Shown here: positions 1-64,000 of the stretch, piece by piece
How positions within the stretch are numbered: position 1 is the first letter of the stretch
How the letters are laid out: every line of letters begins with the position of its first letter
Source: an uncultured Candidatus Saccharibacteria bacterium
GTDB taxonomy: Bacteria > Patescibacteriota > Minisyncoccia > Minisyncoccales > UBA5738
Assembly (NCBI GenBank): GCA_964603475.1
Contig: CAZRVG010000001.1
Span: forward strand, 63,988-127,987
Direction of reading: 5' to 3'
Length of the DNA stretch: 64,000 nt
Position numbers and translations under genes: made by a program
Notes under the pieces: generated by a model
Seen by the model: the letters and a program-made list of their open reading frames with translations, nothing else
Databases searched by the model: none
What the model was told of the DNA's origin: nothing

Positions 1-21
1 GGCATCAATAAAAAACAGGAA

Positions 22-690
22 TTGGAGCTTCTGCGCGAAATTATTGAGACTATCAGCTATAATCTGGACTTAAAAGAAGTTTTGGGGCGTATCGTAAAAA
101 TCGTCAGCGCCGTTACCAAAGCCGATTCTTGCTTTTTGTACCTTGTTGACGGCAATAATCTGATTTTGCGCGCGTCGCTCAACCCCAAACCCATGGAAAT
201 CGGCAATATCAAATTAAAATTAAGCGAGGGCATCACCGGCTGGGTGGCGCGCAATAAAAAAACCGTTACTCTCGCCAAAGAAGCCTATAACGACGAAAGG
301 TTTAAAACCGTCAACAGCCTGCCCGAAGATAAATTTGAAGGGTTTTTGTCAGTACCCATTATTTATCGCGATAAGGTTATGGGGGTGATTAATGTGCAAC
401 ATTCAAAACCGCGAACATATTCCAAGACCGAAACCGCGCTTTTTGAATTGGTGGCCAAAGCCACCGGCGGCGCGATTGAAAACGCCTTGCTTTTTTCGGA
501 AAAGGAAGCGTTAAAAGAGGCGCTGGAAACCCGCAAGCTGATTGAAAAAGCCAAAGGAATTTTAATGAAAGAATTTTCTATCGGCGAAGACGACGCCTAT
601 AAACTTTTGCACAAAAAAGCCATGGACAAGCGCCTGCCGATGAAAGAAATCGCCAACGCCGTTATAATTTCCTCCGAATTTAAAAAATAA
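22..690 (+). CDS. GAF domain plus ANTAR domain RNA-binding antitermination regulator (frame is open to window start, so N-terminus may lie upstream)
   Basis: N-terminal GAF-like fold sequence; C-terminal ANTAR signature KLIEKAKGILM...AYKLL...AMDKRLPMKEIANAVI; sits directly upstream of glnA. Confidence 0.75.
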   Translation: MELLREIIETISYNLDLKEVLGRIVKIVSAVTKADSCFLYLVDGNNLILRASLNPKPMEIGNIKLKLSEGITGWVARNKKTVTLAKEAYNDERFKTVNSLPEDKFEGFLSVPIIYRDKVMGVINVQHSKPRTYSKTETALFELVAKATGGAIENALLFSEKEALKEALETRKLIEKAKGILMKEFSIGEDDAYKLLHKKAMDKRLPMKEIANAVIISSEFKK

Positions 691-740
691 TTTTGACAGC
701 CCAATCTCTTTGTGATAAATTCTTAGCATAAAACACAACG

Positions 741-806
741 ACGTGTTTTAACAGAAAAAGACGATGGCATCTCCGGCATAGCTTGCCCGGAGATTTTTGT
801 TTTGAA
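741..806 (+). promoter_or_regulatory. Two-hairpin leader ending in an intrinsic terminator (candidate ANTAR-controlled attenuator of glnA)
   Basis: hairpin aacac-AACGAC-gtgtt (hexaloop with A1 and G4) then atctccgg...ccggagat followed by TTTTGTTTT. Confidence 0.45.
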
Positions 807-955
807 TTCCAGTTTTCAATTTACAATTTACATTTTTCAATAAATGGACAATTTTCCATTTATCAAACAAAATATACGATTGTATTATTTGTTAAATTGC
901 TACATTGAAAATTCAATGAAAATTGAAAACTGATAACTGAAAATTATTTAACAAT

Positions 956-2359
956 ATGATGGATTACAAAGAAATTATTGAATTGTGCAAGAAGAACGGC
1001 ACGGCAATGATTGATCTCAAATTTTGCGATCTGCCCGGAGCGTGGCAGCATTTTACCATTCCGCTTGGCGAATTTGCCGAAAAAATATTTTCCGAAGGCA
1101 TCGGGTTTGACGGCTCCTCAATCAGAGGATTCAAAAACATTGAAGAAAGCGATATGATTTTGATTCCCGACGCGAAAACTTTTGTAATTGACAATTTTGG
1201 CAAAGAACCCGTTGGCGGCTTGATTTGCGATGTCTACGAACCGGAATCAAAAACCCGCTTTAAAAACGACCCGCGCGCAATCGCGCAAATTGCCGAAAAG
1301 TTCTTGAAAGAAAGCGGCATCGCCGACACAGCATATTTTGGCCCGGAAGCGGAATTTTTCATTTTTGATCGGGTTAAATTCGGCAGCGATCAAAACCATT
1401 CCTTCTATCAAATTGAATCGGACGAAGCCAATTGGGATAATAACGGCGAAGACTCCGGATCGGGATATAAGATTCGCAACAAAGAAGGTTATTTTCCCAT
1501 GTCTCCCGCCGATCAGACAATGGATATTCGCAGGGATATGGTTGCCGAATTGCAACAGCTGGGAATTGAAGTGGAAAAAGAACATCACGAGGTTGCCACG
1601 GCCGGGCAAGCCGAAATTGACATCAAGTATGACGCGCTCACCGCGCAAGCCGACAAATTAATGACGTTTAAATACGCGGTAAAAAATGTGGCGCGCAAAT
1701 TCGGCAAAACCGCCACTTTTATGCCCAAGCCGCTTTTTGGCGACAATGGATCGGGTATGCACACCCACATCTCTCTTTGGAAAAACGGCGCGCCTTTGTT
1801 TTTTGACGAAAAAGGATACGCGCAATTGAGCCAAACCGCAATGTGGTTTATCGGCGGAATGCTGGCACACGGAAAATCGCTGATGGCATTTTGCGCCCCC
1901 ACGACAAATTCCTACAAGCGGCTTGTTCCCGGTTTTGAAGCGCCGACAAATTTGGCCTATTCGGCGCGCAATCGTTCCGCGGCAATCCGTATTCCGATGT
2001 ACGCCAAAACACCGGCGGCAAAACGGATTGAATTTCGTCCGCCCGACGCTTCTTGCAATCCCTACATGGCATTCGCGGCCATGCTTATGGCCGGCATTGA
2101 CGGCATCGCCAAAAAAACCGACCCGGGCAAACCCACCAACGGCAATATCTACAAAAACAGCGATGGCATTCCCCAAGTTCCGGCGTCGTTGGAAGAATCG
2201 CTGACCGCGCTTGAAACCGACCACGAATATCTGCTTCGCGGCGGCGTCTTTACCAAAGAATTGATCAAGACGTGGATTGATTATAAAAAAACCGCTGAAT
2301 GCGATTTTTGCCGCCTGCGGCCGGCTCCGGCCGAATTTGAGCTTTACTACGGAATTTAA
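956..2359 (+). CDS. glnA: Glutamine synthetase type I
   Basis: 467 aa, full-length similarity to GSI (ATP-binding and Glu-binding regions, adenylylation-loop region). Confidence 0.9.
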   Translation: MMDYKEIIELCKKNGTAMIDLKFCDLPGAWQHFTIPLGEFAEKIFSEGIGFDGSSIRGFKNIEESDMILIPDAKTFVIDNFGKEPVGGLICDVYEPESKTRFKNDPRAIAQIAEKFLKESGIADTAYFGPEAEFFIFDRVKFGSDQNHSFYQIESDEANWDNNGEDSGSGYKIRNKEGYFPMSPADQTMDIRRDMVAELQQLGIEVEKEHHEVATAGQAEIDIKYDALTAQADKLMTFKYAVKNVARKFGKTATFMPKPLFGDNGSGMHTHISLWKNGAPLFFDEKGYAQLSQTAMWFIGGMLAHGKSLMAFCAPTTNSYKRLVPGFEAPTNLAYSARNRSAAIRIPMYAKTPAAKRIEFRPPDASCNPYMAFAAMLMAGIDGIAKKTDPGKPTNGNIYKNSDGIPQVPASLEESLTALETDHEYLLRGGVFTKELIKTWIDYKKTAECDFCRLRPAPAEFELYYGI

Positions 2360-2378
2360 CCGCGCGAAAAAATAAAAA

Positions 2379-2409
2379 ACAGGCTGTTTTAACCAAGCCT
2401 GTTTTTTTT
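2379..2409 (+). terminator. Rho-independent terminator after glnA
   Basis: acaggct...agcctgt stem followed by T8. Confidence 0.7.
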
Positions 2410-2437
2410 ATTCCGCGATGTAATAACTTTGCAAATT

Positions 2438-3034
2438 TTATTTTTTTGAAAAAGCCGAAGCAATCCGCTGGACCGCGGTGATATTGGTTAAAATCGCCAA
2501 CACCGCCAAAACAAATACCGCCAGTGTGGCCTCATCAATCGCAAACAAAAAAATAATCGCCGCGTAGACCAGCAAGCGTTCGGCGCGCGACATCAAGCCG
2601 CCTTTCAATTCAATATCAACCAATCCCTTTTCTTTTGCCGCCGCCTTGGCATAGGTGGTCATCACCGACCCCAATAGCGCCATAAATATCCACGCGATCG
2701 GCGGCAGATAAAAATTCGGCATCCAAACAAACAAAAACGAAAAAAGCAAAACCGCCTCCACGTAGCGATCCGCGATCGTATCCCAATAGGCCCCCTTTTG
2801 AGTCGCCAAATTCTTTTTTCGCGCCACCGCCCCGTCAACAAAATCCAACGCCGAGGAAATCGCAAAAAACGCCAACGCCGGCCAATAATCGCCAAAAATT
2901 AAAAAGTAAGCGCAAACAAAAATAAAAACGACCGATAATGCCGTGTATTGGTTGGGTGTCAAAGGAAGCCGCGAAAAAACATCCGCGGCTTTACTTTCCA
3001 AACCTTTGAATAAATCTCTGTGCAAATCAAGCAT
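2438..3034 (-). CDS. CDP-alcohol phosphatidyltransferase family protein (likely phosphatidylinositol-phosphate synthase type)
   Basis: D-x2-DG-x2-AR-x8-G-x3-D-x3-D motif (DFVDGAVARKK...GAYWDTIADR), multiple TM segments; start set at internal Met after the 42-bp palindrome (ORF open to 3139). Confidence 0.7.
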   Translation of the reverse strand: MLDLHRDLFKGLESKAADVFSRLPLTPNQYTALSVVFIFVCAYFLIFGDYWPALAFFAISSALDFVDGAVARKKNLATQKGAYWDTIADRYVEAVLLFSFLFVWMPNFYLPPIAWIFMALLGSVMTTYAKAAAKEKGLVDIELKGGLMSRAERLLVYAAIIFLFAIDEATLAVFVLAVLAILTNITAVQRIASAFSKK

Positions 3035-3042
3035 TTCAATTT

Positions 3043-3084
3043 GTCGAGGTTTCACCTTGCAAGCTTGCAAGGTGAAACCTCGAC
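3043..3084. repeat. 42-bp perfect palindrome (gtcgaggtttcaccttgcaag|cttgcaaggtgaaacctcgac) between MIPS and CDP-OH transferase genes
   Basis: read directly; zero-loop perfect inverted repeat centred on AAGCTT. Confidence 0.9.
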
Positions 3085-3095
3085 AGTTCAACAAT

Positions 3096-4220
3096 TTAAC
3101 GGTCGCGCTTCCCGGCGATAAATTCTTCCACCATCTCATAGGCTTGAGAATCGGTAAATTGAGTCGGGGGGTGCTTCATAAAATAGGATGACGGACTTGT
3201 TAGCGGGCCGCCGATTCCCCGATCTTGGGCAAGTTTTACCATACGGATGGCATCAATCACCACGCCGGCAGAATTGGGCGAATCTTCCACGCTCAAACGA
3301 AGCTCCAAATCAATGGGCACATCGCCGAATTTTCTTCCCTCCATTCTGATATAACAAATTTTGTTATCTTTTAAAAACGGCACCCAATCCGACGGCCCGA
3401 TATGCAAATTGTCATAGCTCAAGCGATTTTTGAGCTGGGACTCCACGCTTTCGGTTTTGGAAATTTTTTTTGATTTCAAGCGTTCGCGGCTAAGCATGTT
3501 CAAAAAGTCGGTATTGCCGCCGAAATTCAATTGATAAGAGCGATCAATCGCCACGCCGCGGTTGGCGAATAATTTGCTAAGCGTTCGGTGCACGATCGTG
3601 GCGCCAATTTGCGATTTAATGTCGTCGCCGATGCAGGGAATGTTTTTTTCTTTAAACTTATTCCCCCACGCCTCGTCGGAAACAATAAATATCGGCATGC
3701 AATTGACAAATCCGCAGCCGGCGTCCAAGGCGGCTTGGGCGTATTGTTCGGCGGCTTTTTGCGACCCCACCGGCATATAGCTGATTAAGACGTCGGCTTT
3801 GACCTTTTTTAACTCTTCGGCGATATCAACCGGCTTTTCATTCGAAACCGCGAACGTTTGGTCTTCGGGGTAATTTTTCATATGATCGGCGACACCGTCC
3901 AACACCGGCGCCATTTGCACTTTCACGCCGATTTGAGGCACGTCTTTGCAAAACACTTTGGTACAGTTGGGCTTTTCAAAAATCGCCCGCGCCACATCTT
4001 TGCCCACCTTGCGCCGATCAATATCAAACGCCGCCACGATCTCAATATCCCGCGGCGCGTAATCGCCGATCACGTTGTGCATCAAGCCGGGCACGGTTTC
4101 ATCGTCCTTGCCGATATATTTATAATAAGTTATCCCCTGCACCAGGCTGGAACAGCAATTGCCGATGCCGGCAATCGCCAACCGAATTTTTTTTCCTCGC
4201 GCGTTTGTATTTTCTTCCAT
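3096..4220 (-). CDS. myo-inositol-1-phosphate synthase (archaeal/bacterial short type)
   Basis: Rossmann GIGNCCSSLVQG, conserved MIPS core (NGSP-like, SYQLNFGGNTDF region); ORF open to 4292 but Met at 4220 fits family length. Confidence 0.8.
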   Translation of the reverse strand: MEENTNARGKKIRLAIAGIGNCCSSLVQGITYYKYIGKDDETVPGLMHNVIGDYAPRDIEIVAAFDIDRRKVGKDVARAIFEKPNCTKVFCKDVPQIGVKVQMAPVLDGVADHMKNYPEDQTFAVSNEKPVDIAEELKKVKADVLISYMPVGSQKAAEQYAQAALDAGCGFVNCMPIFIVSDEAWGNKFKEKNIPCIGDDIKSQIGATIVHRTLSKLFANRGVAIDRSYQLNFGGNTDFLNMLSRERLKSKKISKTESVESQLKNRLSYDNLHIGPSDWVPFLKDNKICYIRMEGRKFGDVPIDLELRLSVEDSPNSAGVVIDAIRMVKLAQDRGIGGPLTSPSSYFMKHPPTQFTDSQAYEMVEEFIAGKRDR

Positions 4221-4364
4221 ATTTTTGTTAATATGTATTATATATTGATTATTTGTTTTACGACCTACAATTATTTTACCACCATAAAACACTCTGTCAA
4301 ATTGAATTATAAAAATGAATTACGATCTTATCAACTTTTGATCTATACTTTTGAATTTTGACTT

Positions 4365-4688
4365 TTGACTTTTGATTTACTTTTTATGCTTCCCATCCAA
4401 AAATTGGAAAAATCAAACACCAAAGAAAATCTCTGGATCTACATCCTGGCGCTTTTGGATAAAAAGCCGCTCTACGGCTGGGAAATTCCCAAATTGATTG
4501 AGCAAAATTTTGGCTTCCGGCCGGGAAAAATCACTCCCTACCGGGTTTTTTACCGCCTCCAAGCCGATGGATTCGTCACGAGCGAAATGGAAAACCGAAG
4601 GCGGATATACAAAATCACCCCAAAAGGCAAAAAGGAATTGACCGCCGCTAAATCATTCTATAAAAATACCCTTTCAAAATTGGATTAG
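4365..4688 (+). CDS. PadR family transcriptional regulator
   Basis: winged-helix PadR signature LYGWEI...GKITPYRVFYRLQADGFV...RRIYKITPKGKKEL. Confidence 0.7.
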   Translation: MTFDLLFMLPIQKLEKSNTKENLWIYILALLDKKPLYGWEIPKLIEQNFGFRPGKITPYRVFYRLQADGFVTSEMENRRRIYKITPKGKKELTAAKSFYKNTLSKLD

Positions 4689-4778
4689 CAGTCTGCTCGG
4701 GCCGTTTTCTGTTGGCATTCCCGTTGAAGTCAAACTTTAACGCGCGCGGCCATAATCTGTTTTTTAATTCAAACAAAT

Positions 4779-5450
4779 ATGGAAAATAAAGAGATTTCCG
4801 ATAAATTTTTGGAAATTGCCCGATTGCTGGAAATTAAGGGCAATGAAACGTTCAGAATAAAGGCATATCGCAAAACCGCCGCGGTTTTGAATTCCTTGGA
4901 GCAAAATGTTGCCGACATTTACAAAAATTTGAAAATCAAAAAAAATTTCAAGATTGCCGGCATCGGAGAAAAAAATATTGAAAAAATAAAAGAATATATT
5001 AAAACCGGCAAAATCAAACGATTTGAAGAATTGATGGAAGAAACCGCCATCCGTCAAATAATCACCTATTTTTTTGAAACTAAGGGAGTAAATCTCGACG
5101 AATTAAAACAAAGCGCGCGCAAGCGCGATATCGTCTATTCGCGATACACCAAGCCGGCAAAGCAATTGATCGAACTGGCCGGATCGGTAGCCGCGGCCAA
5201 AGATGCCATAAAAAAAGTCGCCGATTGGGCGAATTCACGCAAATTGGACTATGCCATTGAAACAGTATTTAAAAAGTGGCTGGAATTGGACCGATTGAAA
5301 CCCAAAGAGATCGTCAAAAAGCCGTTTTACCGCGGCGATCCCATGGTTTGGTCGGAAAACCGCAAAAAGTGGTTTGTCATCACCGACGGCGGCGAATGGC
5401 TGGAATATGCCGATAAAGAAGAGCTGATTGAATGGCGAATTATTGACTAA
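4779..5450 (+). CDS. PolX-like helix-hairpin-helix DNA-binding protein (8-kDa/HhH N-terminal domains of DNA polymerase beta family, no palm domain)
   Basis: FLEIARLLEIKGNETFRIKAYRKTAAVLNSL...IAGIGEKNIEKIKEYIKTGKIKRFEEL matches PolX lyase/HhH motifs. Confidence 0.55.
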   Translation: MENKEISDKFLEIARLLEIKGNETFRIKAYRKTAAVLNSLEQNVADIYKNLKIKKNFKIAGIGEKNIEKIKEYIKTGKIKRFEELMEETAIRQIITYFFETKGVNLDELKQSARKRDIVYSRYTKPAKQLIELAGSVAAAKDAIKKVADWANSRKLDYAIETVFKKWLELDRLKPKEIVKKPFYRGDPMVWSENRKKWFVITDGGEWLEYADKEELIEWRIID

Positions 5451-5641
5451 ATCGCTTGAAATGGATAGAATTGTTTCGTAATAAGTTTAATTTTCAGTTG
5501 CCAGTTTTCAATTTTCATTGAATGTTCCATTTAGCCAATGTGCCAAACAAATACATTTGCGTTTTGTTTGTTAATTGGCTCATTGATTTAATTGATAATT
5601 CAATGAAAACTGATAATTGAAAACTAAAAACTATTAATCTC

Positions 5642-6202
5642 GTGTTAAATTATTCCGATTTGCGCCGCGGCGTGCAATTTATTTTTGACGGCCAGCCCCA
5701 TGAAGTGCTTGAATTCCAGCAAATAAAAAAGGCGCGAGCGGCCGGGCTTTTGCAAACAAAAATAAAAAATCTCATCACCGGAAAGGTTCTTGATCGCACA
5801 TTCCACCAAGGCGACAATTTTGAAGAAACCGAAATTGAAAGAATTTCGGCAAAGTTTATTTACGCCAACCAGGGCAAATTCGTTTTTTCGCGAATCAACG
5901 ACCCGTCAAAAAGATTTGAATTGACCGAAGAACAGATCGGCGCGAGCGCCAAATTTTTGGCGCCTAATATGGAAGTGGAGGCCAATGTTTATGAGGATCA
6001 AATAATCGGCATCAACCTGCCCATCAAGGTGCAGCTAAAAGTTAAAGAAGCCGCGCCCGGAGTGAAAGGCAACCGCGCTCAATCGGGAACCAAAGCCGTG
6101 GTGTTGGAAACGGGCGCCGCAATTCAAGCGCCCTTATTTGTCCAGATCGGCGACACACTGGAAATCAACACTCAAACCGGCGAATATTCCAAACGCGTTT
6201 AA
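5642..6202 (+). CDS. efp: Translation elongation factor P
   Basis: 186 aa, GTG start, EF-P three-domain sequence (KPGKG-like region replaced by GLLQTKIKNL loop). Confidence 0.85.
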   Translation: MLNYSDLRRGVQFIFDGQPHEVLEFQQIKKARAAGLLQTKIKNLITGKVLDRTFHQGDNFEETEIERISAKFIYANQGKFVFSRINDPSKRFELTEEQIGASAKFLAPNMEVEANVYEDQIIGINLPIKVQLKVKEAAPGVKGNRAQSGTKAVVLETGAAIQAPLFVQIGDTLEINTQTGEYSKRV

Positions 6203-6248
6203 TCATTTAATCATACGCTTCGCCAATCATCTAATCATAGAACCATTA

Positions 6249-6280
6249 ACACAAAAGCGCCGCAAGGCGCTTTTGTGTTT
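6249..6280 (+). terminator. Intrinsic terminator after efp
   Basis: acacaaaagcgcc-gcaa-ggcgcttttgtgt then T-rich. Confidence 0.7.
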
Positions 6281-6326
6281 ATATGTTTATATGTTTATAT
6301 GATTATATGATTATATGATTATATGT
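6277..6326. repeat. Tandem 8-mer microsatellite (ATGTTTAT)x3 (ATGATTAT)x3
   Basis: read directly; same ATGATTAT/ATGATTAA arrays recur at 19945-19984, 39275-39312, 61441-61480. Confidence 0.85.
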
Positions 6327-6330
6327 CCAA

Positions 6331-6651
6331 TTATTCTTGGGCGATTTTTTTTGATTTTTCTTCTTTTTTGGGCTTTTTGGGCGCGCCTTTCCGTCCCTTG
6401 GCTTTGTTTTTCAAATCAATCATTTTTTCCAAAAGGGCGACAATACCGGCAATACTGATGGAAAAAGCCGATACTTTGCTTTTCACTTCACCGATCGTGT
6501 TTTTCGCCTCATCAACCGTATTTTTAATTTCGTTTTCAATGGAAATAATTTTGCGCATAATTCTAATCGTGAAAATTAAAATCACGAACAAAATCGCAAT
6601 CCACAAAAAGAAAAACAGCGATCCCAAAAAATAAAAAAATGTTTCCACCAT
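6331..6651 (-). CDS. Small membrane protein (one TM helix plus coiled-coil, Lys-rich tail; DUF948-like)
   Basis: hydrophobic N-terminus, KKPKKEEKSKK tail. Confidence 0.4.
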   Translation of the reverse strand: MVETFFYFLGSLFFFLWIAILFVILIFTIRIMRKIISIENEIKNTVDEAKNTIGEVKSKVSAFSISIAGIVALLEKMIDLKNKAKGRKGAPKKPKKEEKSKKIAQE

Positions 6652-6748
6652 ATGAATTTTAATGATTTATGATTTCATTGTCGCCCAAAAACCATCCCCC
6701 GTCAAGCCAAAGCTATGCAAATATTTTTTTGGTTTCACCTTGCCAAAC

Positions 6749-7267
6749 TTATGGCTGGAATAATTCTTCGGGAATAACGCGAACTTCGTCCACGCCGGCA
6801 AATTGTTTTGCCGTGGCTTCAATTTGCGCGCGCAAAATCCCCGCGCGGCAAGAGCCGCCGCTTGTTTTGTTTCGCGGATCGGCAAATTCCAAAGTTAAAA
6901 CTCCATCGTTCAAATTCGCGCCCTTTAATTCCAACCCTTCAAGCGGAAATTCGGTGGCAACGCCCGCGGCAATTTCTTCTTCTGACAACTCCCCCTTCAT
7001 CAATAGATTTATCGCGCCTTGAACCGGCGTTTGGCTTGCCGTGATTTGGCGTCCGACCGCAACCAACCCCGCCGGAGAACACATTGTATTGCCCGATTCA
7101 TCCTTGTCGTTGGCGGGATTATAATAATAGAGCAAAATTTCGCGCGCTTGCGCTTGGCCATTCCCCGTCGGCGCGCCAACTTTATCCTTTTGATAATTTT
7201 GCCAACCCGCCCATCCAATCGCAACAATAACAAAAGCGGATAAAATAAAAACCATTATTTGTTTCAT
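6749..7267 (-). CDS. GerMN domain-containing lipoprotein-like protein
   Basis: signal/TM N-terminus, GerMN-like core (ILLYYYNP...NLNDGVLTLEFADP). Confidence 0.45.
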   Translation of the reverse strand: MKQIMVFILSAFVIVAIGWAGWQNYQKDKVGAPTGNGQAQAREILLYYYNPANDKDESGNTMCSPAGLVAVGRQITASQTPVQGAINLLMKGELSEEEIAAGVATEFPLEGLELKGANLNDGVLTLEFADPRNKTSGGSCRAGILRAQIEATAKQFAGVDEVRVIPEELFQP

Positions 7268-7872
7268 TTTGATATATTTTTTATTAAGGCGGCAATTTCG
7301 GGAAAAATTTCCAGATTGAAATGCCCACTGTCTTGAAAAATCATTGGTTTTGCCGTTGGCAGCGCTTTTTTGTATTTTTCAAGCTGCAAAAACGGCACCA
7401 CCGGATCATCTTGGCTGTGGAACAAATAAATTTCGGGCGCTTGGCGGGCAAATTCGTCCAAAGATTTTTCCAATGAAAAACTTGCCAGCTTTTCGTCCAT
7501 ATTGTCATCGTCAAAAGGAGCGCCGATTAAAATCGCGGCTTTGATTTTTTTGTTGACTTTGTTTTCCGAAAAATATTTTGCCAAAAATATGCCGCCCAAA
7601 GAATGGCCGATTAAAATCGCGCCGTCATCGGTCAATTCCAATATCCTCTCAAACCAAATCTTCCATTCCCCGTATCGCGCGTTGGATCCGTTGGGCATTC
7701 GCGGCGCCAGCACGTCAAAATCCCCGCCCAAATCATCGGGTAAGCCGTTTTTCCACTCTTTATGCGGCCGCAAACATTCCAAATCAATTTTTTTGTTTTT
7801 TAGGCAAGAAATATACTCTTCATAGCTTTCAAAAGTGTTCCCGCCATGGATCAAAACCACTTGCTGTTTCAT
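7264..7872 (-). CDS. Alpha/beta-fold serine hydrolase (RBBP9/YdeN-like family)
   Basis: VVLIHGG...GHSLGG nucleophile elbow; start set at MKQQVVLIHGG (ORF open to 7941 runs into the palindromic motif). Confidence 0.6.
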   Translation of the reverse strand: MKQQVVLIHGGNTFESYEEYISCLKNKKIDLECLRPHKEWKNGLPDDLGGDFDVLAPRMPNGSNARYGEWKIWFERILELTDDGAILIGHSLGGIFLAKYFSENKVNKKIKAAILIGAPFDDDNMDEKLASFSLEKSLDEFARQAPEIYLFHSQDDPVVPFLQLEKYKKALPTAKPMIFQDSGHFNLEIFPEIAALIKNISK

Positions 7873-7895
7873 ATTTTTGCCTATATTAAACTTGC

Positions 7896-7941
7896 ATGTA
7901 TATACATACAAAAACGAATGTATATACAAATGTATATACAT
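7896..7941. promoter_or_regulatory. Cluster of ATGTATATACAT 12-bp palindromes (candidate operator), copy 1 of 3
   Basis: catgtatatacat at 7896-7907 and gaatgtatatacaaatgtatatacatt at 7916-7941; near-identical paired site at 29467-29492 and 46190-46214. Confidence 0.5.
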
Positions 7942-7955
7942 TCAAAATTCGCGGA

Positions 7956-8138
7956 TTAGAATTCGGCGTTTTGATCGCCCCTTTTCATCCGCTTTTTGCA
8001 GCCGCAAGAACAATCCTCGGAACATTGGCAGCAATGAAAACAAACCGCCGGATTGCACGGACAGGCGTCTTGTTGGTTTTCCAGCGGCATTTTGCAGATT
8101 TTGCACTTGTCAAATTCTTGTTGCGGATCAATAAACAT
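7956..8138 (-). CDS. Small cysteine-rich protein (13 Cys in 60 aa; metallothionein/zinc-ribbon-like), speculative
   Basis: CKICK...CPCNPAVCFHCCQCSEDCSCGCKK. Confidence 0.3.
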   Translation of the reverse strand: MFIDPQQEFDKCKICKMPLENQQDACPCNPAVCFHCCQCSEDCSCGCKKRMKRGDQNAEF

Positions 8139-8184
8139 ATGTTTTTATTAATTTTTAATTTGAAATTTTTAATTTTTAATGGCT

Positions 8185-8967
8185 TTATTCGTCAAAATTT
8201 TTGGCTCGAGCTTTGAGGCGTAATTTTAGGTTTTTAATGGGATGCAAAGATATTTTTTCAATGGAATTTTTTTCATAGTAAGAAAAAGGGTTGTCCAAAT
8301 CACGCAAAAGATAAATCATATATGAAAGAATAAAGGCCACAAACAAAATAAAAAACATGCTTTCGTGAAAAGGATCAAGGCGCAAAAAAATCATCCCGCC
8401 AATCAAAAGAATGCTGATCGTCTCGGCAATCGCGTAGGCGGATTCGGAAAAACTTGTTTCGCGAATGGTGCGTATGCGCAAAACTTGTTTGCGAATTTCG
8501 GCCTGTTCGTGCTTTAGGCGGGTGATAAAAGTGGGCTGGCTGTTTTGATCAATCGCGACAAAATACGCGGTGAATTTATCGATTGATTCCATTATCTTTC
8601 TGGTGCGGTTTTTTTTGTCAACCCACGCCAAAAGATCGTTGGTAAATTTTTGACAATACTCAAAGCCAACGCGCCCGGCGGGATCTTGTTTGCTTTTGTG
8701 AAGATAAATAAACTCATCGGCAATGGAATCAATGTTTGACGCGATTATCCCGGGAATTTTTTCGGCTTCTTTGTAATCGGCCAGCACTCCGGAGAGAATA
8801 AAACCGATTAAAAATATATCGGCCGAAATCAGCGCGCCGAAAAACGTGCTAAAACTCAAAAATTCAAGCCCGAAATAGTGGCTGGCCGCCTTTAATATCG
8901 CCACAAGAAACAAGATCGGGATTATCCGCAGCATCAAGCGCCATTTTTTGTTTAAAAATTTCTCCAT
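8185..8967 (-). CDS. Bestrophin-like (UPF0187) membrane channel family protein
   Basis: 4 predicted TM segments and LRDLDNPF motif resembling bestrophin I/L-x-NPFG region. Confidence 0.45.
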   Translation of the reverse strand: MEKFLNKKWRLMLRIIPILFLVAILKAASHYFGLEFLSFSTFFGALISADIFLIGFILSGVLADYKEAEKIPGIIASNIDSIADEFIYLHKSKQDPAGRVGFEYCQKFTNDLLAWVDKKNRTRKIMESIDKFTAYFVAIDQNSQPTFITRLKHEQAEIRKQVLRIRTIRETSFSESAYAIAETISILLIGGMIFLRLDPFHESMFFILFVAFILSYMIYLLRDLDNPFSYYEKNSIEKISLHPIKNLKLRLKARAKNFDE

Positions 8968-9039
8968 TGAAGCTTTGTTAACTTTTGTTTTATTATTCTA
9001 TCATATTTCAAAAGACAATTCTATTTCGCGCCAGAAACA

Positions 9040-9073
9040 AAAAACAGGGGCTTAACTTGTCCCCTGTTTTTTA
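9040..9073. terminator. Bidirectional hairpin terminator
   Basis: A-run, acaggggc-ttaactt-gcccctgt, T-run. Confidence 0.7.
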
Positions 9074-9091
9074 TTTTTAGAAAGCGAAGAA

Positions 9092-10309
9092 TTAGTCGAC
9101 AAATGTGAGCGCCTTGCCGAATTTGGTTCCCCTGCCGGTGCGCCCGATGCGATGAATGTAATCTTCATAGGTATCGGGAAGATCATAGTTGATCACGTGG
9201 CTGATATCGGAAATATCCAGCCCGCGCGCCGCCACGTCGGTGGCAACCAAAATGTTAACAAAGCTTTTTTTGAACATATCCAGCGCTTTTTGCCTTTTGG
9301 AATAGGTTTTGTTGCTGTGAATCGACTCGGCTTTAAAGCCTTTTTTAACCAATGTTTGGCGCAAAGACTCAACCCCGCGCTTTGTTCTGCCAAAAATCAA
9401 GACTTTGGCAAAATCATTTTGCTCCAAAAGTCCTTGCAAGGTTTCCACTTTGCTTTTTCCGTTCGCAAGCCTCACCACGTCTTGATCCACGTTTTTTGAA
9501 GTGTCGCGCGTTTTGATTGAAATTTTTTGAGGCTCGTTTAAAAACTCGCAAATAAGCCTTTCAATCTCGCGATTCAATGTCGCCGAAAAGAAAAGCGTTT
9601 GCTTGTCTTTGGGCATTCCGGCAATCAAAAGACGCATATCTTCAATAAATCCCATATCCAGCATGCGATCGGCTTCATCCAAAACAATCGTGTTGAATTT
9701 GGCAAGATTGATGCGCCGGCGATTAACCAAATCCTTTAGCCTTCCGGGAGTTCCGATGATAAATTGGTTGTCATGGCGCAATTCATAGATTTGGCGCGAA
9801 ATGTTGGCGCCGCCGATGCAGCACGCCGAATAGATGTGCAACCCCTTGGAAAGGACGCGCAATTCTTCGTTTATCTGCATCGCCAATTCGCGCGTGGGCG
9901 CCACGACCAAAACCTTGCTGTTTTTATCCATTATGACCTTGTTGATCAGCGGGATAAGAAACGCCCCGGTCTTTCCCGTGCCCGTGTCGGCAATACCCAC
10001 CACGTCGCATCCAGCAAGAATATGCGGAATGGCTTTGGCCTGGATGGGAGTCGCGGACACAAAACCGCGGTTTTGCACCTGATGCGCCACCTCTTTTAAA
10101 AGCCCAAAATCGGCGAATTTGCATTCGGCCGCCAAAACTTCGGCTTCATCTTCAACAATCGCCTTGTTCACGAATTTTGAAGGATCAATTTTCGCGCCGC
10201 GAAAATTTCTTTTTTTCGCGAATCGAAAGCGGTTTTTGTTGGAACCGAACGATCGCGATTGCGAGAAAGATCTCTTGAATCTTCCCCGGCTTGCTGTGCT
10301 TGTCTGCAT
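9092..10309 (-). CDS. DEAD-box ATP-dependent RNA helicase
   Basis: Q-motif, GTGKTGAF (Walker A), DEAD, SAT, HRIGRTGR; Arg-rich N-terminal extension (start uncertain). Confidence 0.9.
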   Translation of the reverse strand: MQTSTASRGRFKRSFSQSRSFGSNKNRFRFAKKRNFRGAKIDPSKFVNKAIVEDEAEVLAAECKFADFGLLKEVAHQVQNRGFVSATPIQAKAIPHILAGCDVVGIADTGTGKTGAFLIPLINKVIMDKNSKVLVVAPTRELAMQINEELRVLSKGLHIYSACCIGGANISRQIYELRHDNQFIIGTPGRLKDLVNRRRINLAKFNTIVLDEADRMLDMGFIEDMRLLIAGMPKDKQTLFFSATLNREIERLICEFLNEPQKISIKTRDTSKNVDQDVVRLANGKSKVETLQGLLEQNDFAKVLIFGRTKRGVESLRQTLVKKGFKAESIHSNKTYSKRQKALDMFKKSFVNILVATDVAARGLDISDISHVINYDLPDTYEDYIHRIGRTGRGTKFGKALTFVD

Positions 10310-10494
10310 AACGCTTTTCTAACTTCCGGCGTTTAAACTTTCTCTATGGCTTCGTCAATCCAAACAAAAAAGCAACCGGTTAAATAATTGATCGCCAGTT
10401 TTCTAAATAAAGCTTTTTGCCAAACAAAGCTTGAGTTTAATAATATCGGGCCGCAGGCCCCGACAACAAAAACTAACGAGATTCTTTAAGTTAT

Positions 10495-10578
10495 GCCCCC
10501 ATGATACACCAAATCCCCCCATTGTCAACCCCCGCATACGCGCGAGCTCACCCCCTCCTTTCCCCATAACCCCGCCAC
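10495..10578 (-). other. G-tract cluster (six or more GGGG+ runs on minus strand) with G-quadruplex potential, downstream of hsdR
   Basis: plus strand reads gccccc...cccccc...caaccccc...caccccctcc...tccccataaccccgcc in an otherwise AT-rich genome. Confidence 0.5.
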
Positions 10579-10657
10579 ACGAAATAATCAGTTATAAACC
10601 GCTGTATCCGCGCATGGCGCGGCATATGAATTTTTAGCAAATCGGAAACCAAATAAT

Positions 10658-13600
10658 TCATTTAAAAACATTAGTTAGAGCGCTCATATCACGATAATTC
10701 TCATAAACAAAGTTGTAAACTTCCTGCCCTTTGGCTTCACAATCCCGTTCGGAATAAGTCGGCTCCGGTAATTTTGGATACAAGACATCATTTATTGTTA
10801 TTTTTACTCCTGCCCGCAATGGTTCAAAGTCTCGCCATCCAGGTATCAACTTTTGCATCAATTTTTCCAAAAGCTCTTTTGCCGCTGCTCGAACCTTCGC
10901 TATTTCATCCGGATTCAAATTATCTTTAACTAATAAATCAAAAATTGCTAGTTCGTCTTCGGAAAGACCCTCTTTTGTTGCGCGTTGTTCCTCCGCGTTT
11001 AAATCTTTGGCTAAATCAACCAAATCGCTTAAGAGCTGGTCAATGTCATGCGCCCCGCTATTATATTCTTTAAGAAGCGAATTAAAACGCTCCATAAATC
11101 TTGCTCGTTTTCTATTACGTCTTACCATTTCTTTAATCTTATCCTCTAATTCTGCGCGCAAGCTCTCCGCCTGCAGATTCTTATTTTCGAGCTTAGCAAA
11201 AAAGTCATGGAGCGCATCGGCGTCCAATATACTCAGATCTCGAAGGCGTTTATATTGCGGAATAACATATTCACCCGCTTGAATGGAGCGATCGAGCAAA
11301 TCCTCTAAGTCATTTTTTACTTGCGATACATCAATACTCGCAAGACCAACGTCATACACACGCGAAGCTATTACTCGTATTGCTGTCGCTTGATCGTAAT
11401 AATCATCGGCGGCTGGATCAGGCAAAACTGAACGATAACTACTGTAAACATCGCCCGCGATATTTAACATTTTCTTTTTCTTTTCTTGATCTTGAGTAAT
11501 AGCATTGGCCGCATGTTCTATCAATAGGAGTTTTTCTTCTGCTGGTGCTAAAATAATCTTTTCCAAATGGATACCATTGCCATCTAAAAATTTATTGGCC
11601 AAGCTTAGAACGCTTTTAAGCTCATCAATCAATTCTTCTTTGCTGCGGATTATTTCATCATTTCCTCCCGTGGTTGTAGCATAGAGCGATAATGCTTTTT
11701 CAATATTGCGGAACACACCGATATAATCCACAATTAAACCATTCTTTTTCCCCGGGGAAACCCGATTTGCACGGGCAATTGCTTGCATTAAGGTATGATT
11801 TTTTAATGGCTTGTCCAGATATAAAGTTGAAAGATTGGGTACATCAAAACCCGTCATCCACATTGCGCATACAAAAACAATGCGCAAATTGCTGTCTGAT
11901 TTTTTAAATTCTTCTTCAAGGTTGCCTTGCGCAATGCGCGCGCGTAACGGTCGCATGTCAATCTCAAATGGCTCAAGATCGGCAATTTCATTTTGGCTTT
12001 GGCTTACCATAACCGCCATATCCACGTGTTCGTGTCGGGAAAGCTGTTCTTCTATTTTGCTACGCTGATAATCATCCGTAGCCCGCGAAAGATCCATTCT
12101 TAATTTGGCCAAATATCGTTCCCATTCCGCATGTACTTTGGTATACATCCGCACCGCGGTCTTTTTGTCTACCGAAACCACCATTGCCTTACCATCATAG
12201 CCACGGCCAACGAAATGATTTACAATATCCCGCGCAATAGCGTTTAAACGATCTTCGCGGGTTACCAAGTGATAAAATGTCGAAAACTCTTGCTCTAATT
12301 TTTCCTCTTGATCGTCATTCAAATCATAAAAATCCATCACTTTGCCAATTTCATCTTCGAGGTGATCATTCACATTTTCCAAACGAGGCACCCGGTTTTC
12401 ATAATATAAGGGAACCGTTGCTCCATCACGAACCGAATCGCCAAAGTTATATTGAGAAACATAATCGCCAAAGGTTTCGCGGGTTTTTTCTTCGCCCGAA
12501 GCCATAAGCGGCGTTCCGGTAAAACCGATAAACGAGGCATAAGGCAGCGCGCGCCGCATATTTTGCGCCATACGGTCATATTGGGTGCGATGCGCTTCAT
12601 CAGTCATCACAATAATGTCATTACGTTTCGAAATTGCTCCCGGGATATCCTGAAATTTTTGAATTGTTGTAAAAATTTGGCGATGATCGGCTTGCAATAA
12701 TTCCTTAAGATGAACAATTGATTCGGCGTGCACTTCTTTTTCATATATCGCCCCTACGTTGGCAAAATTTTTATAAGCTTGCCGGTCAAGATCACTGCGG
12801 TCGGTTACAACAACAAAAGTAAAATTACCGTCAAGCTTTCGGAAAACTTTTTGCGAAAGATACACCATTGAATAAGATTTTCCCGATCCTTGAGTGTGCC
12901 AAAAAACGCCAAGCTTGCCAAAGTTGGTTTTGCGATCAATAACATTATTAAACGCCCGGTTAACTCCGTGATATTGAAAATAACGCGGTACGATCTTTTT
13001 TGTTTCTGCGAGCGATTCGTCAAATAATATAAAATTTTCGAAAATATCCATCAAGCGCCGCTTATCGCAAATACCGCTAATGAGCGTTGTTAAATCATTT
13101 TTTGCCGGCTCCTCTTCATTTTCCGCTTTTTTCCATTCATTAAAAAATTCGTAAGGCGAAGTTAATGACCCAAATTTATTTTCGATTCCATTAGAAATAA
13201 CAATCCCCATATTGTACCAAAAAATTTTAGGAATTGTATCTTTGTAATCGCGCAGATTATCTCGGTACGCATCCACTAAACTTTTATGCGCGGCTTTGAG
13301 TTCCATTAGTATCAAAGGAATACCGTTTACGAACAACACCACATCCGGCCGGCGTGTATACATTTCGCCCACAATCCATAACTGCGAAACGCACAGAAAA
13401 TCATTGTTTTCCGGTTTTTTAAAATCAAAAAACCTCACCCGTTCGGTTTTGATTTCTCCGTCCGTCCCGGGAACTTGAACGCTCGCCCCATCGCGCAAAA
13501 GCGCATAAACCTCTTTATTCGCGTTCGCCAAAGAAAGATGCGACCGATCGCGCATTATTTGCTCTATTGCTTGATCCAAAGCCTCGCGCGGCAACCCCGG

Positions 13601-13786
13601 ATTCAATTTTTCCAGCGCCAACATCAATCTTTTCTCAAGCACCACTTCCCCCCGATGCGCCCGCCCCAGTTTGGCATCATCAACATCGGCATAAGCATCA
13701 ATACAACACTCCAAACCGCCCCATAATTCCCTTATGATTTTTATCACCGTCCGCTCCACCAAATTGTCCTCAGAAAATTGATTCAT
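10658..13786 (-). CDS. hsdR: Type I restriction enzyme R subunit
   Basis: 1042 aa; N-terminal nuclease region, SF2 helicase motifs (TQGSGKS, VMTDEAHRTQ, FTGTP), C-terminal HsdR domain. Confidence 0.9.
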   Translation of the reverse strand: MNQFSEDNLVERTVIKIIRELWGGLECCIDAYADVDDAKLGRAHRGEVVLEKRLMLALEKLNPGLPREALDQAIEQIMRDRSHLSLANANKEVYALLRDGASVQVPGTDGEIKTERVRFFDFKKPENNDFLCVSQLWIVGEMYTRRPDVVLFVNGIPLILMELKAAHKSLVDAYRDNLRDYKDTIPKIFWYNMGIVISNGIENKFGSLTSPYEFFNEWKKAENEEEPAKNDLTTLISGICDKRRLMDIFENFILFDESLAETKKIVPRYFQYHGVNRAFNNVIDRKTNFGKLGVFWHTQGSGKSYSMVYLSQKVFRKLDGNFTFVVVTDRSDLDRQAYKNFANVGAIYEKEVHAESIVHLKELLQADHRQIFTTIQKFQDIPGAISKRNDIIVMTDEAHRTQYDRMAQNMRRALPYASFIGFTGTPLMASGEEKTRETFGDYVSQYNFGDSVRDGATVPLYYENRVPRLENVNDHLEDEIGKVMDFYDLNDDQEEKLEQEFSTFYHLVTREDRLNAIARDIVNHFVGRGYDGKAMVVSVDKKTAVRMYTKVHAEWERYLAKLRMDLSRATDDYQRSKIEEQLSRHEHVDMAVMVSQSQNEIADLEPFEIDMRPLRARIAQGNLEEEFKKSDSNLRIVFVCAMWMTGFDVPNLSTLYLDKPLKNHTLMQAIARANRVSPGKKNGLIVDYIGVFRNIEKALSLYATTTGGNDEIIRSKEELIDELKSVLSLANKFLDGNGIHLEKIILAPAEEKLLLIEHAANAITQDQEKKKKMLNIAGDVYSSYRSVLPDPAADDYYDQATAIRVIASRVYDVGLASIDVSQVKNDLEDLLDRSIQAGEYVIPQYKRLRDLSILDADALHDFFAKLENKNLQAESLRAELEDKIKEMVRRNRKRARFMERFNSLLKEYNSGAHDIDQLLSDLVDLAKDLNAEEQRATKEGLSEDELAIFDLLVKDNLNPDEIAKVRAAAKELLEKLMQKLIPGWRDFEPLRAGVKITINDVLYPKLPEPTYSERDCEAKGQEVYNFVYENYRDMSALTNVFK

Positions 13787-13803
13787 AAAATCATATTATT
13801 TTT

Positions 13804-14427
13804 TTATAATTTCAACTCTTCATCTTCTGGCCAATATAATAAAGCCGCCGTTCGTTGTTTCGTCAACAGAACACTAACCCGCACAAAATAATTTGGACAG
13901 CAACCAAGGATATAAATACTTTTGTTATAAGGAAAATGCTCTTTTATATTACGCGGCAAAATGTCAATTTTTAATAATAAAGAATCTTTATAGTTTTTTT
14001 CTATTGGCGTAATGAAGGTTTCTTTTTTGAGTGATTCTTTGCATAAATCGAGCGGTAATGTATAAAAATAAAGCAAATTAAAAGGAGCAACAACCGGAAA
14101 CCAATTCAAAGTTCTTTCGTACAATATTTCGCCAGGGTAATGTCTTCTAAAATGCATTTTCTGATTGCCGGGATGTAGCGTGATATGAAAACCACTCTTG
14201 ACCGGAAAAGACTTTTCAGGTACATGAAAATTGAATTTATTATCTTTAAATCGGCTTATGCCACATTCAACCGCCAATCCAATATTTTCATCACTATGAA
14301 ATTTTGAAATAAAAACCAAAGAGCCGTCGGACGAAAATTTTATACTGCCCAAATTAATTTTTCTAATTCCCTGCTTAATAACAAGCCGAAATTTTTTTGT
14401 ATTTTTGTAAACTAATTGATCCGCCAT
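13804..14427 (-). CDS. Hypothetical protein embedded between hsdS and hsdR (no recognisable domain)
   Basis: 207-aa ORF, 4-nt gap to hsdS stop and 17-nt gap to hsdR start, same strand; no motif recognised. Confidence 0.5.
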   Translation of the reverse strand: MADQLVYKNTKKFRLVIKQGIRKINLGSIKFSSDGSLVFISKFHSDENIGLAVECGISRFKDNKFNFHVPEKSFPVKSGFHITLHPGNQKMHFRRHYPGEILYERTLNWFPVVAPFNLLYFYTLPLDLCKESLKKETFITPIEKNYKDSLLLKIDILPRNIKEHFPYNKSIYILGCCPNYFVRVSVLLTKQRTAALLYWPEDEELKL

Positions 14428-14431
14428 ATAG

Positions 14432-15697
14432 TTATGTTATCTCTCTTTTCCCCGTTACCAATTGCGAAATTAAAAGATCGCGAGTTTTGGCTAAATTTTG
14501 ATTTTTTTCTTGTAACGAAATTATCATATCGAAATACTTTCCAAACAACCCGCTAAATTCATCAAGAATAACTGAATTTGGAATAATAATTTTTATATTC
14601 TTAACTTGTACCGGACTTAAATTTTGTTGCGCTGCTCCGTTAGACATTGCTTCCAATTTTTGCTGAAATTTTTTTTGCCTAAATAGTAAATAAGTAAATT
14701 CTCTATTATTTTTATTCACTAAATCAAGTTTTGCAACTCGCTGATTCAACACATGATCTAACCCGTATACAAGACAAATACGCCCAACATTTCCCGTCAG
14801 TGAAAGTAATATGTCGCCATTTTTTAACACACATGCCGCAGGTAATTTTGCGGGCAACTCGTCAATAAACGAATCAAAATTTAATACAAATTTACCATCA
14901 TGAACATTTTTAATTGTAACAATTTTATATTTACCAATTTTTTTGTATGTTGAACCCTTAAACGGAAAGCCTGAAATTACATTTGCGATTTCTCCAATAG
15001 ACCCGATACTCCACCCTTCAGGGATCATACCGCATTCCTTGCCGGAATCAACCATTTTCACTTTTTCGTGCCCGGGGAATTTAAACTTCACGAACCATTC
15101 GTTATAAAGCCTCTGCGCCATTTCCTCCAAAATCCTGATCCGCTTCTCGTTATTTTCAATCAAATCATCATATGCCGAAAGTACTTCCGCAATTTTGTCT
15201 TGTTCTTTTACTTCCGGCACGTTAAGAGTTATGGTCTTAATTTTATTAAGGCTTAAATTATCTTGAGCGGTTCCTTTTGCGGTTTTCTGAAAACTTTTTT
15301 TTGCGTGATCAAGTGCATATTTAACAAATTTAACGTTCGATTTTTTCGAATCGGCAATAAAGCCAACTACACTATCGGGAAAACACGCCGGATAAGATAA
15401 AATTGCATTTTCAGCAATATTGGCCGCAATTGTTATGCAAAGCGTCTCCGCAGGCCAAAGCTTACTCTGCTTTAATCCGGTTTCATTATAAGTTTGTTCG
15501 TGTTTTGTAACATAAAAATTTGAATGTTTAATATCGGAAGTTTGAATAAATGGATAATCGCCTCCATACAAAAAACTATCGTTGCGCGGTCGATGTTTTG
15601 ATTTCCCACGAGCAACGGTTCCAAGTTTGAATAATGATTGTTTTGTCCAAGTCGCCATATCTAAATTTTTATTCTTTTTAACATAAAACCTTGACAA
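14432..15697 (-). CDS. hsdS: Type I restriction-modification specificity subunit (two target recognition domains)
   Basis: duplicated TRD architecture, conserved central and C-terminal coiled regions (LEEMAQRLYNEWFVKF; ISQLVTGK). Confidence 0.85.
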   Translation of the reverse strand: MSRFYVKKNKNLDMATWTKQSLFKLGTVARGKSKHRPRNDSFLYGGDYPFIQTSDIKHSNFYVTKHEQTYNETGLKQSKLWPAETLCITIAANIAENAILSYPACFPDSVVGFIADSKKSNVKFVKYALDHAKKSFQKTAKGTAQDNLSLNKIKTITLNVPEVKEQDKIAEVLSAYDDLIENNEKRIRILEEMAQRLYNEWFVKFKFPGHEKVKMVDSGKECGMIPEGWSIGSIGEIANVISGFPFKGSTYKKIGKYKIVTIKNVHDGKFVLNFDSFIDELPAKLPAACVLKNGDILLSLTGNVGRICLVYGLDHVLNQRVAKLDLVNKNNREFTYLLFRQKKFQQKLEAMSNGAAQQNLSPVQVKNIKIIIPNSVILDEFSGLFGKYFDMIISLQEKNQNLAKTRDLLISQLVTGKREIT

Positions 15698-15832
15698 TAT
15701 ACCAGCTATGCTGTTATTCTTTATGTAGAAGCATGCAATAATAACTTTGAGCGCGCTTCGGTGCTCCCCCGGAGAATCCGGGGCTTCAGCCGGGGAATTC
15801 CACGCTCTCAGATCGCTGCTTCAACAAAGATC

Positions 15833-16525
15833 TCAATCATCGGATTGAGTTTTTTGTTTTTTGCGGTTGCTTATCCAATAATCTTTGAACAATTCTTTTT
15901 CAGCGACAATATTATTTTTTAAAATTCCATAAAATTCATCGCCGCTTTCCTTTTTGTTCAGATAAGCCGCGACCGCGCCGGCGAGCCAATCAACAATTTG
16001 AATATTCGGATATTGTTTGGAATCCACCGTTTGGATTCTAACTTGCGCTCCTTTTACTAAATTTGGCAACAATCGCGCGGTTAAATTATCAATAAATTCC
16101 TGCTTGCCCACGCCCTTTAATCTTCTTTGATCGCAAAATATATGCAATAAAGATTCTTGCAAGGGCAAATATAAATCCAAAGTTTCCCCAACCAATTGGG
16201 TGTAAAGCAATCCGCTTTTTAACGACTTTTTTCCTCTGAATTCCAGCGGTATATTTTGACAGTCAAGATAGGTGTAAAATATGCGCACATCCATTTTCGC
16301 AATCTGGTGCAAAGTTCGCAATTTTAAATTTTTATCAATTCCCGAATCGGAAAACTTAATTTCCGATTGTTTGCGCATTGCTTTTGGGAATTTTAGCGCG
16401 CACCAAGATTTGAATTTCTTATGAGTTCTTTTGGGTTCGCCAACTGTAAATGACGCGATTAAAAAATAGCGTTCATTTGTCTTTTTATTGAATTGTCCGC
16501 TTTCATCTAAAAAGATATAAGCCAT
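15833..16525 (-). CDS. DUF3800 family protein inserted in the hsd operon
   Basis: N-terminal AYIFLDESG motif typical of DUF3800; between hsdM and hsdS. Confidence 0.6.
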   Translation of the reverse strand: MAYIFLDESGQFNKKTNERYFLIASFTVGEPKRTHKKFKSWCALKFPKAMRKQSEIKFSDSGIDKNLKLRTLHQIAKMDVRIFYTYLDCQNIPLEFRGKKSLKSGLLYTQLVGETLDLYLPLQESLLHIFCDQRRLKGVGKQEFIDNLTARLLPNLVKGAQVRIQTVDSKQYPNIQIVDWLAGAVAAYLNKKESGDEFYGILKNNIVAEKELFKDYWISNRKKQKTQSDD

Positions 16526-16557
16526 ACTTTTTCAACAGATTATTTTGACAATTAAAT

Positions 16558-17613
16558 TCACAAAATTTTTTTCCAATCGTCTTGAATTTTATTTTCAAGT
16601 TCGTGCGCATCTTTAGTTAATGCAATAAACTCACTCATTAATTCTTTCATCCGCGTTTCAAAATCCGCGTTGTCAATTTCATTTTCAATAATCTCCACAT
16701 ACCTCCCCGGATTCAGCGAATAATCATTGGCCCGAATTTCTTCCAATGTCGCCATCTTGCACCGGCCTTTTATATCTTTGTATTTGCCCGCATTTTCCTC
16801 GCCGCGATACCGTCGCACAATTCCCGCGATTTCTTGGATTTGGTCATCCGTCCATTCGCTGTGAGCGCGATCAATTGGCGTGAATATATCCTGCGCGTTG
16901 ATAAACAATACTTTCTTTTCTCTATTTGTTCCGCGCTTGCCTTTGTCAAAAAACCATAACATGCAAGAAAGCGTGGCGTTCATAAACATATTCGTGCCAA
17001 CGGAAATAATCACATCGATAAAGCCGGCTTCAACCATTTTTTGACGAATCTCTTTTTCTTTATTCCCGGCATCGCTGGCGCTATTTGCCATAACAAAACC
17101 TGCGCGCCCTTTGTCATTCAACGCGCTGGCAAACATCTGCATCCAAAGGTAGTTGGCATTGCTGATTTCGTTTTTGCCGGTAAGCGGCAGGCCGTAATTA
17201 TAACGCTGGTCGCCTTGCAGGCGCGCCGGATCAATTACTATTTGCCCGTTTTTATCCTTTCCTTTCACATTAAAGGGAGGGTTTGCAAGGACGAAATCAA
17301 ATTGTCCGATGCTTTTATGTAAATCTTCATAAAACGAATTAGCCAGTTCAATTTTTCCCGAAAGCCCGTGAATCGCCAGATTCATTTTGGAAACTTTCAA
17401 ATTGCTTTCTCCTTTTTCCTGGCCATAAATATGGATTTCTTCCATTATCGGCCGATAGGTTTTGTGCTTGGCGATAAATTTTGCGGATTGGACGAACATC
17501 CCGCCCGAACCGCAAGCCGGATCATAAATCTTGCCGTGATAGGGCTCTATAACTTCCGCTAAAAGCTTAACGATTGATTGCGGCGTGAAAAATTCTCCGC
17601 CAACCCGATATTT
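16558..17613 (-). pseudogene. hsdM: Type I RM N6-adenine methyltransferase subunit, N-terminally truncated (HsdM_N domain absent; first ATG lies after SAM-binding motif I)
   Basis: reading frame open from 17613 encodes ...GGEFFTPQSIVKLLAEVIEPYHGKIYDPACGSGG-MFVQ... then NPPF catalytic motif; in-frame stop at 17614-17616; only about 200 nt to the tRNA, so no room for the 150-aa N-domain. Confidence 0.7.
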
Positions 17614-17785
17614 TCAAAATTTCGCGAAGCCTGCTGTCCTTGATTTATGTTATTTTGCCCGCGTCTAACCTCATTTTTTGGGATAAAACGCGTTGGAGGT
17701 TATTGGTTAGCTTATCATGGCGGCGGGAAAATTTAAAGGTAAAATTTGGGCATTTTGATTTTTTCATTTGCTATTAACTATTAAC

Positions 17786-17815
17786 TAAAACTGCCGCCAT
17801 ATGGCGGCAGTTTTG
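17786..17815. terminator. Perfect palindromic hairpin aaaactgccgcc-atat-ggcggcagtttt just 3' of tRNA-Glu
   Basis: read directly; flanked by A/T runs on both strands. Confidence 0.7.
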
Positions 17816-17820
17816 CGGCG

Positions 17821-17893
17821 GCCCCAACCGGAGTCGAACCGGTGTTCCCTGGCTGAGAACCAGATGTCCTGGGCCGCTAGACGATGGGGCCAA
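17821..17893 (-). tRNA. tRNA-Glu (anticodon CTC)
   Basis: cloverleaf folded by hand: acceptor GGCCCCA/TGGGGCC, D arm GTCT..GGAC, anticodon loop TTCTCAG, T loop TTCGACT. Confidence 0.75.
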
Positions 17894-17920
17894 AAAGTTG
17901 CCTAACAATGCGATTATAAA

Positions 17921-19579
17921 CTAATTTTGGGATTTTTCAATGGTTGCTTCCGTCTCCGGATTATGGGTTTCTTCGCCGGGGGGAAGCTGGGAAGCGTAGA
18001 TCACGTATTGCGCCAATTCGTTGAAAAGAGGGATTGCCGAATATTCGGCGGTGTTGACGTCGGGAGCCACGAGTTTCACCAAAATCAAAAATTTGGGGTC
18101 GTCGGTCGGAAAATAGCCGATGAAGCTTTGCGTGGTTTTATCCGAATAGCCCCTCTCGTCAATTCCCAATGTTGACCACGACATTTGCGCCGTGCCGGTT
18201 TTGCCCCCGATTGAATATCCGTCCACTTTGGCGGACTTGCCAAAACCGTTGTCCACCACGCTGGCCAGCATCATTGAAATCGTTTTTGATGTTTCGCTAT
18301 CAATCACCTGCTTTCTTTTTTGGGCATCAACATTTTTGCGCCCGGTTTTCACCGCCGACGGTTGAACCAAGAATCCGCCGTTGGCCAGCGCCGAATAGGC
18401 GCGCATCAGCTGGATTGAAGTCATCCAAATCCCCTGCCCGTAAGACGCCGTGGCATAATTGATGGCATATCCTTTTTTGAATTCGGCATTGGAAGAATAT
18501 GTCTCGGGCAGATCAATTCCCGTGGGTTCAAAAATTCCAAATTTTTCAATATATTCGGCAAAGGGCTCATCTCCCAATTGTCTTTGCGCGAAAACCGCGC
18601 CGGTATTCACCGAATGTTCCAAAACGTTGGTCATTGTTTGCCGGCCATAGGAGCGATTGCCATAATTGTAGATCGGCCAGCTCCCGATTTTCACCGTTCC
18701 GGTATCAATATACTCCGTTTCGGGCGTCAGCTTTTTTTCATTGAGCGCCGAGGCCATGGTGATCGCTTTAAAAACCGACCCCGGCTCAAACAACGTTTGA
18801 CAGGAATCGTTCTTAAAAATATCCACCCCGTTTCTGGCAATTTCCTTGTACTCGTTGGGATCAAAATTCGGAGTTTTCGCCATTGCCAAAATCGCGCCGG
18901 TTTTGGGATCGGCCACAATCGCCTCTCCGGAAACGGCGTTCAATTTTGACTTGGCGGCAGCAAGCAAGGTTTGCGCCCGATATTGAATATTATAGTCAAT
19001 GTTCAAAAAAATGCTTTCGCCTTGCGTCAATTCATCATTGTAATAATCTTCCAATCCGTAGCGCCCGATGTTATCCTGGTCAACAAAACCGGCCAGCTGC
19101 CCCGCCACCTCTCCTTGGGGATAATAGCGCATCTTTTTTTTATCAATATGAATTCCGGTGATTTTCGCGTTTTCAATTTCCGCGGCTTCTTGCTCGGAAA
19201 TCTTATCTTTCAATAAAAGATTCAAAGAACCACCACTGAATTTTTCTTTTAAATTATTTTTGTCCAGGCTCAAAATTCGGGCGATTTCGGACGCCGCAAA
19301 ATCTTTGTCCTCTATTTTGGATGGCTCAACGTAAACATAGAAAAATTCCTTGTTAATCGCCAATGGCTGGCCGCCGGCAAAAAAAATTTCGCCGCGGTCG
19401 GGCAAATCTTCCCGCGAGAATCTTTCAAATCCCTGCACCCAAACGCGATAATACTCGCCCAAAACAATTTGAACATAATACAGCCGCCCGGCAACGGCAA
19501 CGCACGTTAAAAATAAGCAGATTAAAATAAAAATCGCCCGGTAATCGCGATTGTTTTTTGCCGTTTTTTTTGGCGCCAT
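17921..19579 (-). CDS. ftsI: Penicillin-binding protein 2/3 class peptidoglycan D,D-transpeptidase
   Basis: N-terminal TM anchor, SVFK (SxxK), SVN, KTGT motifs; dcw-cluster context. Confidence 0.9.
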   Translation of the reverse strand: MAPKKTAKNNRDYRAIFILICLFLTCVAVAGRLYYVQIVLGEYYRVWVQGFERFSREDLPDRGEIFFAGGQPLAINKEFFYVYVEPSKIEDKDFAASEIARILSLDKNNLKEKFSGGSLNLLLKDKISEQEAAEIENAKITGIHIDKKKMRYYPQGEVAGQLAGFVDQDNIGRYGLEDYYNDELTQGESIFLNIDYNIQYRAQTLLAAAKSKLNAVSGEAIVADPKTGAILAMAKTPNFDPNEYKEIARNGVDIFKNDSCQTLFEPGSVFKAITMASALNEKKLTPETEYIDTGTVKIGSWPIYNYGNRSYGRQTMTNVLEHSVNTGAVFAQRQLGDEPFAEYIEKFGIFEPTGIDLPETYSSNAEFKKGYAINYATASYGQGIWMTSIQLMRAYSALANGGFLVQPSAVKTGRKNVDAQKRKQVIDSETSKTISMMLASVVDNGFGKSAKVDGYSIGGKTGTAQMSWSTLGIDERGYSDKTTQSFIGYFPTDDPKFLILVKLVAPDVNTAEYSAIPLFNELAQYVIYASQLPPGEETHNPETEATIEKSQN

Positions 19580-19615
19580 AATTTTTAGCGAAGCATTTTA
19601 TCAAAACGATTCACA

Positions 19616-19939
19616 CTATTTTTTGGCAAACTCCTCGGCCGCCGCGCGCACATAATAAACTCCGGAAATGTTGACTCTTTCATAATTTTGCGATTGCGCG
19701 ACTTGGTACTCGTTGAAATTTTCCAGTGAATTTGATTGCGAAAGCCGGTTTTCCAAAACATTATTCTCCGAGGAAACATCAGCCAACTGCTTTTCAAGTC
19801 CGGCCAAAAGCGAAGTTTTGTGAATGTGCGAGTTGAGCTGAAAAACCGCTCCGCTCAAAAGCAAGACCCCCGCCAGCGAGGCAAACAGCCAAAAGTTTTT
19901 TATTTCTCTTTTTATTTTTGATATTCTTCTTTTGCTCAT
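19616..19939 (-). CDS. ftsL: Cell division protein FtsL-like (single TM plus coiled coil)
   Basis: position between rsmH and ftsI, TM helix plus leucine-zipper-like region. Confidence 0.55.
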   Translation of the reverse strand: MSKRRISKIKREIKNFWLFASLAGVLLLSGAVFQLNSHIHKTSLLAGLEKQLADVSSENNVLENRLSQSNSLENFNEYQVAQSQNYERVNISGVYYVRAAAEEFAKK

Positions 19940-19984
19940 ATTTATCTTTTGTTTAAATGTTTAAATGATTATATGATTAAATGA

Positions 19985-20854
19985 TTAAATGACCCTTTCT
20001 ATCGCGCGCAATTTTGCCGAAGCCGCGCGCGAATTGGCGTCAATTTCCTTGGTCGAAGGAACAATCGGCTTTTTAAACAGCAGTTTTGCCCTGCCGGATT
20101 CGGCCAGCTTTTTAAATTCTTCTTTTACGACCTTATCCTCCAAAGAATGGAAAGATATCGCCGCCATTCGCCCCCCCGCGTTCAAAATTTCAAAACCGGA
20201 CACAATCCCCCGCCTGATATTTTCAAACTCATCGTTAACCGCGACGCGCAACGCCTGGAAAATTCTCGCCCGCATGCTTCGAATACGCGGATAAGGCAGA
20301 CCAAAAATTATTCGCGCCAGATCCCGGGTGGTCGTTATTTCTTTTTTGCTTCTGGCATTCACAATCGCGCGGGCAATTTTTTTGGCGCTTTTTTCTTGGC
20401 CGAAATTTTTAAAAATTTCGGTCAAATCCTTCTCGGAGCATCGGTTAATCATTTTTGCCGCGTCAACCCGCGAATCGCTATCATATCTCATATCCAGCGG
20501 TTCGTCTTTGGCAAAAGAAAACCCTTTGCCGCTTTCATCCAAATGCCATGACGACATCCCCAAATCCAGCAATATTCCTTTTATGTTTTCAAAGTCGCGC
20601 GATCGCGCGATATCGGCAATATTGGCATAGGAATCGTTAACAATCGCCAATCTCGGATTTGCCCTCGCTTCTTCGGGCAAAGACAATATGTTTTCTTTGT
20701 CCCGCTCAATCCCCAACACTCTTCCTTTGGGCGCGGTTTTTTCCAAAATCGCCAAACTGTGCCCGCCGCGGCCAAAAGTGCAATCAATAAAGTTCTCATT
20801 GGGTTTGGGATCAAGCGCGGCAATCGTTTCGTTTAATAAAACCGGAATATGCAC
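19985..20854 (-). CDS. rsmH: 16S rRNA m4C1402 methyltransferase RsmH (MraW)
   Basis: MHIPVLLNE...DCTFGRGGHS...DLGMSS signature. Confidence 0.9.
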   Translation of the reverse strand: MHIPVLLNETIAALDPKPNENFIDCTFGRGGHSLAILEKTAPKGRVLGIERDKENILSLPEEARANPRLAIVNDSYANIADIARSRDFENIKGILLDLGMSSWHLDESGKGFSFAKDEPLDMRYDSDSRVDAAKMINRCSEKDLTEIFKNFGQEKSAKKIARAIVNARSKKEITTTRDLARIIFGLPYPRIRSMRARIFQALRVAVNDEFENIRRGIVSGFEILNAGGRMAAISFHSLEDKVVKEEFKKLAESGRAKLLFKKPIVPSTKEIDANSRAASAKLRAIERVI

Positions 20855-20957
20855 TTAAAAATTTCTAATTTCTAATTTCTAATTTCTAATAAATTTAAAA
20901 TTATAAAATTAGGAAATTTATTTTGAAATTAGTAATTGGAAATTTTGACATTATGGT

Positions 20958-21389
20958 TCAAACACCCAGCTCGTTTAATCTTTCGGCGATATTGCCGGCT
21001 TCTTTTTCGGTTTTTTCTTTATACGCCTGCCATTCTTGTTCATCCCAGATTTCAATCCTGTTATAAAGCCCTGCCACCACGGCCTTTTTCTTTAGCTTTG
21101 CGTAGTTTTTCAAATAATCCGGCACCAGAATCCGCCCCAAATTATCAAAGTCAACTTCCATCGCTCCGGAAAGCATTATCCGCGCGAATCCGCGGGCGTC
21201 GGCGCGGGACAGCGGCATTTCGCTGAGTTTTTTGGCCAGCTTTTCCCATTCATCGCGAGAATACAAAAATAAGCAATTATCCAATCCGCGAGTAATCACC
21301 GCCCCCTTCTTTAACTGCCGGCGAAATTTTGGCGGCACGCCCAGTCGTTTTTTGTCATCTATTGAATATGTGTATTCGCCGATAAACAT
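20958..21389 (-). CDS. mraZ: Transcriptional regulator MraZ
   Basis: duplicated DxxxR MraZ motif (SIDDKKRLGVP ... DNLGRILVP). Confidence 0.9.
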   Translation of the reverse strand: MFIGEYTYSIDDKKRLGVPPKFRRQLKKGAVITRGLDNCLFLYSRDEWEKLAKKLSEMPLSRADARGFARIMLSGAMEVDFDNLGRILVPDYLKNYAKLKKKAVVAGLYNRIEIWDEQEWQAYKEKTEKEAGNIAERLNELGV

Positions 21390-21459
21390 AAGGATAATTC
21401 AAAAGTCAAAAGTCAAAAGTTAAAATCTTTCCACTCTTTCCCACAATCAACCACCATGT

Positions 21460-21501
21460 CCCACATATTAATACTCTACTCCCATAAAAAAACAATGTCA
21501 A
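21460..21501 (-). promoter_or_regulatory. Candidate sigma70-like promoter of mraZ operon
   Basis: TTGACA then 17 nt then TAGAGT/TATTAAT on minus strand, then TTTTGAC heptamer repeats before the ATG. Confidence 0.3.
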
Positions 21502-21630
21502 ACACCGCCAAAATAAAGCTAAAACACCCAAGTTTTCCACACCCGGCAGCAGAAATTCGGCCGGCTTTGTCGTTTTATCCCGCCTAAGCGGGATAGCCGA
21601 ATTTTCACTACCGGGCGCATAACGCGTCCC

Positions 21631-21657
21631 AACAAAAAACCGCCCCGAAAGGGACGG
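21631..21657 (-). terminator. Intrinsic terminator after response-regulator gene
   Basis: minus strand ccgtccc-tttc-ggggcgg followed by TTTTTTG. Confidence 0.65.
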
Positions 21658-21686
21658 TAAAGCTCTATTGCCTTAAATCAAAAGAA

Positions 21687-22118
21687 TCAAGCGAGATTGA
21701 CGCGCGGTCGATTGGGGCGGGGAGGCTTTTGCCCCAAATAACGCTCCGCCATATCCAAAAGATCGGCCGGAGTGTGATGCGCTTTGATCAAATATTTTTC
21801 CGGCGCGATACCCGTGCGCGCGAATTCCTGTTCAGTGCCATGGCTTTGATAATTGGTCACCGCGAAAACCGGAACATCTTTTGTTAAATGGCTTTTTTTG
21901 ATCGCGCGCAAAACTTCTATGCCGCGCCCGTCATCAAGCATGAAATCCAAAAGCACCAAATCCGGCTTTGCGGAATCTCCGTTTCGAATGTCGCGCAATT
22001 CTTCCAGCATTTCTTCATGAGTGCGCGCCAATTCAACGTCAAAATCGGACTTTTCAAAAATTCGGCGATAAGCCGCGATATGCTGGGAGTCGTTTTCAAC
22101 AAGAATAATTTTCTTCAT
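21687..22118 (-). CDS. Single-domain response regulator (CheY-like receiver)
   Basis: LVENDS...DLVLLDFML...phospho-acceptor Asp, conserved T/K positions. Confidence 0.75.
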   Translation of the reverse strand: MKKIILVENDSQHIAAYRRIFEKSDFDVELARTHEEMLEELRDIRNGDSAKPDLVLLDFMLDDGRGIEVLRAIKKSHLTKDVPVFAVTNYQSHGTEQEFARTGIAPEKYLIKAHHTPADLLDMAERYLGQKPPRPNRPRVNLA

Positions 22119-22138
22119 TTTAAAAAATACTTATCCTC

Positions 22139-22804
22139 TCAATTTACGGCAATTTTGACAAAACGCCATTTTTTAAATTGGTCTTTGAAAAATTCAAAAG
22201 TGGAATAGCCGCTCTTTTTAATTATCTTCATTATATCTTGTTTTTGGCAAGGATCAAACTCCACGAAAATAAATCCCTCGGGCTTTAAAAAAAATTTCGC
22301 CTGTTTTAGGAATTTTTCAATAATCGCCAATCCTTGATCGGCGGCAAAAAGCGCGCGGCGCGGCTCCCAATCAAGCACCGATTTTTGCACCAAACACGCT
22401 CTCGACGGATCGATATACGGCGGATTTGCCAAAATCGCGTCATAATTGGCGTTTCGGGGAATTTTTTCAAAAACATCGGACTCAAAAATCTTCGCGCGTT
22501 TTTTATCAATGCCGTTTATCCGGCAATTTTTTTTGATTTGAGCAACCGCCGATGAATCAATGTCGGCAAAATCAACCGCCGCGCGCCCGATATTTTTGGC
22601 AACCGCGATCCCAACGCACCCCGAACCCGCGAAAATATCCAGCACGCGGATATCGCCTTTTAGCTTTGCCAAATTGATAATCGCTTGCCGCGCCCAAAAT
22701 TCGGTTTCCGGCCGGGGAATAAGAGTTCTATGGGCAAGATCAATATGGCAATTCAAAAATCGCGTCCATCCTTCTTGGTATTCCTCGGGAATATCGCTTT
22801 TCAT
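22139..22804 (-). CDS. prmC: Release-factor glutamine N5-methyltransferase PrmC/HemK-like
   Basis: LIPRPETE, VLDIFAGSGCVG (motif I), ANPPYI catalytic motif. Confidence 0.75.
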   Translation of the reverse strand: MKSDIPEEYQEGWTRFLNCHIDLAHRTLIPRPETEFWARQAIINLAKLKGDIRVLDIFAGSGCVGIAVAKNIGRAAVDFADIDSSAVAQIKKNCRINGIDKKRAKIFESDVFEKIPRNANYDAILANPPYIDPSRACLVQKSVLDWEPRRALFAADQGLAIIEKFLKQAKFFLKPEGFIFVEFDPCQKQDIMKIIKKSGYSTFEFFKDQFKKWRFVKIAVN

Positions 22805-22836
22805 AAAAAAACCCCGCCTTGGCGGGGAAAGTTAAT

Positions 22837-23595
22837 TTAGCCGTGAACAATCGATCCCTCAAAGTCAAGACCGTCAATCGCCCGGCAAAAACTTTCAATA
22901 TCATTGCCTTTTATCTTTTTTACCGTCAATCCCAGCTTCTTGGCGGTTTTGGCCGCGATCGGATCAATCGGCGTGGAAAGTCCGGGGACCCATTTTGAAG
23001 GTATCAGCTTCTGGTATTCCCTCCAAGTTAAATCTTTTATCGGCTTGGCGTCTTCAAACTTGCGCGGATCTTTGTCGCAGACAAAATGCGCGTCGCTGGC
23101 CGAAATTATTTCGCTTGCTTTGAATATGCGGGCGCATTGTATCGCGTCATAATCGGTGGACCACCCCGGCTCCCACCCTGAAACCATTAAAACTTTCTTG
23201 TTGCTTTTCAAAAACGCGTCTACTTCTTTTTTCCCGGGCTCATGGTCTAAAATTTGCGGGAAAGAAATCTCCCGCAAGATTTTTGCCACGAAAAGCGCGT
23301 TCATTCTTGTCGCCTGAATGCCGATCCAATCCAGATCGGTGTTGTTTTTTTTGTCGCCCAAAACTTCGCGCGCCGCTTTTTGGTATATCCGGCAAGCCTT
23401 TCCGCCGCCCACCACAATGATAAACCGCCGGCTTTTTTTTCTCTGCGACAAGAGAAATTTTCTGAATTCGCGCAAAAACGCGATATCCAATCCGTTATTA
23501 TATTTATCCCCGTAGGGATAAACCACCGATCCTCCCAAAGAAACAATAATAATCTGTTCTTTTTTTGTTGTTTTTTTCACCGGTTTTTTTGCCAT
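22837..23595 (-). CDS. pyrH: UMP kinase, archaeal type
   Basis: IVSLGGSV, IIVVGGGKACRIY, IGIQATRMNAL, DP..AK motifs align with archaeal PyrH; Lys-rich N-terminal tail. Confidence 0.75.
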   Translation of the reverse strand: MAKKPVKKTTKKEQIIIVSLGGSVVYPYGDKYNNGLDIAFLREFRKFLLSQRKKSRRFIIVVGGGKACRIYQKAAREVLGDKKNNTDLDWIGIQATRMNALFVAKILREISFPQILDHEPGKKEVDAFLKSNKKVLMVSGWEPGWSTDYDAIQCARIFKASEIISASDAHFVCDKDPRKFEDAKPIKDLTWREYQKLIPSKWVPGLSTPIDPIAAKTAKKLGLTVKKIKGNDIESFCRAIDGLDFEGSIVHG

Positions 23596-23704
23596 ATTGT
23601 CTTATTTTTGTTTTTCGCCCAAAAAAATTTAGCCTACTAAACTAAATAATATTAAATATACCCCACTGACAATAATAGCGCGTTTCGCCAAACCCTTCAA
23701 CCCC

Positions 23705-24910
23705 CTAGCCAAACATTAGCCATTCGGGACGGAAAATCAGCAGAAGACCGATGGCCAGCATCAAAACGCCGCCGATCAAATGCGACGCTTTTTGATATTT
23801 GGTGGTAATACCGGCCATCTTCAAAGTAATCATGGCCGCAAAGAACACAAACAAATCGTCGGTCATAAAAACCAAAATATAAAGCCCGATATAGGCATAA
23901 TATTGCCAAGCCGCCAAGCCGCTCATTGCCAATATCTGCGTGAAAATCACCGGCAATCCCGCCGAACAAATCAATTCCACAAGATTGACCGCGAACGCCA
24001 GCAAAATAATTCCCCCCAGCGCCAGATAAAAATTGTTTTGCAGGGTAATGTTTTTCAGCCGCTCAAAAACCTTTTTTCTTTTGGGATCGGCAGCATTAGC
24101 GCAAACCGCGGCTTTTTTTGAAAAATAGGCTCGTAAATTATGAATTCCGCCACCGATCGCCACCGCGCCCACGGCAATACGCACCCACAAAATAAAGCCA
24201 ATAAACAAAAGCAAGTTTAGCCATGCCACCATAAATGTGAAATAAACCAAAGACGACGCGACAATAAAAGCAATCCCCAAGATCCACATCCGCTTGCGGT
24301 CTTGCATTCCCAAAAGCAAACTGATCAAAAACAACAGCGTCCACATCGCGCACGGATTAAATCCGTCCAGCGCGCCCAGAATCACGGTGATCGCCGGCAA
24401 AGATAAATTTTTGATTGAAACTTGGCCAAAAAACGGAATATTAACATTTTCGGGAATTTCTTTTTTGTCATCTTTCCCGCAGGTTCCGTTTTCGGGAGGC
24501 GGGCTTTGCGGATTGATAATTCGCGCGGCAATATCAAGACACCCGTCATTAATCGCTTTTACCGCCGCTTCTTCAATCGCATTTCCCGTGGAATCCGCGT
24601 CATACCAGCCGATAAAATACTTATCGCCCACCAAGGTAAAAGGCACCCCCGCGATTTCAACACCCAATTCATTGCCGATATCAATCAAGATTTGGCGATT
24701 GCCGGCATTTTGCCAAACCTCAAAATCCCGCACCGCGATTTCAGGATAGCGCGCCTGCAATTCGGCCAAAAATTCCTTTTCGTGCTCGCAATGCGGACAC
24801 CCCTGCCCCCAAAAAAAATAGACATTCACCGGATTTTGCGCCAAAGCCGCCGCCGGCATAACCGCCGCGACAATTGTTAATAATATTGAAAATAAAACTT
24901 TTCTAAACAT
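23705..24910 (-). CDS. Thioredoxin-fold (CPHC) domain fused to CcdA/DsbD-like transmembrane thiol-disulfide transporter
   Basis: signal peptide, WGQGCPHCEHEK, then polytopic domain with GFNPCAMW and CSAGLPV cysteines; start set at MFRKVL because ORF open to 25024 runs through repeat element A. Confidence 0.6.
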   Translation of the reverse strand: MFRKVLFSILLTIVAAVMPAAALAQNPVNVYFFWGQGCPHCEHEKEFLAELQARYPEIAVRDFEVWQNAGNRQILIDIGNELGVEIAGVPFTLVGDKYFIGWYDADSTGNAIEEAAVKAINDGCLDIAARIINPQSPPPENGTCGKDDKKEIPENVNIPFFGQVSIKNLSLPAITVILGALDGFNPCAMWTLLFLISLLLGMQDRKRMWILGIAFIVASSLVYFTFMVAWLNLLLFIGFILWVRIAVGAVAIGGGIHNLRAYFSKKAAVCANAADPKRKKVFERLKNITLQNNFYLALGGIILLAFAVNLVELICSAGLPVIFTQILAMSGLAAWQYYAYIGLYILVFMTDDLFVFFAAMITLKMAGITTKYQKASHLIGGVLMLAIGLLLIFRPEWLMFG

Positions 24911-24997
24911 AAACGCGAATTTATCTATTATTCGTCCATTTCCCATTATGCCAACTTTCCCCCTTCCTGTAAACCCCGGCAATTTGCCCACAAAAAA

Positions 24998-25150
24998 ACA
25001 CCAACATTCTGCCCTGTCCCGCACCGTGATTTGCCTTTATATTTTATGCTTTAGCATGGCAAATCTCTGGTGCAGGAAGAATGTTGGAATGTTTGCTAAT
25101 CTGATTCTTTAATTCATTTGCCAGAGGACAAAATTCAGATAGCCGGCAAA
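24998..25150. mobile_element. MITE-like inverted-repeat element, family 1, copy A (with conserved 55-bp 3' extension)
   Basis: ccaacattct...agaatgttggaatgtt terminal inverted repeats, internal caccgtgatttgcc / ggcaaatc and atgc-ttta-gcat hairpins; near-identical to copies at 28649-28803 and 39097-39195. Confidence 0.65.
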
Positions 25151-25172
25151 TATTATTATGCAATAAAATTTA

Positions 25173-27317
25173 TTATTCTCCGGAGATAATCTTGTTGATT
25201 TTTTCGCGGGTTAATCGGCCGACATATCCCGATCCATGGCTCAAACCAATGGGTGATAAAATTTCACCGGCATATTTTTCTTGGAATTGAATCACCGCGG
25301 TTTTGGTGATACCGCCAAAATCGCCCGTTGGCACCACGGCAAGGTCTTGTGATTTGAGAACTTCCTGCAAGCATTTTACTTGTGTGTTTCCTCTAATGCC
25401 ATAAAACAAGTTTTCCGTAATCATCCCGCATGAAAATTCGCTGCCTTCACCGGTTAATATTTGCAATTGCCTTGTCAAAGATTCAATCAAATTTTTAATT
25501 TGGTTAATTTTATTGATAAGTTGTTCGCGCGTTATCCCTGCATTATCAGCAAACTCACCAATATTCGCGATATTTGAATTAGCGGTTTGGGGCGCACCCT
25601 TCGTCTGTTGAGAAACGATTTCTACGGCAACGCTATCCGTTGCGGATCCCGCCGAATTGGAACAGGTGATAATATATTCTTTTGGACTACCGATGGTTAT
25701 TCTCATTGCCCCGCTCTTCGTCTTGTTCCCCGACCAACTGCCGGAAGCTTGGCAAATATCAGCATTGGTTGAATTCCAAAGCAGTGTCACGGGTTCGCCA
25801 GCGTTTATCAAGGCTTTTTTTTGATAGCCATCGGCCGTGATATCCACTGTCGGTAAATTGACACCAATATTATTGGTAGTGTCGGTATTGTTATTACCAT
25901 TGATGTTATTATTGTCGCTTACGCTAATATTACTATCGCTAACAATACAAACTCCGTTTGAACAAGCTTCTCCGGTCAAGCATTTTGAATTGTCATCAGC
26001 CCATCCTGTACCCAATAAATTACAAACCTTGCAACCCGAAACCGCCATCGGAACGCAGGCAAAGCAAATTCCGTTTGAACATGTCTGCCCCGATGGACAA
26101 GCGATAATCGTCGACCATTCAACACAAGCGTCATTTTCATAATTTTTGCAAAACTGATAGCCGTTGCCGTTGCAATGCTTCAAGCTGCCGGTAAGGCATA
26201 TTCCCGATGAACAGGCCTTTTCATCCGGGCAAAGAGTAATTTGCGACCACTCCAAACAAGAGTCGGAATCGTAGTTGCCGCAGGTCTGAAACCCATTGCC
26301 GCTACACTGCTTGATGCCCGCAGAAGAACACTCATTAACACATTGCGCAACGCATTGTCCGCTGGAACAGATTTGCCCCGAAGCGCAACTGCCGCAGTTT
26401 AATGTGCCGCCACATCCATTGGAAGCTGTACCACAATTATAGTTCAAAGAAGCACAGGTTTTGGGGACGCAATTGGCAACGCATTGATTTGAGGAACAAG
26501 AATATCCTGTCGCGCAATTTCCGCAATTTAACGCATTACCGCACCCATCGGAAATCGTACCGCAGGCATAACCCAAGGAAGCACAGGTTTTGGGAATACA
26601 GTCGGCAATACATTTATTGGCAACGCAGGTATATCCCGTAGCACAAGTGCCGCAACTTAGCGTGCCGCCACATCCATTGGAAGCTGTACCACAATTATAG
26701 TTCAAAGAAGCACAGGTTTTGGGGACGCAATTGGCAACGCATTGATTTGAGGAACAAGAATATCCTGTCGCGCAATTTCCGCAATTTAACGCATTACCGC
26801 ACCCATCGGAAATCGTACCGCAGGCATAACCCAAGGAAGCACAGGTTTTGGGAACGCATGAATTGACCACATTGATCGATAGATTTGGAGTTTTGTCACC
26901 GAACCACGCCACTCCGTCTTGCACCATTCGCCATTGGAAATTATAAACGCCGGCGACCAAGGGCGCCGTAACGTTAAAGGTGAAGGTTTTGTTTGTGTTG
27001 AATTTAATTATCTCGGAACTGCTCAAATAAACACGGTTAACCCCCCACGTTTTATTATCTTGCGGATTTTGCGAGCCAAGACGACATTTTTTCGCCTCGC
27101 TCCAATAAAGCGCTTGTTCCCATCCCGGTTGTCCCCATCCAGCTATGCTAGGATTTTTCATCGTTATTGAAACCGAATACGTCTTACCCGCATCCATTTT
27201 TGAAGGCACCGACTGAGAAACAAAGTTTGCATACATTGCAAACCCCGCCGCAGGAAAACAAACTATCCCGCAAAAAATTAATAACAGTGATGCCAATTGA
27301 TTTTTTGATTTTTCCAT
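25173..27317 (-). CDS. Secreted cysteine-repeat surface protein with C-terminal peptidoglycan-binding (PG_binding_1-like) domain
   Basis: signal peptide; five or more 37-aa modules CVPKTCASLGYxCGTxSxGCGxxLxCGxCATGYxCxxNxCVAx; Ig-like domain; C-terminal GDFGGITKTAVIQFQEKYAG motif. Confidence 0.6.
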   Translation of the reverse strand: MEKSKNQLASLLLIFCGIVCFPAAGFAMYANFVSQSVPSKMDAGKTYSVSITMKNPSIAGWGQPGWEQALYWSEAKKCRLGSQNPQDNKTWGVNRVYLSSSEIIKFNTNKTFTFNVTAPLVAGVYNFQWRMVQDGVAWFGDKTPNLSINVVNSCVPKTCASLGYACGTISDGCGNALNCGNCATGYSCSSNQCVANCVPKTCASLNYNCGTASNGCGGTLSCGTCATGYTCVANKCIADCIPKTCASLGYACGTISDGCGNALNCGNCATGYSCSSNQCVANCVPKTCASLNYNCGTASNGCGGTLNCGSCASGQICSSGQCVAQCVNECSSAGIKQCSGNGFQTCGNYDSDSCLEWSQITLCPDEKACSSGICLTGSLKHCNGNGYQFCKNYENDACVEWSTIIACPSGQTCSNGICFACVPMAVSGCKVCNLLGTGWADDNSKCLTGEACSNGVCIVSDSNISVSDNNNINGNNNTDTTNNIGVNLPTVDITADGYQKKALINAGEPVTLLWNSTNADICQASGSWSGNKTKSGAMRITIGSPKEYIITCSNSAGSATDSVAVEIVSQQTKGAPQTANSNIANIGEFADNAGITREQLINKINQIKNLIESLTRQLQILTGEGSEFSCGMITENLFYGIRGNTQVKCLQEVLKSQDLAVVPTGDFGGITKTAVIQFQEKYAGEILSPIGLSHGSGYVGRLTREKINKIISGE
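26403..26856. repeat. Intragenic tandem duplication: two identical segments of about 195 bp with a 259-bp period inside the Cys-repeat gene
   Basis: gtgccgccacatccattggaagctgtacc...aagcacaggttttggga occurs at 26403-26597 and 26662-26856. Confidence 0.85.
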
Positions 27318-27465
27318 TTTTATTTTGTTTTTTATTATCTTATTTTTATTATAACTTTTCTCGTTTTACAATCAAATAAAAAATCCGCCTCATGGCTTTG
27401 CCCGCACAAACAATTTTATTTAATGACAGTATTAAACTATTCTATTATTTTACCTCCTCCGTTCA

Positions 27466-27501
27466 AGATCTGGTGGCAGAATGTTGGAATGTTTGCTAAT
27501 C
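27466..27501. mobile_element. Family 1 element, copy B (right-end fragment only)
   Basis: tctggtggcagaatgttggaatgtttgctaatc matches right end of copies A and C. Confidence 0.55.
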
Positions 27502-28629
27502 GTTATACAATGATTCCAGAAAGCGAAAGGCCGTGGGAGGGGCAAACCAAATATATTTTAAATTGGACAATGTGTCGGTGATATCAAAATCTTTTTTTGC
27601 TTCGGGATTGAATTTGGGCGGTTTGAGATCATTTTTTAAAAAGTTTATTGTCATTCCCATCTCGTCAAAAAACGACTCGCGGCTGGTCCACACGCATTCC
27701 ATTCCGCCAAAATAACAATCAATGGGAAAAAGGAAATAGCGGTCAAAAGCAATGCCCAAGCGATGAAAAATTTCGGTTGATTTTTTAAATTCTTTGCTTT
27801 TTTTGCCAAATCGCGCCATTGCCGCTTTATCCATTCGCACCATTTCCTCGTAGCCGGCAAGATTTGGATCAAATTTTTGAAAAATTCCCCAAATCGCGCG
27901 AAAAACCGGATCCATGCCAAAAAAATCATCTTTCCCTTTTCTTTGATGACTAAAAAGCCAGTCAAGGCAGGCATATAATTCAGCGGTCATTTTGACGAAT
28001 TTTTCCTCCCCCAAATTTATGCCGGAATTTAAAATCACCTGCGCCGGCGCGGCATGGAAAAACAAATTAAAATATCGGTCAAAATCACTGTTGAATTTTT
28101 TCACCACTCTGCCAAATTGCGCGCTGATATCCAAAAAATCAATGAACGCGGCAAACTCGCAATCAAAATTAGGCGCCACAGATTTTTTTTGCTTGCCCTC
28201 CCGCAGGTTTTTCAATCCCATTTCAAAAACGCCGCCGCCCGATTCTTGCAATTGCTTTCGGGAAAAATACAGCGGAAACACCACCCATTTTTCATTTTCG
28301 TCTTTTTGCAATTTCACCGAAAAAAAATCTCGCCCCAAGTCAAGGTCGGGATAAAGCGCCGCCAATTCCTGGCGCGAAGTGGCACCGTCAAAATGTTGAG
28401 AATCGCCCTCATTGAGCCACGCGGTTTGCAGCCATTTGCGAAAAATGCGGCTTAATATCCCGCTTTTATCCAAAAGCGCGATATCTTCATCGGTTAAAGA
28501 AACGCGATTGGGATCGTTTGCCAAATCGGGAGAAAATTTTTCCACTTCCATGAACAATAAAATGGCAAACATTTCACACATCTCATACTCATTTCGCTCC
28601 CAAAATTCCTCGCGCTTGATATAAGCCAT
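27496..28629 (-). CDS. Hypothetical protein (377 aa, no recognisable domain) bracketed by family 1 elements B and C
   Basis: long ORF with good coding character; no motif recognised. Confidence 0.5.
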   Translation of the reverse strand: MAYIKREEFWERNEYEMCEMFAILLFMEVEKFSPDLANDPNRVSLTDEDIALLDKSGILSRIFRKWLQTAWLNEGDSQHFDGATSRQELAALYPDLDLGRDFFSVKLQKDENEKWVVFPLYFSRKQLQESGGGVFEMGLKNLREGKQKKSVAPNFDCEFAAFIDFLDISAQFGRVVKKFNSDFDRYFNLFFHAAPAQVILNSGINLGEEKFVKMTAELYACLDWLFSHQRKGKDDFFGMDPVFRAIWGIFQKFDPNLAGYEEMVRMDKAAMARFGKKSKEFKKSTEIFHRLGIAFDRYFLFPIDCYFGGMECVWTSRESFFDEMGMTINFLKNDLKPPKFNPEAKKDFDITDTLSNLKYIWFAPPTAFRFLESLYND

Positions 28630-28648
28630 AATTTTGAAATTATCACCG

Positions 28649-28803
28649 ACATTCCAACATTCTGATTAGCCGCGCGTCGTGATTTGCCTTTGTGTTTTAT
28701 GCTTTAGCACGGCAAATCTCTGATGCGCGAATAATGTTGGAATGTTTGCTATTCCGATTCTTTAATTCATTTGCCAGAGAACAAAATTCAGATAGCCGGC
28801 AAA
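28649..28803. mobile_element. MITE-like element, family 1, copy C (with 55-bp extension, overlaps TspO 3' end)
   Basis: acattccaacattct...ataatgttggaatgtt, extension tgctattccgattctttaattcatttgccagagaacaaaattcagatagccggcaaa. Confidence 0.65.
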
Positions 28804-29307
28804 AGTTACCCACGCGATGTAGGGTAAAAGCAGATATGCCGCGGGTTTTGAAACGCGCCAAAAGCTTGCAACCGTCCATGCAATCGCCGCCCACAAAACC
28901 AGCAATTCAAAAAACGCCAACCCGGGAGATTTTAGCCCGAAGAATATCACCGACCAAAAAACGTTTAAAACCAGCTGGGCGGCAAAAATGGATATGGCGC
29001 CCCGCTTGCGCCAAGGGTCAAAAGAAATTTTTTGCAAAAGCCTCTCCCACGCCGTCCCGATTTTCCCTTGAACCGATTCTTCGGCTTCCTCTTCTTTTTC
29101 CCAAACCAAATACAGGGCAAACCCCATCAAAAGATATAGAATCGTCCACACCGTGCCGATAACCTCGCCCGAAGGCGTCCACGAGGGTTTGGCAAGCGCT
29201 TGATACCAACCGCCCACCGACGACGCCGTGGCCAATCCGCCAATCGCGCCCGCCGCCTGGCAAACCAAAATTGAAACAATCAATTTAAAAATATTTCTCT
29301 TTTTCAT
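28762..29307 (-). CDS. tspO: TspO/MBR family tryptophan-rich sensory protein
   Basis: five TM helices with conserved Trp-rich motifs (GGWYQ...KPSWTP...WTILY...FFGLKS..LLLPYIAW), plus an acidic loop insertion. Confidence 0.8.
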   Translation of the reverse strand: MKKRNIFKLIVSILVCQAAGAIGGLATASSVGGWYQALAKPSWTPSGEVIGTVWTILYLLMGFALYLVWEKEEEAEESVQGKIGTAWERLLQKISFDPWRKRGAISIFAAQLVLNVFWSVIFFGLKSPGLAFFELLVLWAAIAWTVASFWRVSKPAAYLLLPYIAWVTFAGYLNFVLWQMN

Positions 29308-29466
29308 AATTTGTTATTTTATTTCTTCTTACAGGTAGCTTGATTTTAATTCTTTTTAACTTTTTTATCAATTTCCTCGCGATTCCGACCCGCAACTATC
29401 CGCCATATTCCATATGGAATATATGAATAAAAAACAAGCTGGCAAAACCCAATCTTTTGAAATTTT

Positions 29467-29492
29467 GAATGTATATGCAAATGTATATACAT
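29467..29492. promoter_or_regulatory. ATGTATATACAT-type paired palindrome, copy 2
   Basis: gaatgtatatgcaaatgtatatacat. Confidence 0.5.
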
Positions 29493-29660
29493 CGCTCTGA
29501 TTTTCAACCGCCATCGAAAACCATTGCACCTTTCGCGCGAAACATCCCACCAAAGATGACAAAAATAATAAAAGGTGCTATACTCTTTTTGTTGATTGGA
29601 TAATTATATTTTTTCTATCAACTATTAACCATTTTTTCCGCGTCGCGAAAAAATCCGCCC

Positions 29661-29733
29661 CTGTAACTCAATGGTAGAGTAACTGCCTTTTAAGCAGCTA
29701 ACGAGGGTTCGATTCCCCCCAGGGGCACTGCTT
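29661..29733 (+). tRNA. tRNA-Lys (anticodon TTT)
   Basis: acceptor GCCCCTG/CAGGGGC, D stem ACTC/GAGT, anticodon loop CTTTTAA, T loop TTCGATT. Confidence 0.75.
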
Positions 29734-29869
29734 CGCCAAGGCTACGCAGTGCAGGCACTGATATAGGATTGGCTTTGTATATAAATAAAAAAACTCTAAA
29801 AATACTGATAGAAGCAGTGTCCTTCCGTAGCTTTAGCGCAGGAGGGCAAGCGTAGTAAGGCATAAATTT

Positions 29870-30109
29870 ATGTATTACGTTTACATTCTGCAAAGTCAAA
29901 AAGATAATAGTTATTATGTCGGCTCAACTAATGACTTAAAAAGAAGATTAAACGAGCATAACAATGGCGGAAAAAAATTTACTACAATAAAGCGACCATA
30001 CACGATTACATGGTATTGTGCCTTTGGAAGCAAAAAACGAGCTTTAGAATTTGAAAAATATCTAAAACAAGGATCGGGGCTCGCATTTGCGAGGAAAAGA
30101 TTGGTTTAA
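29870..30109 (+). CDS. GIY-YIG nuclease superfamily protein (UPF0213-like), adjacent to tRNA-Lys
   Basis: YYVYILQS...YYVGSTNDLKRRLNEHN GIY-YIG core. Confidence 0.75.
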   Translation: MYYVYILQSQKDNSYYVGSTNDLKRRLNEHNNGGKKFTTIKRPYTITWYCAFGSKKRALEFEKYLKQGSGLAFARKRLV

Positions 30110-30157
30110 ATTCAAAAACGGCTTAAAAAGCCGTTTTTGAATTTGAATTTGATTTTA

Positions 30158-31267
30158 TTACAATCCTTCTCCGCGTAATTGTTCCAAGAGCTCTTTTTGT
30201 TTTTTGGTGAGTTTTTTGGGGATGGCGATTTCGGTTTGGATATACATATTGCCGCGGCCAAAGCTGTTGAATCTGCGGATTCCTTTGCCGCTCACGCGGA
30301 AAATTTTGCCCGATTCGGTGCCGGAGGGCACTTTGAGCAGAATGTCTTTGCCGTCAATCGTGGGCACGTCAATCTCGCCGCCCAATGCCGCGAGCGAAAG
30401 CCCGATATCGCGCGCCACAAACAAGTCATCGCCTTTTCTTTCAAACACAGGATGAGCTTTTAGAAACACCCGCACGTACAAATCTCCGGTTTTGCCGCCT
30501 TTTTTGCCGGCTTCGCCTTTGCCTTCCAATTTGATTACCTGATTATTGTCAACTCCGGCGGGAATTTCCACCGCGATAGCTTCCTCGGTTTTAACGCGTC
30601 CTTCACCATGGCACACATTGCACGGCTTTTCCGGCCGGTATCCCTCGCCTTTGCATTCGGGGCACACCACGTACTGGGTAAACGACCCCAAAAAAGTTTT
30701 TTTAACTTGCTGAACTTGCCCCGTGCCGCGGCAAGAAAAACATTCTTTTATTTTCGTTTGCGGTTCGGCGCCCGATCCGTCACAGCGCGGGCAAACCGCC
30801 TGCTTTTGGATTTTGAACTCTTTTTTAATTCCCGTAAACGCCTCCTCCAAAGTAATTTCGGCATCCACGCGAATATCGCGCCCTTTTTTATGATCGCGCC
30901 GCCGCCGCGTTTGGCCGCCGCCAAAACCAAACATCTCTTGCATTATATCGCCCAAATCCTCAAACTGCACGTCAAATTCCGCGCCGGGCCGGCCCCAGAA
31001 CCAGCCGTCCTGCCCCGCTTGAGCGCCGCCAAAACCGCCAAACCCTCCGGCGCCGGAATTGTTAAACGCGTTGCCGAATTGATCATATTGGCTTCGCTTT
31101 TGCTTATCCGAAAGGATTTGGTAGGCCTCGTTGACCTCCTTGAATTTTTCCGCGTCGCCCCCCTTGTCGGGATGGTATTTGTGCGCCATGGCGCGATAGG
31201 CTTTTTTTATCTCATCGGCGCTCGCGGACTTCTGCACTCCCAAAATTTTGTAATAATCCTTACTCAT
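30158..31267 (-). CDS. dnaJ: Chaperone DnaJ
   Basis: J-domain HPD, G/F region, four CxxCxGxG zinc-finger repeats, C-terminal domains. Confidence 0.9.
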
Positions 31268-31390
31268 ACACTCAGTTTCCAGTTTTCAGTTTTCAGTTTT
31301 CAATAAATTTTCATTGGTCATTGAATCATTGAACATTCAATGAAAATTGATAATTGAAAAATGAAAATTTTGAAACCAAAAATTCAAACT
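31268..31390. promoter_or_regulatory. Intergenic palindrome plus heptamer-repeat element (family 2) upstream of dnaJ
   Basis: cagttttcagttttcagttttcaataaattttcattg...cattcaatgaaaattgataattgaaaa. Confidence 0.6.
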
Positions 31391-31433
31391 TGTGTCCAAT
31401 AATAACCAAACCAAACTCCTTTAATAAATTATA

Positions 31434-33356
31434 TTAGTGTTTTTCTTTGTATTCTCCTTCCGCGGCGCTTTCGTCTTTCTTATCGGCATCTTGCGGCTTT
31501 TCTTGCGCTTCGCCGGCAGAACCGCCGGATTGCCCATCGCCTTGGGAAGACTGCTGTTTATACACTTGTTCCCCTATTTTTGACAGAGTTTGCGATAAAT
31601 CGTCGTTCTTTGCTTTTAACTCTTCCATATTATCCCCATCTTTAACTTTTTTCAAGGCTTCGATCTTTTCCTCAACTTCTTTTTTGATCTCGGCAGCAAC
31701 TTTGTCGCCCGCGTCGCGCAATGACTTTTGCGCGGTATAAATCAAATTATCGGCGGTATTCCGTGTGTTGATCAATTCCTGCTTTTTGCGATCGCTTTCC
31801 GCGTTAGCTTTTGCTTCCTGCTTCATTCGTTCGGCTTCTTCTTTGGAAATTCCCGCCGAACCCTCAATGCGAATGGTTTGAGTTTTGTTGGTGGCTTTGT
31901 CTTTGGCGGTCACGCTCAAAATTCCGTTGGCATCAATGTCAAAAGAAACTTCAACTTGCGGCACCCCCCGCGGCGCCGGCATTATTCCGTCCAAAATAAA
32001 TTTTCCCAAAGACTTGTTATCCGCGCTCATCGGCCGCTCGCCTTGCAAAACATGGATCTCCACCGAAGTTTGATTATCCGCGGCCGTGGAGAAAACTTGC
32101 GATTTTGCCGTGGGCACCGTGGTGTTTTTGGGAATTAAAACGGTATTCACATTGCCCATGGTTTCAATGCCCAAAGAAAGCGGGGTCACATCCAAAAGCA
32201 AAACGTCTTTTACCTCTCCCTGTAATATGCCGGCTTCCACCGCCGCGCCGATCGCCACCACCTCATCGGGATTGATTGATTGGTTGGCCTCTTTGCCGAA
32301 GAATTTTTTCACTTCCTCCTGAATAATCGGCATACGGGTTTGCCCGCCCACCAAAACGATTTCCTCAATGTCTTTTGCCGACAATTTGGCATCGTCAAGA
32401 GTTTGGCGCACCAAATTGATGGAGCGCTCAATCAAATCGCGCACCAAATCTTCCAGCTTGGCGCGGCTTAATTTGTAATATAAATGCTTGGGGCCCGAAG
32501 CGTCGCTGGTGATAAACGGCAGGTTAACTTCGGTTTCCATCGCCGTGGAAAGCTCGATTTTTGCCTTTTCGGCGCCTTCCTTCAATCTTTGCAAGGCCAG
32601 CTCGTCTTTTGACAAATCAACCCCGTTTTCCTTTTTATATTCGTCAACCAGCCAATCCATAATTCTTTGATCCACATCATCGCCGCCCAAATGATTATCG
32701 CCGCCGGTGCCTTTAACTTCCACAGTGTCTTCGGATATATCTAAAATTGAAACATCAAAAGTTCCGCCGCCGAAATCATAGACCAGCACTTGTTCGTTCT
32801 TTTTTTTCGTTAAGCCATATGCCAGCGCCGCGGCCGTGGGCTCGTTGATAATGCGCTTCACTTCAAAGCCCGCGATCTCGCCCGCCAGCTTGGTGGCTTT
32901 TCTTTGCGAGTCATCAAAATAGGCCGGCACGGTGATAATCGCGCCGTCCACCGCCTCGCCCAATTTCGCTTCGGCATCCTGTTTTATTTTTTGCAAAACC
33001 ATTGCCGAAATTTCCGCGGGCGCCAGCCATTTGTCGCCCATTTTAACTTCCACGCCGCCGTCTTGCGCCCGTTCGCGAATTTCATAGGGCAAAAGTTTCA
33101 AATCTTTTTGCACTTCCTGATCGGTGAATCTCCGCCCGATCAAGCGCTTCACCGAAAACAAGGTGTTTTTGGGATTGGTGATCTGCTGGCGCTTTGCCAT
33201 TACCCCCACCAGCCTTTCGCCGATTTTGGTCAATGCCACCACCGAAGGCGTCAAGCGCGATCCTTCTTTGTTTTCCAAAATTTTGGGTTCACCGTTAACA
33301 ATCGCGGCGGTTTCCGACATTGTTGTCCCCAAATCAATACCAATTGTTCTTGCCAT
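31434..33356 (-). CDS. dnaK: Chaperone DnaK (Hsp70)
   Basis: [16 protein letters not shown], full Hsp70 ATPase and substrate-binding domains; start set at [12 protein letters not shown] (ORF open to 33401). Confidence 0.9.
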
Positions 33357-33419
33357 AATTTTATATGATTTATTATATTTATACTTTTTTATTTTTTGCA
33401 AATCTTTTAATTACTGGAA

Positions 33420-33560
33420 GCTTTTAGTCCATTGAAATTTTCAGTTTTCATTGAATTTTCAATATAACAATTACCAAACATAATTCAGCATTTATGTTTA
33501 GATAATTGGCAGAATAATCATTCATTGAAAACTGGAAACTGATAATTGAAAACTGTTTCC
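33420..33560. promoter_or_regulatory. Family 2 intergenic element upstream of dnaK
   Basis: attgaaattttcagttttcattgaattttcaat...core...attcattgaaaactggaaactgataattgaaaactg. Confidence 0.6.
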
Positions 33561-33670
33561 CAAGGTTTGGCGGGGCATTCGCCCCGCCGTTTTTCCAAAA
33601 CAGGTTTTAATATCGTTCCCCATTCTTTCAAAAGAACAGAGAATCTTAAATCTTAAATCTTAAATCTTTT

Positions 33671-34114
33671 CTACTTCCCCTTAATTTCAATCTTTTTCGT
33701 TTTCTCTTCCTCAATTCTGGGCTCAATCTTGGGCACGGTGATTTTTAACATTCCATCCTTGAATTCGGCTTGCGCTTTGTCGGCATCCACTTTCACCGGC
33801 AATGCCACCGAACGTTTCACATAACCATGCCTGATCTCCTTTCGCCAATAGCCTTTCTTTTTGTCTTCTTCCTCTTCTTTTTTTTCCGAACTGCCCTCAA
33901 TCGTCAAAACATTATCCTTGATTTGCGCCGTGATTTCTTCGGGGGCAAAACCCGGCAATTCGGCTTCGGCGCAAACCTTGCCTTCTTTTTCATAAACATC
34001 AACTTTGGGAGCGCCGGGCATCTTCATCAGTTTGAACGACGGCAAATCAAACAAATCATCATCCTCAAACCAACGATCGATATCCCATCCGCCCCCGTAA
34101 GGTATCAATGCCAT
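33671..34114 (-). CDS. Hsp20/alpha-crystallin small heat-shock protein
   Basis: alpha-crystallin domain with GVL-like (GMLKITVP) and IxI-like C-terminal motif. Confidence 0.85.
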   Translation of the reverse strand: MALIPYGGGWDIDRWFEDDDLFDLPSFKLMKMPGAPKVDVYEKEGKVCAEAELPGFAPEEITAQIKDNVLTIEGSSEKKEEEEDKKKGYWRKEIRHGYVKRSVALPVKVDADKAQAEFKDGMLKITVPKIEPRIEEEKTKKIEIKGK

Positions 34115-34306
34115 AATTTTCGCGCTTTTGTTTCGTCCGCAATTTTTAATTTAACATAACCTGTTTTGGATTGCCCGCGAACTTGGCAAAAGCGTTGTTA
34201 AAAAAATTTTAAAATTTCTAATTACTAATTCCTAAATAAATGACTAATTTTAGAATTTTAGAATTTTAAAATTTATTTAGAAATTCAGAAATTAGAAATT
34301 TGTCAT

Positions 34307-34621
34307 TTATTTTATAAATCCTATTTTCCCTTCCGGCGACTCGCCTTCTTTTATCGCGCCGAATTTCTCCTCGTATTTTTTCACGTTCTCGGCCAACGCC
34401 TGCGCGATGCGCTTGGCATGGGCGGGGCTCACCAGCACCCGAGACGCCAGCATCCCCTGCGGCGGCGCGTTGAAAAAGAAATCAAAAATGAACTCCTCTT
34501 TGGTGTGCAATATCTGCATCAAATTGGAATACGCCCCCTTTAACTCCTCATCGCGAACTTTTATCTGCAACTGCTGCTGTTGCCTCTGCCCCTGTTGTTG
34601 ATTTGGTTGATTTTGATTCAT
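34307..34621 (-). CDS. DUF3467-like small protein with Gln-rich N-terminus
   Basis: YSNLMQILHTKEEFIFDFFF core resembles DUF3467 YSN..HS.EF.LDF. Confidence 0.4.
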   Translation of the reverse strand: MNQNQPNQQQGQRQQQQLQIKVRDEELKGAYSNLMQILHTKEEFIFDFFFNAPPQGMLASRVLVSPAHAKRIAQALAENVKKYEEKFGAIKEGESPEGKIGFIK

Positions 34622-34645
34622 TGTATTGACAAATTATTTATTTTA

Positions 34646-34783
34646 TGATATGGTAGCGAAAGGAGGTAAGAAAATAGTTGAACTGTCTATTCTGGGATTG
34701 ATATTGACTGTAGTTGGCATGGGATTATTTATTGTAGCCGAACTTCGGAAAATAAGCCGAAGTCTAGATATTATCGCTAAAAA
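34646..34783 (+). CDS. Possible 45-aa single-TM small protein (MVAKGGKKIVELSILGLILTVVGMGLFIVAELRKISRSLDIIAKK), speculative
   Basis: short ORF below the ORF-track cut-off, hydrophobic core, followed by cccgccgcgc-ttg-cgcggg T-run terminator; only plus-strand ORF in a minus-strand block. Confidence 0.25.
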
Positions 34784-34839
34784 ATAATCCCTTTGCTTTC
34801 TTTTTATTTCCCGCCGCGCTTGCGCGGTTTTTTAATACC

Positions 34840-34980
34840 TCATTAGTTTTCAGTTTCCAGTTTTCAGTTTCCAATGAATGGCCATTTTGCCAATTATCAA
34901 ACAAATTACCAAACTTCTGTTTGAAAAATGAAACATTGAAAACTCAATGAAAACTGATAATTGAAAACTGAAAACTTTGT
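34840..34980. promoter_or_regulatory. Family 2 intergenic element between grpE and the DUF3467 gene
   Basis: cagtttccagttttcagtttccaatgaatggcc...cattgaaaactcaatgaaaactgataattgaaaactgaaaact. Confidence 0.6.
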
Positions 34981-35460
34981 TTATTTGGCAACTTTGACCT
35001 TCGCGGGACGCAACAAGCATCCGTCCATCATATATCCTTTTTGCGCTTCCTCAATAATCGTTCCCGATTCTTGGTCTTCGCAATCCACTGCTTGCACCAC
35101 TTCGTGACATTCGGGATTGAAATTTTTTCCCACCGATTCAATTGCCTTGACGCCATTGGTTCTCAAAAAATCTTCCAATTGCTTTTTAATCATCAAAAGT
35201 CCCTTGACGTGTTCGTTGTTTTGCAAATCCTCGGGCAGATTTTTTTGCGCCAGCTCCAGATTATCAATCATCGGCAAAAGACTGAAAATAAATCCCTGCC
35301 GGCCGTATTTGGCGAATTCCTCCATTCTTTGACTTTCTTCTTTTTTGTAGTTGATCAAATCCGCCTTGGCGCGCTTCCAACCATCCAAATACTCTTGCGC
35401 TTGCCTTTTGGCATCTTCCAATTCCGTTAATTTTTTATCTTTTTGCTGTTTTTCCATCAT
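34981..35460 (-). CDS. grpE: Nucleotide exchange factor GrpE
   Basis: coiled-coil N-terminus, conserved GrpE core (LLPMIDNLE...GTIIEEAQKGYMM). Confidence 0.85.
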   Translation of the reverse strand: MMEKQQKDKKLTELEDAKRQAQEYLDGWKRAKADLINYKKEESQRMEEFAKYGRQGFIFSLLPMIDNLELAQKNLPEDLQNNEHVKGLLMIKKQLEDFLRTNGVKAIESVGKNFNPECHEVVQAVDCEDQESGTIIEEAQKGYMMDGCLLRPAKVKVAK

Positions 35461-35600
35461 TTAATTTTTCAGTTTTCAATTTTCAATTTTCATTGAATTT
35501 TCAATGAATCAATTTTCAAACAAAATTCAGCATTTCTGTTTGGCTAATTGGCAAAATGATCATTCATTGAAAACTGAAAACTGGTAATTGAAAATTGTTT
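35461..35600. promoter_or_regulatory. Family 2 intergenic element upstream of grpE (same core as the hrcA copy, opposite orientation)
   Basis: core ttcaaacaaaattcagcatttctgtttggctaattggcaaaatgatcattc flanked by cagttttcaattttcaattttcattgaa / ttcattgaaaactgaaaactg. Confidence 0.65.
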
Positions 35601-36319
35601 TATATATTTTCAAACATTTTCAACGCTTCGTTGATCAATTCGATGTTTTTATCATAGGCCATTCTTTTGGGACCCACGATGGAAAACACGGTTTCATTTT
35701 CGCGGTCGGGACGGCAAATAAAGGTTATCGCGGCAAATTCATCGGCTTTGTCAAAACAATTCTCTTTTCCGATGTAAATATCCATTCCTTCATTCATCGG
35801 CTTGCGAGTTTTAACGCTGTCTTCCAAATAACCCAGATAGCCGATGAAATTTTCCACCAAATCCCTTTCGCCAAATTCGGGCTTTTGCAATAAGTCCTCC
35901 CAACCGTCTTTTATCATCAAATCCTGCCGGCACAAATATCCCAGCACCAGCGACGATGACGCCGCCGCCAAGCTGTGCGCCAAACTGTTGGCAATTTTGA
36001 AAATATCCTCAAAATCATCTTCAAGCCCCTCAAAGCCAAAATCAAGTTTTCCCGACGGGTTCCGCTGGCTTTTATCTTTCAAAACCTCGTCCACAAACAG
36101 GCGGTAGCCTCTATCGGTGGGAATTCGCCCCGCGGAAGTGTGCGGCTGGGTCAAAAAACCGTCATCGGTGAGCTTTTGCATTTCAATGCGAATGCTTGCC
36201 GGACAGATGCCAAAATCATACCTTTCCCCCAGATATTGCGAAGACACCGGCCGCGCCGATTCCACATATTCCCTGATTATCGTGTCCAATATTGTCCTCT
36301 GCCGCTCGGAAATCTCCAT
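35600..36319 (-). CDS. hrcA: Heat-inducible transcription repressor HrcA (short form)
   Basis: N-terminal winged helix ERQRTILDTIIREYVESARPVSSQ...SPATIRNEM-like ICPASIRIEMQKL. Confidence 0.8.
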   Translation of the reverse strand: MEISERQRTILDTIIREYVESARPVSSQYLGERYDFGICPASIRIEMQKLTDDGFLTQPHTSAGRIPTDRGYRLFVDEVLKDKSQRNPSGKLDFGFEGLEDDFEDIFKIANSLAHSLAAASSSLVLGYLCRQDLMIKDGWEDLLQKPEFGERDLVENFIGYLGYLEDSVKTRKPMNEGMDIYIGKENCFDKADEFAAITFICRPDRENETVFSIVGPKRMAYDKNIELINEALKMFENI

Positions 36320-36470
36320 AAATCACTAATTTTCAATTACCAGTTTTCAGTTTTCAATGAATGATCATTTTGTCAATTAGCCAAACAGAAATGCTGAATT
36401 TTGTTTGAAAATTGATTCATTGAAAATTCAATGAAAATTGGCAATTGAAAACTGAAAACTGTTGGTGTTC
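36320..36470. promoter_or_regulatory. Family 2 intergenic element upstream of hrcA
   Basis: reverse complement of the 35461-35600 copy core. Confidence 0.65.
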
Positions 36471-36477
36471 TCATTCT

Positions 36478-36795
36478 ATCACTCTCAAATTATCAGTCAA
36501 CCCTCGCGAGTGATAATCCGGCAGTAGAGACGCGGCGCGCTAAAGCGCAAAAACACAGAGCCGCGCCACACTGCCGGACAAGTCCCCATGGTGCGAAATG
36601 CCTTTTGTTGAAGTCAATTTTCAACGAGCGCGTTGAAAATTGACTTCAACAAAGTGGTCAACGAAAAAGCTGCGACCTCGCCAAACTTGCATTTTGATTC
36701 TATCTTTGTATTCCCGGGGCTTACCCTCGCAGCTTATCCCGAGGTAATCCGAGGGATACTCGCGAGCGGTTAGACCCCTTCAACAGCATTTTTTC
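36478..36795 (+). ncRNA. rnpB: Structured non-coding RNA candidate, possibly a reduced bacterial RNase P RNA
   Basis: long-range pairing cctcgcgagtgat (5') with atactcgcgagcgg (3') as a P1-like helix; GGAcAAGUCC..CCAUGG resembling the GGAAAGUCCGGGCUCCAUAGG region; 3' CCCGGGGCUUACC resembling CCCGGCUUAUCG; 20-bp hairpin gttgaagtcaattttcaacg/cgttgaaaattgacttcaac; no ORF. Confidence 0.35.
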
Positions 36796-37170
36796 CTTGG
36801 CAAATTTATAACAAAAAAACCGCCTCTCGGCTTCATTTATTATTGTCAAAATTTCAAGATGATATGTGGAGGGTAGCAACTATAACGCCTACCCTCCGCA
36901 AAAGTCAAACGACCTGCAAAGTCGAACCAACGATTCAATATCCTTATTCAATTTCTTTCTTCAAATCTCCTTATTTGCCCTCCTTTCAACACATGCGGCC
37001 AACGCTTCTGCGCCGCCGCAACTCCATCCCCACCTCGCGGGAGCGGATCGCAGACTTTTTCCAAAATCCGCGCTCCGCTCCCGCAAAGCAAATGATAAAG
37101 AACTATTTTCTAACCTGTTAAAACATTAATAGCAAATTCCCGTATTTCTGTAAAGACCCTTTATCCCCAA

Positions 37171-37371
37171 TCACCCCAAACCAGCAAAAACCTCTTCCGC
37201 CTTCTTCTTGCCCGTTTTTTCGCTCACTCCGATAATTTCCAAATAAAGCGACTTGCCGTTTTTATCCACGTCCAAATTAACCTCGGGCGCGAGTTCTATG
37301 GTTTTGTCAACCTTGCCCTTTTTAAAAGTAATCGACAAGGCATCAGCCTTTGAATCATAATTAATCTCCAT
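37171..37371 (-). CDS. DUF2283 family small protein (putative antitoxin partner)
   Basis: MEINYDSKADALSITF...GKSLYLEIIG matches DUF2283 pattern (YD.EADALYI...G.LVGIEIL). Confidence 0.6.
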   Translation of the reverse strand: MEINYDSKADALSITFKKGKVDKTIELAPEVNLDVDKNGKSLYLEIIGVSEKTGKKKAEEVFAGLG

Positions 37372-37375
37372 AAAA

Positions 37376-37639
37376 TTACATTATTTCTTTAACCCAATGC
37401 TGTGTAATAATTATTGTATTATCGTCTTCGTTTTTATACACAACTTTCAGATAAAGCTTGCTAAATTTCTTAAAACAAGTTTTTCTGTTGGAATAACTTT
37501 CGCCGACAAAATCGGGACGATTGATCGTCTCAATGACTTTTCTTTTGGTAATTTGTCTTTGTTCCAATTTTAGCAAAGAATGATTGGTAAAAATTATCAC
37601 GCTTTTCAATTGGCTAACTGATAAAATTAACACTAACAA
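37376..37639 (-). CDS. DUF4258 family small protein (putative toxin partner of DUF2283)
   Basis: FTNHSLLKLEQRQITKRKVIETI...YLKVVYKNEDDNTIIIT pattern; 4-nt spacing to partner. Confidence 0.55.
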   Translation of the reverse strand: MLVLILSVSQLKSVIIFTNHSLLKLEQRQITKRKVIETINRPDFVGESYSNRKTCFKKFSKLYLKVVYKNEDDNTIIITQHWVKEIM

Positions 37640-37736
37640 AATTAATATTTTCCGTCAAAAAAATCCTTTATCCCCACTCACCCAACCTGATTTTGCAATC
37701 GTGTTCACATAAAAAAAGAAGGACATAGTCCCATCT

Positions 37737-38312
37737 TTAACAACTTCGCCCGCCGATAAAGGGATCTTCGCGATGTACCGGAGGATGATAAACGAGAGCG
37801 TCCGCAATTTCTCTTACCCTCTCCTCGTCAATCACCCTTCCCTCTCCCCACCAGAAAAGATATCCACCCGCCACAACTTTTCGCAACACCTCTTGCGGGA
37901 TTGCCATTTCAAGATGTGGAATTGTTTCGGCACGAATGCCAAATAAGAACACTCCCTCTGTCCCGCATTTTTTGCATCCCCGCTGGCTTTCAATTGCCCC
38001 GCCGCATTCCGCGCAGAAATAAAATAGTGGTCTTTCCTTGCGCAATTCATCTTTGTGACCGCCCACAAGCGGCACAAGCGACGAAATATCACTGCTTATC
38101 GCCCGAACATGCGGCATTATCGTTGGATTACGCCAATCATAGCCGGGCAAAAACTGCAGAAACTTCTCAATATCATGCACCCGCGCAGTGAACAATACAA
38201 AAATAGTAGTTACTTTACTAGTACTCTCAACTATCCCCACCGGCACAACCGTTGGCCTGATTTTCGGATAATCCGGCCTCACCGCTTGAACTTTTACCCC
38301 CACTTTCGCCAC
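37737..38312 (-). CDS. Hypothetical protein with CxxC...CxxC zinc-ribbon (CAECGG...CKKCGTEG)
   Basis: ORF with coding character; true start uncertain; overlaps next ORF by 86 nt in another frame. Confidence 0.35.
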   Translation of the reverse strand: MAKVGVKVQAVRPDYPKIRPTVVPVGIVESTSKVTTIFVLFTARVHDIEKFLQFLPGYDWRNPTIMPHVRAISSDISSLVPLVGGHKDELRKERPLFYFCAECGGAIESQRGCKKCGTEGVFLFGIRAETIPHLEMAIPQEVLRKVVAGGYLFWWGEGRVIDEERVREIADALVYHPPVHREDPFIGGRSC

Positions 38313-38742
38313 CTCCTATATCGCTTGGTTTAATTATATATGGTTTTCCGGGCCAAATATGATCCAAAATATCCATGATCATTATTCTCGCATTTGCCCC
38401 GCCATACATATCGCGTAGATGCGCGATACGCCGCCTTGTCACCAAATCTTTATCATAATTGACAATTTTTTCCGGCGACATTAACACATATAAATTTGAA
38501 TCAAAATCAAGCGATTTGTGAAATTCGTTCGGTCTTATCCATAGCCTATACCACCAAAGTAGAGCCCCCCCATTCCAAACTTTCATCTTGATTAAAAATA
38601 ATTGTCGATTGCAAACCATTATTAATGTTTTCGCAAGCAACAAAGACTCAATTTGAAATTTCTGGAATTTAGAACGCTCGTCCCTTGGAATCCTAGATAA
38701 ATCCAGCAATAACATATCTATCCCGTTTCGCATATTTACCAC
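38227..38742 (-). CDS. Hypothetical protein (overlaps previous ORF; possibly one frameshifted gene)
   Basis: 171-aa ORF ending in a Gly/Ser-rich tail inside the next ORF. Confidence 0.3.
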   Translation of the reverse strand: MVNMRNGIDMLLLDLSRIPRDERSKFQKFQIESLLLAKTLIMVCNRQLFLIKMKVWNGGALLWWYRLWIRPNEFHKSLDFDSNLYVLMSPEKIVNYDKDLVTRRRIAHLRDMYGGANARIMIMDILDHIWPGKPYIIKPSDIGGGESGGKSSSGEAGLSENQANGCAGGDS

Positions 38743-38853
38743 TCCATTCTTCGACTTTTTTAAAGGTGCGAATTGAGCTTGCGGCGCGAAAAATCGCGCG
38801 AAAGGCTCGTTTTGAGATTAAAATAAATTCCCCTTTCCGTCAAGCGTTTTAAC

Positions 38854-39034
38854 GGTAACCATTCACTGGGAGTTTCATTCTCCCTTTTTTAAAGGGAAAC
38901 TTGCCCTAAGGCGTTTGGCGAATGGGTGCCCGTAGGGCGAGGGATTTGAATTTTAAATCCTCCGGCGCGATTACGCGCCACCTCCTTTTCCAAAGGAGGA
39001 ATAGATACAAAATGCCAGCCCCAGTGAATGGTTA
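38854..39034. mobile_element. Element bounded by 16-bp near-perfect terminal inverted repeats (gtaaccattcactggg / cccagtgaatggttac) with four internal hairpins; MITE or structured RNA
   Basis: read directly; internal hairpins ctccc-ttttttaaa-gggag, gagggattt...aaatcctc, ggcgcg-atta-cgcgcc, cctcc...ggagg. Confidence 0.5.
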
Positions 39035-39096
39035 CTTTTAACAGAATCATTATTCGCTTATTCGTGCGAATATGCCCATAACTTCAATCCAACAAA

Positions 39097-39265
39097 AACA
39101 TTCCAACATTTTGCCCTGTCGCGCACCGTGATTTGCCCTTGTATTTTTATGCTTTAGCATGGCAAATCTCTGATGCGCGAAGAATGTTGGAATGTCCGCT
39201 ATCGGGCAATGCCATATATTCCATATGGAATATAGAAAGTCCGGTGAGGCTTGATCTCACAGAAT
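39097..39265. mobile_element. MITE-like element, family 1, copy D with tail carrying the attccatatggaat palindrome and ccggtgagg...ctcac hairpin
   Basis: aacattccaacatttt...agaatgttggaatgtccgctatcgggcaatgccatatattccatatggaatata...tccggtgaggcttgatctcacag. Confidence 0.65.
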
Positions 39266-39321
39266 CCAAAATGATTATATGATTGTATGATTAGATGTTT
39301 AAATGATTAAATGCCCGCCAA

Positions 39322-39603
39322 TTAGATTTTCAAATCGGAGTATTCACGGAGGGTTGCCAGAGTTGCCCGCACCGTGGAATTTTCGGTGTTGAGCAATTTG
39401 ATGTTTTCAAATTCTTGCGCCAGCGGAGTGATCACCTCATCCGCCCAAGAAGGCGCCAAAACTTTCACGCCGCCAAAGTCAATTTCCAGCGATTCTTTGC
39501 GGTCAACGCCTTTGGTTAAATATGCCGACAGCGCCAAATATGCCTCCCGCCCGGCGGGCCGCGACATTAACATATCCCCAAATTTTTTAATTTCAATTTT
39601 CAT
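39322..39603 (-). CDS. STAS-like (DUF4325-type) small protein, putative anti-sigma-antagonist-like partner
   Basis: short alpha/beta STAS-like sequence; start set at MKIEIKKFGD to give an 11-nt overlap with the upstream ATPase. Confidence 0.45.
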   Translation of the reverse strand: MKIEIKKFGDMLMSRPAGREAYLALSAYLTKGVDRKESLEIDFGGVKVLAPSWADEVITPLAQEFENIKLLNTENSTVRATLATLREYSDLKI

Positions 39604-40183
39604 ATTTTTTAGTTTCAATAATTGCCAAACATCCACGAATAAACTTATCCGCCGGGTTGATTTCGAAATCTTGGTTTATTTCGGCTTGCGCGTCGCCGGA
39701 AATAAATGTTAAATGGATTTTGGTCGTTTTTACCCCTTCGCGCACAAATTTCAATCCGTTGCCGCGATTTTCAGGCGCGCGCCCGGAAATTCTTTCAAAG
39801 AAAGCGGTTTTCAACGCTTCTTGATGATTTGAAATTTCCGGTTTTATCTTTGCCAATGTCGCCATCACCCCTTGCCCGCGATCCGCCAAAACGATTTGCG
39901 CGCCGCTAGCATCAATATGCCAGCCAAAAAAAACGCCCGGCAAATCAGGCCAGTTGCCGATATTGTGGTCAAAAGAATTGTTGCCGATTTCACCAACCAT
40001 CGCCGCAACCATATAAATATCGTCATCACTCATTTTGCCGCCAGACTTCAAATCCGCCGACAAATTATCAATTCTGGCGCCAAATTCACCGCGGTCGGCG
40101 CAATAATAATTTTCCGGAACATCGCTCGGACTGTCGCTGACGCACCATTCCATTGCCAAATTTTTGATATTATCATCAGGCAT
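39593..40183 (-). CDS. GHKL-family ATPase/serine-kinase-like protein (RsbW/SpoIIAB-like)
   Basis: N box EIGNNSFDH, G1 DRGQG, G2 GNGLKF. Confidence 0.6.
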   Translation of the reverse strand: MPDDNIKNLAMEWCVSDSPSDVPENYYCADRGEFGARIDNLSADLKSGGKMSDDDIYMVAAMVGEIGNNSFDHNIGNWPDLPGVFFGWHIDASGAQIVLADRGQGVMATLAKIKPEISNHQEALKTAFFERISGRAPENRGNGLKFVREGVKTTKIHLTFISGDAQAEINQDFEINPADKFIRGCLAIIETKKYEN

Positions 40184-40328
40184 AATCTAATCGTTATATT
40201 TCCATGATAACAAAAGCCCGCTTCCCGTCAATTTTTGCGCCCCGTCATCGCAAACAAAATATTCCCATATTCTGCCGTCAGATCCCGAACGGAGGGAAGG
40301 GCAAAATACAAGAATAGTTTTTTGCCAC

Positions 40329-40440
40329 AAACATTCCAACACTCTCAAGAATGTTGGAATGTCCGCTATCAGGCAATGCCATATATTCCATATGAAAACA
40401 TCAAACAAAATCCGGTGAGGTTTGACCTCACCAGATTAGA
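40329..40440. mobile_element. Family 1 element copy E: solo terminal-inverted-repeat pair with internal deletion, plus the same tail and hairpin as copy D
   Basis: aacattccaacactct-ca-agaatgttggaatgtccgctatcaggcaatgccatatattccatatg...ccggtgaggtttgacctcaccag. Confidence 0.6.
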
Positions 40441-40469
40441 TAGAAAAACGTCACGCCAATACAAAAAGT

Positions 40470-40508
40470 GGGCAAGGTTTCACCTTGCCCACTTTTTTTC
40501 TTTTGGCA
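40470..40508 (-). terminator. Intrinsic terminator after the major pilin gene
   Basis: gtgggcaagg-tttcac-cttgcccac with T-runs on both sides; its caaggt..caccttg core recurs at 3043-3084 and 59925-59940. Confidence 0.7.
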
Positions 40509-40515
40509 GGCTGTA

Positions 40516-40998
40516 TTAACGGGTGACGCAGATCTCTGTGCTATCGGCGATGGCCGGCTCAATACCATTGGGCGCGCAAACCGTCACCCGCCCATTGGTG
40601 TCCTGATGGACTTTATATTTGGTATTATAGTTTGCCTCATCCCATGCGACACCATCTGTCGGATCAACTGGAATTTCGGAAATATATGTGGGCACAATGC
40701 ATTGGCGAATGTCATAGCCATCTGTACTTTTCATTTCGGTTGCTGCTTCGGGGATTGCGCCCGCGGTGCAAGTGAATACGCCTTTGTTGTCGGCGATATT
40801 TTGGCCGATGGCGTTTAATATGGCGTTGACATTGCTCACCCGCTGGCTGTTTCGGCCCTGCGCGAATTGGCGCGCCGGATTGATGGCGATAATCACCACC
40901 GCCGCCAAAAGCGCGATCAAGCCGATCACCACCAAAATTTCAATCAGAGTGAACCCCGATTGATTTTTGTTTATTTTTTTGTTTTTTGTTTTTTTCAT
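40516..40998 (-). CDS. Type IV major pilin (prepilin with N-methylation motif)
   Basis: Lys-rich leader then GFTLIEILVVIGLIALLAAVVI class III signal; start set at MKKTKNKK. Confidence 0.8.
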   Translation of the reverse strand: MKKTKNKKINKNQSGFTLIEILVVIGLIALLAAVVIIAINPARQFAQGRNSQRVSNVNAILNAIGQNIADNKGVFTCTAGAIPEAATEMKSTDGYDIRQCIVPTYISEIPVDPTDGVAWDEANYNTKYKVHQDTNGRVTVCAPNGIEPAIADSTEICVTR

Positions 40999-41039
40999 TT
41001 TATTTTTTGTTATTTTTTGCAAACTTTCTTCGACCTTTG

Positions 41040-41426
41040 TTAAAACTCCTCCCAATTGGTGATGTTAATTTCCCCGTTTTGCGATTCGGCGGTAATTTTT
41101 AAATTCGCGAATGAATTTTTCCATTTCGCGGACGCGATGATGGTGTATGGATTGCTTCCGTCAATTTGCAAGGTTTGGCAATTTTGCCACATTAAAACAT
41201 TTTCATTTTTGGCAATTCCCAAAAGCGCCTGATGGGCGCATCCTTGCGCCATTGCCGCGGCAATATTTTTGTTCTCTCGCGCCAAAGAAGCAAACCTGCC
41301 CCAAAACGCAGCGCGAGAGATTGATGCCGCCAGCACCAGCAAAATTCCCGAAACCAAAATTGAGGAAATTAACGCTGTAAATCCGTCTTGGCCGCGAATT
41401 GTTTTTGAGCGGTTCGCGCTTTTCAT
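41040..41426 (-). CDS. Minor pilin/pseudopilin
   Basis: GFTALISSILVSGILLVLAAS N-terminal pilin-like helix. Confidence 0.55.
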   Translation of the reverse strand: MKSANRSKTIRGQDGFTALISSILVSGILLVLAASISRAAFWGRFASLARENKNIAAAMAQGCAHQALLGIAKNENVLMWQNCQTLQIDGSNPYTIIASAKWKNSFANLKITAESQNGEINITNWEEF

Positions 41427-41809
41427 TTGGGCAGATAATAAGTCATCAAAAAATCTTGCGAAAAATCTTTGCCCGCGCGATCCTTGGCGGTTAACACGAA
41501 TTTCGCGCGCGCCAATCCATTTTGCAAATCCACAATTTCAAAATCGCCGATCGCGGTTTGCGAATTGTTTAACGCCCTTCCGGCAAGCATCAATGTTCCG
41601 TCAATGTTTTCAAACGCCGTGATATCTTTTTCCCGTTCAATCTTGGCCAATAAAAATTCACCCTCAAAACGCGCCATAATTCGCGCGTCGTTTTTTCCCA
41701 TGGTCTCGGTAATCGCAAAAACCGCGGCAAACAATCCGGAAAAAATAAAGCCGGACAACGCCAAATAAACTAAAAATTCAATGATGGTAAACCCTGAATT
41801 ATTTTTCAT
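41423..41809 (-). CDS. Minor pilin with prepilin-type N-terminal cleavage/methylation domain
   Basis: SGFTIIEFLVYLALSGFIF. Confidence 0.65.
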   Translation of the reverse strand: MKNNSGFTIIEFLVYLALSGFIFSGLFAAVFAITETMGKNDARIMARFEGEFLLAKIEREKDITAFENIDGTLMLAGRALNNSQTAIGDFEIVDLQNGLARAKFVLTAKDRAGKDFSQDFLMTYYLPK

Positions 41810-43275
41810 TGTGCCGTAATAATTGAAATATAGCTCTTCCCCGCGCCGTCAATTGACGCAACATATAAATAATTACCCTCACAATCCAACGCTACTCCAC
41901 CAATTCCGCCAGCCTGACCGGGTAAACCAACCATTTTCTGTTCCACCGCATTGGTCGGATTGAAAATATCTAATATTCGCAGACTGCCGCCTTGGCTGGC
42001 ACTTCCCGCCAACACAAACGCCAGATCGTCTCTAACGAGTAAATCGTTAACACTAAATGGATCGCCGTCCTCCGAATAATTGCCCAGCATATCTATTGAC
42101 GATTGGCCATGGTTGAGCAAATAAAATTCCGGCGAATTGGCAATATATGTCCTGCCAAGATAAATTCTATTACCAATAATTTGAACACTTTTGCCATAGC
42201 CCCAATTGGTCTGATCGGGAAGCAAATCATAGCTGGCAACCAAAGTCGGCGCCAAGGGATCGGCAATATTAAGAATAATCAATTCCCGCGCGCTATCCGC
42301 TGTCGCCAAATAGGCATAATCACCTTTTATATAGACGTCATTAACTTTCGCGCCGATTTCAAAACCGGAAATAAGAGATGGATTATTGATATCGCCAACA
42401 TCAATAATATTGAATTCCGAACAATTATTATCGCGCTCCAATCCCAAATAAATGTAATTATTTTTATGAAAAATAGCGGTAGCCGACTTTTCACAATCAC
42501 CATTATTAATGTTTCCAAGTTCCAATGAGGCAATAAGTAGTCCATTATTGTTAGCAATTTGCAACTGATTCACTGAACTTTTACCAGCCAGATAGATAAA
42601 AGCATCGTTTACTGTAAGCGAGTTTGATTTTTTGATATTAGCGCCGCCCTTTTGAAGCAATAATGGATTTTCGAGATCAATAATATCCAAAATAAAAAAT
42701 ACAGGATCAGTACTAGTCGCAGTGTCATTTATAGAAATATAAAGTTTCCCCTTGTAAGCATCAAGGTCGCTGATTTTATCCCAATCAACTTCGGCAAATT
42801 TGGAAAAATCAATTACTTTTTTTATTTGCGGATTTTTCCAGTCGCCGGTTAAATTTGAATCGCAAGTATCGTTTCCCGCGGTATTGTTATAATCGGCAAT
42901 CAATGTTTCCAACTCGACTTTTTGCGGCCGGTTGCCAATGTTAAAATCAACGCTTGCGTTAACTTTTTTGACAAAAAACGAATGGGGCGATACCTCAACC
43001 TTGGCGTTAAAAATTCCTTCTTGCGTGCTGGTGGCGTTTACCAGCCGAAAATCATTGAGCGCCAAATCCCGCTGACACCAGAGCATTCTTTGCGCCAAAT
43101 CAAGCGCTTCCGAATTTTGCGCCGCGTCCGCGGTGAAAAATTGCCCGCCAAAACACATCAAAACCGCCGCGCTCACGGCAAAAATCATCACCGCCATCGC
43201 CAGCAAAACTTCCATCGTCAAAAATCCCGATTGATATTTTTTATAATCTCGCGAGCTCATAAAAATTATTGCCAA
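41806..43275 (-). CDS. Large minor pilin with beta-propeller-like repeat body (PilY1-like tip adhesin candidate)
   Basis: QSGFLTMEVLLAMAVMIFAV pilin helix followed by 430 aa with repeated hydrophobic-D/N-G strand motifs. Confidence 0.5.
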   Translation of the reverse strand: MAIIFMSSRDYKKYQSGFLTMEVLLAMAVMIFAVSAAVLMCFGGQFFTADAAQNSEALDLAQRMLWCQRDLALNDFRLVNATSTQEGIFNAKVEVSPHSFFVKKVNASVDFNIGNRPQKVELETLIADYNNTAGNDTCDSNLTGDWKNPQIKKVIDFSKFAEVDWDKISDLDAYKGKLYISINDTATSTDPVFFILDIIDLENPLLLQKGGANIKKSNSLTVNDAFIYLAGKSSVNQLQIANNNGLLIASLELGNINNGDCEKSATAIFHKNNYIYLGLERDNNCSEFNIIDVGDINNPSLISGFEIGAKVNDVYIKGDYAYLATADSARELIILNIADPLAPTLVASYDLLPDQTNWGYGKSVQIIGNRIYLGRTYIANSPEFYLLNHGQSSIDMLGNYSEDGDPFSVNDLLVRDDLAFVLAGSASQGGSLRILDIFNPTNAVEQKMVGLPGQAGGIGGVALDCEGNYLYVASIDGAGKSYISIITAQ

Positions 43276-43763
43276 TCAACGCGGCCGGATTCATCAACCG
43301 AAATATCGGCGCGATGGCCGAAATTATCTTGCAAAGTGATCGCCAAAGGATCGGCGTTTCCCGAAGGCGGATAAAAAATCGCGTCCGCGGTTTGAGGCAA
43401 AACAACGCAAACCGCGCGATTTTCAAATTCAACCACTTGATCAAAATCGGAATTTCGGCTCAAAAAATCCGCGCCTTGAAAAATAACAATCTCCGATTTG
43501 CCAGGATCAAAGCGCACCCCGTGCGCCGCCGCCCGCGCGCAAGAATCCCCGCGGCAAACTCCGGCAATCGCCTGCGCCCGGGCATAACGCAAAGCGGATA
43601 GCACCGCGCCGCGATCCGCCGCAAACGACCAAAAACGGGCGTTTTGCGTGTCGGAAAACACGCAAAAACACGCGCAGAGCGTCAACAGCCCCGCCACAAC
43701 TAAAAATTCAAAAATTGAAAATCCCGATTGTAAATTATTTTTGCAGTAATTGCGTGATGCCAT
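43266..43763 (-). CDS. Pseudopilin (GspH/FimT-like)
   Basis: QSGFSIFEFLVVAGLLTL; start set at MASRNY. Confidence 0.6.
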   Translation of the reverse strand: MASRNYCKNNLQSGFSIFEFLVVAGLLTLCACFCVFSDTQNARFWSFAADRGAVLSALRYARAQAIAGVCRGDSCARAAAHGVRFDPGKSEIVIFQGADFLSRNSDFDQVVEFENRAVCVVLPQTADAIFYPPSGNADPLAITLQDNFGHRADISVDESGRVDWQ

Positions 43764-44898
43764 AAATAGGTGTGATAATCGCCACCGCCACAAATCCCAC
43801 CAACAACCCCATAAAAACCATCAGTATCGGTTCCACACTCACGGATAAATTTTTCACCGCGGCATTCATTTCATCTTCACAGATTTGCGCCAAATAAACG
43901 AGCGAATCTTCCAAGTGTCCCGACAATTCGCCGGCATAAATCATTTGCGCGGCCAATACCGGAAAAATTTTTTCTTCTTCCATATTTTTACCGATTGATT
44001 TTCCTCGGGCAACTTCTTGGGCAATCTTTTCAAGCGCGGCGCGGTAAGCCAAGCTACCCGACGTTTTTCCGGCAATTTCCAGCGCCGAGACAACCTGCGA
44101 CTTGCCCTTTAAAAGCAAGGAAAGCGCGCGGCTTAAATTGGCAATGTGATAATTTTTAAATATCGGGCCGACCAGCGGCAAAGCAAGCAAACAACGAGCA
44201 GAAAGCATTTGTAATTTCTCAATTCTTGCCAAAACAAGCGACAGCGCGCCGGCCAAAATAAACGCGGCTAAAATAAACAGCCAGTAATCGCGCGCCGCCG
44301 TGCCAACCGCGATTAAAATTTCGGTGGCCAGCGGCAGATCTCCTTTTAGGCTCGCGAAAATCGGTAAAATTTTGGGGAAAATATAAACAGAGAGCAAAAT
44401 CACAACGCCGATCGTGGAAATTAAAATAAAAACCGGATAAACCAGCGCGCCGGTGATATTCCTTTTTAACTCCCGCCTTTTTTGCAGTTCGCCGGCAAGA
44501 TACTGCAAATTTTGCGGCAAAGCGCCGCCGGCTTCGCCGACGCACACTATATTCACCGCAAAATCGCCAAAAGCACGAGATTCTTCCATGGCTTTGGCAA
44601 GCGGCTTCCCCCGCTCCACGGTAAAACGCAAATCAGCAATCAACTTTTTCGATCCCGATGAAACGGCTTGTTTCTCCAATATTTCGAGCGCAACAACAAT
44701 TGAAATTCCAGCTTTAATCAATATGGCTAATCTTTTGATAAAAATAATTCGTTCGGTTTCTGAAATCCGCGGGCGGATGGCGGATTTTATCGCCGCGGCA
44801 ACGGCATCGCCAAGCACCGCTTCCTGCCGCGGCGCCAGTAAAAGTATTGTTTTTTTAACAGATAGAACAATTTTGTTCATAATTTTTGACAATCTCAT
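43735..44898 (-). CDS. pilC: Type IV pilus assembly platform protein PilC / GspF family
   Basis: two GspF repeats, three TM segments. Confidence 0.85.
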   Translation of the reverse strand: MRLSKIMNKIVLSVKKTILLLAPRQEAVLGDAVAAAIKSAIRPRISETERIIFIKRLAILIKAGISIVVALEILEKQAVSSGSKKLIADLRFTVERGKPLAKAMEESRAFGDFAVNIVCVGEAGGALPQNLQYLAGELQKRRELKRNITGALVYPVFILISTIGVVILLSVYIFPKILPIFASLKGDLPLATEILIAVGTAARDYWLFILAAFILAGALSLVLARIEKLQMLSARCLLALPLVGPIFKNYHIANLSRALSLLLKGKSQVVSALEIAGKTSGSLAYRAALEKIAQEVARGKSIGKNMEEEKIFPVLAAQMIYAGELSGHLEDSLVYLAQICEDEMNAAVKNLSVSVEPILMVFMGLLVGFVAVAIITPIYGITQLLQK

Positions 44899-46097
44899 TT
44901 TATCCGCAAAATTTCTTCAATTGTGGTAATGCCGGATTGAACTTTTATAAATCCGTCCTCAATCATCGGCATCATTCCGTGCGCAACGGCAATGCGTTTC
45001 AAAACCGCCGAAGATTCGCGGCGCAAAATCGCCTCCCTGATTTCGGAATCCAAAATCAAAACTTCGTGGATTCCCGTGCGCCCCGAATATCCCGACTCAT
45101 TGCATTGAGAGCATCCCCGTCCGTAAAAAAATTTTTGACCGGCAAAAATTTTTTTTGGAAACAACAGATTCAAATTATCAGCCTCCGCCCGGCTGATTAT
45201 TTTTTCCGTTTTGCAACGCGGACATATTTTTCTCACCAAACGTTGGGCAATAATAATATTGACCGTGGAAGCGATCAAATAACTTTCCGCCTTCATATCC
45301 AAAAGGCGCGGCAAAGCGGTTGCCGCGTCGTTGGTGTGTAAAGTTGAAAGGAGCAAATGACCGGTGAGAGCCGCGTTCACCGCGATGCCCGCGGTTTCCG
45401 AATCGCGAATCTCTCCCACCATGATAATGTTGGGATCTTGGCGCAATATTCCCCGCAGTCCGGAGGCAAAAGTCAGTCCGCCGCGCGAATTTGTTTGAAT
45501 TTGCCGAATTCCCGAAATTGAATATTCAACCGGATCCTCAATGGTCACAACAGAAACTTCTTTGGTATTCAATTGCTTAAGCAAGGCATAGAGCGTAGTG
45601 GTTTTTCCGCTGCCCGTGGGACCGGTGGCCAAAATCATTCCGTGGGACTTTTTTGCCGCAGATTGAATTTTGGCATTATTTTCTTTTGAAAAACCGATTG
45701 TTTCCAAATTGAAACCCTCGGCGTTGTCGGAAAGCAAACGCAAAACCGCGTTTTCTCCGTGATATGTGGGCGCCACCGACACCCTCACGTCCACGGGACA
45801 ATCTTTTGCCAAAATTCTAAAGCGGCCGTCTTGCGGGATTTGATGCTCGTCGGTGCGCAATCCCGCCAAAATTTTAACGCGGCTTATGATTTCTTCTTGT
45901 TTTTGCCGCGGCAAAAAATAATAATCTTCCAAATAGCCGTCCACCCGATAGCGCACACGGATATTTTCGTTTTGCGGATCAATATGAATATCGCTAGCAC
46001 GCAATTTATGAGCCTCCTCAATGATTGAATCAATGATTTTTACCGCCGAAACATCCGCCCCGTCGAAAATCTCGGTTGCCATTGAACCGCTTGGCAT
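44895..46097 (-). CDS. pilB: Type IV pilus assembly ATPase PilB / GspE family (ATPase domain only)
   Basis: Walker A GPTGSGKTTT, Asp box, Walker B, His box, tetracysteine CxxC...CxxC. Confidence 0.9.
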   Translation of the reverse strand: MPSGSMATEIFDGADVSAVKIIDSIIEEAHKLRASDIHIDPQNENIRVRYRVDGYLEDYYFLPRQKQEEIISRVKILAGLRTDEHQIPQDGRFRILAKDCPVDVRVSVAPTYHGENAVLRLLSDNAEGFNLETIGFSKENNAKIQSAAKKSHGMILATGPTGSGKTTTLYALLKQLNTKEVSVVTIEDPVEYSISGIRQIQTNSRGGLTFASGLRGILRQDPNIIMVGEIRDSETAGIAVNAALTGHLLLSTLHTNDAATALPRLLDMKAESYLIASTVNIIIAQRLVRKICPRCKTEKIISRAEADNLNLLFPKKIFAGQKFFYGRGCSQCNESGYSGRTGIHEVLILDSEIREAILRRESSAVLKRIAVAHGMMPMIEDGFIKVQSGITTIEEILRIK

Positions 46098-46189
46098 ATT
46101 GGATAATTAAAATTATAAAATTAAAAACAAATTACTCCATTATAAAACACCGCCAAACCGATTACAATAGCCCGCCCCCGCAAATTTTT

Positions 46190-46214
46190 GAATGTATATA
46201 CACGTGCATATACA
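46190..46214. promoter_or_regulatory. ATGTATATACAT-type paired palindrome, copy 3 (upstream of pilB)
   Basis: gaatgtatatacacgtgcatatacat. Confidence 0.5.
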
Positions 46215-46359
46215 TTACTCCGCCGGTAAATTATGTTTAACCATAGACAAATTTACACATCAAAAAATAAAAAAGCGAAATATAAACAAAACCCGCCTTC
46301 GCGCGGGGCTATGGCGGGTTGAGAATCGCTTTCGCGTAAAGCTAGGGCGTATCAAAGGC

Positions 46360-46435
46360 GGACCCGACGGGATTTGAACCCGTGATCTCTTCCGTGACAG
46401 GGAAGCGTGTTAACCGGGCTACACTACGAGTCCAA
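46360..46435 (-). tRNA. tRNA-Asp (anticodon GTC)
   Basis: hand-folded cloverleaf: acceptor GGACTCG/CGGGTCC, anticodon loop CTGTCAC, T loop TTCAAAT. Confidence 0.75.
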
Positions 46436-46505
46436 CAAGTATGTTCTACACTTTTTGCAAAAAAAATCAACCTCTCCTAATTTTACACCCAAATACATTG
46501 CCGGG

Positions 46506-46577
46506 TGCCGACGGTTGGATTTGAACCAACGACCTCGGCCTTATGAAGACCTCGCTCTGCCCCTGAGCTACGCCGGC
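46506..46577 (-). tRNA. tRNA with anticodon CAT (elongator Met or lysidine-Ile2)
   Basis: acceptor GCCGGCG/CGTCGGC, D stem GCTC/GAGC, anticodon loop TTCATAA, T arm GTTGG-TTCAAAT-CCAAC. Confidence 0.7.
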
Positions 46578-46683
46578 AAAATTTCCGAAAGGAAATTTTA
46601 CCAAATTACAAAACAGTCACACTAAATACAAAATGTAATTCGTGCGCGGAATTTGTAATTTGGGAAACTTGCTTCGCAAATTT

Positions 46684-46758
46684 GTCGCGGGGCCCGGAAT
46701 TGCACCAGGGCCTCCAGCTTATGAGACTGGCGAGATACTACTTCTCCACCCCGCAAAA
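46684..46758 (-). tRNA. Second CAT-anticodon tRNA-like gene with atypical features (candidate initiator or pseudo-tRNA)
   Basis: anticodon arm CCAGT-CTCATAA-GCTGG clear; possible U1-G72, non-canonical T loop TGCAATT, D loop without GG. Confidence 0.45.
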
Positions 46759-46845
46759 TCAAATATCAAAAAGATATTTTTTTTTAAACACCCGTTGATT
46801 TTAACTCAAAACCGGATTTTGGTCAACTTCACTACGCACTTCACA

Positions 46846-47370
46846 CTACGCTTTATAGGTGAACGCGGCGACGTCTTTTAATCCTTGCTCAAATGTTAAA
46901 ATCGTTTTTTTGGCCTCGCTATAATCAAGATCGGCGGATTTATCAACAGCAACGCGGCGATAAACGCCAGCCGCTTCGGTCATCGCGGCCAAATCGGAAA
47001 ACATTCGCGCGCGAGGCTTTTCCAATTTGTCCAACAAAGTTTTCCCTTCAAATGTGAGCCGTTTGAGCACGTCATTAACCAAGCGCCCGGCTTCAACCAC
47101 TGCCGCTTTCCATTCGGAATCGTTTTTTGAAAGAAGGCGTTTTTTAATTTTTATCCAATCCTTGTCGATCACGCGCGTGCCATAGGGACGAAAAGTTAAA
47201 AATTCAACAAAATCAAAAATCCACAAACGCCGCAAATACACCGTGGCCACCCACACGTAAACAATAAAAGCGACCACTCCCAAATCAAAAAGAATGAAAA
47301 ATATTTTTGCCGCCAAAAGCCATCCGGTCATTTCGGGAAACAAAATTTTTTCAATTTGAGATAAATCCAC
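46846..47370 (-). CDS. Hypothetical membrane protein (two N-terminal TM helices)
   Basis: ORF with coding character; no motif recognised. Confidence 0.45.
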   Translation of the reverse strand: MDLSQIEKILFPEMTGWLLAAKIFFILFDLGVVAFIVYVWVATVYLRRLWIFDFVEFLTFRPYGTRVIDKDWIKIKKRLLSKNDSEWKAAVVEAGRLVNDVLKRLTFEGKTLLDKLEKPRARMFSDLAAMTEAAGVYRRVAVDKSADLDYSEAKKTILTFEQGLKDVAAFTYKA

Positions 47371-47428
47371 GATAATATTTCAAAAGTCAAAAATCAAAAG
47401 TCAAAATTAAGGATTGATTTTTGATTTT

Positions 47429-48877
47429 TCAATTTTGATTTTCGACGGTTCTGCCAATGGCAAAAAGAGTCGCTTCGTCAAAATGCTTGCCCATAATTTG
47501 CAGGCCAGTCGGCAGTCCTTCGACTTCCCCGCAGGCAAGCGCCAGCGAAGGAACCGCCGCCAGATTGGCCGAAATGGTAAAAATATCAGCCAAATACATT
47601 TGCAAAGGATCGTTGAATTTTTCGCCAATCTCAAACGGCATCACCGGCGACACCGGCGCGATTATCGCGTCAACAATTTCAAACGCCCGATCAAAATCGC
47701 GCTTGATTAAATTGCGCACTTTTTGCGCGCGCACGTAATAGGCGTCATAATACCCCGCGGAAAGCACATATGTTCCCAGCATTATCCGACGCCTCACTTC
47801 GGCCCCAAATCCCTTGCCCCGGCTTTCCAGATAGATATCGTCAATGCCGCCGCCCTCCTGTTCGGAACGGCCATAGCGAATGCCGTCAAAACGCGCCAAA
47901 TTGGAACCGGCTTCGGAAGTGGCAATGATATAATAACATGCCAGCGCGTATTCGCTGTGCGGCAGACTGATTTCAACAATCTCATTTCCCTTCTCTTGCA
48001 ATTCTTTTAATTTGGCGCGGATCACAGATTCAATTCGAGGATCAATGCCTTCGATAAAATACTCCTTGGGAATGCCTATTTTATGGGTCCTTTTCGGAAC
48101 ACTGTCGGGCGCGATATCAATCGAGGTGGAATCCATCTCGTCTTTGCCGCAAATCGCTTCAAAAACCGCCTGCACATCGTCAACATTTTTTGCCAGCGGA
48201 CCGATCTGATCCAAAGATGAGCCAAAAGCGGTGCAGCCATGGCGGGAAACCGCGCCATATGTCGGCTTGAGCCCCGCGACTCCGCAAAAACAAGCTGGCT
48301 GGCGGATGGAGCCGCCCGTATCCGAACCCAAAGCGGCAACGCATTGGTTTGCCGCCACCGCCGCGGCCGATCCGCCCGACGATCCCCCGGGCACGCGCTT
48401 TGTGTCGCGCGGATTGCGCGTTTGCCCGAACGCGGAGGTTTCGGTGGAGCTCCCCATAGCAAATTCATCCATATTGGTCTTGCCCAAAATCACCGCGCCC
48501 CGGTTTTTTAATTTTTTAATAACCGCGGCATCATAAGACGCGGCGTAATTTTCCAAAATTTTGGAAGCCGAAGTGCACTTTTGGCGTTCCACCATAATGT
48601 TGTCTTTAATCGCCATGGGAACACCCGCCAAAAGCGGAATTTTTTCTCCGTTTTTGATTTTATCATCAACTTCTTTGGCCTGCCGCATCGCCGAATCGCG
48701 CGCCAGACTCAAAAACGCGAAAATTTCTTCGTTTTCTTTTTCGATTTTATCCAAATAGGCATCAGCCAATTCGGCGGCGGAAAACTTTTTTCCAACCAAC
48801 CCCTCATGAACTTGATTAATCGTAAAATCGCTCAACTCCATAAAATTTGAAATTTTTAATTTGAAATTTTTAAACAA
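47429..48877 (-). CDS. gatA: Glutamyl-tRNA(Gln) amidotransferase subunit A
   Basis: amidase signature GGSSGGSAAAVAA, Ser-cisSer-Lys triad context. Confidence 0.9.
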   Translation of the reverse strand: MFKNFKLKISNFMELSDFTINQVHEGLVGKKFSAAELADAYLDKIEKENEEIFAFLSLARDSAMRQAKEVDDKIKNGEKIPLLAGVPMAIKDNIMVERQKCTSASKILENYAASYDAAVIKKLKNRGAVILGKTNMDEFAMGSSTETSAFGQTRNPRDTKRVPGGSSGGSAAAVAANQCVAALGSDTGGSIRQPACFCGVAGLKPTYGAVSRHGCTAFGSSLDQIGPLAKNVDDVQAVFEAICGKDEMDSTSIDIAPDSVPKRTHKIGIPKEYFIEGIDPRIESVIRAKLKELQEKGNEIVEISLPHSEYALACYYIIATSEAGSNLARFDGIRYGRSEQEGGGIDDIYLESRGKGFGAEVRRRIMLGTYVLSAGYYDAYYVRAQKVRNLIKRDFDRAFEIVDAIIAPVSPVMPFEIGEKFNDPLQMYLADIFTISANLAAVPSLALACGEVEGLPTGLQIMGKHFDEATLFAIGRTVENQN

Positions 48878-48980
48878 TTTTTAATGTTATAATTTTTAAA
48901 AATTCAATGCCATAATTATAATTTAACGAAGTAAAAGAAATTTGTTTTTTTGTTTAAAAATTTCAAATTAAAAATTATTT

Positions 48981-49268
48981 TTAGAGGATTGTTTTCACTT
49001 TTAAATAGCCGTCTTTTTTTTGCGGCATTTGCGCGGTGAGCTTTTCCAATTCTTCTTTTGTCCGCTTGACGGCAGAATCCTCGCGCAGAACATTGCCCGC
49101 CGCCACCGAATGGGTAAAAGGTTCCACTCCGCCAATATCAACTTCCTGCAATTTGTCTATATATTCCAAAATCGCCGAAAGCTCTTTTTGGTATTTCTCA
49201 ATCTCGACATCGTCCAATCCCAACCGCGCCAACTTGGCGATATGCTGTGTTTCTTCTTTTGAAAGCAT
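48981..49268 (-). CDS. gatC: Glutamyl-tRNA(Gln) amidotransferase subunit C
   Basis: 95 aa GatC family (IAKLARL...LxxIL.YIDKL). Confidence 0.8.
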   Translation of the reverse strand: MLSKEETQHIAKLARLGLDDVEIEKYQKELSAILEYIDKLQEVDIGGVEPFTHSVAAGNVLREDSAVKRTKEELEKLTAQMPQKKDGYLKVKTIL

Positions 49269-49276
49269 TGCATTTA

Positions 49277-49342
49277 AAAGGTCGTTCCTTGCTGGCTTGT
49301 CCCGATTACGCCCGAGGAATAATCGTCAAGGCGCGACCTTGA
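49277..49342 (-). promoter_or_regulatory. Conserved 65-nt three-hairpin leader element abutting the gatC start codon (copy 1; RNA-level cis-regulator candidate)
   Basis: minus-sense tcaaggtcgcgccttg-acgattattcctcgggcgtaatcggg-acaagccagcaaggaacgaccttt; second copy at 59923-59988 with loop-only changes. Confidence 0.5.
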
Positions 49343-49378
49343 TAAACTTTTTAATTTTTAATTTGAAATTTGAAATTT

Positions 49379-49603
49379 TTAAACAATGTTCAATATTGCC
49401 AATCGCGATTGATTTTCTTTTTCTTCCAAGACCAGCTCAATCGCCTCGCGGATATTTGCCATTGCCTCATCAATTGTTTCTCCTTGCGTAAAACATCCCG
49501 AAAAAAGCGGGCATTCAATCACGAAAAACCCATCCTCGCCTTTTTCAACCAGCAAAGGAATTTTCTTGCCCTGATATTTTTGATAAATATTTACCTCTTC
49601 CAT
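49379..49603 (-). CDS. HicB-like (UPF0150) antitoxin-family protein, orphan (no adjacent HicA)
   Basis: PLLVEKGEDGFFVIECPLFSGCFTQGETIDEAMANIREAIELVLEE. Confidence 0.6.
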   Translation of the reverse strand: MEEVNIYQKYQGKKIPLLVEKGEDGFFVIECPLFSGCFTQGETIDEAMANIREAIELVLEEKENQSRLAILNIV

Positions 49604-49816
49604 AATTTTAGCGAAAACTAATTTTTAATTTTTAATTTGAAATTTTTAAACAATTTTTAATATCCTAATTTTCAAACAAAATCCAAATACCCAATACCTA
49701 AAAACTTTTAACTTAAAATTTTGACTTTTGACTTATTCTCCATCATACCCCAATTATTATCTCTTGTTAACCTTGACAAAACCTAAATAATATTATACGC
49801 GGAGGTTTTTAAAAAT

Positions 49817-49879
49817 ATGAGAACGTCAGGATGCCGCGGAAGCAATCGGATCTATGAAGAAAAAGTGAGAAAAGCGTAA
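49817..49879 (+). CDS. Possible 20-aa peptide ORF (MRTSGCRGSNRIYEEKVRKA) with GGAGG upstream, speculative
   Basis: GGAGG 11 nt upstream, TTGACA-like -35 at 49773, hairpin cgcctcc-gatacat-ggaggcg downstream. Confidence 0.2.
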   Translation: MRTSGCRGSNRIYEEKVRKA

Positions 49880-50038
49880 CTCTTCTTCTTTTTTTTATAC
49901 AAACGCCTCCGATACATGGAGGCGGGTTGATTCGTATTTATTCTTAAATCTTAAATCCTAAATCTCATCTCTATTTTCATTCGCAAATGGTGAGGTGCAA
50001 ACCTCGGCGATTACGCCGAGGATTGACCTCCCCGTTTG

Positions 50039-51148
50039 CTATTTCGGTGGTTCCAATTCTTTGGTTTCAATGAGCACTTCGCGCAGTTGATCCAGATTTT
50101 CCAGCACCATTCCCGCGCCGCGCACCACGGTGGTTTTGGGATCTTCCACGGTTTTCACCGGCATTCGGGTCTCCTTGGCGACCAATTCATCCAAACCGCG
50201 CAGTTGGCTTCCCCCGCCGCACAAATAAATGCCGTTGGCCATAATATCGGCGACAAGTTCAGGCGGAGTTTCTTCAATGGCCATTTTTATTTCGTGGACA
50301 ATTTGGCGCACCGATTTATCAATCGCGCGCCGAATTTCCTCTTCGCAAATCACGATTTCCTCGGGCAAGCCCGTCACCAAATTGCGGCCGCGCATTTTAA
50401 AATCGCGCTTTATTATTTTTTCTTTTTTGTTTCCGGAAGTCGCTTTTTTGGCGTTATCATTTTTTTCCGCGGTATAAGCCAGCCCGATGCCGATTTTGAT
50501 ATTCTCGGCCATTCGTTCGCCGATAAGCAATTTATATTCTTCTTGCACAAATTGCATAATATCCTCGCACAATTTGTCTCCGGCAATACGCAAACTTTTT
50601 CCCAAAACGATGCCTCCCAAAGAAATCACCGCGATTTCGGTGGTGCCGCCGCCCAGATCAACCACAAAATTGCCTTGCGCTTCCTGCACCGGCAGGCGAA
50701 TTCCGATTGCCGAGGCCATGGGCTCGTCAATCAAAAACACTTCCCGCGCCCCCGCCGATTTGCCCGCGTCAATCACCGCCTTTTTCTCCACTTCGGTCAC
50801 GCCGACGGGCACGCCCACAATCACGCGCGGGCGCAAATTAAAAAGCAATTTTCGCTTGCGGGATTTCTCAATAAAATAGCGAAACATCTGTTCGGTCACC
50901 TCAAAATCCGAAATCACGCCGTGGCGCATCGGCCGCACCGCGACGATATGCGAGGGGGTGCGCCCCACCATTTTTTTCGCTTCCTCGCCCACCGCCAAAA
51001 CCTGGCCGGTTTTTTGGTTCACCGCCACCACGGATGGTTCCAGCATCACAATCCCCCGCTCCCGCACATAAACCACGCAATTGGCCGTGCCCAAATCAAT
51101 GGCCATATCCTCGGAAAAAAGTTTTGTTAAATTATTCCAAAATTTCAT
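50039..51148 (-). CDS. mreB: Rod-shape determining actin homologue MreB
   Basis: IDLGTANC, DLGGGTTE, actin-fold phosphate and adenosine motifs. Confidence 0.85.
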   Translation of the reverse strand: MKFWNNLTKLFSEDMAIDLGTANCVVYVRERGIVMLEPSVVAVNQKTGQVLAVGEEAKKMVGRTPSHIVAVRPMRHGVISDFEVTEQMFRYFIEKSRKRKLLFNLRPRVIVGVPVGVTEVEKKAVIDAGKSAGAREVFLIDEPMASAIGIRLPVQEAQGNFVVDLGGGTTEIAVISLGGIVLGKSLRIAGDKLCEDIMQFVQEEYKLLIGERMAENIKIGIGLAYTAEKNDNAKKATSGNKKEKIIKRDFKMRGRNLVTGLPEEIVICEEEIRRAIDKSVRQIVHEIKMAIEETPPELVADIMANGIYLCGGGSQLRGLDELVAKETRMPVKTVEDPKTTVVRGAGMVLENLDQLREVLIETKELEPPK

Positions 51149-51163
51149 CCTAACATTTATCAA

Positions 51164-51290
51164 TTATCAGTTTTCAATTTTCATTGAGTTTTCAATTATC
51201 AATTTTCAAACAAAAAGCAACGAATCATTTTGTTTGAATCATTGAACAAATGAATCATTCAATGAAAACTGTTAAATGAAAACTGAAAAA
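51164..51290. promoter_or_regulatory. Family 2 intergenic element upstream of mreB
   Basis: cagttttcaattttcattgagttttcaattatcaattttcaaacaaaaa...gaatcattcaatgaaaactgttaaatgaaaactgaaaa. Confidence 0.6.
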
Positions 51291-52547
51291 TTAAAATTCA
51301 AATGCACCAAGCTTATTTAACGAAATCAGTTTTGATTCTTTTTCGCTTCTCTTTTTTAACTCGGCGCCATCTTTTTCCATCGTTCTTGGACTGATTACTA
51401 TTCTGCGGGGTATGCCGATTAAATCGGCATCGTTGAATTTTTCACCCGCGGATTTTTCTTGCCGGTCATCATATAGTACGCCGATATTTCTTTTTTGTAA
51501 ATCTTGGTATATTTTTTCGCAAGCCTCTCTTATTTTTCTTGCCTCATCGGAATTTTTTGATTCCAACTCAATCAAATGAACGGCAAACGGAGCAATATTC
51601 TCGGGCCAAACTATTCCGTTGTCATCGCGGCTTATTTCGGCGGCCGCGCCCATCAGGCGCGTCAAGCCGATGCCGCAGCAGTTCATCAACACCGGCAATT
51701 TGCCGCCATCGGCGGCCGTGGCTTCAAAACCGAAAGGCGCGCTGTATTTTGTTTCCAGCTTAAAAATATTGCCCACTTCAATGGCCTTTTTTTCATCAAA
51801 ATCATCTTTGCCGCATTCCGGACATTTTGGATGATTGTCTTTAATTTCTTTGTTAATCGCAAAACCGCAATTGCCGCAATGATAAATCACGTCTTCACCC
51901 GCCGCGGTCTCGGTTTGGAATTCGTGGGAAAATTCGGAAAAAGTGCCGCCGCTTGCCAATGTTAAATAGGTATTAGCCACAATGCCGACCTCTTTGAAAA
52001 TTTCAAAATACGCTTCTTTAACCTTTTCATAATAATCATCGCAATCCCTTTGTTCAATGTGAAAAGAATATAAATCTTTCATCAAAAATTCCCGTCCGCG
52101 CAACAATCCCGACTTGGCGCGCAGTTCATCGCGGAATTTGGTTTGTATTTGATAAACCGCGAAGGGAAAGTCTTTGTATGATAGCGCGAATTTTTGCGCC
52201 AGGGGTGTAACGACTTCTTCATGGGTGGCGCCCAGCGCGTATTCGGAATCGCGGCGGCTTTTTATTTTATACAAAACATCCAATTCATTCCAACGTCCGG
52301 TGACATCCCAGCTTTTTTTGGGAGTGAGCGCGGGCATTAAAATCCTTTGCGCGTCCAGCGCGTCCATTTTTTTAGCGATTATGCTTTCAATTTTTTGCAA
52401 AACCAAAAGCCCCATCGGCAACATTGTGTAAATTCCGGCCGCGGTTTTATCAATAAATCCGGCGCGCGCCAAAAGGCGCGTCCCCGCGCTGGCCTCATCG
52501 GCGCCCGCCTCCTTTTTAGTTTTGGTAAAAAGCTTGGATTGTTTCAT
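51291..52547 (-). CDS. proS: Prolyl-tRNA synthetase (short form without editing insertion)
   Basis: class II motifs 1-3 (FRDELRAKSGLLRGREF; GGTFSEFSHEF), C-terminal anticodon-binding domain. Confidence 0.85.
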   Translation of the reverse strand: MKQSKLFTKTKKEAGADEASAGTRLLARAGFIDKTAAGIYTMLPMGLLVLQKIESIIAKKMDALDAQRILMPALTPKKSWDVTGRWNELDVLYKIKSRRDSEYALGATHEEVVTPLAQKFALSYKDFPFAVYQIQTKFRDELRAKSGLLRGREFLMKDLYSFHIEQRDCDDYYEKVKEAYFEIFKEVGIVANTYLTLASGGTFSEFSHEFQTETAAGEDVIYHCGNCGFAINKEIKDNHPKCPECGKDDFDEKKAIEVGNIFKLETKYSAPFGFEATAADGGKLPVLMNCCGIGLTRLMGAAAEISRDDNGIVWPENIAPFAVHLIELESKNSDEARKIREACEKIYQDLQKRNIGVLYDDRQEKSAGEKFNDADLIGIPRRIVISPRTMEKDGAELKKRSEKESKLISLNKLGAFEF

Positions 52548-52692
52548 AAAATAACAAATTTCTAATTTCTAATATCAAAATAAATGCCGAAATATTAAAA
52601 TGTCAAAATTTTTAATTTTAGTATTTTTTAATTTTGAAATTTATTGGAAATTGGTAATTGGTAATTTTAACATTTCGATTATTTCAGCCTTG

Positions 52693-53784
52693 CTAAAATA
52701 ATCTAATTACGTCTTGCACGGTTACGATAATGGCAAAAAGCATCAGCGCGCCAAAAAATACCGCGGTTAACGTTTGTTCGATCTTTTCCGAAACCGGCTT
52801 TCTGCGAATCGCTTCCAGCGCCAAAAACATCAGCCGCCCGCCGTCTAACGCGGGAATGGGCAAAGCGTTGAACACCGCCAAATAAACCGAAATCATCGCC
52901 GTGAACTGCAAATAATAATTCCAGCCCATCTGCGCTTGCTTGGCCATCATTTCCATAATCCCCACCGGACCCACCAGCTGCGTGCCCGCGGGCAAATTCT
53001 CGCGTTTCACCAAGCGGCCGATAATTTGCCCCCATCCGTCAAAAACGCTCGCCGTCATATTCCATGTTGTGGTAATTCCGGCGCCAATTGCCGGCAATAA
53101 AGAATATGATTGTTGGGCGATGCGCGCCAAAGCCACGCCCATGGAACCCTCTCCCGCCGGCGGATTTTGGCGCGGAGTTATCGGCACGTCAAAAGATTCT
53201 CCGGCGCGCTTAATCTGTAAAATGAGCTCTCTTCCTTGGGCATTTTGGCTGATTTCCTGCACCTGCGCCACTTTATCGATTTCTATCGCGTTTTCCGGAT
53301 CATCAGAAAACGCGATCTCCTCAATGATGTCGCCCATTTCCAACCCGGCCGAAAGCGCCGGCGATTCGCCGGCGACAATGATAACTTGCACCCGGGCATT
53401 CTCCGCCGGATCATTGTCGCCCACCCCGACCATCGCTCCGGACATATAGTTAAAGCTCAAAATCACCGCCGAAATTATCCAAAACGAAACCACGCCCGCG
53501 GCGACAATAATCATTCTTTGCCAAATCGGCTTGGCGGCAAAACTTCTCTCGTCTTTTTGGCTGTTATCGTCTTCCCCCTGCAATTTCACGAACGCGCCCG
53601 CCGGAATCCAATTGACGGAATATAAGGTTTCACCGAATTTTTTGCCCCAAATCCGCGGCGGCAAAAAAATGCCAAACTCTTCAACCTTCACGCCAAATTT
53701 TTTGGCAAACACAAAATGCCCCAACTCATGGAGCACGATCAATCCCATTAAAGTGAAAAAAACAATAAAAATAGTGGCAACCAT
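52693..53784 (-). CDS. rseP: Site-2 protease RseP (M50 zinc metalloprotease with PDZ domain)
   Basis: HELGH, PDZ region, LDGG motif. Confidence 0.85.
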   Translation of the reverse strand: MVATIFIVFFTLMGLIVLHELGHFVFAKKFGVKVEEFGIFLPPRIWGKKFGETLYSVNWIPAGAFVKLQGEDDNSQKDERSFAAKPIWQRMIIVAAGVVSFWIISAVILSFNYMSGAMVGVGDNDPAENARVQVIIVAGESPALSAGLEMGDIIEEIAFSDDPENAIEIDKVAQVQEISQNAQGRELILQIKRAGESFDVPITPRQNPPAGEGSMGVALARIAQQSYSLLPAIGAGITTTWNMTASVFDGWGQIIGRLVKRENLPAGTQLVGPVGIMEMMAKQAQMGWNYYLQFTAMISVYLAVFNALPIPALDGGRLMFLALEAIRRKPVSEKIEQTLTAVFFGALMLFAIIVTVQDVIRLF

Positions 53785-53934
53785 TAGTTACAATTTTCAG
53801 TTTTCATTTATCAGTTTTCAATAAATGGAATAATGTTTCAATGATACAAACAATTACCAAAAATTGCGTCTGTTTGAAAATTGAATCATTGAAAATTCAA
53901 TGAAAATTGAAAATTGAAAATTGAAAAATTTATT
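53785..53934. promoter_or_regulatory. Family 2 intergenic element upstream of rseP
   Basis: ttttcagttttcatttatcagttttcaataaatgg...cattgaaaattcaatgaaaattgaaaattgaaaattgaaaaa. Confidence 0.6.
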
Positions 53935-54492
53935 TTATTCGGCGATTTCTTTTTTCTTGCGCTCGCCGGATTCGTCGATTTTTTTTGAGTAGCCGTCGAT
54001 TAACTTTTGCAATTCGTCTTTGGCGCGGAATTTGTCGTCCTCGCGGATTTCTCCGGCGCGCTCCAGCCGCTGGATCTGCGACCACGCATCATCGCGAGCG
54101 CGGCGCATCGTTTGACGGCTATCCTCCTGCGTCTTGGAGATTAGCCGCACCAAGTTTTGCCGGTATTCGCCGGTGAGATCCGGAATCATTACTCGGATTA
54201 CCGCGCCCTCAACCGCCGGCGACAATCCCAATTGCGAATTTTCGATCGCTTTTTGTATCGGCGCGATATAGGATTGATCCCACGGCTGAACCACAATTTG
54301 GCGCGCCTCGGGTACCGAGATCATCGCCAATTGCTTTAGCGGAAATTTTTGCTCAAAGCACTCCACCGTCAAATCCTCAACGATTGAAGCACTGGCGCGC
54401 CCGGTGTGCAGTTTTGCCAACTCCCGATCCAAATACTGCAGCGCCTTGTCAAACTCCGGCTCCAATTTCTTAATTATATCTTTATATTCCAT
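53935..54492 (-). CDS. frr: Ribosome recycling factor
   Basis: 185 aa RRF family, conserved hinge and Arg-rich helix. Confidence 0.9.
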   Translation of the reverse strand: MEYKDIIKKLEPEFDKALQYLDRELAKLHTGRASASIVEDLTVECFEQKFPLKQLAMISVPEARQIVVQPWDQSYIAPIQKAIENSQLGLSPAVEGAVIRVMIPDLTGEYRQNLVRLISKTQEDSRQTMRRARDDAWSQIQRLERAGEIREDDKFRAKDELQKLIDGYSKKIDESGERKKKEIAE

Positions 54493-54559
54493 AAATAGCC
54501 GCCACAGGCGGAATTACCAGTTTCCAATTACTCCCGCTATCGCGGGATCCCGCCGAGGC

Positions 54560-54680
54560 GGTGACAATTTCCAATAAATGACCAATTGACCAATGATTCA
54601 AACAAAAACAATGAATTCCGTTTGGGAATTGTTGCATTGAAAATTCAATGAAAACTGAAAACTTAAATGTATTTCCATTC
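54560..54680. promoter_or_regulatory. Family 2 intergenic element upstream of frr
   Basis: aattccgtttgggaattgttgcattgaaaattcaatgaaaactgaaaact (same core as holB copy). Confidence 0.6.
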
Positions 54681-54708
54681 TACCAGATTTTCCCTTAATT
54701 TCTACCCC

Positions 54709-54738
54709 TTGACAAATTTATATAAATATGATATAAAT
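54709..54738 (+). promoter_or_regulatory. Near-consensus sigma70-type promoter (TTGACA, 17 nt, TATAAAT) firing into a region with no convincing ORF
   Basis: cccTTGACAaatttatataaatatgaTATAAATcagctATG; predicted +1 coincides with the A of an ATG at 54744. Confidence 0.5.
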
Positions 54739-54743
54739 CAGCT

Positions 54744-55010
54744 ATGCCTGAAGATTTCGCGCGCTATAAATGTTGCGGCATGCCAATAGAATATTGTATT
54801 AGAAAGCCTGACCAGCTCTCTTTTTTATTTGAACGATACTTTCAGCTCCGAATCAAGGGCGCGAGCGACTTTGCGTCATATCCCTTTCTATCCTTTTGGC
54901 AATCACCATTTTTGCAAAATCAAACTCCGACCCAGGCTACTCATAGACCTTGGCAAATTCCTTATTTTTTAATAATTCTTTCTTTAAGTCGGCCCAATTG
55001 ATTGTTTCCA
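54744..55010 (+). ncRNA. Transcript of unknown nature downstream of the strong promoter: either an sRNA or a leaderless mRNA for a low-complexity 85-aa ORF
   Basis: promoter geometry; ORF 54744-55001 has atypical composition and no motif. Confidence 0.25.
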
Positions 55011-55024
55011 TAGTTTTTGTTTAT

Positions 55025-56059
55025 TTACAAATCCAAAAAGAAGTTTTCAATGGCCAGGCGCGGATGGGCGTTGGTGGCGCGCAACATCAAATCCAGTTCC
55101 TGGATTTTTTTTAATATCGCCGCGATTTTTTCCGGTTCTTGCCCGACCTCCTTTTCTTTTAATTTTGAAAAAACAAAATGTTCTTTGCCTGAATTGCGCG
55201 GGTCTGACCCGCGCTGATCTTGCGCGAGTCTGACCCGCGCTGAATCATCTTTATTTTCCAAAGATTGCAAAAGGCGATTGCGAAAATGGTATTGCCAAAT
55301 TTCAATGAGTTCGCGCAAACTTATCGGTTGCGCTTTTTCTTTTTCATTGTCGGTGATTTTTTTGGCATAGGCGAATTTTTCCGCCAAATCACCGTCAATA
55401 ATTTTGGCGAATTCTTTTGCCGCCGATTGCCATTCACGCGACAAATTCGGATTTTGCAAAAAGTCAGCCAAGCGGCCGGGGCGGCCGAACGACAACTCCG
55501 CAAGTTCTTTGATTTGCTCCGCGCCGATTTTCAATCCCCGATCGGCGGCATATCCAATGCCGAAATTTTGCAAATCCTCGACCGCGACAAAGCCGAATTT
55601 TATCACCTGCGCGCGCGAACGCACGGTTTCCAGCAGGCGCGCTTCATTTTCGGCGATCAAAATTATAACAATTTTTCCGGGAGGCTCTTCCAAGGTTTTT
55701 AACAAGCAATTTTGCGCCTCGCTGTTCATTAAATGGGCGCCGTCAACAATCGCGGCCTTATAGCCGCCGGCCGAAGCCGTGAGCGAAAGCTTGCCGATCG
55801 CCTCGCGAATTTGCCCCACAGTAATCTCTTTGGCAATCTTTTGGGTTTTTTCGTCAACAAGCGGCGCCAAAAACAAAAAATCCGGATGCGCGGTGCCGGG
55901 CTTTAAATCAACATTAAAAATGGATGAAAGCCATTTTAAAGCAAGCGTTTTTTTGCCGACTTTGTCCGGACCGGAAAAAATGTGGGCATGCGCCATTTTT
56001 CCGGAATCAAACGCCCCCCGCAAAGATTCAAATTGTTTTTGATGACCCACAAGTGCCAT
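55025..56059 (-). CDS. holB: DNA polymerase III delta-prime subunit (clamp-loader AAA+)
   Basis: HAHIFSGPDKVGKKTLA Walker A-like, SRAQ/SRC-like motif VRSRAQVI; start set at MALVGHQ. Confidence 0.75.
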   Translation of the reverse strand: MALVGHQKQFESLRGAFDSGKMAHAHIFSGPDKVGKKTLALKWLSSIFNVDLKPGTAHPDFLFLAPLVDEKTQKIAKEITVGQIREAIGKLSLTASAGGYKAAIVDGAHLMNSEAQNCLLKTLEEPPGKIVIILIAENEARLLETVRSRAQVIKFGFVAVEDLQNFGIGYAADRGLKIGAEQIKELAELSFGRPGRLADFLQNPNLSREWQSAAKEFAKIIDGDLAEKFAYAKKITDNEKEKAQPISLRELIEIWQYHFRNRLLQSLENKDDSARVRLAQDQRGSDPRNSGKEHFVFSKLKEKEVGQEPEKIAAILKKIQELDLMLRATNAHPRLAIENFFLDL

Positions 56060-56099
56060 TTTGCTGAAGCAAAATAAATTTTCCAATTTCCAATTTCCA

Positions 56100-56215
56100 A
56101 TTTCCAATAAATTATCAATTAATCAATTAGCCAAACAAAAACACTGAATTCCGTTTGGGAATTGTTGCATTGAAAATTCAATGAAAACTGAAAACTGAAA
56201 ACTGAAAACTCTATT
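56100..56215. promoter_or_regulatory. Family 2 intergenic element upstream of holB, with (GAAAACT)x4 and (GGAAATT)x4
   Basis: cattgaaaattcaatgaaaactgaaaactgaaaactgaaaact; ttccaatttccaatttccaat. Confidence 0.6.
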
Positions 56216-57209
56216 TTTTGGTCATTATTGATTTTTTATAGAAGTCCAGATTTTCCAAGACCGCGCCCGTGCCTTTTGCCACGCACAAAAGCGCGTTGTC
56301 CGCCAAGGCGCACGGCACTCCGATTGAACTGCTGATCATTTCCGAAAGATTGGCAAGCATGCCGGATCCGCCGGCCAAAACCATTCCCTTGTCCATAATA
56401 TCCGCGGAGAGTTCGGGCGGAGTTTCGCGCAAAACCGCTTTTATCGTTTGATTGATCTCGGCAAGAACATCTTGCAGCGATTCGCTCACTTCGTTGGAAT
56501 TGATTTTAATATTGCGCGGCAAACCGCTAATCAAGTCCCGCCCGCGGATTTGCAGTGTTTTGGGGTCTTTTTCCGGAATCGCGGTGCCGATATTGATCTT
56601 TATATCTTCGGTGGTTTGATCGCCGATCGCCAAATTATGCTTGCGCTTGATATAGTCGGCAATCGCCGCGTCCATTTTGTCGCCCGCGGCGCGCAATGAC
56701 TGGAAATTAACAATTCCTCCCAAGGAAATCACCGCCACTTCGGTGGTGCCGCCGCCGATATCAACAATCATATTCCCCGAACAAGAATGAATGGGAATTC
56801 CCGCGCCAATCGCCGAGAGAATCGGCTCCTTGCACAAATAAACCGCCTTGGCACCGGCGTTCATCCCCGCCTCAATCACCGCGCGCCGCTCCGTGGAAGT
56901 TATTCCCGCCGGCACGCTGATCACCAATTCTGGTTTGAAAAAATTGAATTTCCCCGCCACTTGATTGATAAAATAGCGAATCATTGCTTGAGTCACAACA
57001 AAATCGGCGATCACGCCGTCTTTCATCGGTCGATAAACACGGATGGTATCAGGGGTGCGCCCGATCATTTCGTTGGCTTCTTTTCCCACGGCCAAAATTT
57101 TGTTCTCGTCCAAATCAACCGCCACCACCGACGGCTCCTGCAGAACCACTCCCTTTTTGGGAACAAACACCAACGAGTTTCTTGTTCCAAGATCAATGCC
57201 CAGCTTCAT
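56211..57209 (-). CDS. Second MreB/Mbl-like actin homologue
   Basis: GIDLGTRNS, DIGGGTTE, same fold motifs as mreB. Confidence 0.8.
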   Translation of the reverse strand: MKLGIDLGTRNSLVFVPKKGVVLQEPSVVAVDLDENKILAVGKEANEMIGRTPDTIRVYRPMKDGVIADFVVTQAMIRYFINQVAGKFNFFKPELVISVPAGITSTERRAVIEAGMNAGAKAVYLCKEPILSAIGAGIPIHSCSGNMIVDIGGGTTEVAVISLGGIVNFQSLRAAGDKMDAAIADYIKRKHNLAIGDQTTEDIKINIGTAIPEKDPKTLQIRGRDLISGLPRNIKINSNEVSESLQDVLAEINQTIKAVLRETPPELSADIMDKGMVLAGGSGMLANLSEMISSSIGVPCALADNALLCVAKGTGAVLENLDFYKKSIMTKK

Positions 57210-57303
57210 AAAAGTGTAAAACTTAAAGCGTAAAACAAAAACACAAATTCAAGTTCACATTCTCGTTTTACATTTTTCGCTTTTCATTTTAAGTTCCTTT
57301 ACC

Positions 57304-58503
57304 CTATCTCATTTCTCCGTTTTTGGCAATTGAAACGATAAAATACGCCGCCAACATCATCGCTCCGGTAATCAGCAACAGCCACTGATAATTTAAATAT
57401 TCAATAATATAACCGCCAAGCATTGCCGATATGGCAATCCCCAGAGGAGCAAAAATCGTGTCCAGCGCCGCGCCTTCCGCCGGACGACTTTTCAATTCTT
57501 TGGCCAAAAGCGCGGATCGGCCGGTGTTGGCAAAAAACCCGCCCACACTGCGGGCAAGCTCAAGAAAAAAGGCGCCGACATACGACAACACGGGTAAAAA
57601 TACCGCAAATATTATCGTTGACGCGCCGGCAACTTGCGCGCCGCGCAAAATTCCCGCTTCAGGATGGCCGTTCTGCCGCCGGCGCAAAACGAAAAAATAC
57701 AATATTGAAAACGCCGCCGCCATAATCGCGGTGAAGTGCAAAACTTGCGCTTGCGACAATCCAATATCGTCGCGCAAAAATAGCACAAAGAAAGGATGCA
57801 GAGCGTTGGCCGCCAAAAGCACAATAAAAGAAAGCGCAATATAGCCCGCCGCGGATCTGGGAAACGCCAATTTGAACGCCTTTTCCCACCCGTTTTTGAA
57901 ATGCCCCCAGGTTAAATGGCCGTGTTTCATATGCCACGAATTGGTGATCATCCCCGCCGAAACCAGTGCCGCCCAAACGCATATTGCCGCGCTTGTCATA
58001 AACGCCGCTTCAAAGCCAAACCGCCAAACAATAATCGCGCCTGCGGCGGGGGCCAAGGCTGCCGACCAAAAACTGGCGTTGTAAAACCACGAAAAATCAT
58101 GTTCAACATCGCCGTCGGAGTCGGCAATCAGCAAAGCGCGCGACGCGGTGAAAAAAAACGCCGCCGAGATTCCCAGCACAATTTGCCACAAGTATGCCAT
58201 CGCGGCGCCGCCCCAAAAAGCCATTCCCAGCGCATAGGCCGCGTAGCCCGAACAAGCGGCCGCGGCCATAATCGCCGGGTGGATCACGCGCGACAAAAAG
58301 CCGGCCAAAGGCGCGGCCAGCGCCATGGGAAAATAGATCCAAAAATAAACTTTGCCGATTTGCGTCAAAGAAAGCCCGGCAGCGGCCAAAAACAGCGGAT
58401 AATAAAGCGAAAATATCTTATACCCGAACATCAGCGAAAAATGCGCCAGCGCCGCCTCCCGCGCGATATGATTGCAATGATTATTATTTTCAACGCCCAT
58501 CAA
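57304..58503 (-). CDS. Major facilitator superfamily transporter
   Basis: 12 predicted TM helices, MFS loop motifs. Confidence 0.75.
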   Translation of the reverse strand: MMGVENNNHCNHIAREAALAHFSLMFGYKIFSLYYPLFLAAAGLSLTQIGKVYFWIYFPMALAAPLAGFLSRVIHPAIMAAAACSGYAAYALGMAFWGGAAMAYLWQIVLGISAAFFFTASRALLIADSDGDVEHDFSWFYNASFWSAALAPAAGAIIVWRFGFEAAFMTSAAICVWAALVSAGMITNSWHMKHGHLTWGHFKNGWEKAFKLAFPRSAAGYIALSFIVLLAANALHPFFVLFLRDDIGLSQAQVLHFTAIMAAAFSILYFFVLRRRQNGHPEAGILRGAQVAGASTIIFAVFLPVLSYVGAFFLELARSVGGFFANTGRSALLAKELKSRPAEGAALDTIFAPLGIAISAMLGGYIIEYLNYQWLLLITGAMMLAAYFIVSIAKNGEMR

Positions 58504-58918
58504 GATATTTCATTATATAATCGCAGTATAATTTGTATTGCCCAATTGCCTGCCCCACGGTTTTATAGACCGCGCTTTTATCCAAATTGTTGTATTCGTG
58601 AACAATCGCGTTGCGAAATCCGGCGCTTTTGGCAACTTCGCGCGCGAATTCCGGCGGCAAAACACCGATTTGCTCCATTGCCAAAAAGGTGGTTCTGTAA
58701 GTTATCGGAACATCCAAATTTTTTCCCGAAGCGTTGATTAGGTGCTCATTAATGTCAATCGCCCGGCCGATAGTTTCCATCAAAATGTTTTTTAGCGCCG
58801 AATATTTGATATAATCGCCGGCAACCTCGGCAAATGTCATATTCTCAAAGCTTTTTAATTGCTCCAATCCCTGGCTTATCAATTTTATTTTTTCAACGAC
58901 AAAATTTTTGTTGATCAT
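58490..58918 (-). CDS. hepT: HepT-like HEPN-domain toxin (DUF86)
   Basis: Rx4-6H motif RNAIVHEY; adjacent minimal nucleotidyltransferase. Confidence 0.7.
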   Translation of the reverse strand: MINKNFVVEKIKLISQGLEQLKSFENMTFAEVAGDYIKYSALKNILMETIGRAIDINEHLINASGKNLDVPITYRTTFLAMEQIGVLPPEFAREVAKSAGFRNAIVHEYNNLDKSAVYKTVGQAIGQYKLYCDYIMKYLDGR

Positions 58919-58928
58919 AATTCTTTGA

Positions 58929-59339
58929 TTACAAATTTTTGATTTGTTTTTTCACCATTTTTTCTTTCAAGTCAAACAAGCTCTTGCTGTCAACATAATC
59001 GCGAAACGCGTATGCCCGAAATTTGACAAAATCAAGCTCATCGCCATAAAGCAAAATCCCCCGCTCCATCACCTCCCAGCGAAAAAGCGGATTGGTTTTG
59101 TGCAGCGACTTAACATCAACCTCGTTGATCTTCAGCAAGTCCATAAATTCGTTGATAATATCGGTGATTTGGCCCAAATCCAAAGCCTTTTCGCCCAAAA
59201 CCGCGATATCAACATCGCTATTCTTTTTCGCCATCCCCTTGGCATGCGACCCGTAAAGCACCATCAGCCGCAAACTGTGCCTTGCGCCGACTTCCCGCGC
59301 CGCGATTTTTATTTTTTCAATAAATTCTCCCTTTTTCAT
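58929..59339 (-). CDS. mntA: MntA-like minimal nucleotidyltransferase antitoxin
   Basis: GSHAKG...DVDIAV NTase signature. Confidence 0.7.
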   Translation of the reverse strand: MKKGEFIEKIKIAAREVGARHSLRLMVLYGSHAKGMAKKNSDVDIAVLGEKALDLGQITDIINEFMDLLKINEVDVKSLHKTNPLFRWEVMERGILLYGDELDFVKFRAYAFRDYVDSKSLFDLKEKMVKKQIKNL

Positions 59340-59581
59340 AATTCCTTTACATGAATTGCATATGGCTTGCGCATAACTTGATTATACCAAACCCAAACAA
59401 AAAAACCACCTCCCACCGGCGGAATGTTTGCGTTCTTGAGGTCGTTGCTTGCCGATTATCCCGAGTTTTTGCGAGCGATAACAAAATTCTCACATTTTTT
59501 GCGACCGCAAAAAATGTAAGATTTCAATAAAAAAGAAGCACCTTCATCCAATCTCCCAAAAAAAGAAATGAATGAAAGCAC

Positions 59582-59896
59582 CTAACATGAGGATGACTTT
59601 TTGAGCCTATCCTCTATATCCCTTAACATTGACAAGAGATGGCACCTATCCATAAGATTGATTCCATCTAGGATAGATTTTTTGAATATATTCGCCAACA
59701 ATATGGCGATTTGGTCAATAATTACCTCATGAAACCGCCATGCCTTATATGTTTCACCCCTTTCAAGATGCCCAAACATCTCAGTCGCTACAATTTCTAT
59801 CGAACTTGTGTCCAAATGAAATCCTCCTAAATTAGGATAAACACATTTTGCAGGTTTTGTCAAATTTATTTTTGGCAATTTATTTTTGGCAATCAT
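59582..59896 (-). CDS. Hypothetical small protein (true start probably TTG near 59815 after an AGGAGG; ORF-track N-terminus is a translation artefact of the leader element)
   Basis: coding-like region ...VATEMFGHLERGETYKAWRFHEVIIDQ...; TTGACAaaacct -35-like box upstream. Confidence 0.3.
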   Translation of the reverse strand: MIAKNKLPKINLTKPAKCVYPNLGGFHLDTSSIEIVATEMFGHLERGETYKAWRFHEVIIDQIAILLANIFKKSILDGINLMDRCHLLSMLRDIEDRLKKSSSC

Positions 59897-59922
59897 ACAC
59901 TGGGGATATAAATAAAAGTTGG

Positions 59923-59988
59923 TCAAGGTGGCACCTTGCCGATTATCCCTCGGACATAATCGGGACAAGCCTTCAAGGAACGACCTTT
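59923..59988 (+). promoter_or_regulatory. Conserved 65-nt three-hairpin leader element, copy 2, at the predicted 5' end of the PEGA-gene transcript
   Basis: tcaaggtggcaccttg-ccgattatccctcggacataatcggg-acaagccttcaaggaacgaccttt; TTGGCA, 16 nt, ATAAAT promoter-like boxes end about 8 nt upstream. Confidence 0.5.
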
Positions 59989-60081
59989 GAATTTCAAATC
60001 CCTCCTTTTCGTTTCACTCAAAGTGCTCCCTTTTCCAAAGGGAGAATCAATGCCGGCTTGGATGGTTGAAAAAATGGGGCG

Positions 60082-61437
60082 ATGGGATATGATGGATTTA
60101 TGAGCAAGGGGTTTAGGACATTTTTGTTCGCGTTTTTTTTGCTGTTGTTTGCCGCAGCCGCGCCGGCGATAGTGTTTTACGCGCAGGGATATCGGCTGGA
60201 CTGGCCGCCCGAATCGGGCAAAAAGCTAATTGTTAAAACCGGCGGGATTTTTGTTAAAGCTCATCCCAAGCAAACCGACATTTACATTAACGGCAAATTA
60301 AAAAAGAAAACCGACTTTTTCTTCAACTCGGCATTGGTGGAAAATCTTTTGCCCCGTCAATATCAAGTGGAAATTAAAAAATCCGGCTACCATGCCTGGT
60401 CAAAAACTCTGGAAGTCAAAGAAAAAGAAGTGGTTGAGGCTTCAAATATATTTCTCTTTCCCCAAAATTCAAAATTCTCATTAATTGAACAAAATATCAG
60501 CGGCATTTTGCCCTCGTCGAACGGAAAAGAAATTATTTTGCGCCAGCCCGGCGATGCCGGATGGAACATTAAAATGTATGATGTCGGCCAAGAAGTTATG
60601 GTCAAACTGGCCGAGCCAAAAAATTTTTCCGCCAAAGATCCAACATTTAAAGAATGGGCTTGGGCAAAAAACGAAGTTTTGGAAATCACCGTTGGCACAG
60701 AAACCGGCGGCGATATTGTTTACCAAATTGAAACCGGCAAAATCCCGGCGCAAATTACGACAAAAAAAACCGAGGCGGAAAATGCCGCGGCAAACAATGG
60801 CAACGGCCAAACCTCGTCCCCAAGACTTGCCGAGCAATCTATGGGCCAAGCAACATATTATTTGGCCGAAGACGGATTCGTTTATAAACAAGATTTGCTG
60901 CAAACAACAAAAATCGCGAACGCGCCGCTTGATATAATCCCCGAGGTAAACTATGATTTGTGGATTTTTGACGGCAATTGCTTTGTTGCCGCCGATTCAG
61001 AATTGTTTTTCTTTAACGAAAAAACCGAATCTTGGGAAAAGCTGGTTTTGCAAATCTCTTCAACCCCCGAAATTTCGCCCGACGGCAAAAAAATCGCCTA
61101 TTGTTCAAATTCCGAAATCTGGACTTTGTTTTTGAAAGACAACGCCAACGCGCCAAAAGCGGTTTTTGGCGATAAAATTTTTATCGCGAGATTTTCCGAA
61201 AACGTGGCCGATTGCCAATGGTTCAACAATGATTATTTAATCTTCACCGCCGGCGACAAAATCAAAACCGCCGAGATCGACAACCGCGGCAAAATCAACA
61301 TTGCCGACATTGCCGAAATTTCAAAAATAACCGGACAAGATCAAAACGGCAAAACGCGAATGCTTTTTGATTCCAACAAAAAAACAATCTATCTTTTCGC
61401 CAATAACACCCTCTACAAATCCGAACCCGTGGAATAG
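60082..61437 (+). CDS. PEGA domain plus TolB-like beta-propeller protein (secreted/membrane-anchored)
   Basis: N-terminal TM; PEGA-like IFVKAHPKQTDIYINGKLKKKT...LPRQYQVEIKKSGYHAW; C-terminal SPDGKKIAY-type propeller blades. Confidence 0.6.
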   Translation: MGYDGFMSKGFRTFLFAFFLLLFAAAAPAIVFYAQGYRLDWPPESGKKLIVKTGGIFVKAHPKQTDIYINGKLKKKTDFFFNSALVENLLPRQYQVEIKKSGYHAWSKTLEVKEKEVVEASNIFLFPQNSKFSLIEQNISGILPSSNGKEIILRQPGDAGWNIKMYDVGQEVMVKLAEPKNFSAKDPTFKEWAWAKNEVLEITVGTETGGDIVYQIETGKIPAQITTKKTEAENAAANNGNGQTSSPRLAEQSMGQATYYLAEDGFVYKQDLLQTTKIANAPLDIIPEVNYDLWIFDGNCFVAADSELFFFNEKTESWEKLVLQISSTPEISPDGKKIAYCSNSEIWTLFLKDNANAPKAVFGDKIFIARFSENVADCQWFNNDYLIFTAGDKIKTAEIDNRGKINIADIAEISKITGQDQNGKTRMLFDSNKKTIYLFANNTLYKSEPVE

Positions 61438-61488
61438 AAAATCATATAATCATATAATCATTGAAGCATATAATCATTGGAATGAAAA

Positions 61489-61512
61489 AAAACGGGACTC
61501 CCCCGTTTTTTT
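61489..61512. terminator. Hairpin terminator after the PEGA gene
   Basis: A8-acggg-actcc-cccgt-T7. Confidence 0.55.
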
Positions 61513-61609
61513 CATTTCAAAATTTATTCTGCCATTCGCGTAAAATACACCAACAAAAATCTGGTGAGGTTTGACCTCACCAGATTTCACTTGTGCTTTA
61601 TTCCAAACG

Positions 61610-61721
61610 CTTGGATTGAAGCGCGGCGCGCGGAATCCGAGCGGATCCCCGAGGAAAGATTTATCCTCCGTAGCTTTACGCGAAGGAGGGGTTTGGCACC
61701 GCTCCCCAATCCAAACATCCC
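61610..61721. repeat. 112-bp direct repeat, copy 1 (flanks the hicBA cassette)
   Basis: cttggattgaagcgcggcgcgcggaatccgagcggatccccgaggaaagatttatcctccgtagctttacgcgaaggaggggtttggcaccgctccccaatccaaacatccc identical at 62362-62473. Confidence 0.9.
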
Positions 61722-61791
61722 TTTGATTTTTATATTTTGTTTCATTTGACTTGGTTGTTTGCTTTTGATAGCATGACCTTATCCACTTAAT

Positions 61792-62019
61792 ATGAAAAAC
61801 ATCATTCAATTTCATATCCACAAGGGCGAAAAATACTATGTGGCGCAAGGCGTTGATTTTCCAGTTGTCACTCAAGCTAAAACCCTGGACGAGCTGGCCA
61901 AAAATATTAAAGAGGCCGTGGAGCTGCATTTGGAAGATCAAGATTTGTCCGAACTTGACCTTGCCCCCAATCCGTCAATCCTGCTCAATATGGAATTGGG
62001 CAACGCCGTTTATGCCTAA
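61792..62019 (+). CDS. hicB: HicB family antitoxin (UPF0150)
   Basis: FHIHKGEKYYVAQGVDFPVVTQAKTLDELAKNIKEAVELHLE. Confidence 0.7.
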   Translation: MKNIIQFHIHKGEKYYVAQGVDFPVVTQAKTLDELAKNIKEAVELHLEDQDLSELDLAPNPSILLNMELGNAVYA

Positions 62020-62254
62020 ACTGAAAATCATCTCCGGCAAAGAACTCGTCAAAATTCTTGGCGATTTTGGTTTTGCTATTGCCGGACGCAAAGGAAGCCA
62101 CATTAAATTAAGACGAATTACTGCCGATTCGCGGCAAACGCTCACCATACCCGACCATCAAGAATTGGATAAAGGAACATTAAAAGCGATTTTCAATCAA
62201 GCCGCCAGATATATCCCCGATAACGAACTGCGTAAATATTTTTATTCCGAATAA
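62012..62254 (+). CDS. hicA: HicA family mRNA-interferase toxin
   Basis: GKELVKILGDFGFAIAGRKGSHIKLRR...TIPDHQELDKGTLKAIFNQA; 8-nt overlap with hicB; start is an internal Met of the listed 138-aa ORF. Confidence 0.7.
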   Translation: MPKLKIISGKELVKILGDFGFAIAGRKGSHIKLRRITADSRQTLTIPDHQELDKGTLKAIFNQAARYIPDNELRKYFYSE

Positions 62255-62263
62255 CACCACAAA

Positions 62264-62300
62264 AAACGGGGTACAGATTAAATCTGCACCCCGTTTTTTT
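62264..62300 (+). terminator. Intrinsic terminator after hicA
   Basis: acggggtacagat-taa-atctgcaccccgt then T7. Confidence 0.65.
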
Positions 62301-62361
62301 CATTTCAAAATTAATTCACCATCTATTCACTAATTCGCGCGAATAGGCCTGTAGCAAGAAA

Positions 62362-62473
62362 CTTGGATTGAAGCGCGGCGCGCGGAATCCGAGCGGATCC
62401 CCGAGGAAAGATTTATCCTCCGTAGCTTTACGCGAAGGAGGGGTTTGGCACCGCTCCCCAATCCAAACATCCC
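62362..62473. repeat. 112-bp direct repeat, copy 2
   Basis: identical to 61610-61721. Confidence 0.9.
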
Positions 62474-62871
62474 AACCGATTTTCGCGTTGAAATTTGGAA
62501 GGTCTGTCCTCGGCGTAATCGCCGAGGTCTGCCCTTGCCAAATTTCGCATTTCAACCGCCGGCTATAAAACACTTTGCGCGATTTGCATTTTACCCCCCT
62601 CACAATCACAAACAAACAAAAATCCATTCCACCTTTCGCACGAAACATCCCATCCCCGCGTTTCAAAAAATACCTCCCCTGCCAAATTCATCCAAAGCAT
62701 AATTTGGCTTTATTATCGCGCTTTGCCGTGTCAAAATTCTGCTGCCAGATCCTCTGATTCAAGTCACAATCTTTCAATTATGATCTGAATAAAGAATGGA
62801 AGTTTTTAAAAAATGAGATGCTTCCGAAACTCTTAACCCTTCCGCGCGAAACCACTCGCACAGATTAAAAC

Positions 62872-63138
62872 TTATTCCACCGGTGATTCATATGAAAAAA
62901 CCTTTTCAAAAAAATTGCGGGCAGATTGCCTGACCTCATTTTCAAAAGATGGTTTTGATTCTTGATTTTCAGCCAAAACCAACTGGCTAATCGCCGTTTC
63001 TTTATTTTCGCCCCCTTCCGATTCCGTCCAGCCGTTATTTTCAAAATTTTCTGACATATATTTATCGTAATACTGTTTTGATATTACTTTATTCCACCAT
63101 TTTTTGACCCAAAAATCAATCTTGGCCATAAAACACAA
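62872..63138 (-). CDS. Hypothetical acidic small protein
   Basis: 88-aa ORF, weak support. Confidence 0.25.
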   Translation of the reverse strand: MCFMAKIDFWVKKWWNKVISKQYYDKYMSENFENNGWTESEGGENKETAISQLVLAENQESKPSFENEVRQSARNFFEKVFSYESPVE

Positions 63139-63218
63139 AAGCCGCCCCGAACGGGACGGCGGTATTATTCTATCAACTATTGACTATAAACTATCAACTA
63201 ACATTAATCGCAAAGCGA

Positions 63219-63818
63219 TTAACGTTTGGCCCATTGGGGGGCTCGGCGGGCTTTTTTGAGGCCGGGTTTTTTGCGTTCTTTCATTCGGGGATCGCGGGTT
63301 AAATATGCGGATTTTTTCAAGCGTTTTTTGAAATCGGCGTTAAAAAGCACCAGGGCGCGGGCAATGCCGTGGCGCAACGCCTCGGCTTGCGAATTGCTGC
63401 CCCCTCCGGAAACTCTCGCGGTCACGCGAAAACGGTCGGTGCAATTCATTTTAACCAGCGGCGCTTCAACGATTTCTTTGAAATCTTCGTTTTTGAAATA
63501 ATCGCCGAATTCTTTTTCATTGACCAAAAAAACCTTGTCGCCTTTGGTATAAAGGCGCACGCGCGCCACCGCGGTTTTGCGCCGCCCCACGGCTTCATAA
63601 TATTTGTCGGGCTTTTTCTTCGGAGCGGATTCGACTTGAGCGGGCTTGGCCGCCGGCTTGGCCGCGGTTTTCGCTTTTGCCGCCGGAGCTTTTTTTGCCG
63701 TCGCCGGCTTTTTTGCTACTGCCGGCTTGGCCGCGGCGGTTTTTTTAACCGCCGGCTTGGCTGCCTCCTTTTTTTCTTTTATTTCTTTTTTTTCTTCTTT
63801 GATTTCTGCCATATTCAT
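63219..63818 (-). CDS. rpsI: 30S ribosomal protein S9 with a 70-aa Lys/Ala/Pro-rich N-terminal extension
   Basis: GRRKTAVARV...GGG.SQAEALRHGIARAL...LTRDPRMKERKKPGLKKARRAPQWAKR. Confidence 0.85.
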   Translation of the reverse strand: MNMAEIKEEKKEIKEKKEAAKPAVKKTAAAKPAVAKKPATAKKAPAAKAKTAAKPAAKPAQVESAPKKKPDKYYEAVGRRKTAVARVRLYTKGDKVFLVNEKEFGDYFKNEDFKEIVEAPLVKMNCTDRFRVTARVSGGGSNSQAEALRHGIARALVLFNADFKKRLKKSAYLTRDPRMKERKKPGLKKARRAPQWAKR

Positions 63819-63847
63819 TAAAATTACAAAATTCTAATTTAAGATTT

Positions 63848-64000
63848 TTATTGGCACACTTTGAGCCGCTTGATCATTTTGTCGCGCAATTTATTGCTGG
63901 GAAGCATGCGGTAAACCGCGCGGCGCAAAACCTCATCAGGTCTTTCATCCATTAATCTTGCCATCGTTTTTTCCCTCAATCCGCCCATATAGCCGCTGTA
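63848..64000 (-). CDS. rplM: 50S ribosomal protein L13, C-terminal part (gene continues beyond window)
   Basis: ...AVYRMLPSNKLRDKMIKRLKVCQ stop; classical rplM-rpsI order. Confidence 0.7.
   Translation of the reverse strand, partial: YSGYMGGLREKTMARLMDERPDEVLRRAVYRMLPSNKLRDKMIKRLKVCQ

Follow-up and report, generated by a model that had tools for sequence, protein, structure and literature searches.

What places one short palindrome, in paired form, before three unrelated genes of a 64,000-nt stretch of DNA (hereafter the window)? A sequence search confirmed the observation made in a preliminary description of this DNA. The 10-bp palindrome TGTATATACA forms three doublets, whose cores span 7919-7940, 29470-29491 and 46193-46214, and a solo unit, ATGTATATACAT, stands at 7896..7907. 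With its flanks, doublet 1 (7916..7947) reads GAA-TGTATATACA-AA-TGTATATACA-TTCAAAA, doublet 2 (29463..29492) reads TTTTGAA-TGTATATGCA-AA-TGTATATACA-T, and doublet 3 (46185..46215) reads TTTTTGAA-TGTATATACA-CG-TGCATATACA-T. Two nucleotides, not three as originally described, separate the 10-bp cores, and the period is 12 bp. Each doublet can accordingly be divided into two abutting 12-bp palindromic subsites (7918-7929 and 7930-7941; 29469-29480 and 29481-29492; 46192-46203 and 46204-46215). Exact matches to ATGTATATACAT occur at 7896, 7930 and 29481, and units with one or two mismatches to it at 7918, 29469, 46192 and 46204. The solo unit stands on the hydrolase side of doublet 1, ahead of the start codon; its distance from the doublet is 22 bp rather than 24, which puts it outside the 12-bp register. 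The description also gave all three sites the same orientation, which carries no information because the whole element is palindromic; the TTTTGAA flank stands on the left at sites 2 and 3 and on the right, as TTCAAAA, at site 1. Nearly all genes of the window lie on the minus strand.

The sites are far in excess of chance. Allowing up to two mismatches, ATGTATATACAT has 12 matches in the window against 1.19 expected, a count reached in 0 of 100 shuffles. The relaxed doublet TGTATATA-N6-TATATACA, with up to three mismatches, retrieves the three sites and no others, against an expectation of 0.07 from whole-window shuffles. Under a first-order Markov model trained solely on the window's AT-rich intergenic DNA, 0.063 doublets are expected and three were reached in 0 of 300 runs. 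All three doublets are intergenic, in a window of which 20.6% is intergenic (P ~0.009). The copies are near-identical (0-1 mismatch), and the window holds no degenerate doublet copies.

Pfam searches bear out the identities proposed for the hydrolase, tspO, pilB and PadR genes, and the distances from doublet to start codon are as claimed for the three genes downstream. At the first locus, doublet 1 lies 45 nt from the start codon of an alpha/beta hydrolase gene (Ser_hydrolase family by Pfam; 7264..7872, minus strand), which is followed by a GerM-domain gene (6749-7267). On the other side, a conserved 60-aa Cys-rich ORF (7956..8138, minus strand), for which a Pfam search returned no family, ends with its stop codon 14 nt before the doublet 1 core (7940). 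At three loci of the same species (L159, L166, L175), a plus-strand ORF at 7896-8216 was called in place of this ORF. Four related species have the same arrangement, in which a Bestrophin-like gene is followed by the Cys-rich ORF, the hydrolase gene and the GerM-domain gene, and the Cys-rich protein is conserved in its orthologues in L172, L173 and L174. The doublet lies between the Cys-rich ORF and the hydrolase gene in the window and in L174 (hydrolase protein identity 74%). L172 (79% protein identity) and L173 (77%) carry unrelated sequence where doublet 1 sits, and the site is absent. L172 is the Minisyncoccales MAG GCA_049302335.1, whose gene order around the hydrolase matches that of the window; the nearest named homologues of PilB and the hydrolase belong to Candidatus Pacebacteria/Paceibacterota and Minisyncoccales. 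The DNA, which also has matches among metagenome contigs of several samples, is on these grounds from a Paceibacteria-type member of the Patescibacteria.

The second locus is that of tspO (28762..29307, minus strand; Pfam TspO_MBR, E = 7e-49), whose start codon is 162 nt from doublet 2. Between them lies a predicted promoter, TTGCCA-16-TATATT (29418..29445, minus strand), which rests on a consensus match at 10 of 12 positions and places the centre of doublet 2 ∼69.5 nt upstream of the predicted transcription start. A second palindrome, ATATTCCATATGGAATAT (29405..29422), overlaps the predicted -10 element and is found alongside the doublet in relatives too. In L149, alignment shows that the doublet upstream of the tspO orthologue (65% protein identity) has been kept despite divergence of the flanking intergenic DNA, which includes indels.

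The third locus is a type IV pilus cluster (40516..46097, minus strand), assigned from Pfam matches for pilB and pilC, from syntenic loci with N_methyl pilins and from ORF translations. It comprises pilB (T2SSE/PilB by Pfam; 44895-46097), pilC (Pfam; 43735-44898) and, beyond pilC down to 40516, ORFs whose translations have prepilin-like N-termini, all on the minus strand. Doublet 3 is 95 nt from the pilB start codon, and its centre is ∼71.5 nt upstream of the start predicted for a promoter TTGTAA-17-TATAAT (46139..46167, minus strand; 10 of 12 matches) that is conserved in L170. In L170/L171, the pilB orthologue is preceded by a near-perfect 40-bp palindrome, GAATGTATATATTCAAATATATATTTGAATATATACATCC, exactly as long as an array of three units would be, in which the inner unit is degenerate and the inner junctions have changed. 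The window and L170 thus both have an array upstream of the conserved pilB promoter, at differing distances, and the pilB orthologues in L167 and L168 have no array upstream.

The position of doublet 1 raises the possibility that the palindrome is itself a promoter. Its flank and outer half-sites read TTGAAT-17-TACATT towards the hydrolase, with the solo unit just downstream, and, by a promoter scan, the 45 nt that precede the start codon accommodate no other promoter; site 3 gives the same reading on the plus strand. The element could then be a symmetric, bidirectional sigma-70 promoter (TTGRAT-17-TACATY on both strands) that needs no dedicated regulator. However, the 17-bp ‘spacer’, at 2 bits per position, is far more conserved than the would-be -35 and -10 hexamers, which is the reverse of a promoter, and some 40% of sites have TCC flanks that turn the -10 hexamer into TACATC, without the essential final T. 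In addition, the better orientation at sites 2 and 3 faces away from the genes, and tspO and pilB have separate, better predicted promoters, the pilB one conserved. A promoter without a regulator is therefore very improbable.

Site 1 also raises the possibility of a signal in RNA. It scores as terminator-like, with a 13-bp stem (3 G-C pairs among 13) followed by TTTTT right after the Cys-rich ORF, and it folds at -14 to -17 kcal/mol (z ∼-6), as would suit a hairpin acting in processing, stability or termination of transcripts. Across the sites, however, predicted folding stability ranges from -17 to -6 kcal/mol, and on the gene strand it is weak at sites 2 and 3 (z -1.7 and -1.95). The G+C-rich stem plus U tract of an intrinsic terminator is not what the sites present, only site 1 being flagged and sites 2 and 3 not, and an Rfam search at the sites gave no match. 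The natural variants at sites 2 and 3 are uncompensated and weaken the hairpin; each leaves a mismatched A-C on one strand but a G-U pair on its complement, and the strand favoured in this way is not the same at the two sites. Moreover, a simple RNA hairpin needs neither arms that are themselves palindromic nor the three-unit arrays found in relatives (L122, L142), which form no simple hairpin. Conservation concerns the sequence rather than the base pairing, an argument for duplex DNA as the target of a protein, and a role at the RNA level is highly unlikely.

Genomic comparison extends the element well beyond the window. Searching metagenomes with the flanked pattern gave 37 loci, ∼25 of them on Patescibacteria-like contigs and the rest eukaryote-like microsatellites; the core plus TTTTGRA flanks recurs in many contigs of several related organisms. 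Alignment of 22 non-redundant sites defines the full site as a 36-bp palindrome, tTTTGrA-TGTATATACA-nn-TGTATATACA-TyCAAAa, in which one flank was set by the search pattern and the free flank has the same bases. Some relatives carry three-unit arrays (L122, L142/L153/L156). A scan with the unflanked core, one genome per species, found at least 12 loci in the Patescibacteria MAG SCTJ01 and, among the matches listed, at least five in CAZFZI01 and at least nine in RFLC01, which is labelled Pacearchaeota. A flank in RFLC01 encodes a dyskerin/Cbf5-type pseudouridine synthase, consistent with an archaeon. The flank type varies by lineage, being TTTTGRA, CTAA or AAARG. Of 20 sites on Paceibacteria-like contigs 19 are intergenic, as are, among the matches listed, 12 of 12 in SCTJ01 and 8 of 9 in RFLC01, the coding share of the contigs tested being 68-82%.

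On the Paceibacteria-like and CAZFZI contigs surveyed, the genes downstream of a site encode SNase nucleases (L142, L144), DpnI (L143), a PAS histidine kinase with a receiver protein (L125/L141), a PF20603 hydrolase (L133), a metallophosphoesterase divergent from an Eco57I-type methylase (L010/L148), an SPFH protein (L068) and another alpha/beta hydrolase (L064/L158). The last is not an orthologue of the window hydrolase. Several downstream proteins have no Pfam family, and some of these have N-terminal hydrophobic segments. Judged by the tspO, hydrolase and pilB orthologues, the sites are under constraint where they occur, but the target set changes its members.

The main rival to an operator is a REP- or MITE-like extragenic palindrome, spread or kept for reasons other than promoter-specific regulation, such as protection of mRNA 3' ends, attenuation or the binding of a nucleoid- or transposase-like protein. 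REP and BIME elements are imperfect extragenic palindromes of 20-40 bp in many copies. In favour of this rival, the site is an extragenic palindrome of ∼36 bp with near-identical copies, close relatives differ in its presence at the hydrolase locus, many copies lie 1-40 nt past the stop codon of the upstream gene, and site 1 is the terminator-like stem already described. In SCTJ01, a 46-bp version is near-identical at 12 loci among the matches listed, about three of them between convergent ORFs. Several of these features also count against the operator reading, as the uniformity of the copies is unusual for transcription-factor sites and typical also of repeated elements, the site is missing at some hydrolase (L172, L173) and pilB (L167, L168) loci, position relative to predicted promoters is uneven, and some SCTJ01 copies lie between convergent ORFs. 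REP sequences are, however, usually species-specific, whereas here the core and even the flanks are conserved across genera and lineages. Self-palindromic units repeated every 12 bp point to binding by a dimeric protein, copies are few (three in the 64 kb of the window), and no RAYT or IS200-like gene occurs in any annotated stretch. The stems are AU-rich and the consensus continues with A's, not U's, and the site upstream of the tspO orthologue has outlasted the sequence around it. A REP-like origin is thus unlikely; were it true, this would be an unusual repeated palindrome kept across lineages.

The analysis shows that the sites are real, non-random and intergenic, that they persist at orthologous loci and that they return in several lineages; that a protein binds them, in what stoichiometry, which protein this is and whether it activates or represses are matters that we infer. 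The reading that we favour, and consider reasonably probable, is that the sites are operators for a DNA-binding protein acting as a dimer of dimers and controlling a variable set of surface and hydrolytic genes. The operator would be an array of two 12-bp palindromic subsites with the core TGTATATACA, set in a 36-bp palindrome on double-stranded DNA and extended to three units in some relatives. One symmetric dimer would occupy each subsite, and neighbouring dimers would bind cooperatively. The preliminary description had proposed the operator of a dimeric factor: the operator part agrees with the enrichment, the intergenic position, the orthologous sites and the multiple copies in other Patescibacteria, and for the protein, a recognition unit made of the doublet plus TTTTGRA/TYCAAAA flanks suggests a tetramer of two dimers in place of a single one.

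In the window, the transcription units that a single small DNA-binding protein would co-regulate in this way are the hydrolase-GerM pair, tspO and the pilB-pilC-pilin operon. At the hydrolase, the protein would probably repress by occlusion, because the array leaves no space for a promoter of its own, TTGAAT-17-TACATT being part of the doublet and the solo unit following just downstream. At tspO and pilB, where the doublet is ∼70 nt upstream of the predicted start, the bound protein could activate, or could repress with the help of a second site. Among relatives, all promoter positions likewise being consensus predictions, the doublet centre in L129 is 64.5 nt upstream of the predicted start (promoter with 11 of 12 matches), and in L158, L123, L068 and L072 the outer half-site TATACA is the -35 hexamer of a predicted TATACA-16/17-TATAAT-like promoter. 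The hydrolase site of L174 looks alike by eye, with TATACA-16-TAAAAT preceded by TG. The doublet thus lies at about -65 to -85 at some genes and overlaps the -35 element at others, a geometry in which repression fits at some promoters and activation is possible at others. The notion of a small regulon of pilus, TspO and hydrolase genes survives as to the regulon, which would be neither small nor fixed, as the genes preceded by the site in relatives include nucleases, other hydrolases, a PAS kinase and DpnI.

Arrays of this kind have precedents. MetJ, Arc, CopG and the antitoxins of toxin-antitoxin systems use tandem-array operators of short palindromic subsites to which dimers bind cooperatively. 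The doublet shares with these the head-to-tail palindromic subsites and their variable number (two to three here), but differs in unit length and sequence. In architecture, the closest match is relO, the operator of E. coli relBE, which is bound by the ribbon-helix-helix (RHH) antitoxin RelB and consists of two abutting 12-bp palindromes, TTGTAATGACAT and TTGTAATTACAA, that is, four hexads with the core [A/T]TGT[A/C]A, on which two RHH dimers sit on one DNA face with no spacing tolerated between half-sites (PMC2812701). The doublet, ATGTATATACAA plus ATGTATATACAT, is likewise two abutting 12-bp palindromes without a spacer and with four hexads. Its hexad ATGTAT (complement ATACAT) fits the relO core at five of six positions, a resemblance of sequence only, and the mismatch falls on the terminal base, rated least critical (PMC2812701). 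Unlike relO, which occurs once and serves autoregulation at the promoter of its toxin-antitoxin operon, the sites here are dispersed before unrelated genes, have conserved TTTTGRA flanks, reach three units and have no adjacent RHH or antitoxin gene. By analogy, the element would work like a relO-type tandem operator; its membership of that family is putative, since no RHH gene adjoins the sites.

The cop box, operator of the BlaI-MecI-CopY family, is TACAnnTGTA with the consensus RNYKACANNYGTMRNY (PMC7253601). The junction between units here reads TACA-nn-TGTA, and TACAAATGTA at site 1 fits the 10-mer core KACANNYGTM. In contrast, the outer R/Y positions of the 16-mer RNYKACANNYGTMRNY differ, and the variants at site 2 (TGCA-AA-TGTA) and site 3 (TACA-CG-TGCA) break core positions. 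No gene for Penicillinase_R, BlaR1 or CopA was found in the Pfam-annotated parts of the window, which exclude, for example, 13.8-17.5 kb and 53.9-58.5 kb.

Which protein, then, would bind? Annotation of most of the window yielded PadR, MraZ, HrcA and a GAF-ANTAR protein as its only nucleic-acid-binding regulators. HrcA and GAF-ANTAR proteins have other targets, the CIRCE element and RNA, respectively. PadR and MraZ had both been put forward in the preliminary description, and neither suggestion fares well. MraZ is effectively excluded, as it has its own canonical GTGGG boxes upstream of mraZ, in the form of four GTGG[G/T/A] repeats with a 10-bp period (∼21425-21465), and the MraZ box (direct repeats of GTGGG-type pentamers, 10-bp period) is absent from the doublet.

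The PadR-family gene (4386..4688, plus strand), 3.2 kb away, encodes the one conventional DNA-binding regulator of the window to which no motif has been assigned; ATGT and ACAT do occur in the units, and a padR orthologue occurs in L174, which carries doublets too. The canonical PadR motif, however, is an ATGT/ACAT inverted repeat that requires a spacer of 8-10 nt (PMC3506622), whereas the spacer here measures 4 nt if taken inside one unit and 16 nt if taken over the whole doublet. No unit lies within 4230-4420, so that padR has no such site upstream, an autoregulatory site being common in the family. Instead, another conserved palindrome, TTTTACCATTGTAAAA, occupies the intergenic region between padR and the inositol-phosphate-synthase gene at three padR orthologues in relatives, with a degenerate form in the window. 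Orthologues of padR are also present in L172 and L173, where 36 kb show no unit, and ∼250 kb of motif-bearing loci contain no PadR homologue. PadR as the factor of the operator model is accordingly quite doubtful.

The surroundings of the sites are equally spare in candidates. No DNA-binding-protein gene adjoins the ∼25 Patescibacteria sites examined, so that the usual signature of autoregulation is missing, and no RHH, AbrB or antitoxin gene flanks these or the three window sites. Clustering of the ORFs that flank sites revealed no recurrent DNA-binding family, the sole recurrent family being receiver-only response regulators. A Pfam search of 150 small ORFs from motif-bearing loci (25 of 100 families listed) found no helix-turn-helix regulator family except two ECF sigma factors; these, in L136 and L095, are kilobases from the sites, and the window has none. 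Visual inspection of 72 nearby small proteins gave no candidate. Two HicB-like ORFs in the window (49379-49603 and 61792-62019; 74-75 aa) seem by eye too short for the usual C-terminal DNA-binding domain. LexA was set aside, with no lexA gene seen in the annotated parts of the window; the LexA motifs reported for Bacteroidetes, GGA-N5-TCC and CTAA-N5-TTAG, are unlike the doublet.

The element is best interpreted as a new operator and regulon whose mechanism belongs to a familiar type. Searches of the literature returned nothing relevant on TGTATATACA, on Patescibacteria or Saccharibacteria regulons, or on how Patescibacteria (Candidate Phyla Radiation) regulate transcription. The novelty does not lie in the mechanism, but the site has sharp limits, is conserved and is linked to pili and nucleases. 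A 36-bp site kept across species before pilB, two SNase genes, hydrolases, tspO and a sensor kinase offers an experimental handle, and a means of predicting which genes are co-regulated across hundreds of MAGs. The site is also directly testable, and these small genomes encode few DNA-binding proteins.

In Patescibacteria, type IV pili have a central part in taking up DNA and in attaching to the host. A bolder proposal is that the doublet is the operator of a conserved master regulator common to Patescibacteria, which would switch the host-attachment and scavenging programme of an episymbiont through type IV pili, secreted SNase-type nucleases, hydrolases, cell-envelope proteins and the PAS sensor kinase; this we regard as speculative and rather unlikely. 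On the same speculative reading, a related factor and site could be at work in a DPANN archaeon too.

In unrelated phyla, the identical doublet occurs, among the matches listed, 2-48 nt upstream of genes for MazE/AbrB-type antitoxins (L011, L017, L146/L150), BrnT toxins (L033, L083, L019/L080) and a MarR protein (L047). There it sits exactly where autoregulatory operators of small dimeric DNA-binding proteins are expected, which speaks for the operator reading. Judging from this placement, the identical sequence appears to have been adopted in these phyla as an operator-like site beside small dimeric regulators of more than one fold.

Accompanying the doublet, the pair of abutting 12-bp palindromic units that forms the putative operator, is a second, 18-bp palindrome, ATATTCCATATGGAATAT, which occurs twice in the window (29405-29422 and 39216-39233) against 0.08 copies expected. 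Beyond the window, it is found at L149, L125/L141, L136 and L170/L171. The two palindromes stand together upstream of tspO, both in the window and at its orthologous locus (L149), upstream of a PAS kinase gene in L125/L141, and upstream of pilB in L170, where ATATTCCATATGGAATAT also flanks a DUF4325 gene. This palindrome is probably the site for a second regulator.

The upstream regions of padR and mraZ carry motifs of their own. The intergenic region that padR shares with the divergently transcribed inositol-1-phosphate synthase gene contains a conserved block, TATTTTACCATTGTAAAAYACTNTGTCAAAT (about 4265-4300), which holds the palindrome TTTTAC-N4-GTAAAA and recurs in the padR upstream regions of the related species at L172, L173 and L174; this block is a candidate PadR operator. 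Upstream of mraZ, four GTGG(G/T/A) boxes with a 10-bp period (about 21425-21465, minus strand) constitute the canonical MraZ operator. Runs of three to five CTTTTGA heptads are also present immediately 5' of both start codons (4336-4380 for padR; 21394-21426, minus strand, for mraZ), and a similar run occupies 47375-47407, just past the 5' end of the ORF at 46846-47370.

The doublet core extends to other lineages. In RFLC01, a MAG labelled Pacearchaeota that encodes a Cbf5/dyskerin-type gene and appears to be a DPANN archaeon, the same core is present at no fewer than nine intergenic loci (L008, L009, L020, L067, L090, L104, L111, L114 and L120) with different flanks (AAARG), which could be a case of convergence or point to a family of factors common to both lineages. 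Genes for MazE/AbrB-type antitoxins, BrnT toxins or, in one case, a MarR protein in Bacteroidota, Cyanobacteriota and Gammaproteobacteria, among other groups, have the identical doublet 2-48 nt upstream (L011, L017, L146/L150, L033, L083, L019/L080 and L047), a position at which autoregulatory operators would be expected. Two Clostridia groups, one comprising L012 and 21 other Acutalibacteraceae/Clostridia loci and the other L013 and 21 other Fimenecus/Clostridia loci, carry a single doublet per genome, and its position is conserved. For one of the groups, this is 7-65 nt upstream of a gene for a ∼300-residue protein that, judged by eye, resembles RluD-type pseudouridine synthases; for the other, it is about 330 nt upstream of a response regulator gene, Spo0A-like by the same visual criterion. 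Finally, a gammaproteobacterial MAG (L057) has two doublets with reverse-complementary flanks at both ends of a ∼4 kb segment (106-127 and 4091-4112), an arrangement that looks like the terminal inverted repeats of a mobile element.

The Patescibacteria MAG SCTJ01 contains a 46-bp element in near-identical copies, organized as TGCTATACTAA-TGTATATACA-CG-TGTATATACA-TG-TGTATATACTT and starting with the extended -10-like sequence TGCTATACT. At seven loci (L018, L039, L044, L055, L056, L071 and L095), it flanks paralogous genes whose products share a common N-terminus (M.PNCQQI...), vary at their C-termini and match no Pfam family. At least five of these loci have the TGCTATACT end pointing away from the gene, and a palindrome, GGTACGTACC, is often found beside the element.

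A 60-residue ORF with 13 cysteines (7956-8138, minus strand) separates the Bestrophin-like gene from the hydrolase gene; it is conserved at the protein level in four species (L172 at 9755-9937, L173 and L174, in addition to the window) and has no Pfam family. At L159, L166 and L175, which come from the same species as the window, an opposite-strand ORF (window 7896-8216) is called there instead.

Several other repeats populate the window. A quasi-palindromic composite element, roughly 150 nt long and present in 10-11 intergenic copies, is built from repeats of the heptad TTTTCAG, the palindrome CATTGAAAATTCAATG and repeats of the heptad CTGAAAA (799-951, 5477-5638, 31262-31375, 33410-33560, 34833-34982, 35452-35602, 36324-36466, 51143-51297, 53788-53935 and 56066-56216); its TTGAA/TTCAA half-sites are similar to the doublet flanks. 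Three intergenic spots (6260-6344, 19942-20002 and 39256-39324) carry tandem 8-nt repeats, TGTTTATA/TGATTATA. A ∼155-nt repeat with GAATGTTGGAATGTTTGCTA has three long copies (25001-25155, 28654-28808 and 39089-39202) and shorter ones (core also at 27475 and 40345), one copy overlapping the 3' end of tspO. Next to a HicA/HicB-like pair lies a perfect 112-nt direct repeat (61610-61721 and 62362-62473), and related hairpins, AAATCCGGTGAGGTTTGACCTCACC, are located at 39224, 40395 and 61544. The window also holds an Rfam match to the DUF3800-V RNA (69.5 bits; 15727-15823, plus strand), which adjoins a DUF3800 gene inside a type I restriction-modification cluster.

What the first reader, a model, noticed from the sequence alone, without database searches (positions are those of the whole stretch)
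10495..17893. Type I RM island at tRNA-Glu with two embedded unknown genes, a beheaded hsdM and a G-quadruplex-prone tail
The hsdR-X-hsdS-DUF3800-hsdM block (10658-17613, all minus strand) abuts tRNA-Glu(CTC), a classic island integration site. Three oddities stand out. First, a 207-aa gene with no recognisable domain sits between hsdS and hsdR (13804-14427), with 4-nt and 17-nt spacings, so it is co-transcribed. Second, a DUF3800 gene lies between hsdM and hsdS. Third, the hsdM reading frame carries [11 protein letters not shown] and DPACGSGG before the first ATG and hits a stop only 38 codons upstream, so the whole HsdM N-domain is missing and the first Met lies after SAM motif I. This suggests either a decayed system or a repurposed R/S pair with the accessory proteins. 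At the other end, immediately 3' of hsdR, an otherwise AT-rich genome shows a roughly 85-nt tract with six or more G4+ runs on the transcribed strand (10495-10578). This is a G-quadruplex candidate, or a foreign DNA remnant marking the island boundary.
Basis: partly seen in the sequence, partly recalled or inferred. Interest (0 to 1): 0.65.

Follow-up and report, generated by a model that had tools for sequence, protein, structure and literature searches.

The report
Broken restriction operon carrying defence cargo

Summary
On the minus strand lie hsdR (10658-13786), a 207-aa gene X (13804-14427), hsdS (14432-15658), DUF3800 (15833-16525) and a headless hsdM (homology 16561-17601), about 200 nt from tRNA-Glu.

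- **hsdM:** it lost about 586 bp (leader, start codon, 175 codons) in a clean internal deletion. Three independent assemblies cross the junction, so this is not an assembly error. The R-M system is most likely inactive.
- **Missed feature:** a DUF3800-V RNA (Rfam RF02964, 69.5 bits) sits on the plus strand at 15727-15823, with its own promoter-like site and terminator, convergent with DUF3800. The same layout occurs in 6 of 6 related loci tested. DUF3800 models as an RNase HII-like fold with its motifs intact.
- **X:** a real, purifying-selected and rare family (62 clusters among 1.84 billion representatives). It is all-beta, with no Pfam, PADLOC or PDB match. About half of its lineages sit between hsdS and hsdR. 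The rest sit beside AbiEii, DUF4238, OLD, AIPR and similar genes.
- **G tract:** six G4+ runs are real and non-random, but the tract fails canonical G4 loop rules. It lies just outside the island edge and holds a near-consensus promoter facing the DEAD-box helicase gene.

The locus is ordinary in kind (cargo embedded in R-M), with two interesting unsolved passengers.

The parts
17817..17891 (-). tRNA-Glu (CTC), followed by its terminator palindrome at 17787-17814
   Evidence: ARAGORN; Rfam tRNA 53.1 bits; perfect 14+14 nt palindrome I12
17616..17656 (-). Retained piece of the hsdM upstream leader, and the left flank of the deletion
   Evidence: 85% identical to L005 675-714 and L004 1981-2020, which lie about 60 nt upstream of the intact hsdM start codon in those loci
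17602..17615 (-). Deletion junction: 14 nt of filler between the leader remnant and hsdM codon 176
   Evidence: Nucleotide homology to L005 jumps from 714 to 1301, so about 586 bp are missing. The junction is crossed by L002 (100% identity) and L049 (99.99%), both from other samples.
16558..17613 (-). hsdM remnant. Homology to HsdM residues 176-522 spans 17601-16561. The first start codon is ATG 17499, just after motif I (DPACGSGG). Motif IV (NPPF) is retained.
   Evidence: Translation; Pfam N6_Mtase from profile position 25, with no HsdM_N; tblastn 93% identity to L005 HsdM from residue 176; dN/dS 0.047 against L005
15833..16525 (-). DUF3800 protein (230 aa), a predicted RNase HII-like nuclease with D7, E8, D79, D132 and Q176-x-x-D179 intact
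   Evidence: Pfam PF12686 46.5 bits against a cut-off of 21; invariant columns in 26 homologues; AF2 pLDDT 91.4; Foldseek PDB best match RNase HII 1EKE, E 5e-7
15691..15720 (+). Promoter-like site for the small RNA: TTGACA, 18 nt, TATTCT, with TG before the second hexamer
   Evidence: Consensus scan, 10 of 12 matches. It ends 7 nt before the RNA match. CTTGACA and a -10-like box are conserved in L040, L045 and L046.
15727..15823 (+). DUF3800-V structured RNA, convergent with the DUF3800 gene. Its 3' end lies 10 nt from the DUF3800 stop codon.
   Evidence: Rfam RF02964 69.5 bits against a gathering score of 37.4, E 1.6e-14, full length 1-96. 17 of 29 pairs show compensatory changes across 5 loci. 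Same layout in 6 of 6 related loci.
15832..15856 (+). Terminator-like hairpin (CTCAATCATCGGATTGAG) plus T run that ends the small RNA. It overlaps the last DUF3800 codons, and the scan also calls it on the minus strand.
   Evidence: Terminator scan on both strands; hairpin and T run conserved in 4 of 5 aligned loci, all but L041
14432..15658 (-). hsdS (408 aa from ATG 15658; the mechanical ORF starts at TTG 15697), with two target-recognition domains
   Evidence: Pfam Methylase_S, two stretches; PADLOC Specificity_I 313 bits; 408-aa call in L001
13804..14427 (-). X: 207-aa all-beta protein of an unannotated family. Conserved core H81-x-S-L84-H85-P86 and W109-x-P111-V.
   Evidence: 15 homologues at 46-98% identity; 62 clusters among 1.84 billion representatives; AF2 pLDDT 81, pTM 0.79, 17 strands; no PDB match with Foldseek E below 0.2; no Pfam hit for any of 39 members; dN/dS 0.09-0.17
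10658..13786 (-). hsdR (1042 aa), apparently intact: PD...ELK nuclease motif, GSGKS Walker A, DEAH box
   Evidence: Pfam HSDR_N, SWI2_SNF2, T1R_D3-like and T1RH-like_C; TIGR00348 514 bits; motifs read from the translation; dN/dS 0.058 against L004
10582..10657 (-). hsdR 3' flank that still belongs to the mobile hsd unit. Homology to L004-L007 ends at 10582.
   Evidence: blastn: window 14497-10582 matches L004 5991-9919 at 85.8%
10495..10578 (-). G-run tract (six G4+ runs) just outside the island edge. It contains the promoter-like site TTGACA (10528), 16 nt, TATCAT (10501). A terminator-like hairpin lies at 10460-10448, and the DEAD-box helicase ATG is at 10309.
   Evidence: Run density unique in the window, reached in 0 of 200 shuffles, but no G4 regex match with loops up to 12 nt; promoter 11 of 12 matches; RNA fold z-score -0.55

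Best explanation
A mobile type I R-M operon of about 7.1 kb (roughly 10582 to 17700) sits downstream of tRNA-Glu in what is probably a Patescibacteria-type genome.

**Shown**
- Its methyltransferase gene lost about 586 bp, comprising the leader, the start codon and codons 1-175: the whole HsdM_N domain and the start of the catalytic domain.
- Any product starting at the first remaining start codon lacks SAM motif I.
- The operon carries two passenger modules in its two inter-gene slots.
  - Between hsdM and hsdS: a DUF3800 RNase HII-like nuclease plus a convergently transcribed, self-contained DUF3800-V small RNA gene with a promoter-like site, a 97-nt structured RNA and a terminator.
  - Between hsdS and hsdR: X, a member of a rare all-beta family with no conserved acidic or catalytic set.

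**Inferred**
- Type I restriction needs an R2M2S complex, so the locus can no longer methylate or assemble a restriction complex. It is r-m-, and the loss is recent because hsdS and hsdR are still intact.
- Both passengers are autonomous anti-phage or abortive-infection cargo of the kind known from prrC, rlo genes and TgvAB ('guilt by embedding'). They can outlive the R-M system that carries them.
- The DUF3800 nuclease is a toxic effector held in check or directed by its cognate structured RNA. This would be analogous to msDNA holding retron type VII DUF3800 effectors, or to the RNA antitoxin of type III toxin-antitoxin systems.
- X is a non-enzymatic binding partner (sensor, adaptor or antitoxin-like). 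In other genomes it sits immediately upstream of interchangeable toxin-like genes. Here it has no such partner other than hsdR.
- The G-run tract is native flank or junction DNA carrying the helicase promoter, not part of the system.
For: **hsdM deletion**
- Profile and tblastn start points.
- Both deletion flanks map onto intact loci L004 and L005.
- There is no start codon between the stop and ATG 17499.
- The junction is present in independent assemblies L002 and L049.
- No other hsdM lies in the window.

**Foreign and mobile origin**
- About 4000 HsdM relatives with E below 1e-100, the best 120 at 74-99% identity and carrying source names from six different phyla.
- G+C is lower, 0.32-0.40, across 13-17 kb.
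- A recombination scar in L004-L007 (45 nt of the hsdR 5' end fused to the hsdS 3' end) has different cargo in front of it, PIN_12 or AAA_15/21.

**DUF3800 module**
- Pfam hit, intact motifs, and an RNase HII fold.
- Rfam DUF3800-V at 69.5 bits, with promoter-like site and terminator.
- The same convergent layout in 6 of 6 loci, a conserved promoter and terminator, and 17 of 29 covarying pairs.
- Literature: DUF3800 is a retron type VII effector (PMC7736814) and a CRISPR class 2 accessory RNase H-fold nuclease (PMC10910872, PMC12669027). The gene-RNA association is known, but its function is not (PMC5737381).
- A weak PADLOC candidate hit, PDC-M04A.

**X**
- Conserved and under purifying selection.
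- Found between hsdS and hsdR in about 9 distinct lineages.
- Elsewhere it lies next to AbiEii, DUF4238, OLD-type AAA_15+TOPRIM with a Type ISP enzyme, AAA_13, and AIPR.
- Only H85, L84, W109, P111 and P158 are invariant across 39 members, so no catalytic set is apparent.

**Concept**
- Cargo embedded in R-M loci is established (PMC11411939; bioRxiv 10.1101/2024.01.29.577857; PMC12707154 for PrrC).
Against: - No experiment or methylome is available. Inactivity of the R-M system is inferred from hsdM alone, and only 64 kb of the genome was examined, so a second compatible hsdM elsewhere cannot be excluded.
- The hsdM remnant, hsdS and hsdR show no decay (dN/dS 0.05-0.06). That fits a very recent deletion, but also continued use.
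- Defence roles for DUF3800 with its RNA and for X rest on gene neighbourhood only. Related DUF3800-V loci are not all in obvious defence contexts.
- X's supposed pairing with downstream effectors could simply reflect tight gene packing in small genomes.
- The HEPN-like motif in five partners was spotted by eye, and Pfam does not confirm it.
Confidence: 0.7

Rival explanations
1. The R-M system is still active. A second, compatible HsdM encoded elsewhere in the genome, or a rare non-canonical start in the remnant, supplies the methylase function, so HsdS and HsdR remain in use.
For: hsdS and hsdR are fully intact, and the hsdM remnant shows no relaxed selection (dN/dS 0.047-0.058). Only 64 kb of the genome was seen.
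Against: No other hsdM lies in the window. No ATG, GTG or TTG lies upstream of 17499 in the open frame. Even read from the stop codon, the frame lacks 175 N-terminal residues, including HsdM_N. The native leader and promoter region downstream of L005 position 714 is also deleted.
Confidence: 0.12
2. The beheaded hsdM is an assembly artefact: a chimeric join at a conserved hsdM stretch.
For: Contigs from other samples break inside the conserved hsdM stretch. L001 and L003 start at 17540, and L049 ends at 17568. That is typical of graph tangles caused by the many co-occurring hsdM genes.
Against: The junction (17602-17615) lies outside the break zone. It is spanned, together with the leader remnant and the tRNA flank, by L002 (17844-8150, 100% identity), by L049 (26596-17568, 99.99%) and by the window contig itself. 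These come from different samples and assemblers.
Confidence: 0.02
3. X is a dedicated accessory subunit or regulator of HsdR (restriction control, or a substitute for HsdM after its loss), not independent cargo.
For: X lies 17-18 nt upstream of hsdR in the window and in L004-L007. It sits between hsdS and hsdR in about 9 lineages, alongside at least three different HsdR subfamilies.
Against: About half of the X lineages have no hsd genes within 5 kb and instead precede AbiEii, DUF4238 or other genes. In L008, L011 and L029 another gene separates X from hsdR. X co-occurs with intact hsdM in L004-L008 and L012, so it does not replace it.
Confidence: 0.12
4. The DUF3800 gene and its RNA form a housekeeping RNA- or DNA-processing module, or a mobile-element maintenance function, that merely landed in the hsd operon and has no defence role.
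For: In L046-L048 the module lies among housekeeping genes and next to a tRNA. The discoverers could propose no function (PMC5737381).
Against: The family is patchy and occurs in accessory contexts: Fic, MazG and a SLFN-like helicase in L041, and a ResIII restriction enzyme with a DUF433/DUF5615 pair in L045. DUF3800 serves as a retron effector and a CRISPR accessory protein (PMC7736814, PMC12669027). Here it is embedded in an R-M operon.
Confidence: 0.2
5. The G-run tract forms a functional G-quadruplex in the hsdR 3' UTR or in DNA, and regulates transcription or marks an integration site.
For: Six G4+ runs within 90 nt, unique in the window and reached in 0 of 200 shuffles. The tract sits exactly at the island homology edge.
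Against: No four consecutive runs have loops of 12 nt or less, as the loops are 4, 6, 17, 8 and 14 nt. The tract contains a near-consensus sigma-70-type promoter facing the next gene. The RNA fold is not better than shuffles (z -0.55). No second copy or att repeat exists.
Confidence: 0.1

Closest known systems
Type I R-M operons with embedded defence genes (EcoprrI/PrrC; Campylobacter rlo genes; V. cholerae TgvAB; 'guilt-by-embedding' cargo of Payne et al. 2024)
   Same: Passenger genes occupy the hsdM-hsdS and hsdS-hsdR slots, with tight spacing. Cargo differs between otherwise homologous hsd loci: PIN_12, AAA_15/21, a DUF1080-like gene, a SIR2-like gene and X. The concept is documented in PMC11411939, PMC12707154 and bioRxiv 10.1101/2024.01.29.577857.
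   Different: The host R-M system here is disabled by an hsdM deletion. Neither passenger is a characterised defence protein. One passenger brings its own antisense-oriented RNA gene and terminator into the operon.
DUF3800 genes with DUF3800 RNA motifs (Weinberg et al. 2017; Rfam RF02964, DUF3800-V)
   Same: Full-length, high-scoring DUF3800-V RNA next to a DUF3800 gene, followed by an intrinsic terminator, as described for several DUF3800 motifs (PMC5737381).
   Different: Here the module sits inside a type I R-M operon. For this subfamily I also find a fixed convergent layout, with the RNA 3' end 9-33 nt from the stop codon in 7 of 7 loci. The held text of the paper does not state this. Function is still unknown.
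Retron type VII (RT + ncRNA/msDNA + DUF3800 effector)
   Same: An RNase H2-like DUF3800 effector paired with a structured non-coding nucleic acid (PMC7736814). The same fold match to 1EKE was reproduced here.
   Different: There is no reverse transcriptase in the locus. The window protein keeps Q176-x-x-D179, whereas retron VII proteins lack the conserved Q (PMC7736814). The RNA is an Rfam DUF3800-V motif, not a retron msr/msd.
Type III toxin-antitoxin systems (ToxIN-like: endoribonuclease plus RNA antitoxin)
   Same: A nuclease gene immediately adjacent to a dedicated small structured RNA with its own terminator. Many unrelated RNA structures serve one protein family (PMC5737381).
   Different: The RNA is single-copy, not a tandem repeat array. 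It is convergent rather than upstream on the same strand. The protein has an RNase H fold rather than a ToxN/Kid-like fold. No toxicity data exist.
AbiE (AbiEi antitoxin + AbiEii nucleotidyltransferase) and HEPN/MNT-type two-gene modules
   Same: In L019, L021 and L022, X sits 2-6 nt upstream of an AbiEii gene, in the position normally held by AbiEi. Five other partners carry an R[NDS]xIxH, HEPN-like motif.
   Different: X has no AbiEi, HTH or MNT signature in Pfam or PADLOC and is all-beta. In the window it has no toxin-like partner at all.

Membership tests
Type I restriction-modification system (complete, functional) | HsdR with a PD-(D/E)xK nuclease and an SF2 translocase | tested here: met
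   Pfam HSDR_N, SWI2_SNF2 and ResIII; TIGR00348 514 bits against a cut-off of 284. PD...ELK, GSGKS and DEAH motifs read in the translation.
Type I restriction-modification system (complete, functional) | HsdS with two target-recognition domains | tested here: met
   Methylase_S in two stretches; PADLOC Specificity_I 313 bits covering 21-419.
Type I restriction-modification system (complete, functional) | Full-length HsdM (HsdM_N plus an N6_Mtase domain with SAM motif I) that has a start codon | tested here: not met
   No HsdM_N. N6_Mtase matches from profile position 25. TIGR00497 scores 99.6 bits, below its cut-off of 242.75. The first start codon lies after DPACGSGG. 175 codons are deleted relative to L005.
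Type I restriction-modification system (complete, functional) | Sequence-specific m6A methylation of host DNA | not testable with these tools
   Needs PacBio or ONT data from native DNA.
DUF3800 (PF12686) RNase H-like nucleases | Pfam match above the gathering score | tested here: met
   46.5 bits against 21, residues 3-187.
DUF3800 (PF12686) RNase H-like nucleases | N-terminal DE motif and C-terminal QxxD motif (PMC7736814) | tested here: met
   D7, E8 and Q176-x-x-D179 are invariant in 26 homologues and present in the window protein.
DUF3800 (PF12686) RNase H-like nucleases | RNase H (type 2)-like fold | tested here: met
   AF2 pLDDT 91.4. Foldseek PDB best match 1EKE (RNase HII), E 5e-7, probability 1.00, TM about 0.55.
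DUF3800-V RNA (Rfam RF02964) | Covariance-model score above the gathering threshold, full length | tested here: met
   69.5 bits against 37.4, model positions 1-96 of 96, plus strand only.
DUF3800-V RNA (Rfam RF02964) | Adjacent DUF3800 gene and covariation-supported structure | tested here: met
   The RNA lies 10 nt from the DUF3800 stop. 17 of 29 pairs show compensatory changes among 5 loci. 6 of 6 other loci have the same layout.
DUF3800-V RNA (Rfam RF02964) | Actually transcribed as a discrete RNA | not testable with these tools
   Only promoter-like and terminator-like sites, conserved in relatives. Needs RNA-seq or RACE.
tRNA-targeted integrative genomic island | Integrase or recombinase at the island edge | tested here: not met
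   Only five genes lie between 10582 and 17700, and none is an integrase.
tRNA-targeted integrative genomic island | Direct repeat of the tRNA 3' end at the distal boundary | tested here: not met
   No repeat links 17780-17900 with 10400-10700.
tRNA-targeted integrative genomic island | Empty site in a close relative | not tested
   All related contigs found carry the island (L001-L003, L049).
G-quadruplex-forming sequence | Four or more G runs separated by short loops (1-7 nt, or relaxed to 1-12 nt) | tested here: not met
   The loops are 4, 6, 17, 8 and 14 nt. The regex finds no match in the tract at runs of 3 or more, or 4 or more, with loops up to 12 nt.
G-quadruplex-forming sequence | K+-dependent G4 folding | not testable with these tools
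   Needs CD, melting or probing experiments.
R-M-embedded defence cargo ('guilt by embedding') | Recurrent location inside R-M operons in unrelated genomes | tested here: met
   For X, about 9 distinct lineages lie between hsd genes, alongside three HsdR subfamilies, plus one lineage next to a Type ISP enzyme. For DUF3800, only this locus and L008.
R-M-embedded defence cargo ('guilt by embedding') | Demonstrated anti-phage activity | not testable with these tools
   Needs phage-challenge assays.
AbiEi-type antitoxin (as a candidate identity for X) | AbiEi or HTH domain signature | tested here: not met
   No Pfam, NCBIfam or PADLOC hit for X or for any of 39 family members. The model is all-beta.

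The most novel reading that the evidence does not exclude
X founds a new modular defence family. It would be a non-enzymatic all-beta sensor or antitoxin-like partner that pairs with interchangeable toxic effectors: HEPN-like RNases, the AbiEii nucleotidyltransferase, SIR2-like, DUF4238 and membrane proteins. In R-M-embedded versions such as this one, it may couple to HsdR.

In parallel, the DUF3800 nuclease with its convergent DUF3800-V RNA may be an RNA-restrained RNase H-like abortive-infection module. That would give a function to the eleven orphan DUF3800 RNA motifs.
Probability: 0.25. Interest if true: 0.7.

Novelty: new member of a known kind. Interest (0 to 1): 0.5.

Why it matters
**Unsolved RNAs in a defence setting.** Type I R-M operons are known carriers of extra anti-phage genes, so the overall architecture is not new. 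This locus adds a complete DUF3800 nuclease and DUF3800-V RNA pair inside a defence operon. Together with the strictly conserved convergent layout found here, that gives a concrete and cheap test for RNAs whose function I could not find described in the held literature (the eleven DUF3800 motifs of 2017): is the RNA an antitoxin or a guide for an RNase H-like effector?

**A new candidate family.** X is rare, has no Pfam, PADLOC or PDB match, and repeatedly sits in front of toxin-like genes or hsdR. It is a good candidate for a new defence component.

**A snapshot of turnover.** The clean hsdM deletion and the recombination scar in sister loci show how R-M operons decay and swap cargo while the passengers persist.

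Tried and rejected
**X: searches that found nothing**
- A profile search against PDB sequences gave only noise.
- Pfam on all 39 family members gave nothing consistent.
- X was not found in plasmid or phage collections.

**X's partners**
- HEPN identity of the five partners is not confirmed by Pfam even at E up to 10. I keep it only as a motif-level hint.

**Island integration**
- No att repeats or integrase were found, so integration at the tRNA is not claimed.
- The search for an empty site or an intact allele failed. The best full-length HsdM is only 93% identical. Exact look-ups of the flanking helicase and FtsI proteins returned nothing.

**G tract**
- The canonical G4 regex fails. The RNA fold is no better than shuffles. 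The tract is not repeated elsewhere in the window.

**Co-occurrence and other checks**
- X and DUF3800 occur together in an hsd locus only here and loosely in L008, so I treat them as independent cargo.
- No Rfam RNA was found next to the L008 DUF3800 gene or the first L041 DUF3800 gene.
- The idea that TGA is read as a sense codon (code 25) to rescue hsdM is rejected, because hsdR ends in TGA.
- No literature on DUF3800 RNA function after 2017 was found in the held library.

Full report
**1. What is there**

The minus strand between 10658 and 17613 carries five reading frames in a row:
- hsdR, 10658-13786, 1042 aa.
- A 207-aa gene called X here, 13804-14427.
- hsdS, 14432-15697 as a mechanical ORF. 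Gene callers on the identical contig L001 start it at the ATG equivalent to 15658, giving 408 aa.
- A DUF3800 gene, 15833-16525.
- An hsdM-like frame that is open from 17613 but has its first start codon at 17499.

tRNA-Glu(CTC) lies at 17817-17891. Pfam, NCBIfam and PADLOC agree on hsdR, hsdS, DUF3800 and the methylase domain. The window averages about 44% G+C, and the block is somewhat lower at 0.32-0.40.

**2. The headless hsdM**

*Extent of the loss.* The open frame reads ...[35 protein letters not shown](17499)FVQ.... Profile matches start deep inside the family models: N6_Mtase position 25 of 311, PADLOC MTase_I position 174 of 653, and TIGR00497 position 198 of 515. The TIGR00497 score of 99.6 bits is below its cut-off of 242.75, and HsdM_N is absent.

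*Comparison with intact relatives.* Sister loci recovered through X carry full-length HsdM of 522-524 aa. The L005 protein is 93% identical to the window remnant, but only from its residue 176. No other part of the 64-kb window encodes the missing 175 residues.

*Nature of the break.* At nucleotide level, window 17601 matches L005 1301, while window 17656-17616 matches L005 675-714, which lies about 60 nt upstream of the L005 start codon. This is therefore an internal deletion of about 586 bp with both flanks retained and 14 nt of filler at 17602-17615. It removed the proximal leader, the start codon and 175 codons. It is not a truncation at an island boundary.

*Not an assembly artefact.* Contig L002 (another sample) covers window 17844-8150 at 100% identity. 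L049 (yet another sample) covers 26596-17568 at 99.99%. Both span the junction. L001 and L003 start at 17540 and L049 stops at 17568, so several assemblies break inside the conserved motif region. That is expected, because about 4000 close HsdM relatives (E below 1e-100; the listed best hits are 74-99% identical) exist in metagenomes, with source names from six different phyla.

*Consequence.* No ATG, GTG or TTG lies between the upstream stop and 17499, so any product lacks SAM motif I. TGA is a genuine stop here, since hsdR ends in TGA. From established knowledge of type I enzymes, restriction needs R2M2S and methylation needs M2S (summarised in PMC11411939). I therefore infer the system is r-m-. 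hsdS and hsdR are intact, and the remnant shows no relaxed selection (dN/dS 0.047-0.058 against sister loci), so the deletion is recent. A compatible hsdM elsewhere in the genome cannot be excluded.

**3.

*The RNA gene.* An Rfam scan finds a full-length DUF3800-V RNA (RF02964) at 15727-15823 on the plus strand, antisense to the operon. It scores 69.5 bits against a gathering score of 37.4, with E 1.6e-14. A promoter-like site lies directly upstream: TTGACA at 15691, 18 nt, then TATTCT ending at 15720, with TG before the second hexamer. Directly downstream is a hairpin with a T run at 15832-15849 and beyond. The 174-nt gap between DUF3800 and hsdS is therefore a self-contained small-RNA gene, convergent with DUF3800. 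Its terminator overlaps the last DUF3800 codons, and the scan also calls the hairpin on the minus strand.

*Conservation of the layout.* I fetched loci for four homologues of the window DUF3800 protein, most of them named Patescibacteria by their sources. All six loci scanned carry a DUF3800-V RNA on the opposite strand, 9-33 nt past the stop codon. An alignment shows the CTTGACA and -10-like boxes conserved in four of the five aligned loci, and the terminator likewise. 17 of 29 predicted pairs show compensatory changes among only five sequences.

*The protein.* It keeps D7, E8, D79, D132 and Q176-x-x-D179, all invariant in 26 homologues. It models at pLDDT 91.4. Its best PDB matches are archaeal RNase HII structures (1EKE, E 5e-7).

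*Literature.* These results agree with published work:
- DUF3800 genes are associated with eleven unrelated RNA motifs of unknown function, several of them followed by terminators (PMC5737381).
- DUF3800 is the RNase H2-like effector of type VII retrons (PMC7736814).
- DUF3800 is an accessory nuclease in some Cas12a2 and type VI-F loci (PMC10910872, PMC12669027).

I found no later paper in the held library that assigns a function to the RNAs.

**4. Gene X**

*A real gene.* X has 15 relatives at 46-98% identity in the 5.8-billion-protein collection and 62 clusters in the exhaustive search of 1.84 billion representatives. Apart from fragments, all are stand-alone proteins of about 200-240 aa. 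dN/dS is 0.17 and 0.09 against two relatives.

*Structure and sequence.* The AlphaFold model (pLDDT 81, pTM 0.79) is all-beta with 17 strands. Foldseek finds nothing in the PDB below E 0.2. In BFVD it finds a single unnamed 212-aa viral protein (E 2.4e-3, TM 0.50). The other fold libraries were unavailable. Across 39 diverse members only L84, H85, W109, P111 and P158 are invariant, with H81, P86, V112 and a few others nearly so. No conserved acidic or catalytic set exists, which argues for a binding role rather than an enzyme (inference).

*Genomic context,* from 39 loci:
- About nine distinct lineages place X between hsdS and hsdR, or between hsdM and hsdS in L017. They accompany at least three different HsdR subfamilies and intact hsdM genes.
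- One lineage follows a Type ISP enzyme and an OLD-type AAA_15+TOPRIM nuclease (L024).
- Other lineages sit beside AbiEii (L019, L021, L022, 2-6 nt downstream of X), DUF4238 (L026, L027), an AAA_13 ATPase (also L026, L027), and AIPR (L032).
- Several lineages sit in no recognisable defence setting.
- In most lineages a same-strand gene follows X within 20 nt. Five of ten such partners carry an R[NDS]xIxH motif reminiscent of HEPN RNases, against 0 of 262 other ORFs of 150 aa or more in the same loci. The pattern was chosen after looking, and Pfam does not confirm HEPN.
- Another partner is weakly SIR2-like, and another has three hydrophobic segments.
- X was not found in plasmid or phage collections, and only once among GTDB species representatives, in an Omnitrophica MAG.

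My reading, which is inferred and not shown, is that X is defence-island cargo. It is probably the constant, non-catalytic partner of variable toxic effectors. In the window it has no such partner except hsdR.

**5. Cargo shuffling**

In L004-L007 a 38-aa ORF just upstream of X consists of two fused pieces: the first 45 nt of hsdR (95.6% identical to window 13787-13743) and the last ~66 nt of hsdS. In front of this scar sits PIN_12 in L004, L006 and L007, or an AAA_15/21 ATPase in L005. This is a recombination scar. It shows that 'hsdS 3' end, cargo, hsdR 5' end' units are exchanged between hsd operons, and that the window's simple hsdS-X-hsdR arrangement is the older one. The hsdM-hsdS slot is likewise variable: DUF3800 plus RNA here, a 145-aa unknown in L005, and nothing in L004. 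X and DUF3800 co-occur in an hsd locus only here and loosely in L008, where DUF3800 lies beyond hsdR on the other strand. I therefore treat them as independent passengers.

**6. Boundaries, tRNA and the G tract**

*Boundaries.* Homology to the sister hsd loci runs from about 17656 down to 10582. By eye there is a further short match near 17697-17682. No integrase and no att-like repeat are present, and no empty site could be retrieved. Integration at tRNA-Glu is therefore plausible but undemonstrated.

*G tract.* The tract at 10495-10578 lies immediately outside the homology edge. Its six G4+ runs are real and non-random (0 of 200 shuffles), but the loops of 4, 6, 17, 8 and 14 nt fail G4 rules even with loops allowed up to 12 nt. 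The RNA fold is unremarkable (z -0.55). The tract contains one of the two best sigma-70-type matches in the region: TTGACA at 10528, 16 nt, TATCAT ending at 10501, 11 of 12 matches. This site faces the DEAD-box helicase gene (ATG 10309), with a terminator-like hairpin at 10460-10448 in between. I regard the tract as promoter-bearing flank DNA. A long-loop G4 is not excluded.

**7. Comparison and verdict**

In kind this is a known thing: a type I R-M operon carrying embedded passengers, as with PrrC, the rlo genes and TgvAB, and as in the 'guilt by embedding' survey that counted 3,231 embedded protein families in BREX, DISARM and type I loci (PMC12707154, PMC11411939, bioRxiv 10.1101/2024.01.29.577857).

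It fails the membership test for a complete type I system, because the hsdM feature was tested and not met. It passes those for DUF3800 and for the DUF3800-V RNA.

Three things are new or useful:
- An instance of the DUF3800 and RNA pair inside a defence operon, together with the strictly convergent gene-RNA layout.
- An unannotated all-beta family (X) with a strong R-M and defence-island association.
- A dated snapshot of R-M decay and cargo exchange.

None of the functional readings has been tested. Interest is moderate at 0.5. The kind is ordinary, with two unsolved passengers that are cheap to test.

Noticed in passing
L004 5940-6056 (also L005 5337-5453 and L007 4405-4521; the same sequence in L006 at about 4411-4528 has no called ORF): A 38-aa ORF upstream of X is a recombination scar. 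It joins the first 45 nt of hsdR (95.6% identical to window 13787-13743) to the last ~66 nt of hsdS. Different cargo (PIN_12 or an AAA_15/21 ATPase) sits in front of it.
   Followed up: partly
window 17540-17568: Independent metagenome contigs break inside the conserved hsdM stretch: L001 and L003 start at 17540, and L049 ends at 17568. This is probably because thousands of near-identical hsdM genes in the same communities tangle assembly graphs.
   Followed up: partly
window 26377-26858: A tandem repeat with a 129-nt period (a 258-nt super-period at 96% identity) lies inside a 714-aa ORF (25173-27317, minus strand). This is a repeat-containing protein of unknown type.
   Followed up: no
window 25001-25150, 28654-28803, 39089-39201; also 19950-19994, 6273-6328, 39272-39316: Two dispersed short repeat families: one of about 150 nt at 88% identity, and one of about 45 nt at 82-89%. 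They surfaced when a sister contig was compared with the window.
   Followed up: no
L046 5705-5910 and L048 4026-4231: In these Paceibacterota-type loci the DUF3800-V RNA lies 39 nt downstream of a tRNA gene on the same strand, so it may be co-transcribed with the tRNA.
   Followed up: no
L041 3931-5776: Two tandem DUF3800 paralogues (247 and 222 aa). Only the second is followed by a DUF3800-V RNA. The 327-nt gap after the first has no Rfam match and could hold an undescribed RNA.
   Followed up: partly
BFVD entry A0A8A5LJB3 (matched to X, window 13804-14427): The only structural match to X is an unnamed 212-aa viral protein (Foldseek E 2.4e-3, TM 0.50). This may be a phage-borne relative or mimic.
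   Followed up: no
L024 2498-7932: Here X is the last gene of a Type ISP restriction enzyme, OLD-family (AAA_15 + TOPRIM) nuclease and X array. This is a second kind of restriction context for the family.
   Followed up: partly
window 10501-10528 (minus strand): A near-consensus promoter (TTGACA, 16 nt, TATCAT) is embedded between G runs and faces the DEAD-box helicase gene. A terminator-like hairpin in the 185-nt leader (10460-10448) suggests a possible regulatory 5' UTR.
   Followed up: no
protein hits (relatives of window 16558-17613): This HsdM subfamily is 75-93% identical across Gammaproteobacteria, Ignavibacteria, Omnitrophica, Firestonebacteria, Margulisiibacteriota, Patescibacteria and even a Nanoarchaeota MAG. 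That points to very wide recent horizontal spread.
   Followed up: no

Follow-up and report, generated by a model that had tools for sequence, protein, structure and literature searches.

The element that recurs at gene boundaries in the window (the whole 64-kb stretch of DNA analyzed) is a small palindromic intergenic repeat common to related Patescibacteria, and it is not an integron-like cassette recombination site. A repeated hairpin-forming inverted repeat is genuinely present in the window and, on balance, we consider it to represent a family of small palindromic intergenic repeats that had not been annotated before, similar in type to REP/BIME, ERIC, or Correia repeats, in a Patescibacteria clade. 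Searches of Rfam and the literature yielded nothing corresponding to the element. Neighboring copies seem to recombine, and they seem to have helped relocate one surface-protein gene, which encodes the 714-aa Cys-repeat protein.

Anatomy and copies of the element

The copies in the window and their flanking modules are as follows.

24994 to 25099, minus strand: copy A, long form; the 3' arm has a 2-nt deletion, and T7 comes next on the transcript strand
About 27464 to 27501, minus strand: copy B, half copy; consists of the tail, the 5' arm in transcript sense, and ~12 nt from the long interior, beyond which the sequence is unrelated
28648 to 28752, minus strand: copy C, long form; arms of 15-16 nt around a 67-nt nested hairpin, plus a GCTA tail
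39097 to 39202, minus strand: copy D, long form, downstream of the DUF4325 gene; UUUUUGUU comes next on the transcript strand
40330 to 40368, minus strand: copy E, short form; perfect 16-bp stem, 4-nt loop, and CCGCTA tail
39203 to 39268, minus strand: module upstream of D, with GGCATTGCC, ATATTCCATATGGAATAT (palindrome, 39216-39233), and GTGAG..CTCAC (small GC hairpin)
40369 to 40437, minus strand: module upstream of E, with GGCATTGCC, a half-palindrome ATATGGAATAT in degenerate form, and a GC hairpin resembling a terminator (40409-40437), after which comes TTGTTTG
29405 to 29422, no strand assigned: solitary companion palindrome ATATTCCATATGGAATAT, upstream of TspO

The right arm plus tail, the 19-mer AATGTTGGAATGTYYGCTA, occurs five times in the window and on the plus strand only (25079, 27479, 28732, 39182, and 40349). 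The arm AACATTCCAACATTCT has eight matches in the window at two or fewer mismatches, versus 0.09 expected by chance. All genes flanking these copies lie on the minus strand. Together with the hairpin folds, these results bear out the initial annotation of a repeated inverted-repeat element at gene boundaries that is oriented with transcription. Its description of the element as ~100 bp with 16-bp terminal inverted repeats applies to A, C, and D, which form nested hairpins of ~100 nt (24996-25092, dG -44.5 kcal/mol, z -6.05; 28648-28746, dG -40.1 kcal/mol, z -4.8; and 39097-39196, dG -52.4 kcal/mol, z -7.6, respectively). It does not apply to B, which lacks the second arm and does not fold (z +1.0). 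E is a bare 16-bp stem (hairpin 40330-40363).

In its basic form, the unit is a 32-44-bp perfect palindrome ([TTAGCGG]ACATTCCAACATTCT-NN-AGAATGTTGGAATGT[CCGCTAA]). Each arm consists of two 8-mers, RGAATGTY, and the palindrome holds four GGAATGT heptamers arranged 2+2. In the long form, found for some copies in this genome and its nearest relatives, a second hairpin of 67 nt is nested in the loop. A conserved tail, YYGCTA, is present on one side of the palindrome only. We found ~28 distinct copies with nearly invariant arms (~22 short and 6 long) in the window, four sister lineages, and more distant MAGs (UBA6102 and others); the short form alone was found in the more distant genomes. The whole UBA6102 MAG has two exact matches, and the 64-kb window has five copies. 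The initial annotation regarded copy E as an excision footprint; since the short form is the commonest and occurs alone in distant genomes, copy E is instead the basic form of the family.

The fold is conserved: 92.5% of cells are paired, versus 31-45% in slid controls, and six pairs changed on both sides, a number reached by 3 of 500 shuffles. Compensatory changes were thus shown to maintain the pairing. Mismatches on the transcript strand were G-U in 14 cases versus A-C in six, a weak excess.

Most copies start 4-37 nt past a stop codon, and the tail lies within ~37 nt of the stop of a co-oriented gene at ~9 of the ~12 distinct short-form loci in other genomes. However, one long copy in the sister lineage S2 sits between divergent genes with its interior inverted; therefore, the co-orientation of the element with transcription has exceptions.

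Copies A and D have U-tracts on their 3' side, and copy A resembles an intrinsic terminator because T7 comes next. We give practically no credence to the view that the copies are ordinary, unrelated Rho-independent terminators that are merely alike, without shared ends. It is refuted by the recurrence, ~28 times across many genomes, of one 30-nt arm sequence, and a convincing U-tract was present in only approximately one quarter of the copies. With this fraction, and with a separate canonical terminator hairpin already adjoining both D and E, the element cannot function generally as a terminator.

The arms are almost invariant between species in which dnaJ is only 75-83% identical. Such constancy suggests that the arms are recognized by a specific conserved factor; a passive hairpin fails to account for it. 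Element copies also accompany other small palindromes (ATATTCCATATGGAATAT and GTATTCTGCAGAATAC) and GC-rich terminator hairpins, forming mosaics. ATATTCCATATGGAATAT has two exact copies in the window, versus 0.08 expected; it also occurs upstream of TspO in the sister S3 (L092 6044), and in L050 and L088 it lies close to short hairpins. The palindromes, ATATTCCATATGGAATAT and GTATTCTGCAGAATAC included, may be DNA binding sites, namely, operators or loading sites of a conserved DNA-binding protein in the clade, for example, one involved in global regulation, the nucleoid, or segregation. The near-invariance of the arm while adjacent spacers diverge, the co-occurrence in the same spacers of a palindrome family with an xATTCC-AA-xATTCT architecture, and the small number and clustering of the copies are in line with this proposal. 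We nevertheless consider it unlikely: the copies are mostly located past stop codons and not at promoters, the center tolerates the nested 67-nt hairpin with the site kept, and the heptamers, spaced at 8 bp, are out of step with the helical repeat. Moreover, the preservation of interior pairing by compensatory changes argues for a folded single strand.

Gene boundaries in the window and in sister genomes

The genes next to the copies are listed below.

23705 to 24910, minus strand: thioredoxin-like and CcdA/DsbD-like membrane protein (Trx-CcdA), 401 aa; function read from the translation only
25173 to 27317, minus strand: 714-aa Cys-repeat protein; weak peptidoglycan-binding and Ig-like matches, internal 129-nt tandem repeats
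27496 to 28629, minus strand: 377-aa protein with no assigned function; downstream of TspO in all five species
28762 to 29307, minus strand: TspO/MBR gene, 181 aa (Pfam PF03073, E 7e-49)
39322 to 40183, minus strand: 196-aa gene and DUF4325 (STAS-like) gene; E on the upstream side and D downstream

The start of Trx-CcdA is ATG 24910 and not GTG 25024, which falls inside copy A; scanned as a 439-aa ORF from GTG 25024, it matched no Pfam family at E <= 0.01. The 377-aa protein had no match in Pfam or PADLOC. Only 42 homologues of it were retrieved and, where named by organism, all are labeled Patescibacteria or Parcubacteria, and its AF2 model (pLDDT 88, pTM 0.89) had no fold match in the PDB. 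GC and GC3 are native in all four array genes.

The element had been placed within a few nucleotides of each stop. This is accurate for the 377-aa gene, the TAG stop of which falls inside the tail of copy B, whereas the TspO stop is 15 nt from C and the 714-aa stop ~80 nt from A. Similarly, the next start had been placed ~25 to 120 nt past the element, which is correct for A (~85-90 nt), but not for C (18 nt), which lies between the TspO stop (28762) and the 377-aa ATG (28629), or for B (~160 nt).

Orthologues of the TspO, 377-aa, Trx-CcdA, and 714-aa genes (50-81% aa identity) occupy the same dnaJ-to-pyrH interval in the sisters. Those of TspO (60-65% identical, in the same position in S1-S4), the 377-aa gene (70-73%), and Trx-CcdA (73-81%, just upstream of pyrH in S2, S3, and S4) are syntenic, with identities near those of dnaJ and pyrH. 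The element is present at the same junctions as in the window in S1 (L094), S2 (L096), and S3 (L092). In contrast, S4 (L075) has TspO, 377-aa, and Trx-CcdA in the same order with no element copy in 21 kb. These syntenic orthologues, with or without the element, do not agree with the independent accessory gene cassettes proposed initially. The Cys-repeat slot and the presence of the 196-aa pair do vary between the sisters, but the order of the other three genes is kept in S4.

The form of the element differs between species at a given site. At the TspO/377 junction, it is long in the window and short in S3 (L092 6698-6729, which keeps the downstream flank of copy C, GGAATGTCGGTGATAATTT..ATG), with no element in S4. 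The corresponding junction between the 377 homologue and t', a fragment of the TspO 3' end described below, has the long form in S1 and the short form in S2. At the 3' junction of the 377-aa gene, the half copy of the window corresponds to intact short hairpins in S3 (L092 7886-7917) and S2 (L096 4022-4053). The D site is long in the window and S1 (L084 3221-3317) and short in S2 (L088 4770-4801), while the E site is short in the window and S1 (L084 2037-2068) and long with an inverted interior in S2 (L088 about 3590-3690); the two forms are thus swapped between the orthologous D and E sites in S2. The 196-aa/DUF4325 pair, missing from S4 and S6, is situated between type IV pilin genes and purB/purC and is bracketed by elements in S1 and S2 as well. 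Flanking of this gene pair by D and E in two further species marks the sites as old and stable in position.

An active MITE, with the 16-bp arms as terminal inverted repeats for a transposase encoded elsewhere, the long form as the element, and short forms as internally deleted derivatives or footprints, would account for several of these features. The element is small, has inverted-repeat ends and a non-coding interior, exists in several copies, and shows a long/short dimorphism like Correia and ERIC. Sites are occupied at the TspO/377 (window and S3) or t'/377 (S1 and S2) junction and empty in S4, and an IS91-type Zn_Tnp remnant adjoins the S1 (L094) array. However, no target-site duplication was found (25 of 29 tested matches have 0 nt at the palindrome boundary), none of the ~58 ORFs scanned in the window is a transposase, and viral contigs had no match to the element. 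The predominance of the short form and the single-sided tail are also contrary to this explanation. Furthermore, copies are retained at orthologous sites across species at ~70-80% protein identity; therefore, movement of the element is rare. We regard an active MITE as improbable.

Relocation of the Cys-repeat gene

The following feature lies between the 714-aa stop and copy A.

25109 to 25155, minus strand: t', pseudo-fragment duplicated from the 3' end of TspO (FAGYLNFVLWQMN* with stop)

Copies A and C are 87% identical over 150-155 nt. A 55-bp extension shared by the two had been assigned to the element; it is the last ~13 codons and stop of TspO (FAGYLNFVLWQMN*), genuine at C and duplicated at A. 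The Cys-repeat gene, the TspO 3' fragment, and the element follow each other in the same succession in S1 (L094 about 4015-4172) and S2 (L096 about 2745-2868). The repeats formed by the TspO end and t' measure 150 nt (87%) in the window, ~55 nt (96%) in S1, and 59 nt (85%) in S2.

The Cys-repeat orthologues in S1 and S2 are full-length, 50-62% identical, and located between TspO and the 377 homologue. In the window, S3, and S4, the 377-aa gene directly follows TspO; in S1 and S2, the Cys-repeat gene precedes it. Thus, the slot of the 714-aa gene in the window differs from that in these two sisters, and its junctions fall at element copies. This comparison showed that the Cys-repeat gene changed position with respect to the 377-aa gene, along with the TspO fragment and element that trail it, in accordance with the earlier suggestion that blocks were duplicated or moved.

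The upstream modules of D and E are ~90% identical, and their common flank of ~60 nt is unlike that of A and C. D- and E-type copies share flanks within each genome in three species. Flanking sequence common to neighboring copies in one genome points to gene conversion or block duplication. In one plausible route among several fitting scenarios, the starting gene order would have been TspO, Cys gene, t', E1, 377, and E2. A break within palindrome E2 may have been repaired by copying the Cys gene, t', and the 5' part of E1, which would leave the half copy B and a hybrid copy A. The original Cys copy would then have been lost via recombination between the TspO 3' end and t'.

Comparison with known systems

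The array had been likened to integron cassettes. Integron attC sites and CALINs share with the element a hairpin site that is imperfectly conserved, with conserved ends and a variable center, 3' of single ORFs and in one orientation. The palindromes may be sites of a recombinase encoded elsewhere (integron attC-like, Xer/pdif-module-like, or HUH/RAYT-like) that excises gene-plus-element units and inserts them again. Consistent with such a system, the elements follow single genes or gene pairs in one orientation, sibling copies lie on both sides of variable units (the 714-aa gene between B and A, and the 196-aa/DUF4325 pair between E and D), the Cys-repeat slot varies by species, and some sisters have and others lack the 196-aa pair, the Trx gene, and further genes. 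Within the arm, GTTGGAA matches the integron core GTTRRRY at six of seven positions. However, we consider this explanation very unlikely. A Pfam scan of ~58 ORFs across the window found no tyrosine, serine, DDE, or HUH recombinase or transposase and no RAYT, in agreement with the initial remark that no integrase is nearby, and the array has no IntI, attI, or Pc. Unlike attC, the stems are perfect, without extrahelical bases, bulges, or an unpaired central spacer. Junction B is a broken half element and not a regenerated site, and the mobile block carries the 47-nt TspO pseudo-fragment, which argues for homology-driven or illegitimate duplication and not precise site-specific exchange; we found no evidence for precise exchange. 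Unlike integron cassettes, most of the genes have their own promoter-like sites (found after A, B, and E). The pdif modules of Acinetobacter plasmids (XerC/D) also place gene modules between short palindromic sites with the recombinase not nearby, and they are the closest precedent for this explanation. However, a pdif site is an imperfect palindrome (11-6-11) in which the XerC and XerD arms are distinct, with alternating orientation, whereas the element is 15-2-15, perfect, and chromosomal.

Palindromic intergenic repeats are closer. Like REP/BIME of Enterobacteria and Pseudomonas, the element comprises palindromes of ~30-40 nt in transcribed spacers 3' of genes, forms mosaics with other small motifs, and has a position conserved among relatives; REP/BIME are thought to stabilize mRNA 3' ends or attenuate transcription and are recombination substrates. 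REPs are imperfect and GC-rich, have a species-specific sequence, a 5' GTAG tetranucleotide, and hundreds of copies, and are tied to RAYT (Y1 HUH) transposases. In contrast, the element has perfect AT-rich stems and a sequence common to several species, with no RAYT in the window, and its copy number seems low.

ERIC and the Correia element of Neisseria resemble the element in their length (~100-150 nt), inverted-repeat ends, long and short classes differing by an internal block, location in transcribed intergenic regions, often at 3' ends, and association with local rearrangements; the sequence of ERIC is also conserved across related species. Correia elements are characterized by target duplications (TA), an IHF site, and a copy number above 100, and ERIC is an imperfect 127-bp palindrome. 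However, the short form of the present element consists of the two arms only, is predominant, and is probably ancestral; moreover, it has no target-site duplication, unlike Correia, and its sequence is unrelated to ERIC and Correia, as is its host phylum, Patescibacteria. ERIC and Correia hairpins are processed by RNase III or E (PMC10969869). The SPRITE, BOX, and RUP repeats of Streptococcus pneumoniae are small terminator-like or palindromic intergenic repeats that are bunched and insert into one another (PMC10969869). Their clustering parallels the nested long form and mosaic modules, but they differ in sequence and host, and BOX is modular (A, B, and C boxes) and not made of nested palindromes.

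Possible roles

We infer a role at the RNA level purely from sequence. In mRNA, the element would fold into a very stable hairpin, which could protect or define 3' ends, attenuate read-through (U-tracts of A and D), or serve as a site for a double-strand RNase; each of these effects would insulate adjacent transcription units in part. Analogous RNase III/E processing, terminator-like function, clustering, and 3'-UTR location have been described for Correia, ERIC, and SPRITE elements in a review of MITEs (PMC10969869). At the DNA level, the repeated palindromes may offer short stretches of homology and fragile sites, thereby driving gene conversion and rearrangement locally. The family probably acts in these Patescibacteria both as an RNA hairpin 3' of genes and as a homology patch for local gene conversion and rearrangement.

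Copies of the element in the window

The arm of the inverted-repeat element, AACATTCCAACATTCT, had eight matches with two or fewer mismatches in the window versus 0.09 expected. The right arm with its tail, AATGTTGGAATGTYYGCTA, was found five times, on the + strand in every case:

25079, + strand, right arm and tail of copy A
27479, + strand, right arm and tail of copy B
28732, + strand, right arm and tail of copy C
39182, + strand, right arm and tail of copy D
40349, + strand, right arm and tail of copy E

Since the minus strand holds nearly all genes between approximately 6 and 59 kb, each copy reads TAGC(R)(R)ACATTCCAACATTCT...AGAATGTTGGAATGT on the transcript. Copies A, C, and D are approximately 100 nt long, with the arm pair placed around a 67–68-nt interior that is itself a hairpin ending in a small apical stem (AUGCUAAAGCAU). 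For these three copies, RNA folding predicts -40 to -52 kcal/mol (z -4.8 to -7.6). Copy E consists of both arms only and forms a perfect 16-bp stem (16/16 paired) with a 4-nt loop. Copy B comprises the tail, the 5' arm, and approximately 12 nt of the long-form interior, after which similarity ends, and it has no fold (z +1.0). B is thus only a half copy. The repeated element reported in the initial annotation is real, but its description was imprecise.

On the transcript strand, U7 follows A and U5GUU follows D, E has no U-tract, and the start codon of the 377-aa gene lies 18 nt beyond C. A U-tract after the stem, as in an intrinsic terminator, is present in A, D, and a few copies elsewhere, and is absent from C, E, and most others. 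The element had no Rfam match at gathering thresholds in the whole window or at E <= 1 in both element regions; the output contained only tRNAs, DUF3800-V, and chance miRNA-like matches on hairpins.

Structural conservation of the hairpin

Six distinct long forms from three species were aligned, and 92.5% of the cells were paired. Changes on both sides were found in six pairs, a number reached in 3 of 500 shuffles, and controls with the partner slid by 1–3 columns were 31–45% paired. The level of pairing and the two-sided changes, relative to the shuffled and slid controls, show that the hairpin is maintained, whether as RNA, single-stranded DNA, or a cruciform. Among non-Watson-Crick cells on the transcript strand, G-U (14) exceeded A-C (6); this excess is not significant and leans only weakly to a role as RNA.

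Sequences flanking the hairpins

The stretch common to A and C is 150–155 nt long (87% identity). Its part beyond the hairpin corresponds to the last ~13 codons and the stop of TspO (TTTGCCGGCTATCTGAATTTTGT.CTCTGGCAAATGAATTAA, FAGYLNFVLWQMN*) and is alignable with TspO 3' ends from four sister genomes. At C, this sequence is the genuine TspO end. Its counterpart at A, hereafter t', is as follows:

25109–25155, between the stop of the 714-aa gene and hairpin A, duplicated pseudo-fragment of the TspO 3' end

D and E carry a different upstream-side module of ~60 nt (~90% identity between them), in which a GC-rich terminator-like hairpin is accompanied by the palindrome ATATTCCATATGGAATAT and by GGCATTGCC. 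The same palindrome also occurs alone at 29405, upstream of TspO.

Array genes in sister genomes

The dnaJ-to-pyrH interval was located in relatives with homologues of dnaJ and of the 377-aa protein as anchors, and identities were obtained by local tblastn. Cys714 is the 714-aa Cys-repeat gene and Trx the Trx-CcdA gene; S1–S4 are sister genomes, with locus numbers in brackets.

Gene order in the dnaJ-to-pyrH interval
Window: dnaJ / GIY-YIG, tRNA-Lys / TspO - C - 377 - B - Cys714 - t'A - Trx / pyrH
S4 (L075; dnaJ 78%): dnaJ / 830-aa Cys-repeat gene (other strand), tRNA-Lys / TspO (65%) - 378 (71%) - P-type ATPase - Trx (78%) - pyrH (79%)
S3 (L092; dnaJ 79%): dnaJ - MFS - TspO - short hairpin - 377 (70%) - short hairpin - YlbF-like - Trx (81%) - pyrH
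S1 (L094/L095; dnaJ 79%): TspO - Cys-repeat gene (50–62%, full length) - t' + long element - 377 homologue (73%)
S2 (L096): TspO - Cys-repeat gene (50%) - t' + short hairpin - 377 homologue (71%) - short hairpin - Trx (73%) - pyrH

For TspO, the 377-aa gene, and Trx-CcdA, S2–S4 have syntenic orthologues whose identities resemble those of dnaJ and pyrH, and the GC and GC3 of all four array genes are native. Since the genes diverge like their housekeeping neighbours and have native composition, comparative evidence indicates that all four are long-standing residents of the interval and not recently acquired cassettes. The initial annotation had treated them as movable accessory units; the sisters instead present long-resident orthologues that differ in order only once.

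That sole real difference, as judged from these genomes, is the Cys-repeat gene, which precedes the 377-aa gene in S1 and S2 but follows it in the window. It is followed by t' and an element in all three lineages (window, S1, and S2), and direct repeats of the TspO 3' end bracket it in S1 (~55 nt, 96%) and S2 (59 nt, 85%). The suggestion that blocks containing the element were copied or moved is supported for this one gene, with its t' and element behind it.

At the exact window positions of C and B, S3 has two hairpins; beyond the first, the downstream flank (GGAATGTCGGTGATAATTT..ATG) is also conserved with the window. In S4, the element is absent from all junctions across 21 kb. From their positions, the TspO/377 element and the element at the 3' junction of the 377-aa gene are older than the split between the window lineage and S1–S3. 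On the same comparison, B is what decay or breakage has left of a copy still intact in S2 and S3. In S1, the 377 homologue has pyrH behind it in L095 and an IS91-type remnant in L094. The remnant is a Zn_Tnp fragment of 116 aa (L094 6450–6800) and stands in for the Trx-CcdA gene of the window, S2, S3, and S4.

Further observations were made in this interval. The 714-aa gene contains three tandem 129-nt (43-aa) repeats at 26368–26854 that are up to 95% identical, and the ENA assembly of the same organism breaks within this gene. A 79-aa stand-alone GIY-YIG/T5orf172 ORF (29870–30109, +) of very low GC (0.33; GC3 0.29) occupies the opposite strand in the spacer from dnaJ to tRNA-Lys. At this position, the sisters carry a Cys-repeat gene or an MFS gene, or no gene at all, and the ORF is probably of foreign origin. 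PADLOC returned no defence-system matches for the element-bracketed genes.

Copies D and E around the 196-aa/DUF4325 pair

The 196-aa gene and its DUF4325 partner lie between copies E and D. The protein encoded by the former is one of a very large family in Patescibacteria, in which one member has a HATPase_c_2 match. S1 (L084–87) and S2 (L088–91) have the pair at the same place with the same bracketing elements, after type IV pilin genes and before purB/purC. S4 and S6 lack both the pair and the elements there. S1 resembles the window in having a short upstream and a long downstream copy. S2 has a long upstream copy, whose arms are degenerate and whose interior is inverted, and a short downstream copy. 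The reading of E as an excision footprint is contradicted.

Within each genome, the two bracketing copies share extra flank, on the 5' side in the window and on the 3' side in S1 (~70 nt, 95%) and S2. These shared flanks point to gene conversion or repeated block duplication between neighbouring copies.

The adjacent segment 36700–39050 was compared with L075, L077, L084, and L088. The sisters have purB-purC (plus purE in S2) between hrcA and the type IV pilin cluster, whether or not the latter includes the 196-aa pair. In their place, the window has overlapping 171- and 191-aa ORFs with no Pfam match, an AT-rich, toxin-antitoxin-like DUF4258/DUF2283 pair, and a structured element of ~185 nt. 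Judged by synteny, this segment is a local replacement of the purine genes. The ~185-nt element (38850–39035; also L082 3215–3400 and L081 ~6115–6300) comprises multiple hairpins within a 17-bp closing stem (GTAACCATTCACTGGG / CCCAGTGAATGGTTAC). As RNA, either strand folds with a dG of -85 to -90 kcal/mol (z -6.6 to -7.8), and the element has no Rfam match. It lies just downstream of D and is absent from the orthologous spacer of S1. In sister genome S7, an element with the same closing stem and another interior lies between dnaJ and the Cys-repeat gene of that genome. The ~185-nt element may represent either an sRNA or a second mobile element bounded by TIRs.

The element family beyond the window

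Scans with a 19-mer covered GTDB species genomes and JGI metagenomes. Most matches were due to chance, being in unrelated taxa with the second arm absent; ~17 chance matches were expected in genome_contigs. Approximately 11 distinct loci were genuine, in Patescibacteria MAGs or metagenome contigs including UBA6102, and all were short forms. Since the 19-mer demands a YYGCTA tail and misses copies without one (e.g., the L084 long form), the collection-wide counts are lower bounds. With the sister loci added, there are ~28 distinct copies (~22 short and 6 long), and their arms are almost invariant. Exact 19-mer matches, which would miss diverged copies, numbered two in the UBA6102 MAG and two in AMR_MDS_1835, and the 64 kb of the window has five copies. 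Viral contigs had no matches to the tail-independent short hairpin. We did not find a description of such a repeat family in Patescibacteria (CPR) in the literature.

The arm consists of two 8-mers, RGAATGTY. The central dinucleotide is CA or TG depending on the copy, i.e., the palindrome centre is flipped. The copy at L010 is a perfect 44-nt palindrome, TTAGCGGACATTCC...GGAATGTCCGCTAA, which suggests that the one-sided tail elsewhere is the surviving half of a longer palindrome. Of ~12 distinct foreign loci, ~9 have a co-oriented gene whose stop is no more than ~37 nt from the tail side.

A sister palindrome family has the same 2x2 architecture with ATATTC/GTATTC units (GTATTCCAATATTCTGCAGAATACCGGAATAG; L003, L011, L053, L084, L088, and window 40259–40275). 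Its members are usually 20–30 nt from the main hairpin, in spacers with short hairpins. Hybrid copies with one arm of each palindrome type are known (e.g., L088 4770–4801), suggesting that the two families interconvert.

Other repeats and loci in the window

A far commoner family of AT-rich intergenic palindromes with 7-nt phasing (TTTTCAG/TTTTCAA ... CATTGAA ... TTGAAAA) fills most spacers of the heat-shock operon and several others. Its arms reach 131 nt with 98% complementarity, e.g., 35466–35596 versus 36328–36458 around hrcA.

AT-rich 7-nt-phased palindromes
799–951
5477–5638
31262–31375
33410–33560
34833–34982
35452–35602
36325–36466
51143–51297
53789–53935
54565–54683
56066–56216

Arrays of (A/T)TTATATG / CATATAAT, which are 8-nt phased, tandem -10-box-like octamers, were found in three spacers, at 6257–6342, 19931–20000, and 39261–39322; the interval from the DUF4325 stop to copy D directly holds one of them. 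A DUF3800-V RNA (15727–15823; Rfam RF02964, 69.5 bits) adjoins a DUF3800 protein gene (15833–16525) within a type I restriction-modification operon (HsdR 10658–13786, HsdS 14432–15697, and HsdM 16558–17499). Near the right end of the window, 61610–61721 and 62362–62473 form a 112-nt direct repeat with 100% identity and 752-nt spacing.

Identity of the element

The initial annotation likened the array to integron cassettes. Integron arrays have an adjacent IntI tyrosine recombinase, attI, and the Pc promoter. Their attC sites consist of R''/L''...L'/R' boxes and typically have bulges or extrahelical bases and an unpaired central spacer, whereas the arms of the element pair perfectly, and the attC core GTTRRRY matches the arm sequence GTTGGAA at 6/7 at best, which is weak. 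Integron cassettes are promoterless and variable. In contrast, the array has syntenic orthologues and native composition, and promoter-like sites follow A, B, and E and lie upstream of TspO; three of the four array genes have such a site in front of them. Pfam searches of ~58 ORFs in the 64-kb window, which includes a type I R-M system, the hrcA-grpE-dnaK-dnaJ operon, type IV pilus genes, and housekeeping genes, identified no IntI or other integrase/recombinase, transposase, or HUH or Y1_Tnp-type protein. An integron-like arrangement is not supported, given the lack of an integrase in the window, the perfect stems, and the syntenic orthologues in the sisters.

Like a MITE, the element is non-coding, 32–100 nt long, and bounded by 15–16-bp terminal inverted repeats, with five copies in the window and ~28 overall. 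Target-site duplications were absent, with a 0-nt direct repeat at the exact palindrome boundary in 25 of 29 matches tested. No parent IS with matching ends was found in the window or the fetched loci, and no matching ends were seen at the IS91 Zn_Tnp remnant (L094). The element is absent at the S4 (L075) junctions and kept at the orthologous junctions of S1–S3, which fits both loss by decay and gain by insertion.

The element resembles REP/BIME in being a short palindrome outside genes, in most cases on their 3' side, that forms mosaics with other motifs. However, REP/BIME have a 5' GTAG-type tetranucleotide, whereas the conserved flank of the element is TAGCGG/CCGCTA. They also have a RAYT (Y1 HUH) transposase, for which the 64-kb window has no counterpart. 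The copy number of REP/BIME is tens to hundreds per genome; the five copies in 64 kb and the exact 19-mer counts given above may understate the number here. The CIRCE/HrcA operator, parS, dif, and DNA-uptake sequences were rejected on sequence, spacing, or copy number by comparison with their usual consensus sequences.

Proposed roles and significance

Work on small palindromic repeats has centred on cultivated Proteobacteria and Firmicutes. The element appears to behave like the small palindromic intergenic repeats of other bacteria, namely REP/BIME, ERIC, Correia, and SPRITE (reviewed in PMC10969869). It shares with them a location in transcribed spacers 3' of genes, hairpin formation, long and short classes, mosaics with other small palindromes, positional stability among relatives, and occasional rearrangements. 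On mRNA, the hairpin may protect 3' ends, cause partial termination where a U-tract follows (A and D), or serve as a site for a double-strand RNase. On DNA, the copies may act as short homology and fragile sites.

Copies acting in this manner may have relocated the Cys-repeat gene. The starting order would have been TspO, Cys gene, t', E1, 377, and E2 (E1 and E2 being elements), as in S1 and S2. A break within the palindrome E2 would have been repaired by copying the Cys upstream region, the Cys gene, t', and the 5' part of E1. This repair would have left B as a stranded 5' half and A as a hybrid copy, and the original Cys gene would have been lost through recombination between the TspO end and t'. 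The scenario fits B, t', and A; other routes are possible.

A passive hairpin does not explain why the arms are nearly invariant across species, which suggests a conserved trans-acting partner and hints at a protein or RNase specificity. For this reason, we retain two alternatives. The palindrome may be a DNA- or RNA-binding site. The other is that the palindromes are recombination sites of a module-shuffling system with no linked integrase, in which a host recombinase encoded elsewhere (Xer-like, HUH, or of another kind) would read the invariant 2x2 GGAATGT arms and move gene-plus-element units, such as the Cys-repeat surface-protein gene and the 196-aa/DUF4325 pair, between element-marked slots in variable regions of Patescibacteria. 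We consider recombination sites very improbable. If this reading is true, a phylum with reduced genomes would have a chromosomal counterpart to pdif modules or integron cassettes.

We concluded that the family represents a kind of element known from other bacteria and not so far described in Patescibacteria, and that the array is not a new cassette system. As a compact sequence marker, the family identifies a CPR clade. It also flags transcription-unit boundaries in genomes with almost no experimental annotation and marks rearrangement hot spots of surface-protein and other niche genes. A conserved partner that would recognise the arms could be found by phylogenetic profiling.
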